This document shows, one piece after another, positions 1-64,000 of a DNA stretch of 64,000 nucleotides. The stretch spans positions 63,054,001-63,118,000 of the forward strand of contig OZ287750.1 of the NCBI GenBank assembly GCA_965649765.1, written 5' to 3'. The notes beneath the pieces are model-generated. The model saw only the letters and a program-made list of their open reading frames with translations. It made no database searches and was not told the DNA's origin. Within the stretch, counting starts at the first letter, position 1. Every line of letters begins with the position of its first letter. The DNA comes from Bispira polyomma (taxonomy: Eukaryota). Position numbers and translations under genes: made by a program.

Positions 1-1100
1 AAGTTATTTCAAAACTCTTTAGCTCAAAAGTCTAAAATAATTTAGTTGTGAAAACACCGACCAATCAGCATACAAAAGATTTCATTCTGCTAAAGCAGAT
101 CTGTTTTACAACTAAAGAATTTAATATTTAGAATTGGATGGCGCTAAATAAGCTCAAGCTGAATCTGGATAAAACCAAATTCTTATTGTTTGGCTCTGGT
201 ACTCAACATACGTGCTGAACTATCAAATATTCTTGTTTTTCCAGTTTTTCCAGTTATCCCCTACTGACGAAGTTGTTTTGATAGTGATTTGTCCTCTACT
301 CTTATCCAATCGGTGTAAGTCCTGCGTCATAGAGATCTCGGGAGAATCAGGAGGCACCTACCGCAATGGGTTGCAACAACTGCAGCAAATTTTCTGGTAG
401 GCACCAGACTGGATTACTGAAATTCACTGTTTTGCAGTTTTACTAAAAATGACCTAAATAAATTGAAATGCATCCAGAATTCATTGGCCCATCTGGTCAC
501 TTGTTCTACTGGGTTTTCACATGCTTTACCCATTCTAAAGTCACTCCATTGGCTCTCTGTTAGGTACCGGTATGCCTTTAAAGCTGCTACAATAGTGTAT
601 AAGTTTCTGGAGTCGGGTTTGCCTAAATACTTAGAATCACACTTGTGTTACTACAAGTGTAATGTTAATACCATTCGAACTGCTCCAAAAAATAAGTTCC
701 TTCTTGTTCCGAAAATGATGCCCCTACCATTACCTAAACACATTAGGACAACTCAATCCCTGCAATTCTTATGGCATAGTTTAAAGACCTATCTGTTTAA
801 TGATGAATTTGAATTTGGATATTTAACGTCCACTCTAGTACCTTTTAGTAGGTTATATTGGGACGGATAGTTGGAAACGCTGGAGGAAACACTGCATACA
901 GTCGGTTAAGGTTCTGCAGAGAAACCAGCGGCCCACAGTAAGGAACTACCACCTTTCCCACATAGGCATCGACGGGATTCGAACTCACGCCGCCCAGAGG
1001 TGAGAGACCAGTGATTGTGAAGCGCAATGCTTGCTAACCACTAGGCCAAAGCGGCCCCTTGTTTAATGATGCATTCCCTTCATAGCTTCTTTCGTGTTCT
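1..1100 (+). mobile_element. Degenerate L2/CR1-group LINE 3' fragment in intron 10 of copy A
   Basis: Translates to LKLNLDKTKF and CIQNSLAHLV..SHALPILKSLHWLSVRYR, typical of L2-clade RT C-termini. Homologous to 52520-54060. Confidence 0.85.
805..1058 (-). mobile_element. tRNA-derived SINE
   Basis: Minus strand starts GGGGCCGC, with A-box TGGCCTAGTGG, B-box GAGTTCGAATCC and an (AAATTC)n tail. TSD tgtttaatgat at 794-804 and 1060-1070. Empty orthologous site at about 54011-54035 in copy B. Confidence 0.93.
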
Positions 1101-1259
1101 TGATGGATGTATGTGTATTTTCCCTACTGATTAGTGAAAATGAGTGTAAAACTATAATGTATAACCACTGTTATCAAGATAGTAAAATCAAATGAGTCAT
1201 AAGCCCATCTGGGTGGACATTGCTGTCCATTGTTAATTGACATTCTCAATGCACTATAC

Positions 1260-4200
1260 CTTCTCTTGCCCCTGTCCAGTGCAGTATCCTATTTCACTTT
1301 GTTTAGGGTAATATGCAAATGCCAGCACACACATTTCCTCTTGATAAGCACTATCGCCTTCAAATACACATACAACAATAAACATACATAAAATGTACCA
1401 CAGCTAATAACTGAAGTACAACATGAATACAAGTGACAATTGGTTTACCGAAAAAGATCACCCTGTCATTAGTGAGTGTCTCCCAAGTGCAGGTGACAAT
1501 GATTTCATCTCCTGCTTCTATAACTAGTGGTGGGTCAAACCTGCAGAACAGGAGAACAATATATAACATGGCACTTGTCCACTAAAATTTGTAGTAATAT
1601 TGCAATCAAGACTGATTAAACTTTGTATTGTCATGCTTACAACTTAAAGCCTGCACTGTCATAGTTAAAGACATCAATGTCAAAAATAACTGCTGTAACT
1701 TCATCATTTCTCTTTATTTCAGCTTGAAATCTTCTTCCTTGAACATCAAAAACAAAAGCATAATGTATAATTCACTATTAGCTTGTCAACATGGCTAAAC
1801 TGAACATTTTGCATATTTCTGCATATTTATCAATGCAGATCAATCGTAACACTAAGAATCGATAAAATATTTATGTAATTTTATTGGAGGCCAGTGATGG
1901 TAGGTTATGATAAGATAATTGCAGGTAAGTTGAAGATCATAAAACAGTAACATATAGTGTGAGGTATTCAGCTTTGTACATATTTTGTGGGCTAGCTAAT
2001 GCAAAAGTTACTGATAGAATACTAACAGTACCTATAATTAGGACTGGCCTTTAAAAAGCTACACTGACGTACTGAACATTATAGTGTACAGAGCAAGGAC
2101 GACTATGTACCACTCATAAATCCACAGGTGTCTCTATTGAAGTCACTATTTGGCAGACTGTAAGCAGTATGAATGTCTTGTACTCTTATCATATAAATTA
2201 CAGCCTATAACTAAACAACAACAAACAGGCCATAAAGAAACCATCAACCTAAATTCTACGTTAACTGAGCTTGTATGTAGTTAATATTCTCTATTATGAA
2301 ATATACTGATTCTTTAAAACATATGTTGCAATGAAGAAAAAGCCATAGAAGAGAAGGGAACACCCTTTGAACTAATAACGCCTCCACATGGAAGTCCGGT
2401 AAGGGACATCAGCGAGTTGTCTTGGCCACTATAAATGCATAATAAGACTGTTTACCCAATTAATTAAGAACAGACACACATTAGATTCATGAAGGAGAGT
2501 AAACTGACTGCTTCTACAAAAACCATGAAAGAAAGCATGGAATCAATACACAGAGACGTAATAAAAGCTGAAGTTAGGAGAGGTGGTTTTATTAATAATG
2601 AATACACAGAGACTGAAGTTAGGAGAGGTGGTTTTATCAATAATGAATACACAGAGACTGAAGTCAGGAGATGTGGTTATATTAATAATGAATACACAGA
2701 GACTGAAGTTAGGAGAGGTGGTTATATTAATAATGAATACACAGAGACTGAAGTTAGGAGAGGTGGTTGTATTAATAGTGAATACACAGAGACTGAAGTT
2801 AGGAGAGGTAGTTGTATTAATAATCAATACACAGAGACTGAAGTTAGGAGAGGTGGTTATATTAATAATCAATACACAGAGACTGAAGTTAGGAGAGGTG
2901 GTTATATCAATAAATGTATTTTCAGTGTTCACGGGTCAACTTCAAAGTCCAAAATGGAATTAGGGAGGAAAAAGTATGACAGGTGACAAATTTTGGGATT
3001 TGCTGGAGAATGTTATAACAGAATATTGGATGGGAAGTGAAACATAAAGATTTAAGGAGTATTAAGTGTATGACAAAATGATACAGCAATCCCCTGAAGA
3101 GATCCTGCTGTACAAAATGCATTCAATATCCAACAACTATTAATGCTGCTGTGTAAAATGTGTGTACCTGCGTAATGCATATGGGGATATGCAGCGACAA
3201 TCTGGCTTCTTTCAGGAAATATCTGTTGCGTGCACTCGGGAATACAAAAGGCTTCCAGCGACACTTCCGCTTGTCCCGGGGGCAATTGTATAAATGTTGA
3301 TGTCACAAAAAGTGTTGTTGCATCGTATTGTCTGAATACATAGTTTTTATTGCGATAGATACACCTGACCTTATCCTCAAAGTATGCTTAATTCTATTTT
3401 TGAATTAACCGCTCGAACCCTTAAATAAAGCCTTTTCTAAAAGTACTTTTCTTGTTTTTTCCCCAACCGTCAATGTACCATGCGCATGCGCGAACGTCAC
3501 TTCCTTCCGATTCCAGCATAGTATTGTCATTCTTTTTTTGTTCTCCAAAGGGCTCTGATCACTTCAATATTCTGGGAGCATTTTCGATTTTTGCTTGGTT
3601 TGTATACAGTAGTGGCATATACTGCCTTTTCGGAAGTGTTACTCCAGTTTGATCCAAAAAACTCATTTGTGTCTTCATTTATTTGGGAGTTTCCGGCTGT
3701 GTCCATGGCGGTTTTTGACGATTTTTGGAACAGCATCCAGTGTTGGCGAGAAGTGACTGTGTAGAAGGTAGGGGCAACGCCTCATAAAACCTATTACTCT
3801 ACCAGTTTTGGTGAAATGGTGACCGCTTGGAGGGTAGAAGGTAGGGGCAAGGCCTCAATAAACCTAATACCCTACCAGTGCGTGCTGATGACTGGGTCCT
3901 GAACTCCCATGCTGCTAGCTGACGAGAGGTGAAGATCAGTCCTAAACTGGCGTAGACCCCCTACAACCCTTTGACGTTCTGAAGTGGCGAGTGCTTGTGG
4001 AGAGGGGAGAATACTGAAGAATTCTGATGTTTCTACGATGAGGTCCTTGTAAAACTCAGCCTTTGTATACCTAGTAGCCCCTACACGGTCTAAAGTTTCC
4101 AGTCGAGGGGGTACTTTGAAGGAAGACCTTTGCTTCAGATTGTAGAGATCAGCCCATGACTGCTGCAGGCTGGCCGTGTGGATAGCTGTCATATCTTTTG

Positions 4201-7200
4201 CCCTACACATGGATGACGATGTAAAGGTGTTTTCTAGGTAGCCAGACGACCATTTCTTGCTGAGGTGAGGATTGGAGCTGGCTCATTGGTGTGTCCCTGC
4301 TTAGATCAACAGTTCTTTTGAGGTTTAGATCCTAAGAGAAATCAAGCTTAATTCGTCCTTCACTTACAAGGCAGACACCCTGCTTACCAGAGAAAGCAGA
4401 CGTTCAGACTATGAGGTTGATTCTTCTACAGTTTGGAATCCAATAACCAGAAATTTGCGAAGTTTCAAGTTATTCCAGGAGATTGTATGAAATTTCACAA
4501 GAGATTCTTTCATCTCAGGCACAGACCCTCGAATTAATCAATCTTCAAGAAATGCAGTTTTCGAAGCTGGAGATCACAGAAGTTGTCAAATTGTTGAAAG
4601 GGCCTTGTTTTTAACTTTTATTTTGACTTGTATTCTGCTTTTTTACAGTCTTCTCAACAGTGATACCTACTAAAGACTGTTACGTATTGCCGTTGGCCAT
4701 TTCAGCATTGCTTGAGAAGTAGTGACTGTTAACTGGCGTGTGGTGCTTTCCAGAGTTGTGGGTATGATGAGATGGGCTCTTCATTTTCATCATATAAACA
4801 GGGCTATTTCTGGCAGTGTCTCCATGGTTTCAATTTGTTTTTCACCATATAAGATATAAAACGTCAGAATGACGTCATCTGTGACGTCATTGGCAATGTT
4901 CGGGAGAGTACGAGACTGAAATGGAGGAACTTTTACAAATATCTCTGGAAATGGCTGTGAGTTTGACACATATTGTGTACAAGGATTTACTACCACAAAT
5001 GACAGAAAGATGGGGTAAGGCTGGCTGTTATATCTCTTCTTCCGAGTTCAATATTAATGGCAAGGTTGTGACAGAACGCGACCGGCTGGCTGTCTAAGTC
5101 CATTACGTGGAGTTATCTGAATTTTAAAGGTTTTCTAGCCGAGATAGGTATATTTGGGGCGTTAGATGTCTTTTAATATTCTTATATATTCAAAGATTCG
5201 TCGATTCATCACATTCACAGAGATTCGACCGATTCGTCACATTCACAGAGATTCGACCGATTTGTTGTGAGGAATCATCACTGTATGATTGATAATGGGT
5301 GACGCTAGAACCTATGCCTATATGGTTATTGTTTAGATTTGCAGATATTCGGCAGTTACATGTGGCGGAAGCAGTTTTATCACCTTTTACATCCATATTG
5401 GTTTGGATTCGCCCAGATTCATCCCAGATTCGCTGTGCAGAACATGTGGCTACTAATGACAGTCATCTACAATGCAGATCACTGAATATGCAGTATTTCA
5501 AGCCAATTTCTGTATTTGGTGGTGTCAGATGCTTACTTTCATATCCTTATGAACTCAGATTCACACAGAATTATCGGTTTTGCGTTGTGGAGATTTGCGT
5601 TGTATTTTGACTCGCAACTTTGGACTGTCAAATTCGTACTCTGCTTTATGGAATTTTGACTGGTTCCCTCGAATTTAAGTTGAAGAGAGAATTTAGAATT
5701 TCAATCCACCACACCTGTTACTGACTGTATTAAGATTCATCAGCCATAGTTAGTCAACTGCCTGGTTGATTGGTCTTCTTTGCTAGAACGGAGTCGAATT
5801 CAGATTTATTAGATGAATTTAATTCGACAGTTTAATGATTGGGCTGGGCGATAAACCTTCAGAAATCTTCAGCCCACTCGATGATACTTTTTTGCTGATA
5901 TCACTTCTCTGAGACATCAGGTTTAGTCTTTCCAAGAAGAAGTGGTCCTTTTGCTGATGTCATTTTTAGCGGTCAAGTTCTGTCAAGTATAACATTCAGA
6001 ATGTTTATGTTCTTGATACAACAAGACAATGCCATTTGGAAGGTAATTTTTTAGACCCTTCCAATGGTATCTAGAATCTCATTGGCGGTACCCAAGTCCC
6101 TGGACAATCAGATATCAGTGACCGACCAATTAAATTTCGTCTACAATGGTAGGACGACCATAGCTTCAATGTCTTCATAGGGAAAAATTGGCATCCAAGC
6201 GAGCACAATCTTCTCTTATTTACAGATGTACATCTAGCCGATTTTACAGTTAATGCTTGGTGATCAGGTCTAGAGACAAAACTTGTATTTCAAGTTTGTC
6301 GAATTGTAGGCAGTCTGACTAACACTCAAGGCATTTGCCAGTCTGATACTTGGAGAATAAGTTCATCATGGCCACCTACACTATAACAGTAGTAGCTGAT
6401 TTGGACAAACAACAGGGTCACATTCTTTAGAGATGTTTCTCATGTTATGGCAGATACTTGCCTATTACAATCCCAGGAACCTCTGGGTTTGAGCCTGTCT
6501 CTTACATGGTTGAATCCCAGATGTCCAGTAACATGCATTCCAAAAGCTGGTTCACAAAGTGTGAACTTACCAGTGCGGAATGATGGTTATAGCTTCGGGA
6601 TGGCTAGGCATGACCTGGTTGTGGGATCTAGTGAATCTTTCGGTCAGACCACCAGTTTTCATACCCAATGGCCATATTGGCTCAAGCAATCGTTTGGCCA
6701 CAGTTGTCTACTGTATGTTCCACATCTGTACCTCCATGTTTGGGTACTAGAATACAATTGAAACTGATTTTCAGTACTCAGATCAGTGGAGGATCGAATT
6801 AAGGCACTTCAGAAACAATCCTCTAAACGAGTGTATGAATCGAGGTGGACCTTACTGTTCTTTCAACAGAGAAATCTCAAATCTTCAACATTGGTTAGTT
6901 CATCATCATCTTTTACAGATCACTTGGGATTGAAAGGACTAGAAGTCTTGACAAGTCTTGAACTGAATAGACTTCTTGCTAGTTGTTGTAGACAAACCTG
7001 TAACACATAGAGGTTTTCCTATTTGGGATTTGTCATTGGTATTTTTAGCTTTGACCAAGCATCCATATCAACCTAGGAAAGAGGCTTCTTTGAAATTGGT
7101 TTTCTTCGAAACTATATTTCTTATGGCCTCAGAGAAGAGAAAAGGTGAACTTCGTGCATGGACCTTTTCTTCTCCACATTGGAATGAGGTTATTGTATCT

Positions 7201-10200
7201 CTCTCTCCTGTGTTTGGTGTGTTTGGTTTAAAGCCAGTTGACTTGTCATTGGAATGAGACTATTGTATCTCTCTCTTGTGTTTTTAGTTCAGAACCAGTT
7301 AACTTCTCCAAGTCTAGACTTAGTTAAAGTTAGGCCTGTTCTTGTCTTAGCTTTTAGGCAGTTGTTGGATGAAAGCTTCACTGCAGTTTTTCATCTTCTA
7401 TCCTCTGAGTTCTCTGAGATTCAATCTCAAGTGCCCCCAGGAGTTGCCTACAGGAAAATGTTTAGCAAAGTAATACAAAGAATTACCTTTTCATCTTGGC
7501 TAAAACAGACAATCTTGTTGGCTTATTAGATTGTAGACACTGCGATTGAACAGGTTAAGGCTCATGATTACGAGCTATGACTGCCTCTTTAGCCTTCAAA
7601 GTTTGCAGTTAAACTTGTTTGATACTAAGGTCATGCTGATGGTATCTGCCTCACTTGGTGTATATGTGTTCTAACTTCCTAAGAGAGTGTGTTTGGACAT
7701 TTTATACAATTTGTTACTTCATCTATGACTGTTATGTTATATTAGTAGACTACATGACTAGAACCTGGGTCTTCCACAAGACTAGATCAGGTGTGACTTT
7801 GAGGTTCTCCTCACCCACAAAAATAACATTACTGGGTTTGAGACATCTTTTTGTCTGGAGTCTACTGCTATCATTATGTGTTTATGCATGTACAGTTGTT
7901 TTATCGTCACCATATGGCATTTGCTGATGACTTATGTGTGTTGTCTCGTCTTGGCAGACCTCTTGATATGTAGTTTAAGAGGTTCTGTCCTGCTTGGGGA
8001 ATTGGTGTCGTCATTATGACAGTTCACACTGGATGGTTATATGACTTCACCTACATTCAGCACCTTCTGTACAGATGCACATGTAAAATGGACTGCACTT
8101 CTACTTTTTGAGTATATGCTATCTTTTACTCTTAACTTTGTGGTTTTAGTTTTCATGAATTAATTTAATTCTGACTACTTTAACTTGATTCTATATACTA
8201 TTGATGTGAATAGTAGTGGGTCATTAGTCTGATGTAAACTTCAGCTTTGAGCTTACTAATTTAGTCAGTACTTATGAATAGGATTTATAGATTGATACAT
8301 AGATACTATGTTCTTCATCTTATCCTCGACAATGTGCTACAAAATACTAAAATCTTGAAGTGGGGCTCTGTTTAAATACAAATATCCCTCCACCTTTAAG
8401 GTTGGAATCAGCACACTGTGAGGATAAGGTAAGGTGTATTTATCGCAATAAAATGTAAAAGTTTTATTGTAATTTATCTTTTGATAAGATAAATACTTAC
8501 CTTATCCTCACAAGTCAGATACCCACCTGACCTTCCCCACCATATTTGTGCCGAATTCAAAAAAAGAATGGCAATACTACGCTAGAGTCGGAAGGAAGTA
8601 ACCTTCGCGCTTCGGGGAAAAACAAGAAAAGTTCTTTTAAAAAAGGCTTTATTTAAGGGTTCGAGCGGTTAATTCAAAAATAGAATTAAGTACACTGTGA
8701 GGATAACGTAAGTATTTATCTTATCAAAAGAAAAATTACAATCAAATTTTTATAATTTATAGATATATTCTCTTTAAAAAATTGAGATTATACCTTAAAC
8801 TCTCTATCTCTCTCTGTAAAGCCCATAGGTTTTAACCCAAATTTAGGCTCTTGTGGTTTACAGTTCACAATTTTAATTACAGTTAGAAACAGAAAATCGT
8901 GGTGGGCTATAACAAAGGTGTGCTTTACTGAGAGAGATTCCTGGACATAATCACTGTATATAGAGAGATTCCTATACAGTATCACTGTATATAAAGAGAT
9001 TCATGTACAGTATCAGTGTATAGTGAGATATTCATGTACATTATCACTGTAAATAAAGTGAGATTCCTGTACATTATCACTGTTTTTAGAAAGAGATTCA
9101 TGTACAGTATCAGTGTATAGTGAGATATTCATGTACATTATCACTCTATATAAAGAGAGATTCCTGTACATTATCACTGTATATAGAAAGAGATTCATGT
9201 ACATTATCAGTGTATAGTGAGATATTCATGTACATTATCAGTGTACAGTGAGATATTCATGTACGTTATCACTGTATATAAGGAGAGAATCCTATACAGT
9301 ATCACTGTACAGAGAGAGATTCCTGTACATTATGACCCTATAGACAGAGATTCCTGGACATTATGACTGTATAGGAAAAGATTCCTGTCCAGTATCACTG
9401 TACAGAGAGAGATTTCTGTACATCATCACTGTATAGAGAGAGATTCCTGTATAAAATCACTGCATAGAGAGAGATTCCTGTACAGTATCACTGCATAGAG
9501 AGAAATTCATGTACAGTATTACTGTATATAGAGAGATTCGTGTACATTATCACTGCATAGAGAAAGATTTCTGTACAGTATCACTGTATATAGAGAAATT
9601 CATGTACAGTATCACTGTACAGATAGAGATTGCTGTACAGTATCACTGTATTTATAATTCTAAAAATGCAAATCATAAGTTGCAACACGAGTAACAAAGA
9701 TGAATGGTATTTCAACAGTCTTGCCGTATAGAATAGTTAAGTAAAAGTTAATTACCTCAGAACAGGTGTGAAATATAGAGTGACACCCGATCCGTCAACA
9801 TAGTTGTCAAGTAGAAAAGTGTTTGTCCAGTGCATCTGAAGAGTCAAAAATATAGAGGGTTTAGCAAATTCTGTCTGTTGTTCCCATTTATGCCCAAAGT
9901 CGGTTATCCGGTGGCCAAGACAGACAGTCCTATCAGGAATGGCGACCTAGGCAGTATGCTGGGATCCCCATCCGATTGACAATAGCATGTCCCCATTATA
10001 CAAGATTTCATTAATATTCAATTTATTTTCCTTTTTACACTCACTTCAATGTGGTGACTGCTTTATGTATATATACTTAGTAATAGTGTACTTGTTCTGG
10101 TGACTAGATTACGTCTTATCTTTATGGTAGAAACTGTAAGGTTTCTAGTTCAACCCAATGTAATACTGTTTTTTGGGTTTTTTGAAAGGTTGTTTTTCTT

Positions 10201-13200
10201 TTTTTAAATTTTTATTCATGCATATACATTAACACAATTCACAAGAACATACTATTTCAATACAATTAAGACAAAAAAGAACAAACAAAACAAGATACAA
10301 ATATTCCCTCCACACAAAAAACACAGACAAAGTTTCAATATTTCACACTTGGATAATCTATAGAAATTGAAAACTTAAATAGTCATGTATGTATATTTAT
10401 GTAGAGACTATATCCCAATTTATATTTTGTAAAATTTGCTTCACTTCATGGTCTGTTCCCTCAAATGATCCAGTAAAAATAACATTATACATTTCCAATT
10501 TTCTCTTGATAATATGTTTAAATTCTAGAAAAATTATATCTCTATTATAGTATTTGTTTTTCAATGATTTATGTACCACTTACCATTGACTTACCATACT
10601 TCACAAATTGACAGTGTAATCCTAGGTTTTAAATATGAGGCCTTTGTTAACCAACTTTCAACCAGCTCCTAAAATCGTTTGCTATATGCACACAAGTAAA
10701 TATGATGCTCTAATGTGTCGATAAAAGGGCAAAAATTACAAAATGGGTTTTCTCTAATACTCAATTTTTACAAATTTAGAGTTTAAGGTTCTATTACCTA
10801 TCTTATATACTGGAATGTTTGTAAATATGTTTCCTTTATGGTATAATATATTGCATTAAAAATACTTTTCCAAGGAGCAACTTCTTAAAAAGGAAATAAA
10901 TCTATCCATGCGTTAATGGAAGTAGGTTATTTTAATTTTCTATTAACTACTTCCCAGTATAAGGCTTTATTGCTCACTTTGCTAAAGCTCATTATTTTCT
11001 TTTTTATTCTTATACAAATATTGTGACGCTGCTGTATACCCGGAGTAATTGTTTTTAACCTTTGTTTCCGTGATTTTAGTATAGCACTACACCAAATATT
11101 ATAATTGTATTTACTAATGTTCCAGTTGAGTTGACTTTTTAGGTTTTGAAATTTTAGAAGATGTCCTTTATCATCTACAATATGTTTCGTTGTTATTTTT
11201 TTAGGTTTTGAAAATTTTAGAAGATGTCCCTTATCATCTACAATATCTTTTATTGTTATATTTTTTCAAAGTTTGTTTTCCAGAGGTTTGCTGTCTGAAC
11301 ATATGTATTTGTTGTCAAATACATATTCATTAAATATTTCTTTTAAGGTCTCTGAGGTCTGCTGTTAATTACATGCCAGCATTCCAATACCTGTTTGTGA
11401 AAAACGAACGTTTATGATGCCTATTTGGGCATTTGAGTATCATTGAAAATTTATCTTTTAATCCATTTTATTTTAGCACAAATATGAATACTAAAGAGTC
11501 AGGCTTTTGCAGCCCTCCTGAGCTGAAGTAGATAAAATAGTTTCTTTCTTATCTTACCAGGTTTTTTGTCCCATAAAAATTGAATAACATTTTATCTATT
11601 ATCTCTAGTACATTACTTGGACAGTAGCACATGGACAAGATGTGACTAATTTAAGGTATTAGTTTTTATAATCATCACTTTTCCTTTCCATCAGAGATTT
11701 CTAGACGACCAAATATTCAAGATCTTTTCTATAGATTTCAATCTACTGTCAAAGTTTAATCTGGTCATTTCCCTTTGGTCAAAGGAGAACCATACTTCTA
11801 AAGTCTTAAAAGCATTATGACTGGCAAGAATCTTACCAAGTTCTTTTTCCGAGTTTTAATGGTTTAATTTACATTTCCCTATAGGTACTACTGTTGTGTT
11901 TTTCGGAATTGATTTTTAGACCAGAGGATTTTTGAAATTGTTTAATAGTAAAACTGATTCTACTAATAAAGTAATATTACTTTGAAATAAAGCTGTATCA
12001 TCTGCCATTTGGCATATTTTGTTTTCCTCTTAAGCCAGGGAAATTCCACTAATTGCCTTATCATTTTGTATATATAGAGCCAAAATTTCTGCCACTAATA
12101 AGAAAAGTAGTGCCGAGAGAGAACACTCTTGCCGTATTCCCCTGGTGAGGCTGAAGTATTGTGAGCAGTAGCTAATATTGCAAACACAATACTGGATATT
12201 CTTATAAAGTATATTTGTCCATTTTAAGAATGTTTCACCATTCTACACTATCAAATGCTTTCTCAAAATCAACAAGTACTCAATAGCCAGGCAAGTTGCA
12301 TAAATCAGTGTAAGATATGAACTGTAATATGAATACTTTGTCCAATGTATCTATCTTTCATATATCCAACATGATCATTATTAATCAATTGGAGCAGAAT
12401 TTTTTGAAGTCTGTTAGATGGTGCTTTTGTTAATGTTTTGTATTTAAAATACTAACAGACCTCCAGTTACATAGATACCTTAAATATTTATCTTCTTTTG
12501 GAATAAGTTAAAGAATACCTCTTCTTTGATCATATGTCAGTGTGCCACCTTTAAGAGAGTAAATGGAGCTATGAAATAAAATATCTTTATTATTAGACCA
12601 AATGTTTTTAGAGATTAGTTGTGAATCCTTCATTTTCAGATGTTTTATCATTAGAAAATTGCTTTAAAGCTTTGGAAATTTCTTCCATTATTAATAATTC
12701 ATCAGAAAATTGAGTTTTGGGATATTTCAGTAAGTAAGAAAGATTTTTCTAATATCATCTGTCTCAATATATTGTAATCCTTTCAGCTGACAAAAGTGTG
12801 TATGATATCATTGAATATTGCCACAGGTAGACAACTTTAGTCCATTTTACAGAATTCAGTTAATTTTATTCATGCTTAAATAAAACAGATTTTTGGATAG
12901 GTGCAGCTCCAAAAGAGATAAAAGATCCATCAGTAGTCACCTACAAAATGAACTCGTTATTGCATTTTACTTAGTGCCATCTCTTACCTCAAGAATAATA
13001 TGTGTGTAACCTGTAGGCCCTATTCTGGTACCAGCGGCATCTGTCATGCAGTAGCCATTGAGTCCAATAGACCAGGGCATCATAGGAGGTTCTCCAAAGG
13101 TTCCCATTGTGCACTCTCTTGGTGACAGAAAGCCTGGTATAATGTTACTGCCTGTGTAAATATACAATCAATTTTAAGACCATACTTATTTATGTTAAAT

Positions 13201-16200
13201 TTTGTATGTCACCACCATAAATCACAAAGAACAATGTTTCTACTGCTACTTTATTGTTAGAACTGATGATTCAAAAAGTAGTACATGTATCAGTACAGCA
13301 TATAATATGGAAAAGTAGAAGTATTAATAGGACAAAATATTATAGTCAATCTGACTTTGTGGGCTAAACAAGGCCACAAATACAAACAAATTTAAGTGGC
13401 ACGGTGGTGCAGTAAACACACTATCCCCTCGTTCTAATAAATATTAAACTTAAAGTGTTTTTATTTACAATTCCAACCCTTTAAATTATTTGTTGTAAAA
13501 CCATTTGGTTTGTTTGATTGGTTTCTTTGTTTGATTAAATAAGAAGAGGTAACACATTTTGCTGATGAGTTAGTAAATTAAAGGGGCCAGCTGATAAAGA
13601 CTAGTATTTAGCTGTAGCCTATTTGGTTGGGTTTGACATTAAAGCAAAATTATCCATCAAAACTTTTCAATTCTCTATGATCTCAAATAGTACAAATAGG
13701 AAACGTTTTTGACTGTATTGTAAAACTTGAGATTTTTAATAATAATTAGAATTCTAAAGCACAATGGTCTGAATTTGAACCAGAAACTACGTTTAACTGG
13801 GTACTGTTATATTAATCCACAGATCACCTTACAATACAAAACCTGAAACTAAACATCTAACATGTTTGTAATGAATGTGTTAAAATCACAGTTTATACTA
13901 TTTGAAGAATGAATAACATAGTTTAGGTAAAGTTACAACTGGTATATGCATTTTATGGTACTTTTCATTTTAACTTTGTGAAACGTTACCAATGAACTAA
14001 CTGGTTACCTGTTTCAGCAGTAAAGAGATAAGTCATTATATGATGGGCAACATTGATATTGTCTACGTGTGGCTTTGATGCAATGATATGGTAATCTTGG
14101 TCACTGGGCAGTGCAAATGCCATGCACATATAGGTGGTGTCCTTGGCAGGTACTGCAGTGGGTGGAAATATGTAGGCCTCGGAGAATACATCTTAAAAAG
14201 ATCCAAAACATTTTTTATCTAATTTGATATGTAACATAATTTGTTGCTATTTTTGTTTTATTTTTCACGAGATTGTTTTTTTTATTATTGAGTTTTCAAA
14301 TTCTAATGTTGAAGTTATATCATCTGCATATTGAATCAAACATAATCTTTTATCAAAGATTTGAATTCCTGTTATTATATCACTTTGTCTAATTTTCAAT
14401 TGACAAGAATTTTTCAGCTAAAATAAATAGAAATGCTGATACGGCACAGCCTTGTCTTACACCTCTACTCAAAAGTGTTACTATGGAAATCCAGCCATAA
14501 TTTTTTTTCAAAAACATGCTTGATTATATAAAATTTCAATCCAACTGATAAAATTTTTGCCAAATCCAAATTTTTTTAGACAACAAAACATCAGATACCA
14601 GTTAAGTTTGTCAAAAGCTTTCTCAAAATTTAAGCACATTATTGCTCCTGGTTTTTTTAATGTCTCACAATATTCATGTCATCATTAATTAATCTTGCGT
14701 TTATTCCAATATATCCGTTCTTTATATATCCACTTCAGTCATGTGATATAAGTTTTAAAATAACTTTTTGAAGACACTTAGCTAGGACAAATGTCAGAAC
14801 TTTATAATTACAATTTGTTAAACTAATTGGTCGATAATTTTAAGTAGTCATCTGTCACCTTGACGAAATTGTTGAATGGTTTGATCTTTTGAAGATCTGG
14901 ACATTTAGATCTGGCAATTGACAGGATTGTTGAATGGTTTGATCTTGTGAAGATCTGGACATTTAGCTCAAAAGAAAAACTGGTAACAAAAATTACCTGA
15001 AATATGAGGGAAAAAGTTACTGCTAATTCAGATGCAAAAAAAAGTTTGTGTTTACTAATTTTTGGCGGGTTCATTCTTCATGCCACTTTTATAAACTTTT
15101 GAAAACCTGTTTGTTATATTTGGTTTGAATATGATAAAAAACAACAAAGAATGCAATTTTTGATAAAAGCAATCACTCACCATCATCGTTAGTGGCATCA
15201 CAGACAAACTCTGGATCAGTGCAGTCAATTTCCCAATCATTAAGTGATTGGCAGAGTGTACTGTTAATTGGTTCACACACACCTACAAACATGTGCTAAA
15301 ATAAACATTGTGAAAAAACACGAAAGACAGTCTATTACATTTTTAGTACAACCCACATGATGCAGTATGGCCACTGTAATTGACAGAAATCATGCAGGTA
15401 ATTTTGAACTGTATTAAATATGCTACCTTTGTGACTGCAGTGCTAATAACCACCAATCAAACTTTCCATGTCATACATAAATGGACATCACTGCAGTCAA
15501 ATATAAACAGTAAATGTGAAATGTAATTGTATGTCTTCATTAATTGGTCAAGTCTAACACGTTTACAATGTTTGGCAAATCTTTAACCTCTGCTTTCATT
15601 TGTCTGTTATTGCCAAGAAAGTTTATATTGTTTTTTTAAGTTTATGTAAATTAGACATGTAAACATACACATTGTATCACATATTGAAAATAAAAAAGAC
15701 ACTGTTAAATTTTAAATCTGAATATGGTAATGAAGCTCTAACCTGGATGTGACATAGCCGGGTTCACATGTAAGCCCTGACCCTTTATCCAGACACACTC
15801 TGGATCTCCTAGTTCTTCTCCATTGGTTTTACCATCTCCATCTGAGTCTTTCCTACAGAGGGTTTCATCCCACTCCTACAGAATATTAATATTACCCATT
15901 TAATTAAATGTAAACATGTACTGGTGTTCCAATCTTATCAGGTTAATGATTGTATTTTATTTTACAAAATGTAACTTTGTTTTTATGCCACTAGTGACAT
16001 TCATTGTGTTACACAAAAACAAAAAACAGAAAAACTGATCTATTACCACATTACTGGACCTTAAGTAATTATATACAAAAGCCTTTTCGAAATACCTTGA
16101 GATTTAATGATCTTTAGTTTCAGTAAAATCCCTTTTTTACTTATTATAACATAAAGGATTATATAGGAAGTTACCAAGGTGAGAGGCTGAATGTAAAGTC

Positions 16201-18111
16201 AAGGTCGCATGTGACTGACCTTGACATAATGTAAAAGAAAGGTTTGGGGTTATTTATTTTACATTGAGTCACAAAGATCATACCTTCTTTTATATTCTCA
16301 TTATCTTCACCAACATTTTATTTTTAAATATTTAATCAAATAATATTTTTTATTAATGTGAAAGTAATCTATCCTGACAACAAAATGATTAATTTAGGGA
16401 TATTCACTGTTTTTATAAAATTTTACAATGCAAAATTAATATACCATCTATAATAACTGATCATTAATTAATTTGAACAACACACAGCTTTATAGAAATT
16501 TGGAAAGGAATCTCTATTGACTAGACAATAACAGAGGTATTCAGGTTTGGAAAATGTATTGTACATTGACGTCACACAGATCATACCTTCTTTTATATTC
16601 TTATTATCTGTTGACCAACATTTTAAATTTAAAGGTCTAATTAATTATTGGTTTTCAATAATGTAATCTATTTTGACAACAAAATAATTAATTTAAGGAT
16701 ATTTACCATTTTGCCAAGCATTTATAAAATTTCACAATGCAATATTAATATAGCATCCATAATAACTGATTATTAATCAATTTGAACAACACACAGCTTC
16801 ATAGAGGTTTGGAAAGGAATCTCCATTGACTAGGCAATAACAGAGGAATTCTTAAGGAGAAAGTAACATATGGACATTATAGAATTATTGACAACTGACA
16901 TCAAGAGCCAATCCCCAGCCATATATATTGGGCTATACCTTACTTTTCACATAAGCTAATAGACAAATATAAATATAACCGGGCAAACAATTTACATTCT
17001 CTGATATTAAAGTTAACTATTAAAATATTTGTATGAATAGTTTCCACCACTGAGCATTCAAAAGGAAATCATTTTCATCTTTTATATCTGGCCTGCATAG
17101 TTTTTAAATTCTATCATTTGACTGAACCAGGTAGTATCTGCCCAATACAATTTTAAGAGGTAGGGTACCAATTATTATTTGACAACATAAGGTTGTTGAT
17201 ACTATAGATCAGTTATCAGTCTTATTTATTTTTTAACATAGGGCTTTATTTATATAAAGATAACACAAACATGGGCCATTTAAAAATTTAAATTAAACTT
17301 TTTTTAACTCTGTAAGTATATAGTTTGGGTAATTGCCTTAACAATATATTGTGTAATAATTATGAACACCCTCTGCACTCTCAGCTGCTTATTTTTAATA
17401 AAATTTGCAATTATATATAAGTTTGTTCAGATTTGTAAAATGTAGTTTCATCTTGCATTAGGGTGATAAAGTATTATCATTTGCAATTATATAAAAGCTT
17501 GTTCACATTTGTAAAATGTAGTTTCATATTGCATTAGGGTGGTAAAGCATTATCATTTTATCACCCTGGTGATTACTGTGCAACCCGCCCTAGAGAAGGG
17601 CATAATTGTCCGAGGTTTAGTACATACCAAAATAGGTTTGGTCTAGAGTATTATTTTGTATCCGGATACTGAAGACTACCACTGATTTTAAAACATAATC
17701 CACATATTGTTGCACATCAATCAATTATTATAGTAAATTCATCCACACAGATTCAACCATTATTATCACAGGTAACAACTTTAGTGACACAAGTAAAGTG
17801 AAAAGCGCCTATATCTTGCAATGGAAAAGCTTAGTTCTTTTAAATAACATTAAAGATACAAACTTGCTTCCACAAGTAATAAAAGTTATTTTACATTCTG
17901 TATTACCTACCCTTCCGTTGTCATTAAAATCCACTCCAAATGGGTTTCTGGCTCCTCCTCCCAGTACATTCTTGTGACCCACTCCTCTCCAGATAGCGGC
18001 AGGTCGACAGGGATGTGGTACTAACTCACCATTAGGAATATAACCACGGAACTGTGGGAAGGCATTGGAGCCACACAGAAATACGCAGAACAAGAACTGC
18101 AAGCCTTGCAT
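1260..18111 (-). CDS. Secreted temptin-domain + DBH/MOXD-like copper type II ascorbate-dependent monooxygenase, copy A (coding exons 1-10; last exons probably lie left of the window)
   Basis: Hand-spliced GT-AG exons with matching phases: 17911-18111, 15743-15875, 15181-15282, 14009-14191, 12988-13151, 9756-9835, 3168-3331, 1641-1737, 1449-1540, 1260-1357. Signal peptide MQGLQFLFCVFLCGSNA. Temptin-like motifs IPNG..VPHPC...WRGVGH..GGGARNPFG and LCRKDSDGDGKTNGEELGDPECVW. Monooxygenase motifs TTYMCM, VAHHIM (CuH), EMHWTN (CuH), YPHMHYAG (CuM), EEMC..FAYYP (CuM Met). No stop or frameshift across about 438 codons. Confidence 0.92.
2540..2915. repeat. 45-bp minisatellite, about 8 units, intron 7 of copy A
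   Basis: Unit gaagttaggagaggtggttatattaataatgaatacacagagact. It explains the repetitive ORFs (EVRRGGYINNEYTET)n. Confidence 0.95.
3344..8758 (+). mobile_element. DIRS1-type tyrosine-recombinase retrotransposon (ORFs degraded, termini intact)
   Basis: Inverted terminal repeats at about 3344-3540 and 8549-8710. The internal complementary region at about 8415-8512 is complementary to both the left end and the right extension. Starts and ends in TTT. RNase H remnant at about 6290-6480; YR remnants SSKRVYESRW, PIWDLSLVFLALTKHPYQP..KRKGELRAW and KAHD.RAMTASLAF at 6790-7600. Absent at the orthologous site of copy B (56362-56400). Confidence 0.92.
8925..9650. repeat. About 29-33-bp minisatellite with palindromic core, intron 6 of copy A
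   Basis: Consensus gtacagtatcactgtatatagagagattcct, about 23 variant units. Confidence 0.95.
10160..12790 (-). mobile_element. 5'-truncated degenerate L1/Tx1-like LINE (RT + 3' end), intron 5 of copy A
   Basis: Minus strand gives VDFEKAFDSVEW, GIRQECSLSALLFLLVAEILA and CQMADDT, with many stops. A-rich tail at about 10160-10215. Boundaries approximate. Confidence 0.85.
14290..14830 (-). mobile_element. L1/Tx1-like RT fragment, intron 3 (shared with copy B 63480-64000)
   Basis: Minus strand FEKAFDKLNW and RGVRQGCAVSAFLFIL motifs. Homologous copy at the same intron position in copy B. Confidence 0.8.
16260..16850. repeat. About 300-bp direct tandem duplication in intron 1 of copy A
   Basis: The block tacattga.tcaca.agatcataccttctttt...caataacagagg starts at about 16260 and again at about 16562. 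Confidence 0.85.
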
Positions 18112-19389
18112 TATCTACACAGAAGATAATTTTAGAATATACTTAAAACAGACCCGTGATTTTACATGATATATGGATGATAAATTAGTTAATAACTTCA
18201 CAAATCATACATGACCTCAAATTACTGAATAATGATAAATAATACTGATAATAGTGGTTATAGACTTAATGTCCTAGTAATGAAAATATTTTATCACAAA
18301 ATATTACCATGTTTCTCTTTTTCATAAATAAGGTGCCATGTGTATGTATATATATACACTGTTTCATTTGATATCATAGGAATATACAAGCTTATATATG
18401 CTTGCATTTACACATTCAAGAAGTTGAGACAATGAAAACATCTGGCGAACTAATGACCAAGGAATAATCATTTGTTAAAATCTTTGAGGCACAACTTGAC
18501 ATATCATTTGTTAGTTCTGAAATTAAATATGAACAGTTTTCCATTTGCACTATAAGTAGTTAATTGTATTTTAATTCTCTGACCAGTCTTGTTGTGTGTT
18601 CTGTGCTCTCTATTATCAAAACCATCAGCTAGAAAACTCCAATTACAGAACTACATAAGACATGTTTATAATTTTTAGGTAGATAGATATTAAATATTTA
18701 CTATTTGACAGTTGTAAATATTCTTTTGATATAGGATCAGTGCCCTTGAGTGACCTTGGCTATGATGATAACACATAATAAATAGACACAGTTATAATTT
18801 TTGTTTTGTGATGATATTTATTTAGTTCTCTGGGTTATTTACAATAATAACAATGTTACAAAAATCTATACATGGTCTAACATGTTACAGTACGAGAATA
18901 CAAAAACATACAAACAATGTATCAGAATAAACTTTACTTCAAAATAAGTAACTCCAGCAGTGATACGATGACAAAGACATTTGTACAGGATATTGTTAAT
19001 TTTTTTTAATCACATAATCTTTGGGTCTTGGTAATGTAAAAAAAAACAGGTGGTTGAATTATGGTAGAATAAGGGCTTTAGTTACATTGATTTTCCCAAG
19101 AGGAGTGAGATATCGCTTCTTCTAAGGAGATATTTGGTTACTTAGACTTTCAATGATAGGGTTATAGTTAAGATCACTTACACTTTACAGGTCAACAGAA
19201 AAATTCATACCTTGAATTCACTTATCCCCATGCTAAGGGTTTTGTTTTAAATTTACAGTTTGAATGCTTCTTTTTACCTATCCAGATAATCTGAATCTTG
19301 TCAGTTTACTTGTAAACCATAGATCTATCATAGATCACTAGTGTATTCAGTGCCACCAGGAGGGCACTTTCCTGAAGGGAACCATCTAT

Positions 19390-20690
19390 GCCAAGGTTTT
19401 TTTTCCATTTTTCATTGATTTTAGGGCTTCATTAAGTTTATTTTCCCTTAATGGTCCTTTTAGTTTGAGAGATTCTTTGTCGCTCAGTTTTACTGAGCTT
19501 AGACCTTTTAAGTTGTTTTCTACATCTGACCAAGAGTATGATTCTCTCCCGAAATAGGTTTTTATAGAAATCTCTACTTTTATTCAGGAATTCCTTTTGG
19601 TCTATTATAATCTGCTCATTCTCTTTTTTTAATCGTCAAACAGTTTTTCAATATATTTTTGATGTTCGAGGAACATGGTTTTTTCCCTTCTTTTAGCTAA
19701 CTGAGCCTTAATCTTATTTTTATCCCATTCAATTTAATATTCCGTAATTCTTTCAGATCATTTTTTTTTGTATTAACAAAACCATTTCAGAGTTTTTTTT
19801 CATTCTGCTCAAGCGATTCAATTTCGAACATTAGCATTTTTCCATTATTGCATCAGTCTTTCTGAGAAAGGATACAATTTTTCTGGTTTCGCCCCTTATC
19901 ATTAGTAGTAATGTTTTTGGAAAAACATCATTGGGTATTGTGAATTAGAGTTCCTCCTTTGGAATATTCTTAAGGTTATTAAAATTTTAGACAGGAAGTG
20001 CATATTTTGCAGCTTTGTTATCAATTAGTAGATTAATCATATTTAAATATTATTTATTTTTCAAGAGAGAGCAATTAAATTTACGAGTGCCTTTCCCCCT
20101 TTTAAATTAATTCAGCAACAATTTTAGTTCTATAATTAAATGGTCTGATCTATATCCTAGTTTGACATTGCAGTCTGTTACATAGTCCATTAAAGCATTT
20201 GATCCGATAAAATAGTCCAGGCGAGCCTGCTTAACTGGGATTCTTTGATGCCACGTTTTTCCCTTTAAATCCGGATAGAAATATCTAAATATGTTTTTTC
20301 AGTTTTCTTCGCTAAGCAATAAGCACAATAGGTTGCGTGAGCAAGGGTTGTTTATGTATTTATAGTTGTGTAAGTTCTGGATCCAACATTAGGTACATAT
20401 CACCACATATTAGGGTGTAGTCTTGGTCATTATTTTGTACAATCTTGCTTACATATTCAAAGAAAACTGGTGGTTCTGTACTTGGTGCATTTACATTTAT
20501 AAGTTTAATTTTCATGTCAATTACCCTAATGTCCATCCAGTTTTCTGAGGTGTCACAATGTATATTGCTGATACTATGTTCAAATGTGTTACTTGTTAGT
20601 ATAGCTACACCTCTTGAATTGGTTTTACTTCCATTATTATAGCATTGGTCTTTCCAAATGCTTCTTTTTGATTTTTCAGCTTCTATTTAA
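19390..20690 (-). mobile_element. L1/Tx1-like LINE fragment (APE endonuclease region)
   Basis: Minus strand SNSRGVAILVSNTFEH, INVNAPSTEPPVFF, KQARLDYFI and GYRSDH, all L1-type endonuclease motifs; multiple stops. Confidence 0.8.
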
Positions 20691-20699
20691 AAGGATCTA

Positions 20700-20852
20700 A
20701 ACAAATTGCAATGCATACAGAATTCATTGGGGCGTCTGCTCGGCTTTCACATGCCTCACCAATTCTAAAATCACTCCACTGGTTTCCTGTTAGGTATCAA
20801 TAGTGTACAAGTTTTTTGATTCGGGTTTGCCTGAATACTTTGAACCGCACTT
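20700..20852 (+). mobile_element. Short L2-like fragment, cut off at 20852
   Basis: Similar to 460-643 (caattctaaaatcactccactgg...tcgggtttgcctgaatact). Similarity stops abruptly before AGTAGT at 20853. Confidence 0.75.
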
Positions 20853-21159
20853 AGTAGTTTAATATGTCCATCCATTTGTTATGATCCCTTATACCTTGGC
20901 AGTTCGCTGACAACACTAATAGCTTATTTCCTGTCATTTGTACAATGTAGTACCCACTCTAAGCAGCACTTAATCACTTGATCATATTTTAAAATTTTTA
21001 TATTTACTTTACCGTATATCTTTTTTTAAATGTATATGCAAACTGATATTTGTACTATAAGAGGTAATGATCTGGACTCCTTTTTTAGTCTTGCACATTT
21101 GGACACTACTATACGCATGCGCAGAGCACACAGAGTCACAAGCCCATATCGCGGCCTGC

Positions 21160-21275
21160 CCCTTTAACCCTAACTCTACCTTAACCCTAACTATAAACCC
21201 CTAAAGCCTAAACATACCTTAACCCTAAACCCCCCTAACCCTAAAGCCCTACCCCCTCTATCACTAACCCTTAAA
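21160..21275. repeat. Degenerate telomere-like (CCCTAA)n tract
   Basis: About 8 imperfect taaccctaa/cccctaa units in about 115 bp. Confidence 0.75.
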
Positions 21276-21878
21276 ACAAGTTCGGGTTATCCAGGAGAAT
21301 AAATCAATACCTCTACAACTACATTGATAATAAAGAAAACAACAAAGTACTTCAAACATTTTTCTTTGTTAAAATCATATGTACACAAGTCGAAAGTAGA
21401 AATGAATAAATTCATGATATATACATGAACAGATAATTTAGTAATACCTCAATAAATTAACCTAAATAAAGGCATTATACACAATACATAACTAAACAAA
21501 TTACCCAATATTTTAAACATTATTTTACTACAATACACTAAAGAAAAGGCTAATAATATATATATATAAAGTGATCAAATTTAAATAATACATAGATAAT
21601 ATTTTAATGTAACACATACAATAACATATGCCGTAATTAATATCTAAAACCAAATAAAAAAATGTAAAAAAAAAAATTGTCTTATGTCTCATGCAGAATT
21701 TCTATATAATGTTACTGCTTCAATTGAACTAATCATATCCAGGAAATGGCAAACACCACATTGATGTCTTTTATGTTCAGCTATTGCATCATCATAATAC
21801 TCCCATGAATCTAACTCTCTGCGACACCAGACACATCCTACTTTATCTTTGAAACCGGTATACTAAAACCCAAATTTT

Positions 21879-24346
21879 TTTTTCTGATTTTTAATTTTTT
21901 TTTAAACTGTATTATTTTACAATTTATCACATCAAGCAACATTTACATTATATTAGGCAACTTTTACAATATATTTGAATCACAACAATTCTGTATGCAT
22001 TAATGATATAAATACAGAAACATAACTTTTATTTAATTTTTGGTTTGTATCCTTTAATATAATTTCACAAACTTTGCACATTGTTTCACTGTACTCATTA
22101 TTTTTTTATTTTAAAAGATATACTTTACTTTCCATTCTCTTTCTTGGATGCCTGTAGAAAAGGTCTCTGAAATTAGATGTTCATTTTTGTCTTGATAAAT
22201 ATGTATATTGCTTTGCAAAAAGATTTATTAAATTAAATATCTGTAACTCTGTAACTATTTTTTTAATTAAATTCCAAAAGTACTTCAAGAACCGTAAAAT
22301 CATACTTTACATTCAGGACAACCGTCCAAATCTCTTTTATTACATTCCATATTTTATCAACTTCACAACAAAAAAATGTTCTATGGTGTCTATTATACTG
22401 CAATACGGCCAAAGAGGGCTGTCTATAATCTTTAATTTAGTCAAGTTATATTTACAGTTAACATATCTATAAATTATACTGTATTGTAAACTTTGTAAGC
22501 TTACATCAGAAGTAACTGTAGATGTCAGATTGTACACCACAGCCCAATCTATAGTCTCTAAAAAGGATAATATTCTACTCATTTGTTTTCCGCTGTTGGG
22601 ATAGTAACTTTAAAAGTTATAGATATATATATATTTTTTGTTGGTAACTTTAGATATGTTTAATTTTAAATGTGCAACATCAAATCTGGCTGGATTGTAT
22701 GAACATGATTTAGTTGTTTCAGTGTGGTTTTTCATGCCAAAGGTATTGCAGACAGTAGTGAGTTATGGGACAAGATTGATAAGTTTGATAACTTACAGTT
22801 ATATTCCCTTTCTATTTCCTCCTTCGTTTTGAATCTTGAATTGACTATTAATTTGTATAATTTTGAAATACCAGTTTTTACCAGGATATTAAAATTTGGT
22901 CAATAGGTTTTTTCCTAATCAATATATGTTTATTATATGCCAATTTTTCATTTAATATGTCTGTAGTGCTGTAGTTTCTTTTAGTGTTTACTGAAAAGAA
23001 ATCATACCAAGACTGCAGCCCCTGACCATAGAATTTTGATTGACAATGCAGCATCATAGAAGGAAACATCTTATGTTTAAGGATTTCACTATCAGTGATG
23101 CCTGCACAAGTATGATTTTGCTATTTGCTTTTGTATGGATTGGTACTATTGGTGAGAAATAGCCTCTTTACCCATATCGATTTAATGGATGATATCATAT
23201 TCTAAAAATCAACCATTTTTAAGCATCCTTGACATTTTTTATGAATAACAACTTGTCTTTTTACTTTCGGTCTTTTCTCTTTGCCGCACAAAAATTAAAA
23301 AAAAAAATTGTCAACTTTCTCAACAAAAGTATCTGGTACAAAAACCACATTACATACATTTATTATTAGGCATAACACCAATGTTTGAAGAATCATAACC
23401 TTTCCATATATAGTTAATTTTCTGCAGGACCAGATGTTCATAAGCTTTTTCATGTTGTCCAATTTATTTTCTAAATTTAATGCTACCATTTCACTTTCAT
23501 CTAAACTAAACCATGTACCTAGTGTTTTAAAACTACCAGATTTCCATTTAATTCCTAAATTACCGTCCTGAAACAAGGAAAAAATTACTGGGATAAATTT
23601 AGTCTTATCTTTATTTGTTTTTAACCCTGAACAGGCATAAAAGCTATCTAATAATGTTAAAACATTTTTTAGATAGTTTATATCTTCTAAATACAAGGTG
23701 GTGTCGTCTGCTAAGAAGGGAAAGGGTTATGTGTAAATTTGGCATTCATACCTTTATATAGTATATTCTGTAGTTCAGCTTTCCATATATCAGATTTGAA
23801 GTTAGTAATTTTCTTGTCAAGATGTTTCTGCACCTCAGGGTCTGGTTCACAGGATATGGTGAGAACACTAGCCTGGTCTTCAAAAAGGGATGCTATACTG
23901 ATCATCAAATAATTGTAGGGCTCACCATCCACTTTGAAGTCACATTTATAGTGGTTGGACAAAGGGCTACGCTTGCTGAAGAATGCAGTAATGCCTCCTC
24001 TGGTAGGGGTGCTTAGAATCTTGGGACAATACAGGGCTGGTAGGTCATTTATTCCATATAGTTTTCTCTCAAACAGTATTTTGTCTTCCTTCAATCTGAT
24101 ACCGCTGTCTAACTTTCCAGTTTCCTCGGAGATTTTTGCTTAGCCTTAAACACAGTAAATATATCTTTGTGTTTAGCACTAGCTTCTGCAGTAAGATCAT
24201 CAGCTATGGACCTACCATTCACCTGATTCAGGTTATTTCATACTTTGAAGAGCTGTTCTTTATCTTTTAGGTTGCAGAATCTGGCAATGACTACACATGT
24301 TTTATCCATACCTCTATTGCCTAAATAATGCACCTTTTCAAAAGTC
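21879..24346 (-). mobile_element. Internally deleted L1/Tx1-like LINE: ORF1(RRM-CTD)-NADAR fusion + RT C-half + 3' UTR + poly(A)
   Basis: TSD aaaccc(a/g)atttt pattern: aaacccaaatttt at 21866-21878 and aaacccagatttt at 24347-24359. Poly(A) at about 21879-21903 on the minus strand. RT motifs LADDTTLYL, CSGLKTNKDKT, FKTLGTWF, WSCRKLTIYGKVMIL and CSIIDTIEHFF. Confidence 0.88.
23711..24346 (-). pseudogene. LINE ORF1p C-terminal part fused to a NADAR (YbiA-like) domain
   Basis: TFEKVHYLG..VVIARFCNLKDKEQL..IADDLTAE..TVFKAK (L1 ORF1p RRM/CTD-like, one stop, one frameshift), then LKEDKILFERKLYGINDLP..ITAFFSKRSPLSNHYKCDFKVDGEPY..ASLFED..PDPEVQKHLDKKITNFKSDIW..ILYKGMNAKFTHNP, which follows the NADAR motif order. 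Confidence 0.82.
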
Positions 24347-25799
24347 AAACCCAGATTTTGCTAATTGTGCTGGTTCTAATCCCTCGAGGCCTGGCCATGA
24401 CCAAAAACTTGCTAATCTATTGTCATACTTCTTCATATCTTCCCAGTCATTGCATTGGTCACCACTCTTCATAACCATCTGGATGTAGTCACAGTATGGA
24501 TTGTTCTTCCGATGTATAGTCAGGGGCTCATCAAAATAATTCCATGACTGCATCATTAGTTTACACCATGCATAGATACATCTGTCTCCTGTTCTGGTGT
24601 ACTTGAACCCAGCTCTGCACACGTCATAAGGGCAAACACTTTTGGACCACGTCTGATAACTTTCCAACATGTTAGAATAGCTTTGAAAATCTAGCCAACC
24701 TATATACATATCACGATTAACTTCCTAACTTTTCAGATAAACAACTTTTTCTAATTGTCTAAAGCTCTAATTTCTTCCTTTTTGCCTCTGTCAGTGCCTT
24801 GACTAAACATTTGGGAGCTGCTACTGCATCACCTTCAATCGTCCATCTACAGTTTGTTTTTTCGGAGATGCCATTTACCACAAATCCAGCCACCTTGCAG
24901 GAGTTATTACTGAAGAGACCGCCGTCATTACAAGCCTCCTTCACATTCTGGTCATTTTTATAACTGGTTCTGCTATTGTCCTAGTTTTGTCTCTGTATGT
25001 AGACTTCAAATCTTAGTGAGGTCTCATAAGGCAAATATCACTTTTTATAAGTATAATCTGATGTTATAAATAAACATTACAACATATTTTACTATGTCAT
25101 TTCTAAATTTGACATTATTACATAATAGGTATGACATATGTATATATTTCCATGAGGCATCATGACACAAAATTGTCAAGGTCTGCTATATTACATCTGA
25201 GTCCTTGTCTAGAATCATCTATTACATCATAACATTAAAATTTCATGCTCTCCTCATCCAAAAATATCTATTGCATCACTTAATGACATCATTTTCAAAA
25301 TATGCACCTCAATATACTAATGCTCCTTTATGTCTCATTAAAAATGCAGGTAGATCCCAACAGTTGTACCACCATAGTAATTTCTTATTAGGATAACTTA
25401 TGCACATTAATGTGTAGGTAAGATATCCAGATAATAATTTCTATAATCAAAATAATCACTACAGATATTTTGCAATGATATTGGCTCAAGAAAGCTTTTA
25501 TAGCGAAACAATTCATTAATTATATAAATAGATTTTTAATGTGTGTACATGTAATTCTCTCTCCATGCTCTAAATTTAAACCATATTCATTAAAATCTTT
25601 TACACAATACCAGCTAACTCTGTTGTGATCAAAACAAAGACAAGGGAAATCAGGCCATTCACACTGTACTGGCGTAAAATTCATTTTTGTTCTTATCTTT
25701 ATAAAAGTGAAATCTTGTATGAAAAGGTATTTTAAATATGGCAACTTATACTAGTGAATGACATCATTCTTGATTACATAGCTACTATAGCCAATGTTG

Positions 25800-26507
25800 A
25801 TAATTACATCATTACTAAATATAGAAATCTTCAAATTTTTTTGTAAATATTTTGATTTGTTTGTCATTTTGAGTTATCTAAAATATGTCTAAAACTCTTT
25901 GCCCTTGTTCGGTTATATAAAAATATAAACAATATTCTCCACAAAGTGAACTTAAATTGCTTTGAAGACGGAATGTATTTTTATAATATTCTTTTTGATG
26001 TCTAAATAAGAAACTTTCGAAACTGGTCTGAGCTTTTTTTGCAGAATTAAAATATTCTGCCTTATCTTTAGTGCAAACACAGCTACCCAATGTTCCTCCT
26101 TATGAGGATATGGTTGGATGTTGAGAATTACAACCTTGAGTAAATACAAGAATTTGTATGGCAGTTCATTAGCTGTTTGGTTATATAAAAAATATAAACA
26201 ATATTCCCCACAAAGTGAACTTAAATTGCTTTGAAGACGGAATGTATTTTTATAATATTCTTTTTTATGTCCAAATAAGAAACTTTCGAAAATGGTCTGA
26301 GCTTTTTTTTGGCAGAATCAAAATATTCTGCCTTATTTTTAGTAGTACCCAATGTTCCCCCTTATGAGGATATGGTTGGATATTAGATACAACCTTGGGT
26401 AAATACAAGAATTTGTATGGCAGTTCATTAGCTGCAAACACACCCCCATAACATTTTTTAATAGAAGGATCTGTAAGTATAATCTTCAGTATTTCACTTG
26501 TAGTCAT
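25800..26507 (-). pseudogene. Adenain-type cysteine protease (Maverick/Polinton PRO), frameshifted and internally duplicated
   Basis: MTTSEILKII..YGGVFAANELP..NIQPYPHKGEHWV..AEYFNS..RLQSNLSSLCGEYCLYF carries the His, oxyanion Gln and catalytic Cys motifs. About 260-bp tandem duplication at 25911-26175 and 26178-26434. Confidence 0.85.
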
Positions 26508-28299
26508 GATTCTATTACGTGGGATTCATCTGTGGTGAAAATAGGAGGGAATTTTGCATATAATATAGCATAACGCTCTCACTCAATTCTTTGGCTAAGT
26601 CTACTGTTATTCTAGTATAACCCTTTTTTAACTTGCCTTTAAATATTTCTAAAAGATCAGCCAGAAATGGCTATTTTTATTGCAAGGTGTCTTTTCTTCA
26701 AAATATGAAATTAGGGTTACTATGTTAAATTTTTAACTCTAACTTCATATTTAAAAGTAATGTACACCTTACTCCATATATTAACCCCAATCGCCAATTT
26801 GCGAGTCCGTTGATGTATTTATTCCATAATTTTGCAATCTATCAAATATTGTTTTAGGAGTTTTGAAAAAAAAAAACACCTGGAAAAGTATATTTTGTCC
26901 TATTGTAGCATACAGATACATTCCTCTTCACTTAAACGGTTCTTTTCTTCAAAATATGAAATTAGGGTTAGTATGATAAATTTTTAACTCTAACTTTATA
27001 TTTAAAAGTAATATACATCTTACTCCATATATTAACTCCACAGTGTCCTATCAAGAGAAGTTGAACTATGATGTAACACAGGTAAGTAAAAAGGCAGAGT
27101 TGGGGATATTAGTTTAATGTCTCTATGTTATATCTAATATTTATTTACACACTGAGTTTAAGGCCACCTTAACACGAGGAAAGTTTATAAAGTTTGAGAG
27201 TTAAGGTGACCTTAGCCTGAAAGTTTCCAGGTTAAGGTGGAGAAGAATTTTGAGTTTAGGGTAACCCTAGCTTGAGGTTAGGGTTACCTAAAATTAAGTT
27301 TAAGTTAATGAATTTAAGGTTAGCCCTAACATAAAGTTAGGGTTAGATTTGAATTTATGAGGTAACTTTATGTTTGCTTTAAGGTTGCCAAAGGAAATAT
27401 ATTAACTGTATATAAAAGATTTAAGATTAAATAAGGCGTTAAGGTAGCCCAAAAGATTTATATTTAACATTTAAGTATATATTAAAAATGTAAAAGTATG
27501 TAAATAAAGCCCCAAAAAAGGGTAAAATCGAAGTTAAGACCATGGTGACTAGCTAAAATACTAAAAGCGCTCACAATAAAGTCCAAGAGTCGCTAACAAA
27601 TTACATCTTACACCCCTAGCACATACAATAACCATGATCTGAGGAAAACATGCATACAGACATAAAAATGTAAATCGAGTTGCTGTTGCTTTTCAGGAGT
27701 GAGTCCGTGCTGTGCAGAGAAGAGAGTTGCTTGACCACAACGGCTGAGCCATGTGTCCCATGCTCCTGAAACAACATACTCAAGGTTGAACACTTGTTAA
27801 TGGTTACATGACATGCAATTGCATGATATTTATAATATATACTTGACACTACACTAGCTACACTAAGGTTGCGCATTACACACATTAGATGAATTGACAA
27901 CATTAATTTATATTACATTATACTTCTACTATTTAAATACACCAGCATCTGGTGATAGCGCGTCAAGCCTGCAAATGCCTGCTATCCACATACATAAATT
28001 CATATACTATTATTATAACGCTTCACGCTCTTACGTGGCAAGAGAGAACAACATTGTGAAAGTACATTTAATGTAATACACACATAAGGGGATTCAACCC
28101 TGAAAACAATAAAGTAAAGTACAATTGTTGAAAACTGAGGCGTCGCAATCTCAGTAGCAATCAGGTACCTAAAAGAAAGAGTGGCCCCATAGAGGCCCTG
28201 GTGTTATCCAGATTAGAAGGGAGACAGGTCACCTGGGGACCCAGAAGACGCCCAAGGACCAGGAACTATGAAAGCCAGCAGTAATGCATAACTCAGGAC

Positions 28300-29616
28300 C
28301 CATATTAAGAATAATAATACAGATGTTTATGTAATGTTCTTAGATGCTAGTAAGGCATTCGACAGAGTTGAATATGTAAAGCTCTTTTCTATTCTGTTTA
28401 ATAGGGGGTTATGCCCACTTGTCTGCAGATTACTAGCTGCAATGTACACCAATCAATCTCTCTGTATTAAATGGGGTTCTTGTGTTTCGCAATCACTTAA
28501 GGTTCATAATGGTGTAAAACAGGGTGGGATTTTGTCACCAATATTATTCACCATCTATGTTGATGAGATGTTCTTAAAACTTAAGAGGTGTGGCTTTGGT
28601 TGTTACATTGGAAATGTTATTCTAGGAGCTATTGGATATGCTGATGATGCCGTTATTGTTTCTCCTACTATGTACTCTCTGAAACATATGTTGGAAATAT
28701 GTGATACATTTGGTGATGAATTTAATGTTCTTTTCAATCCCAGTAAATATCAACTACTCCATTTTTCAAATGGGAACACTATAGACAATCTAAGGCATGA
28801 TAATAAAGTTATACCATGTCAGCCCAGTGCAGTACATTTAGGTCACATTATTGGCCCTGACTGTAATAATAGAGCAGTGGAAGAAGCCATTAACAATTTC
28901 ATGGTATCCTTCAATGGCATAATATCAACTTTTTCTTTTGCTCGTGTAAATGTGAAGTACAAACTATTTAAAAGTTTTTGCATGTGCCTTTATGGCTGTG
29001 AGTTTTGGGATATAAGTTCTTCCATGATGTCTAAATTTTATGTCACCTGGCGTAAATGTATACGTAAACTGTTTAATCTCTCATATAGAACACATAGAAA
29101 ATATATACCCCTAATATGTGATGATATTCCTGTTGATATACAATTGTTTAAATGTTTTAATAAATTTGTAGCATGTGCAATAGATAGTAGAAATATATGT
29201 GTACAGATGGCCATTAAGTTGGCAGTCAACGGTAGTTGCTCAAACGTTTGCAGTAATATTAATGCAGTTTCCCAACTACTGCATTCTAACCGAAAAACAG
29301 TGCTATCACATATATCAGTCTTCAGTAGTGTTTTACAAAATTATGTGTCAAATCTATATAGTGAGCCAGAAAAGATGGCAGTTGCAAATATTAAAGATCT
29401 ACTTTACATCAGGGATATGAAAACATCGCAGTTCACTCGAGAGGAGTTGAACAATTTATTAGAATTTTTCTGTACATATTAAAAGTGTTGTCAATTTTGT
29501 TGTAAAATTTCTGTTTGTGGCTCTTTTTTTTTGTTTCTTTTTTTTTCTTTTGGTTTTGTTAACATTCTGTAATATATGTATTTGTATACTTAGAGTATGA
29601 ATAAATAAATAAATAA
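28300..29616 (+). mobile_element. 5'-truncated non-LTR retrotransposon (Proto2/RTEX-like RT), 382-aa open frame 28334-29482
   Basis: FLDASKAFDRVEY, NGVKQGGILSPILFTIYVD and GYADD motifs; (AATA)n tail at about 29600-29616. Clade assignment is tentative. Confidence 0.88.
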
Positions 29617-31760
29617 CCCCCAGCCCCCACCCCCCCTGCGCCAAGGTGTAAAGGGAGACTTAAGGGATTCTAGGGACAGCAGCAAGCGCTCCAACGGACG
29701 TACGAATAGCTGAAAACTGCAGAGGAAGTAGTAGGGGAAGAGGGTGGGAAAAAGTGAAATATTTAAGATGGCGTTGTTGCCGGTTTGACTTCAATGTAAA
29801 AAGTGATAGATCTGCAGAAACGGCGGGAAAGCTGGGGTCATTAGGTACAAGCTAGCGAATTATAAGAGAGGTTAAAGGTTATGACCCCAGGGAGGTAAGT
29901 TAAGGAAAATACTGGTAGCACTGAAATAACCATCCTCTGCGGGAGATTTATATTTAACATTTAAGTATATATTAATAATGTAAAAGTATGTAAATAAAGC
30001 CCCAAAGCCCAATTAGGAGGTAGTAGGTTTAGAAAGTAGGGCCTTGAAGGAGAGGGCCACCTGCTCAGAGGCATTGTGGTCCTGAACGATATACTTCCAA
30101 ACACAGTCCGACGTCCAGGTGCCATGATTATGTATGTCTTGAATTGGTACGTTACTATTAAAAGCCAGGGTGGCACCTGAACGACGGAAGGTTTGGAAGG
30201 ATATAAGAGATTGTTGGAGACCCAATCGGGTGAGTATTAAGGTAAGGTTTTTTCTGACCTGGGTATCAATCATGGGATACCATTTCTGATCTTTTTGGAT
30301 TTGAAAGAGAGGGGAGTTTTTATGCCCCGGTGTAATTGCTATTAAGATCCTAGTGGCTGCCATTGGACACAAAGGGGACCCATTCTGGGTAGGAATTTTT
30401 AATACTTTGATAACATTTTTTGACTGAAGGGTTTTAGACCATTTAATGATAATGTGGAGGCCAGGAGAAGCGAATAGCACGTCTCCCCTGGCCAGCTGAA
30501 CTAGAGGGGAGAACTGTGCAGCAGAGTGGGGTACTAGGTTTGATATTCTGAGGAATGAGAAAAAGGGTATGAGATACAGGGCTTTAAAGATTTGTCCCAA
30601 ATACATGCTGTCACATAGTTGGATTATTTGCTGAAGAAGTGGTATATCAATGATTGCTTTAATTTTTGCCTTGAAGGGGCTATTACGGACTAAGACCTTC
30701 TGGTAATAATTAATCCTGGGATCTGAAAAAACAGTGACATCAAGGCCATATAAGGCCATTTTGGCTTTAACTGCAGAGAGATAATTTACTATAGAAGGAG
30801 TGGAAACTTGGTTGACTACTAGAACTTCTAGAAATGAAAGAATAATTGAGGGGTTAATAAGCTGAGGTCTGACCTGAGCAAAAGTGCAGAAGGCGGCTAA
30901 GAAAATCCTAAACATGTTTGTATAAGCCCTCTCAGTGGCTGGTCTGAAAGCCTGGTGAATTCTGTTTGCAGCTTGTGTGGCTATCTTTCTTAACTGAGAG
31001 GGAACATCTGTAAATTAAATAGACCAGTCTATTTCTAGCATGTGAGGCTTAATTTGTGCCCACTTTGGATTAGGTAGTATTTCTGATAATTTTTTATCAC
31101 TATCTACTGTAAGGTGCCATCTCGACAAGAGGTCAGCCACTGTATTCAGTCTGCCCAATATGTGTATAGTTTTGAGACTAATGTCAACCGAGGCCACTTC
31201 CATAAACATATTACGGGCAATTGCTGCCAGGGTCAAGTCTTTGGTCTTTCCTGAATTTAAAATGGTGACCACTGCTGCATTGTCACACTGCAGTATTAAA
31301 CATTTGCCCCGCCAGGTTGATTTCCAGAGTCTGATGGCCACCAAAATGTTAAGCATCTCTAAATCTACTATTGTCATATTAAGGTAACCCAAGGGAATCT
31401 GAAATTCATACACGTCGTTGTTGCAACGACCCCCTGTAGGCAGGCATCCAATTGTATACAATCAGTGTTTGGATTATGTTCAAAAAAGGCCTTACCATTG
31501 AATTTAGGCAAAAATTGCTTAAACCAGTTTACATCCTGGTGGAACTCGGGGGTAAGCTTGACTTTTTGATTTGCTCCTGCAGACCTCAGCACGTCAAGCA
31601 TGCGATTGAGAAATACCCGTGAAACCCTCACACATTTGGAAATGTATAGCAGTTTGCCTAGAAGGGATTGGAGTTATCGCTTTGTGCAGGTATTTTTATG
31701 ATGCCATTCTTTAACTAGAACATTGATTTCGGTAAGTTTTTCGTCAGGTAAAGAGACTCA
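29617..31760 (-). mobile_element. Ngaro-like tyrosine-recombinase retrotransposon (RT C-terminus, RNase H, YR)
   Basis: RT end LQSLLGKLLYISKCV..RVFLNRML; RNase H LDACLQG, IVDLEMLNILVAIRLW, CDNAAVV, NTVADLLSR; YR ORF at 30013-30915. A 60-bp direct repeat at 29946-30005 and 27457-27516 suggests split direct repeats. Confidence 0.88.
30013..30915 (-). CDS. Tyrosine recombinase of the Ngaro-like element
   Basis: 300-aa ORF with SIVNYLSAVK, FFSFLRISNL (Arg), IKWSKT (Lys), SFQTFRRSGAT (His appears as Gln) and HGTWTSDCVWKY (Trp, Tyr). Confidence 0.85.
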   Translation of the reverse strand: MFRIFLAAFCTFAQVRPQLINPSIILSFLEVLVVNQVSTPSIVNYLSAVKAKMALYGLDVTVFSDPRINYYQKVLVRNSPFKAKIKAIIDIPLLQQIIQLCDSMYLGQIFKALYLIPFFSFLRISNLVPHSAAQFSPLVQLARGDVLFASPGLHIIIKWSKTLQSKNVIKVLKIPTQNGSPLCPMAATRILIAITPGHKNSPLFQIQKDQKWYPMIDTQVRKNLTLILTRLGLQQSLISFQTFRRSGATLAFNSNVPIQDIHNHGTWTSDCVWKYIVQDHNASEQVALSFKALLSKPTTS

Positions 31761-32649
31761 ACCATACCATATCGTATTAACAGTTTTAGCTTGGATACTT
31801 TGTGAGACTACATGTGTGTCAGTACATTGTGTTTTGTCAGGGATATCACTGGCCCAGCTACTAACAGTTGGACCGTTGTCCTCTAGAGGTGTGAACTTGT
31901 TAGAAGTGGTAATCACCCATTGTGGATTATTGACATAGCGAGTGTTGTTTTTTAGGTTTGTGACACTAGTGGTTTGTGGATGAGGCCAGGGTTTTTAAAT
32001 CTGAGTTGTTGACACAGCTGTTGGCTTTAGTGTGCAACTTTGCACCGAGGTCATGACATGCAATACCTGGAACTTTGTTTTTATACACATACGACCCCAC
32101 CTGGGGCGACTGACTATCACTGTACGTTTTAACAACTTTTATTCTTTTAAGGATTTTTATTCTTAACAGCACAACTGGAGAGACACGAGCTTTTGAGTAC
32201 ATACTTTTGAGTATGACTTGTTTTGACATTTAGCCCAATCTGTCCTCCAGCAAGCACTGCCATACAAAACCTGACTACTGTTATATACCACTACAATATT
32301 TTCTATCACTACATTATTACAAAATAATGTTGTGACACCACATTAACAATGCATACTGCTTGGGTTTTATTATATAATAAACAACTGGTTCAAGCTATGT
32401 ATGCTTGGTATAAGTAACTTGTACATTTGGCAAGGTGACTATAAATAACTTTCCAACTTTGTATGTATAAGAGTACATTTTTGCTTAATCATTAAAAACT
32501 AAAGAGAACAGACGTCGGTAATAACTTATCAGCCTTAAATTATGATACAGCAGCTTTGTAATTTATTCATAGAGAACGGGAATAGGCAGCCATTATAGGC
32601 TCATTTAATAACATTCCACACACTCAATGTCATGCATCTCTGTTGGTGA

Positions 32650-34120
32650 CAAAACCGACAGATATTAGTAAGATTTAGTTTTGCCCTCTTCTCTGGTGAT
32701 CAGAGTTTGGTTAATTATAACACCCCAAGAGAAATTTATGGAAGCAACCATATGGAGCTTACGTTGTCAACATTAGATTGTGTGATTCGGGATATTCTAA
32801 ACTGTAAAGGACAATCTAAACTTTAGAAAATAGATATGTCAAGAGCGTTCCGGAATATACGAGTGGAATTGGGCATCAGTCATAATGGCAAGTACGTGTC
32901 TGGAACTATATTGATGATTTCTTTGTATGCAGTGACTAAAGGATGCACACAAGCAAGTTTATAGAATTTTGTGTGACGATTCCACAAAGATTTGTTAAAC
33001 TTAATGACATTATAACATGCCTGATAATTGAAATATAGGCCCACACTCAGACACTAAGTATCACTGCACAGAAATTAGCCGAAGTAATACAATTCTAAAG
33101 GGTTTGTTGGGGAGCATTTTGCTTCCAAGGGAAACCTACAATCACTCGCCATGTTGCGGGTCGCTGAATCCTCATACAAACATTTAACAAATACTTTTCA
33201 GCGTGAATTGGTTTATGTGCCTGGCTGTGCATTAGAATGGTTTCACACAATGAATGTCATATTTTTAAAGACACCTCTTTGCACAGCCTAAGGGCACATC
33301 ATTTAGGGGAAGCATACGTTGAACTTATTTCTAAGATTTTAAAGAAATGCAGATCCATAGTGCACTTCAAAAACATGTCCTCTGATCAATCAAATGTTGG
33401 TTAAACAACATTTTAAAGACACCTCTTTGCACAGCCTAAGGGCACATCATTTCGGGGAAGCATACGTTGAACTTATGCCTAAGATTCTAAGGGAATGCAG
33501 ATCCATAGTGCACTTCGAAAACATGTCCTCTGATCAATCAAATGCTGGTCAAACAACATAGTTGGTAACAATGTCATTATTCACGCAGATAACATTTCAG
33601 TTGTCCAAAACCTCAACACTTACAAGACAAACCACAGTTTCTTGGGGCTTTGCTTACGGAACATATTCATGGAAATTCATGATGCCCACATGAAAGCATA
33701 CCATATGGCAAAAAGAATCGTAGATGCATTGTTAAGGAATTATGAAGATCAACATCTTTATAATAAACATCTACAAGACATTAACAACCTTAGAGGTGTG
33801 AGGTTAAAACACAATTCAATATCGATTGACCATCTGTTGTAGGTGCTGCAGGAGCAAGACTGTTAGCAATTGGAGTAATGGCACGATTACGGGGAGCTTT
33901 TGAGAAAGCAAACACACAATTTACAAAACAACTTTATTTATATATAAACTTTTGTACAAGCCATGGTATTGAGGACATCACCCGTGTATCTTCTTTGTTA
34001 GCATTTATGGAGTTATTGACCAAAACAGGCCTTTCTGCTGCCACTGTGGCCAACTACGTTTCTGCACTGAAACAAGCCATAAGGGACAGGCGCATCAAAA
34101 CTGACCAGGTTGACTAGCCC
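32650..34120 (+). mobile_element. Older, heavily degraded Ngaro/DIRS-group element (RT, RNase H, YR N-terminus)
   Basis: KIDMSRAFRNIRV, NYIDDFF, IIHADNISVV..LGLCLRNIFM and SLLAFMELLTKTGLSAATVANYVSALK. Internal duplication of about 150 bp (33262-33560). Confidence 0.78.
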
Positions 34121-35489
34121 TAGCCCGGCTCTCAACAGGAACCCATATGGATATCACAGTTCACTGCTACACTTTAGTGCCCAAATCTGCTCATCTGTGA
34201 GCAGGGGTTAGATTTCCCTTATCTCCCTCCTAAGTAATAAACCTGGCCATAAGTGGTCGTAAAACAACATCGACTCACTCTCCTGTGGTGGATCTGCTGA
34301 TAAAGTCTAAACATGTAATACTGTGTGTATATCCCTTCATATCCAGTCGTATACAGTACAGTACACATGTTATAACATACACCATGTGAAAAAAAGTGTT
34401 TTATATAAAATGAATTGTAATTTTAGTATGTATCTTATTAGTAAGTGATTAACACTGAAGATTGTTTCATCAACAAAACAGTTGCATTTAAATTTTTACT
34501 TTATATTACTTATACTCAATTTAATGGACAATTGGTTACCAGAATGAAAGAAAATAAACTGTTCTTGTGTAGCATGAAGTTAATTTTGTGCATCTTGACA
34601 CTGAGGCCGTGACCTTAACATAAAAACACTTTTCAAAAGTTCATGCACCACCTTATTTGAAACTGCTTCTTGAACAAGTTGTGCAGGTGAAAAAAAGAGG
34701 GGTGGGGATGGGTGGGCCCGTCGTCCTTATCACAAAATCAAAAGGAGGGGCATGTCAATTGGGGGGATGACAGGATGCAGTATATCCATATTCATAATTT
34801 TCCACTATTTCTTGATGTATAGTTTTCTATATTTTATTTAACAAAGGTCATAGGTTGATTATGTATGAAAAATACATTTTTAAAACAGTTGTCACAGTAA
34901 CAATTTTAATTGGATCTTGGCTGGGCTTAAATAGGTAAAAACTTTTAAAAACCTTATCTATAACTTTGTTGAGTCTTCGATTTAGTCGAGGCGAGTGTGT
35001 TGCCACTACACTACTGAGGCCCGCATTTTGAGCCCTACAGATATTCTAGCAATTAGAATTTAAATATTAATTCTTGCAAAGAGACACAAAATAATTGAAA
35101 ACATTAGCAACTAACCTTTATGATCAGCGGCGTACAGAGAGGGGGACAGCGATTCGCGAGGTACAGCATTTTGCGGTAAATAACGTTTTTACACCAAATC
35201 ACTCTAAAACATTCAATTCTAAAGACAAGTAACACCAAATTATATATATATAGCATAAACATACCTACAATACAAATATACCCTTTAATTAAGATGAAAT
35301 CGCTGAACAGAAGTTCCAGAAAACAATGTGCTTGATGTATGATGTCTACTGTGGTCACATGACACATCCAGTCAAAACAATTCAAAACACTTCCGTATAG
35401 AAACTGTCAAAATACTTAGTGCAGAATATTATTTTAATTATACAAAAGTTGTAAACAAAAATATTATAGTAACACAGAGTTTCTAAAGA

Positions 35490-38400
35490 ATGGCAAAGAC
35501 ATCGAAGGTATAACTTTATTTTTAGATTGTTTTTGTTTTAATAAAATTCTTTTATTTTTTAATTTACTTTTTTTTAAGTTCCAAGAAAAAAAACTGCTTG
35601 TTTACCCTCTATAATTCTGATTTAGCCTGGTAACCGCAATTTTTAATATAAAATAACCCGGTGTTTAAGTGATCTGGAATTGTTTTATAACACAGAATAA
35701 TAATTTTAAACAACTAAATGTGATAAAACAGAAACTTAAAACTAATTTTGTGCTTGGCTGTCTTCCTGTAGTATGAAATATTGTCATAAGATTTAGAACA
35801 ACCCTCTTTCAAAATTTCAGAAACCGAAAGGGAAATATAAAAAGTACCCCAGAGATGACCTGGTTAATGAAGTCAAAAAAGTTGCTTCAGGGTACAAACT
35901 GAGCAAGGTTTCCAAAACCTATAACCTGCCAAGCTCCACACTTCGTGATTACAGAAAGAAACTATCAAATTTAGACAGTACATCTCCTCATAATAAATTT
36001 TTAACTGTTGAAGAACAGTCACTCTGTAGTTACATAGGGTGGATGGCTGAGCATAACTTTGCTATTACCAGAATTTTGTTGAAATCAATGGTCAATGAAA
36101 TTTTAGAGCGTAAGGGAATCAAAGTGACACCATCAAAGAAATTGTATCAACTATTTATTAAAAAGAATGGTCTTTTGTACAAAGTTCCAAAACAAGTAGA
36201 TCCCGGACATTTAAGAGCAGCTAATGGGGAAAAGATAGGTGCATACTTTGATATGTTACAGTCAACCATTGATCAGTTCAATCTAAATGACCATCCAGAA
36301 CTGATCTTCAATGTCGATGAGACAGGGTTTAGTAAAGAATTGAACACCCAAACCAAAGTAATTATGCCAGTTGGTCAAAGACCAGTTACTACACAAATTT
36401 TCACAAATGATCACACAACATCAGTGCATACCATTTCAGGATCAGGCCAAGTTATATCTCCCATGGTCATTTTCAAAAGATCTATTCCATTGTCTCTTAG
36501 AAATCAGAAACCAAACAACTGGCTCTATCGAAATACCAAAACTGGTTTCATTAATACAAAGCTTTTCATGGAATGGTTTAGTGCTATTTTTGTGAAAGAA
36601 GCCCCAGCACAAAGACCTCTATCGCTCATTCTTGATGCACATAGTACTCCTGTTGGTTTTGAATTTGTTGAGTGTGCAAAAAAAGAGAACATTGAAGTCT
36701 TATCCCTGCCAAGCAAAACAAGTGACAAATTGCAACCTCTGGACCAGATTTTTAATCTTCTTAAGGGACAATTTTCAAATCTTGCACTTTCCTTAGAGTT
36801 GGTGAGAGGTGACATTTTGGTGAATCAAGCAAAATTTCCACACATACTACAGCTAGCCATGGATCAGGCGTGGACAAAGCATGCTATCAAAATGTCATTC
36901 AAAAAGAACAGGTATTATTTGTTTTGTGTATGTTATGCTAGTTATAAACAAATTTTAACACAAGACATAATTGTACTAATTTAGTAAATTGAGACACATG
37001 CATTGATATATAATATATACAATACATAACTATTCAAAACCAATTTTTATATTGGTACTAACATGATACATTTTATTTTGAAATATGAGCCCTCGATAAT
37101 TATGTTTAATACTGAACTTCTATCTTAATTTGCTAATTTGCTTAATTTGCATTATTCCATGCGACAGAAATGTCATAAAGATACCTCAACCAACATCTGC
37201 TACTGTGCAGGATAAGCAAATACCAAGGAAAGACAGCGAAGGAGGTTGTCTCATATGCAAACATTTGAGCCCTTGTCCTGATTGTTTTCAGGTCTGTGTT
37301 GTCATGAAGTAACAGTATCCCAATAGAATAGTTTGATTTAAAAATACATTTACAATTACAAATTCATGTTTTAGTTAAAATGTAGTGATAGATAAATAAA
37401 ACCAATCTTAAACACTAAACCGAACAATTACAGATATGTAACTGTATATGACATATGGTGTATATATACATTAATTCTGATTTTTCACATATTGGATGAG
37501 ATGTTGATCTTGTCAACAATCAATATTTACCAGCATATTTGCTCTTAAGTTAATTTAATGAAATATATTTTGTATAGGAATATGCTGCAAACTTAAATCC
37601 TTTGGTAAGGCAAGGTCTTGTTTCTGCTACTTTGTTTGATGTCTGTGTTCCACCGATGAATAGTTCAGGTCACACTTCTCAGCAGTCCACCTCTGTCAGT
37701 TCAACATCAACTCGTCATTTATGGAGAAAAGCTAAAATGCTGACAGGTGTCTATTACAATTATCAATTCAATTTCTTATAAATTGTACTACATATCAGTT
37801 ACATTATGTGGTTATCAACAATAAAATCATATGTTCATGTCTCCTACTGCAATTTTCTAGGCACTATGATGGCCTAGTGGTTAGAACACTTCATTTCACA
37901 ATGATAGATGTCTCACCAAAATGGGTTCTAATATTCATTCACGTGGGAAAGTTTATCACGCATTTGATTTAAGTTGGTCGTTAAGTGCTTCAAAATATTG
38001 GTTTCCTTCACTCCTCCAAACATGACTTTAGTGACATTGTCTTAGCTGTTAAAAAGTACCTTCAAACCAATCTAAATTAATGTTTACTATTTGACTACTG
38101 ATACTGTATCTTCGAAATTAATTCGCCATACTAAAAAAATTTTAAATAGAATTGTTTGTACATATATGCTGTATGCATTTCTCCATATGACACATTCATT
38201 CAGGAGAGACAAAACCCAGGCCAGGGAACTGTGGAACAAGGTAAAATTTCTGTCATGATCATACGAAGGTGTTAACAGCATATAGCTTTCTGTGAAAAAA
38301 ATAAAATCAGTCATTTTGTACCAACTTCTAATAGGGTAGAAATTCCTTGCGAAACCACACATTAAAAATTAACAAATTATTTTGACTACATCCATACATG

Positions 38401-39718
38401 TAAGTTTATTATGAACATTGTTTCTATTTTTCAGATACCGTCCTTTCATACAGCTTCATATGTATGCAAGTTTATTATGAACTATGTTTCTTTTTTCAGA
38501 TATTGTTATTTCATATGAGCTTATACTTATGGAAGTGAATCTTCAACAATATGAAATCATATGTTGTAATTTATAGAAGCATGCGGTTTGTTAAAGTTAA
38601 TTTACTTTTCAGAACCTTATCGTTCTTCAATTTTGGTACTTTAATTCTGACAAAGGTACTTTTTGTTACATTATATTTCATGTTTTCTACAGCAGATTGT
38701 CAAGGAGTGTCTATTGACACTGTCGTTGAACAAGAAACAGATTTACAGCTGCCTGAAATTACGTACCCTAAACAGAGAAGAAGATAGTTTAGGAAAGGTA
38801 TAACAATATAAACTATGTGAAATTTTGCTCTCTGTCTAATAAATTTAGTTAGAATTTTATATAATATGACTGAGGTATGTTTTTTTCTTCTTTTTTTCAG
38901 TTCCTGCAGGATCTCATCAAACTACTAATACTGCTGAAAGATATAAACCTAATACAAAAGGCAAAGGAAAAATAGATTAAAAAGGGTATGCACTATTCAT
39001 CCAGACTACTATTTTTACATGATACAATTGTGTAGTATTTCATTTTGGGGATAAACACAAAAATTTCATATGTACCATTGTAGATTCCCACAAGATAATA
39101 CAAGACAGTGTCTGCAGAACTTCCAGCAGAATTACCCACAGGATTGACTATTCTGCCCTAAATGAGGGGCAGACATTGGAAGAGTCTAGGTTCTTCTTTT
39201 GTATTACAATATTATTGATTGTCTATATTTTATGGTGATATATTGGTAAATAATATTTGCATTTAACAATTTCAAAAACTGCAATTGTCTAATGTAAATA
39301 CTAACCTAAACTGATATATTCTCTTGTAAAATATCTTAATGTTAATATTTCTTTACACAGGATTGAAATCTGTGCCAGGTGTAAAATTCCTAGAAACCAC
39401 ACTGAAGATGAAGTATTTCATATCCAGTGGTACCAATGCTCCCTATGTCCAAGATGGTGGCACCACCATTGTCTGCCGGACATACCGATAGCTGACTTAT
39501 CTGTCATTGAGAACAACAACTTCAGATGCCCAGCATGTCCTGATATGCCCATTTGCTGTGTTTATCTCGGACATGTTTCTAATTTAGACGCAGCACAGTG
39601 CCACATTTGTTTGGGACAATATCATCCGCAATGTCTAAGAATGCAAGACCAGATCGAACTCAGCATTAACATAGAAAATGGAAGAAACTGGTATTGCTTC
39701 AGATGCCAAGAAGAATAG
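35490..39718 (+). pseudogene. Spliced pogo transposase: HTH_psq + HTH + DDE_1 + tandem PHD fingers (likely defective)
   Basis: Exon 35490-35507 (MAKTSK); 35821-36911 (psq HTH YNLPSSTLRDY; FNVDETG, LILDAH, LQPLD = DD35D); about 37149-37290 (IIPCDRN, acceptor appears lost); 37578-37746 (NPLVRQGLV..AKMLT); short exons with stops at 38.7-39.0 kb; last exon 39361-39718 with two C4HC3-type fingers. Confidence 0.82.
37860..38065 (+). mobile_element. Old degenerate tRNA-derived SINE inside a transposase intron
   Basis: A-box tggcctagtggttag, plus gtgggaaag and ggtttcct blocks resembling the younger SINE; B-box decayed. Confidence 0.6.
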
Positions 39719-42700
39719 ACTAGAATTATTAAGGCCAAAATTCCCTTGCCTATGACAATCTAATGATATTTATTGCGTTAATACCAGTCTCTTACATTTT
39801 CTATGTTAATTTTTTACCATTCTTCAATATTTCAAATAAACGAATTATAAAATATCTTTACAATATCAAATTAAGTATTCTGTACAACAGTGTATTGGAT
39901 GAAGTTTTCTAATGCTAGTTCTTAATTTCTGTGTGCTTTCACGATTTTATTAAGGTCCATATAATCCATTACCTGGAAAACAAATATGAATTTTCTGAGA
40001 TTCACGTACTATCTTGCAAACATTAACATGGCAGTTTTATGCGAAGGTCAAAAATAGCATTGACTTCTGTAAATAATTTATTATTAATAAGATAACAAAA
40101 TGAACCAGTGAGGTACAGAGAACTATACAGACACTGTGAATATTTGAACGACACCTTAGTTTAATGTTTATAAATGAAGTAGATAATATGAATAAATAAT
40201 ATTTAAATGCCTTTTATCATTAAATATTCAAGTCATTTTAGTATAATTCATAATCTGCTTAAAAATGGCGAAATGCTGTCCACTTATTATAAAATTTTTC
40301 CCAGTGACCCAAGTTGAGAAATTGGGTTTCAAGTTATCTGTAGTACATTATTTTTTTTGGGTACCAGTCTAATGTGCTTGCAGTGGGAACGACCTCTACA
40401 AATTACCGGTGAGTAGCCTCGATATCATTTCCTTTTGTTTACATAAGTCAAATGTCCGTGATTTTTGCGCGAATCGCTGTCCTCCCTGTAGTGACGTAGG
40501 TTATATAAAACTCCCAACGATGAATTAGATTCCCTGACTCCGGTTTCTTTAATGCTCATAATACTTTCCAAGACCCTAACCCCTATAGTTAACAATATAA
40601 TCATTGATTTGTGTTTAAGCACTTTACCTGCAATAATTTACCCAAGTTCAAGTATTTGTGTGAAAATATATAACACCCTTTCTATCTGCTCTAGTGGGCT
40701 GGTTGATTATTGGCACAGAATCGATGTATCTGTTTTCTTTTCCGAGGTAAACACCATTTTATGAAAATGGTAAAAATTCAAGACAGCTACTAAAATTTAA
40801 AATTGGCTCAAAATTGATCTATGTCTGTCTGTTTCCGAGTTATTCACCATTTTCGGAAAATCATGACAAATTCAAAATGGACACTAATAATTTTAAAATT
40901 TACAATTTCAATACTAACATATACCTTTTCCATTATAGTGGGTCGAGATTTTGCCAGTTTAAAAGAATCCTGAAAATTGGGTCACGTGACCTCAACTTTC
41001 AATCATTTTACTTAAAATTCATAAGAAGATTACCCTCATTGCTAAAGCAACCTTCATATTTTATTTGGTAATTCTAGCTCAATACTTTGGCTGTAAATGA
41101 CCATAGACTATTTTTGAAAAAGAATTAAATTCTATCAACATGATAAAGACTCACCCAAAGTGTGATCATTGTGTGTAAAACAGTATGATTATAAAAAACA
41201 GACTAACAGACCGGCACAAAAGTTTCAGTTTTTATATTTTAGAAATTTAATGCTTTTATAAGAACAAATATTAAATTTTATTGTGTAATAAATGTATCAT
41301 GACATATACTTTTTATTATCTAAATTCAAAGCATTATTTTAAAGGGAGTCTTCTGAAATTTTGTTTCAAATCATTGTTTTATATCAAATAGTATATACCT
41401 TTTGCATATGTGCAGTTTATAAAACTTCAACAGTGCACCACAAGCAAGCAAGGTTGTGGTGGATAATGTGCCATGCTCAACAGTAGTCTAATGTCACTAA
41501 CATAAGGCCAGAGTAAAGGATTCCTTTAACTGGGCTGTAAAGTGTACCAGTGAGTTCTATTCTCTCCCCAACAAATACATAACATTGTCTTCACATCAAC
41601 ACTGTGCGCCTCACACTCTGATGATCCGAGGAGCAGTACCCTTGGGTTATTGCATCTTCTTATAGATTACTAATGTCTTCCAACCTTCAGTGACTGCTTA
41701 CAATGAGAAGAACCATCTCTGTAGAGGTGACGTTAAATTCCACCACAAAAAACCTGCAAAACACAAAATCAGACCATCTTAAAATCAATGTTATGTGTCC
41801 GTCACAACATTACAGGAAAATTCTAGGAAATATTCATCTTCCGGCAAATGCCCATTTGCCACAGGATGGGACCTTCATTTTGACTAATCGTTTTGACTAA
41901 CCATTTTGACTAACCGTTTTAACAAACCGTTCTGTACTAAAGAGTTCATGCAACAGTCACTATTAACCTCTGTGGATCTCATCTTAGACTCACAGCTACT
42001 TTTTTAAGTTTTTTGATTTCTTGTCTCTATAGCAGTCACGACTCAAGTGGTTGGCATAGTAACCATTGGCAGCAAAGCCAGTGCCACAACAATGTTTCAC
42101 ATGTCATGGTTGGTCACAGCCACCTACTTGATAGCTGTCACAAACCACCTTGAAACTGCGATGTTTGACGTGATTCTGGTTGTGCTGTATGAGGTGACAT
42201 TGGGTAAATGTGTGTTGGGTATTACCTTTGGCGTGCCCTCATTCCAGTTCATCAGTTTCCCCTCCATTTTGCACTATAGACTTGTAATCAACAGTGTCAT
42301 GCATCAGGCCATGACTGTAGGAAAACGCTTTAAGTTTTGTGTCAGGCACAATTAAAATAATTTTGAAGAATCCTAACAACCACTGATACTCTAGCCTGTG
42401 ACATTTTGGCCCCCACAAAACAATGATCATGGGGTCACTTAACTTTGTTCTTGACTGGAACACCATCATAGCACTCACAGAGTGTGGGGGGAATATACCT
42501 TTGACCCTAAGACAGAGCGTGAGTAGGGAGATAGTTGCCATTCGGTAAGAGAGACCTTGTAGTCATCAAATGGCCTTCTGGATCCTACCTCCATACAAAA
42601 ATATCCATACATAAAAAATAAATACATAAGGAAAATACTTTCATTCCTAAACAATGGTAAATATTAGATCAATGAAGGAGAACACAGCATAAAAACATAT

Positions 42701-43606
42701 ATACAAATATATACATCGAAGGTGTGTGCACTAATATGCCAGTTAAATCATAGGGATGATTGAAAAATCTGACTATAACTGTTGAGTATTATCTTTATTT
42801 CCAGAACATGTGTAAATAGCTTTGATGATTTCATTTAAAATAAATGCACTATCATCAGTCTTATTAGTTTTGATAAAAATGTTTGTGTTATTGCCCAATA
42901 TTTGAATACCACCATTTATAACTCAAACAATATAATATATGTGCTAATGGCCTTAATATAAGACTGCGGTTTTAAGCATTAGTTGTACAAAATTGGTTTT
43001 ATTTTATTAAAAAGTTAAAAAATTGCTTAAACTAATGATATGTATCCGACTAAATTAGGCCATTTCATGCACACAATAACAAATTCTTATTATAGTTCAA
43101 ATGCGCAATTAATTAAAACAAATATGACTGGCTCTTCTAAACAACTATAACTGATTACCTTCTTGTCACCACATAATAATGGAACTAATTTATTTTCTGT
43201 CGTGATATTATTAATAAAAAGTAGCTAAAACAAGACCAGGAACGTCATTACGGGCTACCAACAGTTAGTAACAGTTACCAGGTGGAATGGGGGACCTCTG
43301 GTGCTACCACAGGAAGTGTTGGGGCTGTCACAGGGATATCCCATGGGGAAAGCTCAATAACGGAGTTATCAGCAATTACCTGGATCTATCTGGGTTTTAT
43401 TGTATCATCCAAACATCTTCGTATAGATCAGTGAATGTATGTTTGTCATTGTTAGGTGTGTTGGTGCTGCAGGTTCCGATTTCGAGTCCATCTTTGTCTG
43501 GATTGCATGATCTAAATATATGTGTTGATTTATTATTTGAATCATGGTTAAACACCTGTTGTAACTTCTTTGAGATGAACAGATTTAAAGTGTGAACTAT
43601 ACTATT

Positions 43607-43950
43607 TCTTTGCTCTTGGGTTTGAACCCAGTTGATGGTCGTTGAGATAAATATCCCTTTAAAAGTCAAATGACTAGTTCTTTGCTTCTGGGTTTGAACC
43701 CAGTTGATGGTGGTTGAGGACAGTGGCCATTTGAAAGTCAGATAACTAGTTCTTTGCTTCTGGGTTTGAACCCAGTTGATATTGGTAGAGATAAACGTCC
43801 CTTTGAAAGACAAATGACTAGCTCTTTGCTTCTGGGTTTTAACCCAGTTGATGGTGGTTGAGATAAATGTCCCTTTGAAAGTCAGATGACTAGTTCTTCG
43901 CTATTGGGTACGAACCCAGTTGATGGTGGTTAATTGTCCTTTGAAAGTTA
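43607..43950. repeat. 72-bp tandem repeat, about 4.7 units
   Basis: The core gggtttgaacccagttgatgg recurs at 43618, 43690, 43762, 43834 and 43906. Confidence 0.93.
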
Positions 43951-44949
43951 GTTATAAAATAAAACAAGAAGAAGATACCTTTATTCATAAAATGACATAT
44001 TAATTACAAATATTGGATACAAAGTATACATTAAATCATTCTGTCCTGCCAGGAAACAGCACCTATCTTCTTCTGAGCATACCTACCTGTTCTTCCATAC
44101 CTACCTGTTCCAAATATTGAGTAGCATCAAAAATATTCTGCATCGCTTGGACTTGAACCATCATGGCTTGTTGCAGGACCTGGAATTACTCCAATACAAA
44201 GTTAAAAGCCATTGTTGAAGTTGTTCAAAATTTCAGTAAAAAGTAGAATGAAATTCGAAAAATGAGGGAAAATATGTACGATCAACTCCTATATACCCCC
44301 CCCAGAAATGGCTGCAAAAAACGTACCTTGCATAAGTGAAACGTCCAAATGTGTGTAATACATGACCAAAATGTATTAAATGTATCCAAACGTAATAAAT
44401 AACGTGCCAGGCATGACAAGTGTGATTAAAACGGCAGCTAAAAATCACATTCCATGCATGTCAATGTACAGGACAAACAGAAAGAAAACAGATTAAACAT
44501 GCCTAAAGCATAATAGAAGCGGCTTGGACGTAATTTTGGGCTTACCCTCGTTTACGCTAAAAAAAATTGACTTTATTGGCGTTTCCTCATGTTTGCAATA
44601 AAAAATGTAAGCGAAACGTACTCAGTGTGACCACGGCAATAAAGATCTCATTCCACAATGGCGGAATGTGACCAAATAATACGCCAATCAATACTTGGCA
44701 AAAATGGCAATTACTCCCCACCAAATCATGAAAGAAAGCAACTAACGTAAACTTGAAACTGTTAAATACAAAATCAATACAAAGATTCAAAGTAATCTAC
44801 AATAAAATGGCCATGGTTAATTGATGAGATTATGGTTCCCTTGTGTTTGGGTCCCCCTTACGGTGGTTGGTAGGGGCTATATGAGCTAAGGCAGTAACAA
44901 TTTCTTCAAAATGTTGACCTCAGATGGTTCCTTATGCTGAGTGGTAGGC

Positions 44950-45400
44950 TACTTCACAGGCAAGTTGTTTGTGTATCTGAATCTCGCAGGTAGGTTGTTG
45001 ATGTATCTTGATCTCACAGTTAGGTTGTTGATGTATCTAGATCTCACAGTTAGGTTGTTGGTGTATCTAGATCTCACATGTAGGTTGTTGATGTATCGAG
45101 ATCTCACAGTTAGGTTGTTGATGTATCTAGATCTCCCAGTTAAGTTGTTCATGCATCTGGATCAAACAGTTAGGTTGTTCAGATCTCACAGGTAGTTTCT
45201 TGATGTATCTAGATCTCACAGGTAGGTTGTTGATGTATCTAGATCTCACAGGTAGGTTGTTGATGTATCTAGATCTCACAGGTAGGTTGTTGATGTATCT
45301 AGATCTCACAGTTAGGTTGTTGATGTTTCTATATCTCACAGTTAAGTTGTTCATGCATCTGGATCTCACAGTTGGGTTGTTGATGTATCTAGATCTCAGA
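44950..45400. repeat. 30-bp minisatellite, about 15 units
   Basis: Unit gatctcacagttaggttgttgatgtatcta. Confidence 0.95.
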
Positions 45401-46449
45401 CAGGAAGTCCTTGGTGGGAGAGCTACTAAAGACATGGCTGCCATGGTGGGAACGGGGACAGTGCACACTGGGGATAGACCAAACCAAACCTCTGTCATAC
45501 TATAGACCATGGACCAATATCATCTATTACTTAATCAGAACTTATTTCAGGTTAGGTATTTGTTCATCATTTATATGTGTCCCTCATATTTCGCTAGAGG
45601 TCTGATTCAAAAATATTTAAAAATTCTGATTGGTAAATGGTTTTTAAATAAGAAAAAAATGAGAAAAAGAAATTGTATTTCCAGAATATTCATATCTTGT
45701 CAAGTCAAAATTAGAAATCGTAAGACATATATTCAATGCTCGTAATAGAGATGCTTCATTTTTATTTAATAAATTTTGGCAAAGCTTACTATAAACTCAT
45801 TTTATATGTTGAAAAAAATCAAATAGTTTAACTTTTGGTTTGATATGTTGAAAGTCATGAAATAGTAATATTATGATTATTTTTCGTTTTGTCTGTAAAA
45901 TTGTTAATTTTGTACATTATACTTGTCCTTTCTGTGTTGTATTGTTTTACTTCATGGTAAAATTTCTATGTCATGTCAATTTGTAATTGTAACCTTATTT
46001 TTTTAATTTATATGCAATAAAAAAGGAAAAAAAACCATTTATAAATGCAGACTATTTTATATATTTTGAAATACTAGAATGCAGATTACTGGTACCAATA
46101 TAATGTTGCCCACTCCACATCAAAGTTTTAATAAGGGGTTTGAGGGCTAAAAGTTTGCTAAAATATAATAAACTATTTTCGTCTCATAATATACTACATA
46201 TTAATGCTTTATTTTATTTTATTTGTGCAAAATTTCCTTAAAAAGGAAAATTTTGATCAACCTTCTTCCCACCATTTTAAAAACTGTAAACAAAAGTAAT
46301 TTGTGCCAGTAATAGTAGATATTCTCCTTTTGATATACGTTTGCACTGTCTTTGTGAGAGTTGGCATACTTCAGGTCATTTCCTGGGATACTAGTCAAAT
46401 CAGTGCTCCTTACCTTGTCTGGACTGGATCACAAGAACTTGGATAGATA

Positions 46450-46675
46450 TGGACACAAAACATAGTACCAGTGGTCATCACTGGACACATAACACACAAC
46501 CAGTGGTCATCACTGGACACAGAACATACAACCAGTGGTCATCACTGGACACAGAACATACAACCAGTGGTCATCACTGGACACAGAACATACAACCAGT
46601 GGTCATTACTGGACACAGAACATACAACCAGTGGTCATCACTGGACACAGAACATACTACCAGTGGTCATCACTC
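46450..46675. repeat. 32-bp minisatellite with hairpin, about 7 units
   Basis: Unit ccagtggtcatcactggacacagaacatacaa, with stem CCAGTG/CACTGG. Confidence 0.95.
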
Positions 46676-49539
46676 AGCAGGGGCTTTAGCAATGGCATGG
46701 ACTCATGGTCTTACATCAGTTTTACCTGACACTGGAGTTTTAACTTCACAATGAAATGCTAGTATTGTATCTCAGGGGTGACTTGTCAAGGAATGTCCAT
46801 ATGGGTCTTATTCATTGGGCATATATTTGTATATACATAGCTCTAACATATATCAGCATGCATCTGAATCTGCAAAAACTATATTATGTTCTTTTTTGCT
46901 GTGTTGTTTTAGTAGATACTTTATGATGGTAAATATTTCCTTACATACTGATAAATTGGGCTGCAACATTTGCCGAAATATGAAAAAGGTAAGGTGAAGT
47001 GGCTTATTTTTGGAGCAAGCCATCTAAAATGATAAATTCTTTGAAACACCTTAAAAACAAAGCATATGTTAGAATAGTTACCATGTATAGCACATGGTTA
47101 TGTTATTTTTTTAAAAGTTTTTTCTTATATATATATTAAGAAAGATGATACTACAAAGTTACATAAAATCGTTTTTTTATCAACTGATTTTGATGATTTA
47201 AACACCACTGTAATCCTTATAACAAGGTCCATGTATAGGTGCTACTTTTTGAAAGCTGGGTACTTGTATTTAAGCTTGAATTTCTCAACAGATTTTGATG
47301 CAACAAAAAGCTCAGGAATCACAATAAAAAAACTTTTCACATCTTATTTTTATGCAGATTGCCTATAAGTTCATTAGGTTGACAGGTCAACAGATAATAT
47401 TTTTTAATTTTATTTTTACGTAGACAGGTTGATAGGTCGATAAACGATTTTTTCAAAGTTATAGCTAGACAGGTTGACAGGCATCGGTGACTACTAATTA
47501 CTGTTAGCGAAAGAATATGTGACATCGCTGATTGCTTGTCTTATGTCAGTAACCATTTGGTAAAAGTATATTATGCCTGATCTTTTCATTGCACTTTTAA
47601 CTTGTGCTTACCGATTGCCGTAACTTTGCAGTAGTCGGTGAACACTGTATTATGTTTTTATTTCTATTAATGTTGGTCATTACAAAACAGTGCTTTATCT
47701 GTTGGATCTCAAAATGTCTCGTTATAATGGATGTATTAACAGGCAAGATTTTCAAATACAGGCGAAAGTTTTTTGAAATATTGGTGGTTCTCATTTACAT
47801 TTGTATTCATATTTGAATTCATATTATTAGCCAGTGAGTATATGTCCATGTTTTTAGGACTCAAAGTGATAAATGCCCATATTTTTCACTGCACAAGTAC
47901 ATACATCCAGCATTAGTAACTATCATTCCCCAAACTGAAGACAGAAGTCTGAGTTTTGCAATTTATCAATGACCCCAAAGCTCTTTAGCTTTACTTGAGA
48001 CCAGTGACAGACGCCTTGTTAAGTTTTTATACAAGTCACTGTGTATCTGCCTGTTCCTGGAAGTTACAGGCTAGGGTTAAACCTAGACCCTCTGCATTGC
48101 TAAGTGATTGTGTTATTGACTAGGCCACAGTGGCACTAGACCATTTATAGCAATAAGATACATAATAATCAAAAAAAATCAAAATAAACAAAAACCAATT
48201 TTGATGCACAACAAAATAGTCTATAAATAATATAAAATAATCAATTAAAAAATGGGGGATTATAAATAAAACAGGTCTCAATAAGTGGGTTGAAACAAAC
48301 CTAAATGTCACCACACAATGATATAGAACTGAGATCATGCAAATGATTTGATGATGCAGACATTAATATTCATTAAAATACATATAAACATCTTAATTCA
48401 TTGACATTAAACAGATTCAGGGTTTGGCATTTGGCATTTGAGTTTTTCATATCACTGAGGTCATAGCTTATATTACAAGACATTTACAAACAACATTTCA
48501 TAGATCTTCATACATATATTTATATATATATACATCAGAACTTAGCATGATTTTTAACTATTAAAGTGTTTTTTCACCATTAAGAGTTATTTATTTTTGT
48601 AGAATTACACATTCAAATTGTCTTGCTCTTAAAAAAACAAGATTTTCTGTTTTAAAAAAAATTTCTTACTATTTTAGCCTTTTATTAACCCAAACTAACT
48701 TTATTCCTTAGAATATCATTAATTTGCCTTGTGCTGGATGACTGATTAATAGTACGTACTCTCACCTTGCAATTTGCCTAAAATTTTTAATTTTTATATC
48801 TTATAAAACATAACAGGGTAAAAAATAAATAAGAAACTTTGAAATAATGTTGTATAACTGCCATCAATATCTGTTGATATGTGTAGGAGTAAATCCAACA
48901 TTACAGCTAACATCTAAAACATTAAGTCAAAATTTTTAGAAAGTTCAATCCCATAATTTTAAGGACAAATCTGTTGATATTAAAAGATAACAGAGGACAT
49001 CCAACATCAAATAAAATGTATCAAGTTTGTGTTGTGTTTGGAGTTGTACAATTTGAGCCTCTCAAACACACAATTTGAGCCTCTCAAACACGATCTTGAA
49101 CTGAATTATTTTTATAAAATTCAAAATCCTACATGAAAGTCAAATTTGTTGATCTGTCAAATATGAAAGTGCAAATCCAACAGTAAAGCCCAAAAGCTGT
49201 ATGTTAAATGTGGGAGTCCACATTTTCAACTAAATCTTTTTCACAGTTGGTGTTGAAAACACACACTCAAAATGGATACTGTCAAATGGAGTTGTTTGCA
49301 TATGGATACATAGTTAGAAAACATCTTATTGGTAGAATGATTTAAATTGTGACATTTCAGATGCATATTTAGAATACGACACAATTCAAGGCTAAATCAC
49401 CCCAAAATCAAACTTAGAAGTCCTAATTCTAAGTACAACTCCCAAAATTTAACATTATCATTGTTATGCATGTCAAATATGAACAACCTACTCCAATATT
49501 ATAAGTGTTAGACAGATTGACACACCAAAAGCAGAATAG

Positions 49540-49540
49540 C

Positions 49541-49571
<31 letters not shown>

Positions 49572-49587
49572 AAAAAAAAAAAAAAAA
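49540..49587. repeat. Adjacent poly(C) and poly(A) homopolymer runs
   Basis: About 22 C directly followed by about 26 A. Confidence 0.9.
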
Positions 49588-51313
49588 ATTATTCTGGCTT
49601 GGGTGTAATGAGAAGGATGTTTTAAGGGATGCTTTTATCATAATAATGATTGCTTTAGAAACCTAACACAGCACAGGTTGTAGTTACTTGCATTCATTTT
49701 AATGCCTTCCTCTTTCACGCTTTAATGTTTTTCTACCATTTTCTTAATAATAGCTACTTGTTGGAGCCTTTCAACCCATTGGCCAACACAGACATGCACA
49801 TTTTAAAGATATATCTTAATCAGCCAATGAGAGTACAGTAGTCCAACCCTCCCGCAAACTGGGTTGCGGGATCACATGATCACTTATTTAATTCATTATT
49901 TTGTTGGCCATCAACAGTGAGGTCCATATTTCTAAAATATTTGGTTTTTGTAGGATTTTTCTGGGTTTTTTATTATAAGCAATCAAAATTTATCATGTCT
50001 TCACTTGGAACTACTGATAGTAGTAATGAACGGACTAAAATTTCGAAGAAATCGTTGTTTTGTGGACACATGATGTCTCGTTTGACAATCATAGGTTCTG
50101 CTATAAATGCAGAGAGTCGAGTCAGGGAGACGATCCTTGCTCACTTGAGAAAGATTGGCACTATAAATATCAAGAATGTTGTGATATATGGCTCCCTGTC
50201 TGTGTATGAAGTCACATTTTAATGTTGTACCTAACTCTAATGGGACAGACAGAAGTGTCACCAAATAATACAGTGTAGTTTGGGTTTACTATTGCTTTCA
50301 ACGCATTTGTGTCATATCACGATGGATAGTTTATTGGTGGGGGATATCAGAACAGGGTAGTTGGTAGATAGATTTTCTGCTCTGCAACCAATAGTTTTCT
50401 GCAAATTCACTGCCAATTTTGCCACATACACTACAGGGTAGAGATTTGGAGCTATAAAGGCAGAGGTGCGAGTGTGTTACTACCAGAGCACCCAAGGCCC
50501 CCAATAGAGTGTACAATAGGGTGAACACAGTTTGTGTTAAGGTATACAAATCGCTTCTTGTACAGTTGTCCTGAACCACTAGGTACATCTGGTTTGTTTA
50601 TGTGTCTGTCCTCAGGATTACTACTGACAATAATCATCCTCTTTACTCTTTATTATTCACTGGGTAACAGACAACATGTAACTGTTTCTGTAATGTTGAC
50701 CTTGTCAAGCCTCTAGTATTCGATTTGAACAACATTTCTTTTCTTTTTGAAAGCAAGAGAGTGTTGTTAAAATATCAACCTGTTGCAGGCCACAGTGTCA
50801 GATAACAGGTTCATGACCACAAATTGTCTTTTCCCTAAAGATCAACTGCATCAATAAGACCAATGGGTTTACAGTAGTATATTTGCAGTAGTAAGGGGTT
50901 AATGCTGTTCTGTTCAAACACCCAATTGAAAAAGAAACAAACATCAAATGTACTTGAATACAAATGTAGCATGCTCTATTGTGTCACTTTTATTGTACTG
51001 AGATTGATTTGTACTCATTGCAGTATCTTTCTGTTTTCAGAATTTAAAACAGTTAAGTGACTCTTTTGCCTGCACCAGCACATAAAATTATCAGTTATTA
51101 ATTGAATGCTTCAGATACAGAAGCTTCAAATTGACTATTTATCAACAAGGATCATATTTGCCACTATGTATGTACCTGTAGCTGGGAATACTGGGTAGAA
51201 TTGAAGCCAAGTACTCTATATTGCTAAGGCCATAATGTTGGATAATCTATGAATCCTTATATGTTTTGGCTTTCATAGACCCTGTTTGTTCTGTACCTAT
51301 TGCAAAGGTGGTG

Positions 51314-54300
51314 TTATATTGGGGGAGACTGATTACCTATATTTATGAATGAGGGGTATCATACCAAGAGTAAAGGGTATACCTGTGCTGTGTTATGCTC
51401 TAAATATTTTTATTTAATAATTTTTGTTTAACTTTAAATTAAACCTACCTTGATAAGTACAAGACTCTAGCATATGGAAGAACGACTCTGGAAGTATAGG
51501 TGTTAATACCATCGTCAATTTTAGCCATAAATCAATTTCTGCTTGGAAACATGGGTGTGATGATTTTACCTTAAATAAATCAATAAATTTGTTTGTTTTC
51601 CCCAACATACCAGTATAAATATACAGTATAAACCTAATGTCATATTAAACACTAAGTGTAGAAGAACCACTTGTGTGTTACTTATGTGTTACTTATAATG
51701 TAAAAGCAGGTTAATTGAAGTAATACTGAGAAAAAAATAGTAACACAAATACACTTTGTATTTACAAACCCAAATGTAGATAGCTATACAACCTATTTAT
51801 ACTATACACTACTCCAAACTAGATCTCACTTACTTACAAAACAAATGTTTGCCTGCATTGCTAGGGTTATAAAATATGGAATGAATTTGAAAATTACCAA
51901 ATCTTTTTAACCATGATCACAAATATAATTTAATTGACACCTGGAGAATTTTGCCAATGAACATGGTATCCATTATTTTTAAAGCGAGCACACTATTCCC
52001 ATGTCATTAACATAACTATGTGATAATATAGGACAAATATATAATTTGATTTTAAGATACTGTTGATAATACAATTTATGACATTCTCAGGGTGAGCAAA
52101 TGAAGTTGAATTATCATCACAATTTTGTCCGGGTCATAGAAAGGGTAAGTAAATGTTTGTATTGATGTTTTAAAATTAAAATGATACAGCAAATTTTAAT
52201 AAAATAAAATCAACAAGGAAGAATGGACATAATTGTGAACACCTGTGTACAAACAAATTTGGTTTTAACATACCATTGCTACAGCTTCAGTACACCCTGG
52301 GTAGCATGCTCTCCCTGTGGGATCACATGACTCGCTGAGTGCTGAGAACCAATGATTGAGTGTGTCAAACGGGGGTCCAAAAAACAGACCAAAGAGCTGC
52401 TGCAAACAAGGAAAGTGGTTCTGTGCACCTAGGAAATTAATGCCGCCACACTGACTAATCTAGAAAACACAACTCTGCAAAATCACCACTTCTGACATGA
52501 CAACAGTATCAGTCATAAAGGTCATAATTAATGTTAACCCAACAATGTTCGCTCACCAAAGTATGCATGCTTGACCCCTGGCCTAGCTTCCTTGTCAAAG
52601 AATGTGTAGACATTCTTCTCACATCAGTCACTAAACGTGTTAACAATTCCTTATTTCAGGGTGTGTTCCCCAATAAGTTAGAAAATGCTTTTGTCTCTCC
52701 TCTCATGAAAAAGGCTGTTTTACCACAAAGTTATTAAAAATTTCGACCTGCATCAGGTCTATGCTTTCTCTCATTGATAGAATGGGTTGTAGCCCTTCAG
52801 CTTACGAGTCTAAAAAATTCAGTCTTGATAACGACTACCAATCAGCATACAAAAGATATCATTCCACTGAAAGAGCTAGGCTTTACATTAAACATATTAT
52901 TATTATATAATATGTCCCTATCATATGGTATTCCCACTCATTAGTATGTTTGGACTTCTCAGCTGCTTTAAACACTATTGATCATTGTGTCCGTCCTCAT
53001 AGACTCAAAACATGGTTTGGTTTAAAGGACTCTGTCTTGCAATGGTTTGTCTTCTACTTGTCGGACAGGAACCAGTCTGTTAAAATTGGCAATATTCTAT
53101 CTTACCCACATATGCTGAATTTGGTTTGCCGCAAGGGTCTCTGCTTGGACCAATCCTATTCTCCTATTTTATACACTAAACCTTTCTCCACCTATTCTTC
53201 TCTAAAATATCACCTTTATGCTGATAATACACTGCTATATGTGTGCACCTTACTCCAAACACATGAGTTGGTGCCCTGGAAGTCCCTTAGAAATGCTTGG
53301 CAGTTGTTCAGAATTAGATGGTGCTAAATAAGCTCAAGCTGAATCTGGATAAAACCAAATTCATATTGTTTGGCTCTAGCACTCAACGTGCTGAAGTATC
53401 AACTTGTTTTCCAGTTATCCCCTTTTGATGAAGTAAGGAGCCTTGAAGCTTTGTTTGATGATGATTTTTCCTTCTATACTCCTATCAAAAATCAGTGTGT
53501 AAGTCCTGTGTCATCGATATCTCAAGAGAACCAGGAGGCACCTACTAAAAATGGTTGCAATAGCTCCAGAAAATTCTCTATTAGGCATGAGAATGGATTA
53601 CTAAATTCGCTGTTTTGCAGTTTTACTAAAAATGTTCTAAATAATTTGAAATTCATCCAGAATTCATTGGCACGTCTGGTTAGTTGTTCTGCTTGTCTTT
53701 CACATGCTTCACCCATTCTAAAGTCACTCCATTGGCTCTCTGTTAGGTATCGTTGTGCCTTTAAAACTGCTCCAATAGTGTACAAGTTTTGTTGTTGGGT
53801 TTGCCTAAATACTTAGGGCCACACTTGTGTTACTTTAAGTGTAATGTACCATTTGAGCTGCTATAAAAAATAGATTCCTTCTTGTTCTAAAATATAATTT
53901 CAAAGTAAACAGCTGAAAGGTTTACTTTGATAAAAGTTTTACAAATGATGCTCCTACTCTATGTTTACCTCAACACATTAGGACAACTCAATCCCTGGAT
54001 AGTTCAAAGACCTATCTGGTCAATGATGCATTCCCTCCACAGCGTCTTTCCTGTTCTTAGTGAATGTGTTGATGACAACTTCTTTTTGTCAATCACTAAT
54101 GAATTTTGTCTGTGGCTGGCTCGAAAATAAGCACTAAAAAGTCTGATAAATATGTATGTGTATTTTCCCTACTGATTAATAAAAATAAGTGTAACAGTAT
54201 ATCCACTGTTATCAAGATTGTAAATTGCATATCACTATAATATACCAATAAAACATACAGAAAGGCTATGAACAACAGTCGATTTATGGGTTTCAGTATA

Positions 54301-57300
54301 ATGTTATATTGCTATTTTGAATCATTTATTTGTCTCCATTGTTAATTGACAATCTAAATGCACTATACCTTCTCTTGCCCTTGTCCAGTGCAGTATCCTA
54401 TTTCACTCTGTTTAGGGTAATATGCAAATACCATCGCACACATTTCCTCTTGATAAGCACTATCGCCTTTAAATACACATACAACAATAAACATACATAA
54501 AGTGTACCACAGCTAATACAGATAACTGAAGTACAACATGAATATAAGTGACAAATTGATTTACCGAAAAAAATCACCCTGTCATTATTGAGTGTCTCCC
54601 ATGTGCAGGTGATAATGATTTCATCTCCTGCTTCTATAACTAGTGGTGGGTCAAACCTGCAGAACAGTAGAACAATATATAACGTGGAACTTGTCAACTA
54701 AAATTTGTGGTAGTATTGCAATCAAGACTGATTAAACTTTGTATTGTCATGCTTACAACTTAAACCTTGCACTGTCATAGTTAAAGGCATCAATGTCAAA
54801 AAAGACAGCTGTAACTTCATTATTTCTCTTTATTTCAGCTTGAAATCTTCTTCCTTGAACAAAATAAATAATACAAAAAAATATTGTAGAAATCTCTATA
54901 AATTTGTCAACATGACTTAACTGAACATTTTGCATCTTTCTGCGTATTTTTTAATGGCCACGGACAGGCCATAAACAAGCCATAAACCTAAATTCTATGT
55001 TAACTGTGTTCTATAAACTGAAAATGCCTCGCCATGGAAGTCTGGCAGGGGACACCAGCGAGTTGTCTCGGCCACCATAAATGCATGATAAGACTGTTTA
55101 CCCGATTAATAAAGAACAGACACGCATTGGATTCGTGAAGGACAGTGAACTGACTGCTTCTACAAAAACCATAAAAGAAAGCATGGAATCAATACACAGA
55201 GACTGCAGTTAGGAGAGGTGGTTATATTAATAATGAATACACAGAGACTGAAGTTAGGAGAGGTGGTTATATTGATAATGAATATACAGAGACTGAAGTT
55301 AGGAGAGGTGGTTATATTGATAATGAATACACAGAGACTGAAGTTAGGAGAGGTGGTTATATCAATAGTGAATACACAGAGACTGAAGTTAGGAGAGGTG
55401 GTTTTATCAATAATGAATACACAGAGACTGTAGTCAGGAGAGGTGGTTATAATGATAATGAACACACAGAGACTGAAGTTAGGAGAGGTGGTTTTAATAA
55501 TAATGAATACACAGAGACTAAAGTCAGGAGATGTGGTTATATTAATAATGAATACACAGAGACTGAAGTTAGGAGAGGTGGTTATATTAATAATGAATAC
55601 ACAGAGACTGAAGTTAGGAGAGGTTTGAATTTGAATTTGGATATTTAACGTCCACTCTAGTAACTTTTAGTAGGTTTTATTGGGACTGGTAGTTAGAAAC
55701 GCTGGAGGGAACACTGCATACAGTTGGTCAAGATTCTGCAGAGAAACCAGCGGCACACAGTAAGGAACTACCACCTTTCCCACATAGGCATCGACAGGAT
55801 TCGAACTCACGCCGCCCAGAGGTGAGAGACCAGTGCTTGTGAAGCGCAATGCTTGCTAATCACTAGGTCACCAAGTTAGGAGAGGTGGTTATATCAATAA
55901 TGAATACATAGAGACTGAAGTTAGGAGAGGTGGTTATATCAATAAATGTATTTTCAGTCTTCACTGGTCAACTTCAAAGTCAAAAATGGAATTTAGGAGG
56001 AAAATGTAGACAGGTGGCAAATTTAGGGATTGGCTGAAGAATGATAGACAGAATATTGGATGGGAAGTGGAACCTCAAGATTTAAGGAGTATTATGTGTA
56101 TGATACACCGATACAGCAATCCCCTAAAAAAGTCCTTCTGTGCAAAATGTATTCAATATCCAATAACTACTAATGCTGCTGTGTAAAATGTGTGTACCTG
56201 CGTAATGCATATGAGGATATGCAGCGACAATCTTGCTTCTTTCAGGAAATATCTGTTGCGTGCACTCCGGAATACAGAAGGCTTCCAGCGACACTTCTGC
56301 TTGTCCCGGGGGCAATTGTATAAATGTTGATGTCACAAAAACTGTTGTTTCATCGTATTGCCTGAATACAAGGCATTTATAGGTAGAATCTCTTTGAAAG
56401 ATTACGATTATACCTTAAACTCTCTCACTCTGTGACGCCCATAAGTTTTTAACCCAAATTTAGAAAAAGTATAGACCAGGAAGATTGTGGTTTACAATTT
56501 TATTGATGGTTAGAAACACAGAAAATCGTGGTGGGCTATAACAAATGTGTGCTTTACTGAGAGAGATTCATGTACAGTATCACTGTATATAGAGAGATTC
56601 CTGTACATTATCACTGTATAGAGAGAGATTCCTGTACAGTATCACTGCATAGACAGAGATTCCTGTACAGTATCACTGGATAGACAGAGATTCATGTACA
56701 GTATTAGTGCATAGAAAGAGATTCCTGTAGAGTATCACTGGATAGGCAGAGATTCCTGTACAGTATCACTGGATAGTGAGAGATTCATGTACACTATCAC
56801 TGCATAGAAAACAGTATCACTGCATAGAGAGCGATTCATGTACACTATCACTGTATAAAAGAGATTTATGTACATAATATATATAATAATCGACTATACA
56901 GCACAAGGTACTATAAAACTTGAAATGTAAATCATAAGTTGCAACAGGAGTAACAAAGATGAATGGTATTTCAACAGTCATAGTGTATAGCATAGAAAAT
57001 TAAACGTTAATTACCTCAGTACAGGTGTGAAATAAAGAGTGACACCCGATCCGTCAACATAGTCAAGTAGAAAAGTGTTTGTCCAGTGCATCTGTGGAGT
57101 GAAAAATATAAAAATACAGGTTTACCAAAAATTATTAAAAGATCAGTGTATATCAGTTATTCAAGGAAAACGATCAACTTAGCCTTCACTGCAAGAAAAC
57201 ATGACAAAAAATAAATAAAAGCCCTTTGGGATGCTTTATTCATGTAACAGTTTCCTAAATAAATGCCGGCATGACCTGCTCGATGCAAATGGCAATAAAC

Positions 57301-60300
57301 GATCCTTGAGAAATCTTCACTTCAAGATAGCATGATCAGAAAGGGGTCTGCTGATTCAGTTCCCCTCACAAACTGTAGCACTACCTTTATGCCTAGGGGC
57401 AGAACTGACCAATAATTCATTCTGCTCATCCCTCTTCTGCTAGCCAATTGAATTCACTCATCCCCTCCAACACAATAGATTTGTATAGGTCCTTCATATT
57501 GAAATTAAGCTTACACTAGTGAACACCAGGAAAATTGGTCCACCCCTCCCCCTTACCTCAGCAAAATTTTACATGCTTTTCTTGCTTGTTAGCCAATTCT
57601 GTCTGTTGTTCGTATGTATACCCAAAGTCTGGTATCCTATGGCAAAGACAGACAGTCATATCGGAAATGGCGACCCCGAGAGTATGCTGGATCCCCCATC
57701 AGATTAACATTAGCTCGTCCCCATTATACAATATTTCATTAATATTCAATTTATTTTCCCTTTTACATTCACTTCAATGTGGTGACTGCTTTGTGTATGT
57801 ATACTTAGTGTACTTGGGGCCGCGGTGGCCTAGTGGTTAGCAAGCATTGCGCTTCACAATCACTGGTCTCTCACCTCTAGGCGGCGTGAGTTCGAATCCT
57901 GTCGATGCCTATGTGGGAAAGGTGGTAGTTCCTTACTGTGGACTGCTGGTTTCTCTCCAGAACCTTGACCGAATGTATGCAGCGTTTCCTCCAGCGTTTC
58001 CAGCTACCCGTCCCAATATAACCTACTAAAAGGTACTAGAGTGGACGTTAAATATCCAAATTCAAATTCAAGTAATAGTGTATTTGTTCAGGTGACTGGA
58101 TTACGTCTGACAATAGAGTTTAACCCCTATGTAATACTGTTGTTGGCTAAGGCTTAATTATTCGGGCTGGTCCATGTCATATGTCGTTGAAGAGGTATAT
58201 TAAAACTTTTTATGTAAAAAAAACTTGCAACTTTTAATCCTGCTTATGTATTTAAAATTTATCTTATTTTTATGTAAAAAATTAATTCTTTGAATTTAGT
58301 TTCACTGTCTTCATCTTCTGCTGACTTTCAAATCACCTTACTTGACTTTTTACTTGACCTTCATCAAAGTTAACATCTGGGATACTTTGGGATAACCAGG
58401 AGTCTCTGTCTTATCCTCCAATATTGTGAATATTTTTAACAGTTACAAGTATTTTATGTAGAACAATGTTAAAACAATGTTTTTGTTTTTGTGATATCAT
58501 ATACACTTCTGTTTGTAATATCAAATAAACTTTTGTAGTGCCAGTCACTATCATAATCAAGTAATAATATGTGTTAACCCATATGAATAGGTATGTCTTG
58601 ATAGTTAAAAATACAACCTTATTTTCTGATTCCAAACTACCTTTGCATGCAGTTGTGAAGGGGCTCATTGAAAAGAAGGATGGCGGATGAAAATAATATT
58701 AATTTTAAAATGTCAGCAAATTGTCTGGAATAAAGAGACAAACACTGGAAAATTTATGTTTTATCTTATTTGAAAACTTTGAATGCAAGTATTGTCTGTT
58801 TACAGAACACATACTGGACAAAAGTTGAAATAAGTTCAATGAAAAGGCTATGCGATAGTCAATGCATTATTCATGGAAGTAAAAAAAAACTCAAGGGGTG
58901 TTGTAATTTTGATAAACAATGGTTTTGAATATAATTTTTTTTCAAACATTGGTAACTTAACGGTTGAACTAACAATATGTGATCTAAATATATTATTGAT
59001 AAATGCTTATTCTCCAAATACTGGCAAACCAAGGTTCTATGAAACAATTGAAAGACAAATTGTTGGTACAGAGTGCAAAAAAATTATATTATATGGCGAC
59101 TAGAACTTATTCATAGATAAAAACATGGAATTTAAGAACTATATCAATATCAGTAACCTGCAAGCAAGAAAACAATAATAGATATTATGCAAAAAATTAT
59201 TTGATATACATATACAGGCAGAATTATCTATGTATGCATTATTACACATGGGGAGGACGAAACCCATTAAAACAGGCCCGACTAGATTATTTTATTATAT
59301 AGAATATATTGTCAGATATGCTTACGAAATGTAATATTTTTCCAGGTTATAGGTCAGACCTTATTCAAATAGTGATGGATTAGTTTTCTTTAAGCTTAAC
59401 GTCTTTGATGTAATTTGATTATACAAATGGAAGAATTCTGAAGCTTCATTGGACTTATTCTCTCCATCACTCATACATACAATCAGCAGGCTAAATATCC
59501 TCCTGCTTTTTGACACTCCATTTTGAATTCAAACATTAAACAAACAACAGCAAGGAAAATGTTAAACATCTACCACCTCCCCTTACCACAGCTTACCTAC
59601 TTATTAATTACAAACTTATTTTCCAGGCTTGATGCCATTGTAGCTCTGTTCCATTAGGCCTCTCATCCATGGGCATCCTAGCCGTAAAGGTAGCGAGTCT
59701 TACAAGGATTAGGCAGTCAAGACAATCGCTGGGTCCTCTCTCAATTAGGACATAGCTTGTTTTAGAAGTCAAAATTTTGTGTAGCTTAAATCATTTATGA
59801 TTCTAAGGGTTAGGTTACGGTTTGGAGTGGAAAATGAGCTGGCTTAGTATTTCATAGACTCTTCTTGTTTATGGTCAACTTTTGCCATTCTGATGCAGTT
59901 ACCCTGTGTCAGAAGTTAAATTTATGCCTGGTTTATGGCTGAGCAATATGGTGAAATACAACATTAACATGTAGTAAATTTATGGCTAGATAATACTGGA
60001 AATGGTTTGAAACTGCGGCTTTTAGCTGAATCATGATCTTATCGAGTGTTATGAGACGAATAATGTTGGAATTGCAACAAGCTTATGGCAAGGCAATGAT
60101 TAACTGACAGGTTATAACTGGATTATGTCATGTAATGGTATGGAAAACATGAAACCTATACCAGACTCATGGAAAGGCACTTGATTGCTGATGTGATTGG
60201 TTACAAAGTTAATTAGCAGTCTATGTATGAAAAATCTACACTTGTAAAAGATTGCTATGATAAAGCCTAATGCTAACCAAATTGAGCACGGCGCGATGCG

Positions 60301-63300
60301 ATGTGGCTCTTGCCGATCGGCACTGCAGCATATATACCTTGCTTGCACACCACAAGCGACAGTACACAGTAATAATCTACAAACAAGTATTGAAATACTC
60401 ACACACACACCAAACTATATTTGTTCATATTTCTACGTTGTTTTTTTTTTTGCTGTTATTATTGTCTTTTTGATTGAGAATTAATGCCACTTTCGTCATA
60501 AATATATTATGTTAATGAGGACAGGGTTGAGGGCGTCTTAGCCAGTTTTCGTAAACTGCTCATTAACATATATTGTTTAATGGAGCAATGACTGGCCAGC
60601 ATATACATATATTAATAAAGCGAAGATGTCCTCATGTAAGTTTAGATCTGGAGTCGAAATCAAGAAGGTTTGTAAGGTTGGGGAGAATATCAAACATGTT
60701 TGATATTTTGTAAAAGGTCCCGACTTACTTCCCCGGACATCCGAATCGTATTGTCAATACATTCTGTTAGATTAGTGGGCGCACTCCAGGCCTGTCCTAA
60801 TGCTGCCCTGGACTGGCCTAAAAGTACCCTGTTTTGAATAGGACAGAATGGGCCGGCAATCCGATCAAACTTATTTAACTCTTGACCTAACGTATTGCGC
60901 CTTGACAGAACTTTTTGTCACCCCGGCAAAACTTGGTGTGAATTTGATTTTTAACCCAGATTGAACTTAACAGAGTATGACAGGACATAATGGCTATCAG
61001 ATCTGCCGGGGGCCATCGGATCGACCGGGGGAAGGATATGACAGAACTTATTAGCATTAGGATCTGACGTATTGAGTACCAACCAATAGGATAAAACTTA
61101 TGCAGATCAGGGTGTTTGAGTATAAAAACATCTCGGCAGTACTGGACTCTTTGTATTTGGAGATTTTTATAGTTTTTAATTATATATACTGACAGAGGGA
61201 TTTTTACAGTCAGACTTTTTTATATTACACAACATTTAAAGAGGAATTTTGCCAAGAGGAAGGTGAGTAAAGAGGAAGATGATGAAAGTGGAAGCCTGTG
61301 TCAACCTATGTCCCCCAGCAGTTTGCGGCCCAACAGTATCAGCATCCATCCCAGCACGTTCTTGTGGTGGATAGAGCTACAAAGTTTTTGGCTGTTGCGC
61401 CCCAGCAGAAGCCTGTGTCAACCTACGCCCCCCAGCAGTTTACAATGCAGCCGTCTTAGCATCTATCACAGCACGTTCTTGTGATGGATACAGCTCCAGA
61501 GTCTTCGGCTGTTGCGTCCCTGCAGAAGCCCTTGTCAACCTACGTCCCCCAGCAGTTTTCAACGCACCAGTCTCAGCAGAGTGTTAAGCTGCTAACTTAC
61601 TATGTTATGGAAGAAAATTCAGGGGTTGCTACAAATGTGAAGCTGCCAAGCTCTTCACCCAGTAAACAGTTTTTAAACCCACCTTCTAGTGGCCGGGTGC
61701 CTTAAAGTTACAGCTAGTTTAAGTCCAACATCCAAGGACATTCTGTACCAAGTAGTGTATCTTTTGCCATCTGCTGTTTTATATGTGTGCATTACGACAC
61801 TATTTAGATCCAAATAGTGTCTGGATTAAGAATAAGTGTTGAAATAGAGTTGCAATCTACCAGTGTAGAAATCAAGCATCCAAAAGTTAGATTAGATTAG
61901 TGACAGTTTCTCACCTGTAGAAGATACTAATGCAATCTCATAGGTTAGATAAAAGATCAACGAGTAGTCACCTACAAAATAAAAATCATTTTTTTACTCA
62001 GTACCATCTCTTACCTCAAGAATAATATGTGTGTAACCTGTAGGCCCTATTCTGGTACCAGCCACATCTGTAAAACAGTAGCCATTGAGTCCAATAGACC
62101 AGGGCATCATAGGAGGTTCTCGAAAGCTTCCCATTGTGCACTCTCTTGGTGACACAAAGCCTGGTATAACGTTACTGCCTGTGTAAATATACAATCAATT
62201 TTAAGATCATGCTTATTTATGTTAAATGTTATATGTGACCACAAGACATCACAAAGTGTATTTTTCTAGTGCTACTTTATTCTTAGAACTGATGACTCAC
62301 ATAGTAGTACATGTATTAGTACGGCATAAAATGGCATAAAATATGGAAAAGTAGTGTACAATACATATACTACAATTTTTAAAGCTTTAAAGACATCAAA
62401 TGATTTCAGTTTATATATAATGAAATAAGCAATTTGACCACATGTCACAATACTTATACATGATACAGTTATAAATTTATAACATACAATTAAATGTGAC
62501 AGGAGCATCAACAAGACAAAATATTGTAGTCAATCTGACTTTGTGGGCTAAACAAGGCCACAAATACAAACGAGTTTAAGTGGCATGGTGGTGCAGTAAA
62601 CACACTATCCCCTTGTGCTAATGAATATAAAACTTAAAGTGAATTTTTACAATTCCAACCCTTTAAATTATTTTCTGTAAAACCATTTGGTTTGATTGAT
62701 TGGTTCCTTTGTTTGATAAAATAATAAGAAATAAGTAACACCTTTTGCTAATGAGGTAAGTAAAATGAAGGGCCCAGCTGATAAAGAATAGTATTTAACT
62801 GTACGGTTTGACATTGATAGAGCAAAATTAACTACCAAAACTTATTCAAATTCTCAGTGATCTCAAATAGTAACTAAAGCAGAATTGGGAACATTTTGGA
62901 CTGAATTGTAAAATTTTAGATTTTTTAATATCTATTCGAAGTCTAAAGCACAATGGTCTGCTTTTTGTACGTTTAACTGGGTTCTGTTATATTATTCCAC
63001 AGATCACATTATAATACAAAACCTGAAACTAAACATCTAACGTGTCTGTAATGAATGTGTTTAAATCACAGTTTATACTATTTCAAGAATGAATAACATA
63101 GTTTAGGTAAACTAACAACTTGTATATGCATTCTATGGTACTTTTCATTTTAACTTTGTGAAACATTACCATTGAGCTAATTGATTACCTGTTTCAGCAG
63201 TAAAGAGATAAGTCATTATATGATGGGCAACATTGATATTGTCTATGTGTGGCTTTGATGCAATGATATGGTAATCTTGGTCACTGGGCAGTGCAAATGC

Positions 63301-63371
63301 CATGCACATATAGGTGGTGTCCTTTGCAGGTACTGCAGTGGGTGGAAACATGTAGGTCTCGTAGAATACGT
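51314..63371 (-). CDS. Temptin/DBH-MOXD-like copper monooxygenase, copy B (coding exons 4-13; exons 1-3 lie right of the window)
   Basis: Exons 63189-63371, 62015-62178, 57015-57091 (in-frame 3-nt deletion vs copy A), 56198-56361, 54757-54853, 54565-54656, 54369-54466, all with the same phases as copy A. Then Cys-rich C-terminal exons 52274-52428 (..SESCDPTGRACYPGCTEAVAM), 51449-51569 (VKSSHPCFQAEIDLWLK..ESCTYQ) and 51314-51336 (GNQSPPI*). All six Cu ligands are retained. The exon 10/11 junction is ambiguous. Confidence 0.9.
52520..54060 (+). mobile_element. Degenerate L2/CR1-group LINE in intron 10 of copy B
   Basis: CMLDPWPSFLVKEC, LDFSAALNTIDH, YHLYADNT and SPILKSLHWLSVRYR. Orthologous to 1-1100. 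Confidence 0.87.
55188..55945. repeat. 45-bp minisatellite (copy B), interrupted by a SINE
   Basis: Same unit as 2540-2915, about 11 units. Confidence 0.95.
55625..55872 (-). mobile_element. tRNA-derived SINE inserted in the minisatellite
   Basis: Same family as 805-1058, slightly 5'-truncated. 14-bp TSD aagttaggagaggt at 55611-55624 and 55873-55886. Confidence 0.93.
56558..56872. repeat. About 31-bp minisatellite (copy B orthologue of 8925-9650), about 10 units
   Basis: gtacagtatcactg(t/c/g)atagagagagattcct units. Confidence 0.93.
57816..58070 (+). mobile_element. tRNA-derived SINE (full length)
   Basis: GGGGCCGCGG start, A-box 57826-57836, B-box 57888-57899, (AAATTC)n tail, tagtgta(c/t)tt duplicated on both sides. 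Empty site in copy A at about 10075-10100. Confidence 0.93.
58690..59390 (+). mobile_element. L1/Tx1-like endonuclease fragment
   Basis: CLQNTYW, NSRGVVILINN, LLINAYSPN, YGD, KQARLDYF and PGYRSD motifs, with stops and frameshifts. Confidence 0.8.
61288..61580. repeat. 117-bp tandem repeat, about 2.5 units
   Basis: gaagcc(t/c)(g/t)tgtcaaccta recurs at about 61291, 61408 and 61525. Confidence 0.85.
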
Positions 63372-63479
63372 CTAAAAAGATCCAAAACATTTTTTATCTA
63401 ATTTGACATGTAACATAATTTGTTGCTATTTTTGTTTTATTTTTGACGAGATTGTTTTTTTTTATTATTAGAGTTTTCA

Positions 63480-64000
63480 AATTCTAATGTTGAAGTTATA
63501 TCATCTGCATATTGAATCAAACATGATCTTTTATCAAAGATTTGAATTCCTGTTATTATATCACTTTGTCTAATTTTTAATTGACAAGAATTTTTCAGCT
63601 AAAATAAATAGAAATGCTGATACTGCACAGCGTTGTCTTACACCTCTACTCATAAGTGTTACTATAGAAATCCAGCCATCATAGTTGATTATATAAAATT
63701 TCGATCCAACTGATAAAATTTTTGCCAAATCCAAATTTTTTTAGACAACAAAACATGAAATACCAGTTAAGTTTGTCAAAAGCTTTCTCAAAATTTAAGC
63801 AAATTATTGCTCCTGGTTTTTTAATGTCTCACAATATTCATGACATCATTAATTAATCTTGCGTTTAGTCCATTATATCTGTTCTTTATATATCCAATTT
63901 GGTCATGTGATAGTTTTAAAATTACTTTTTGAAGACGCTTAGCTAGGACAAATGTCAGAACTTTATAATTACAATCTGTTAAACTAATTGGTCGATATTT
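63480..64000 (-). mobile_element. L1/Tx1-like RT fragment, intron 3 of copy B
   Basis: Close homologue of 14290-14830 (FEKAFDKLNW, RGVRQRCAVSAFLFIL). Confidence 0.8.

Follow-up and report, generated by a model that had tools for sequence, protein, structure and literature searches.

The IAP proteins of baculoviruses, nudiviruses and malacoherpesviruses are BIR proteins encoded by intronless viral genes and oppose host cell death; most of them have a RING. IAP homologues have also been reported in animal Polintons in the accessible text of Starrett et al. (2021, PMC8502044), where two IAP labels in Fig. S2 stand directly above "Mytilus mussel" and "Pinctada oyster", an assignment inferred from text layout; the adintoviruses treated there place an adenain-type protease behind their major capsid gene and carry an accessory IAP. 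In vertebrates, 96% of surveyed Maverick loci were degraded fossils, with intronless genes in capsid-protease order and with the protease oriented toward the element centre (Barreat and Katzourakis, 2021, PMC8097293). Short IAP genes are likewise known from the hard clam, for which the available portion of Song et al. (2021, PMC7831173) describes clade-1 IAPs as single-BIR, dispersed, mostly silent and, in 42 of 49 cases, intronless. Among the 28 clade-1 rows listed in that portion, 22 were single-exon genes of 348-456 nt and 11, on six chromosomes, were exactly 408 nt. DNA transposons were reported there to be enriched near hard clam IAP genes, and the clade-1 genes were interpreted as retrocopies.

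The window analysed here, 64,000 nt of Bispira polyomma DNA (GCA_965649765.1, OZ287750.1:63,054,001-63,118,000, forward strand) to which all coordinates refer, contains what is probably a decayed Polinton (Maverick/adintovirus) fragment, in which the capsid-protease end precedes an IAP gene with two BIRs and no intron, now broken, that was likely accessory cargo of the element. The copy is dead, being the fossil of an already known kind of element, and no close sibling was found in sequenced samples. Its features, and those of the flanks, were as follows.

20689-20852, plus strand: L2/CR1-type LINE scrap inserted in an endonuclease gene, flank (matches 430-644 and 53613-53826; loose ends at 20689)
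20853-20937, minus strand: start of a Tx1/L1-type LINE ORF2 (endonuclease) containing AGTAGT, flank, not Polinton (human L1 endonuclease match, contig joints)
21100-21290, no strand: candidate element end, TAACCCTAA-type motif cluster plus GC-rich box (sole such cluster in the window by that test)
21689-21865, minus strand: second half of BIR2 and IAP stop, with one premature stop and no RING after it
21879-24346, minus strand: internally deleted LINE inside BIR2
24347-24724, minus strand: IAP BIR1 (about 24667-24479) and first half of BIR2, no intron (Pfam, alignment)
24762-24980, minus strand: likely IAP N-terminal leader, out of frame with BIR1
25520-25750, minus strand: 76-codon open frame between protease and IAP (no match in Pfam, NCBIfam or Atlas)
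25800-26507, minus strand: Polinton cysteine protease (adenain-like), frameshift-broken, with an internal 265-bp tandem duplication (profile search, self-comparison, Atlas neighbours)
26507-26628, minus strand: frameshifted C-terminal tail of a Polinton major capsid protein, immediately next to the protease start (profile test)
26690-26810, no strand: second palindromic repeat piece, not Polinton (self-inverted at 26684-26770; loose ends at 26734 and 26807-26810)
26811-26931, minus strand: weak, possible remnant of protein-primed DNA polymerase B, some 40 codons long with one frameshift
26941-27040, no strand: frequent palindromic repeat piece, MITE-like, not Polinton (94% direct repeat of 26690-26789)

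The adenain protease of the initial annotation was borne out by a profile built from 65 Polinton-type proteases, which matched the minus strand at 26510-26328 (E 1e-6) and 26081-25863 (E 7e-12). The tandem duplication of its middle (25906-26175 versus 26174-26434, 91% identical), with frameshifts in both copies, had been missed. Atlas neighbours of the protease were Preplasmiviricota, with Peptidase_C5 on 12% of members in one cluster. Thus, the locus has the adenovirus-like cysteine protease of a Polinton (adintovirus), though the gene is broken by frameshifts. The claim of a capsid tail directly upstream also held. With X placed at the break, this tail scored 13.1 bits against a profile from 45 tails (reference tails being recognised by position and shared motif), a score equalled by 0 of 5000 shuffles, and when 127,600 pieces of the same shape from across the window were scored, the top 8 all lay at this site. 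The remnant of the double jelly-roll capsid upstream of the protease comprises the last 40 or so codons only. The order, capsid then protease on one strand, was that of all 52 capsid-tail matches in related loci, and Pfam gave no family name to the capsid of one such locus (L018).

Evidence for a polymerase remnant was weak. The scrap scored 6.7 bits, as high as or lower than 4 of 5000 shuffles, and aligned with residues 403-435 of the L029 polymerase, but the matched part of the profile rests on two polymerases and unrelated frames of the window scored up to 7.9 bits. It is flanked on both sides by pieces of the frequent palindromic repeat, of which the piece at 26941-27040 showed very high contig depth and loose ends. 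Since the possible scrap is upstream of the protease on the same strand, while the vertebrate Polinton protease points to the centre, the layout of the element would be rearranged or atypical. Profiles built on 17 clusters of ORFs in related loci gave no convincing match near the remnant for integrase, packaging ATPase or minor capsid; such losses are expected of a fragment, and the absence therefore does not exclude a Polinton origin.

The co-oriented, intronless two-BIR IAP of the initial annotation was likewise upheld, with Pfam BIR matches of 46.6 and 45.1 bits (E 4.9e-12 for 24347-24724 and E 1.5e-11, BIR positions 25-69, for 21689-21865; cut-off 22.9 bits) and with BIR2 interrupted by a LINE. 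BIR2 retains four zinc ligands and BIR1 three of four, the loss in BIR1 being likely due to decay. The stop codon lies 14 codons past BIR2. No RING was found in any minus-strand frame to 21000, nor any other Pfam domain in three frames of 21000-21900, and the gene thus has no C-terminal RING of the baculovirus-type BIR-BIR-RING kind. The leader contains a GGLF motif at 24923-24912; GG[LF]F was present in 8 of 16 short BIR proteins that lack a RING and form an unnamed family, compared with 0 of 143 other BIR proteins, and the leader aligned above chance with 3 of the 16 family leaders compared individually (2, 9 and 12 of 1000 shuffles). As candidates for extra BIRs, this leader and the 76-codon frame were rejected by Pfam. 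The segment 25266-25712, which overlaps the 76-codon frame, has a second copy elsewhere (about 90% identical; a second contig in 3 of 3 runs).

The 2.5-kb LINE that splits BIR2 includes the end of ORF1 with a NADAR domain (23714-24139, Pfam E 1.7e-10), a reverse transcriptase piece (23298-23726, RVT_1 E 1.6e-4) and an A-rich tail, and is bounded by a target-site duplication of 13 bp with 1 mismatch (24347-24359 and 21866-21878). No contig joint spanning it was among the 15 of 102 joints listed. Together with the tandem duplication, the frameshifts and the repeat pieces, this LINE represents later damage to the remnant.

The left terminus of the initial annotation, an AGTAGT at 20853 said to cut an L2 fragment, was not sustained. 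The window contains 42 occurrences of AGTAGT or its complement, and the hexamer at 20853 is the antisense of two codons in the start of a LINE ORF2 (20937-20853). This ORF2 continues to the left of the L2-type scrap and matches residues 58-148 of human L1 endonuclease, although its 27-codon start on its own gave no PDB match; other contigs connect 20656 to 20861 and 20419 to 21022. The AGTAGT is therefore internal to a LINE endonuclease gene and no element end is demonstrated at 20853. Polinton terminal inverted repeats, (AGT)2 or (AG)3 ends and a 6-bp target-site duplication (TSD) were not found at the locus. At the candidate end at 21100-21290, both a terminal hexamer in the right orientation and a TSD were absent. 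Clusters resembling this one occur downstream of the protease in loci L027 and L068, and TAACCCTAA-type clusters were noted no more than 3 kb downstream of the protease in only 10 of 105 loci, with matching orientation in 6. Alignment of 21164-21289 with 27213-27346 was marginal and motif-driven (1 of 300 shuffles as high). The segment 27150-27550 was rejected as the other terminal repeat, being a very frequent repeat that matches 21164-21289 through short motifs only; it has 63 bp in common with the end of a DIRS-like element at 29944-30006.

The kinship of the IAP was evident from blastp comparison of BIR1 with 420 BIR domains, in which the 9 best matches all belonged to the unnamed family (117-207 aa, a single BIR); the top score was 72 bits within the family, whereas other proteins reached 58 bits at most and the 38 viral domains 41 bits. 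A BIR phylogeny, proposed in the initial annotation as a check, joined both BIRs and 14 family proteins in one branch, apart from sampled IAPs of baculovirus and oyster-herpesvirus type, with support (ultrafast bootstrap 95, SH-aLRT 74) below the "starred" level of the tool on an alignment of 73 columns. An internal duplication of the family's single-BIR form is the likely source of the two-BIR gene. One family cluster had 25 members on large contigs, and a single sequence recurred on 23 contigs, the pattern that a gene carried by a mobile element would show. The BIR frame and a piece of the protease were too diverged to yield matches in word-based protein searches, and no family motif was present in the readable part of the PMC13159474 supplement.

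Viral, metagenome, prokaryote and phage collections, queried with the protease piece or with alignments of the family, yielded no family locus and none with a family BIR beside Polinton genes. A BIR was found in 0 of 111 loci with the Polinton-type protease pattern, where only 18 of 105 protease loci have at least 3 kb of downstream sequence and none is closely related to the remnant; 28 viral loci with the BIR pattern gave no profile match to Polinton protease, capsid tail, integrase or polymerase, and the polymerase motif pattern was found in 0 viral contigs.

The IAP could instead have come from another mobile element, a virus fragment or a non-autonomous Polinton offshoot and be a chance neighbour of the protease remnant. 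The region is a repeat-rich stack of nested insertions, no shared ends are demonstrated, no relative joins the two genes, and LTR retrotransposons also carry BIR domains according to the accessible part of PMC6431247. We nevertheless consider this origin unlikely, since the IAP lies on the same strand 0.8 kb downstream of the protease, with no genes of another element recognisable by Pfam between them and with near-single-copy contig depth across both. Insertion of a processed host IAP mRNA beside or into the remnant appears rather improbable. No run of at least seven A was found within 650 nt past the IAP stop, and a flanking repeat of 10 nt was at chance level (231 of 300 shuffles reached 10), though old poly(A) tails and TSDs decay. 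The gene lacks introns, and intronless mollusc IAPs have been interpreted as products of retroposition in the available portions of PMC7831173 and PMC8917759, but the nearest kin here are short single-BIR proteins rather than multi-domain IAPs of host type, and the gene stops right past BIR2 as the family does past its BIR. An origin in some large DNA virus infecting the host, one resembling malacoherpesviruses or baculoviruses/nudiviruses, independent of any Polinton, is very improbable, for although such viruses have intronless BIR genes, the sampled viral BIRs scored much lower and fell on other branches, fold-search matches were 13-31% identical (a rough range, from a poor model of pLDDT 47.5) and no neighbouring gene of such a virus was seen.

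Carriage by the element was thus the best reading, given that the IAP bears no sign of retroposition and falls with a family that seems to travel on mobile elements. This part of the initial annotation stands in that respect, although no end, TSD or intact two-gene relative accompanies it; of the relic as a whole, the protease, capsid tail and IAP proved real, the left terminus was wrong and the polymerase scrap is weak. The locus resembles adintoviruses (PMC8502044, as far as accessible) in protease position and accessory IAP, and differs in being a fossil fragment with no integrase, ATPase, minor capsid or ends and in its tandem BIR pair. It shares with vertebrate Mavericks (PMC8097293) the capsid-protease order, intronless genes and mostly degraded state of copies, and differs from them in having no demonstrated (AGT)2 or (AG)3 end with 6-bp TSD and in the possible polymerase scrap on the strand of the capsid module. 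The hard clam clade-1 IAPs, compared by description only (available portion of PMC7831173), resemble the BIR family in size and layout, whereas the gene at the locus has two BIRs. The initial view of IAP cargo as unexpected was too strong, such cargo in Polintons being already published (PMC8502044, in part); what is distinct here is that the gene belongs to an unnamed BIR family.

Type II BIRs bind IAP antagonists or processed caspases by N-terminal motifs. In an active element, the two BIRs would be expected to fold with bound zinc and, by analogy, might bind the same ligands via their N-terminal motifs. Because it has no RING, the protein would presumably serve as a sink or decoy and not as a ubiquitin ligase, and may keep the host cell alive during the copying of the element.

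That virus-like elements contribute to the IAP repertoires of molluscs is a reasonable idea, and the unnamed BIR family may account for some of the many intron-free IAP genes of shellfish. More tentatively, and as a possibility rather than an expectation, the short RING-less family could represent an IAP lineage of marine invertebrates that is restricted to Polintons, and the intronless single-BIR IAPs that lie dispersed and silent in mollusc genomes and raise their IAP counts (e.g., the 42 of hard clam clade 1) could be Polinton cargo and not retrocopies. If so, part of the mollusc IAP expansion would consist of viral counter-defence genes, bivalve IAP counts used as an argument for stress adaptation would need correction, and anti-apoptotic genes would strengthen the case for Polintons behaving as viruses. 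Whether intronless IAP bursts of bivalves are retrocopies or genes of virus-like elements is distinguishable from flanking DNA, and the present locus is a pointer that connects these short, unnamed BIR proteins with Polintons.

Genes of a Polinton (Maverick or adintovirus, a virus-like mobile element) and a two-BIR inhibitor-of-apoptosis (IAP) gene were arranged on the minus strand from 27040 to 20853 in the following order:

26941-27040: palindromic-repeat piece
between the repeat pieces (-): 40-codon possible polymerase scrap
26684-26810: second palindromic-repeat piece
26507-26628 (-): capsid tail
25800-26507 (-): protease
25266-25750 (-): unexplained 76-codon frame and spacer 3' of the protease
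next (-): IAP leader, then BIR1 and half of BIR2
next (-): 2.5-kb LINE
next (-): remaining BIR2
next: AT-rich stretch
21160-21290: cluster of TAACCCTAA-type motifs
next (-): another LINE

Other features noted in the window were:

17809-18114 (-): exon with a Pfam Temptin_C match (E 4e-13), the sole pointer to an animal host that is probably molluscan
28292-29482 (+): open 396-codon LINE reverse transcriptase frame (Pfam E 1e-21)
30013-32229 (-): DIRS/Ngaro-like element with tyrosine recombinase and RNase H
29944-30006 and 27454-27516: 63-bp repeat, the first copy at the end of the DIRS/Ngaro-like element
33534-34117: second recombinase piece

The frameshift-broken protease pieces gave no Pfam match, and Pfam Peptidase_C5 was matched weakly by two reference proteases. 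A degenerate protease pattern scan returned 3 viral and 108 metagenome loci, and a profile built from 65 of their proteases matched at 26510-26328 (E 1e-6) and 26081-25863 (E 7e-12), with nothing further in the whole window below E 0.08. The N-terminal piece adjoined Preplasmiviricota clusters in the Atlas (0.94-0.95), and the middle of the protease was a tandem duplication (273 nt, 91% identical) with frameshifts in both copies. In the six-frame window, frameshifted pieces at 26628-26566 and 26602-26507 ranked first with a profile of 45 capsid C-termini taken from the protease-pattern loci. Joined by X at the break, they scored 13.1 bits, a value reached by none of 5000 shuffles, and the top 8 of 127,600 same-shaped window pieces all lay at this site. 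Capsid preceded protease on one strand in all 52 capsid-tail matches at protease-bearing loci, within 300 nt in 50 of them. Thus, both the adenain-type protease of the initial annotation and the capsid tail placed directly upstream of it were borne out.

The resemblance to Polinton polymerase (pPolB) was weak. The 40-codon scrap aligned with a family B polymerase-like protein (1408 aa, residues 403-435) from L029, a reference locus with a Polinton-type protease, but its score of 6.7 bits was equaled by 4 of 5000 shuffles and lay below that of unrelated window frames (up to 7.9 bits). We regard the scrap as a plausible polymerase remnant, and the frequent palindromic repeat that brackets it, of very high contig depth, may have moved or isolated it.

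Pfam BIR was matched by BIR1 (E 5e-12) and by the latter half of BIR2 (E 1.5e-11), no RING was found after BIR2 and no intron was present, in agreement with the intronless two-BIR gene originally described. Poly(A) and a flanking duplication, expected of the processed pseudogene considered as an alternative in the initial annotation, were looked for at the gene; there was no poly(A), nor any flanking duplication beyond chance. A LINE with an internal deletion, bordered by a 13-bp duplication (one mismatch), separated the BIR2 halves, indicating that the gene was intact before this insertion; the copy in the window is dead. The same LINE carries a NADAR/YbiA domain at its ORF1 end (23714-24139, minus strand, Pfam E 1.7e-10), a domain already recorded in oyster Tx1 LINEs (PMC12477816). 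Depth of long identical contigs in run X1, which is not copy number, was 20-27 for the IAP, near the 13-20 of unique flanks, so that a close sibling copy was not evident. The stretch at 25266-25712 had one diverged second copy, about 90% identical, in public-run contigs of all three runs.

A search of 1.84 billion representatives yielded 2019 BIR proteins, and among the 150 listed the best single-domain matches were short proteins ending directly after one BIR. Further members of this family, all unnamed, were gained by profile search. The nine best BIR1 matches among 420 extracted BIR domains were family members (the extraction lacked 2 of 14 family proteins, both included in the careful tree), with best scores of 72 bits for the family, 58 for other proteins and 41 for 38 viral domains. 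Both window BIRs fell within the family branch in a quick tree (158 rows, SH-aLRT 85) and in a careful tree (52 rows, 73 columns; bootstrap 95, not fully settled, SH-aLRT 74), the rows of which comprised selected family members, 21 other domains that were close or adjacent, and 15 viral ones. Thus, the phylogeny proposed in the initial annotation grouped the window BIRs with the unnamed family, apart from the sampled BIRs of baculovirus-type genomes and of one 207-kb genome, consistent with Ostreid herpesvirus 1 in size and gene lengths. The window IAP leader contains a GG[LF]F motif; within 100 residues of the N-terminus, 8 of 16 family proteins had this motif and none of 143 others did. The cluster of one 161-aa single-BIR member, P0094, comprised 25 near-identical members, the contigs reaching 4.7 Mb, and one sequence was present on 23 contigs; such a spread would suit a gene that rides a mobile element, here likely a young element with IAP cargo in an animal genome.

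The left terminus formerly assigned to AGTAGT at 20853 proved to lie inside a LINE endonuclease gene. Counted together, this motif and its complement were present 42 times in the 64 kb; the occurrence at 20853 is antisense to two codons of a frame beginning at 20937, presumably an endonuclease start, the 27 residues of which gave no PDB match when searched alone. Interrupted by an L2-type scrap (20689-20852), the LINE gene continues on the left side of this insert, where it aligns with residues 58-148 of the human L1 endonuclease (E 9e-5). Public-run contigs, drawn from a single study of no more than two samples that may be the window's own source, join 20419 to 21022 in all 3 runs and 20656 to 20861 in 2 of them, which indicates that sibling LINE copies cross the AGTAGT point and, therefore, that the Polinton remnant stops at or right of about 21050. 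Its end may be the motif cluster at 21160-21290. Like clusters lie 400-560 nt 3' of the protease in the reference loci L027 and L068; at least 4 such motifs were present in only 10 of 105 protease loci, 6 in the window's orientation. No TSD of the remnant was seen in the window.

Where the IAP lies and on which strand, its lack of retrocopy marks, the traits of its family and precedent together make it probable that it was carried by the Polinton. The protease, capsid tail and IAP of the original proposal were confirmed, but a relative with both element and IAP genes was not found: none of 111 protease loci carried a BIR, most of them short and none a close relative, and no locus with a family BIR was found in viral, metagenome and prokaryote collections. 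Maverick ends and gene order were defined by Barreat and Katzourakis, 2021 (PMC8097293). Bcl2 and IAP homologues are carried by adintoviruses (Starrett et al., 2021, PMC8502044), and in the Fig. S2 text of that paper IAP labels precede the Mytilus and Pinctada map names, as other labels do theirs. The combination is therefore already of known type, and the locus is a real fossil of that type with its terminus wrongly claimed.

In the family the BIR groove has kept its tryptophan and its acidic residues, and a RING is lacking. Such grooves bind IAP antagonists and processed caspases through the N-terminal motifs of these proteins, and by analogy a family protein would act as a binding sink, delaying host cell death while the element replicates. 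Other apoptosis-related cargo was noted in L003, a contig from the viral collection that also bears a Polinton-type protease: it encodes a CARD domain standing alone (Pfam E 1e-12) and, also 3' of the protease, a YqaJ-like exonuclease (CARD and exonuclease spans, 1724-2047 and 5878-6681).

In the hard clam, 42 intronless single-BIR IAPs of one clade are dispersed and mostly silent; DNA transposons are enriched near IAP genes, and the intronless ones were read as retrocopies (Song et al., 2021, PMC7831173). In 28 of the 49 clade-1 rows, the ones considered here, 22 genes have a single exon and a length of 348-456 nt, and the length is exactly 408 nt in 11. The Maverick share of this genome is 1.7-1.9% (PMC8905726). 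A 2026 survey (PMC13159474) and Witkop et al., 2022 (PMC8917759) likewise invoked retroposition or DNA transposons. Neither Polinton nor Maverick appears as a word in the main texts of these three IAP papers, and no paper joining intronless mollusc IAPs with Polintons was found in the literature search; supplements may bear on both points. We tentatively raise the possibility, which we do not favor, that the family is a Polinton IAP lineage and the intronless clam IAPs are Polinton cargo rather than retrocopies. The fossil in the window is a useful pointer to this possibility.
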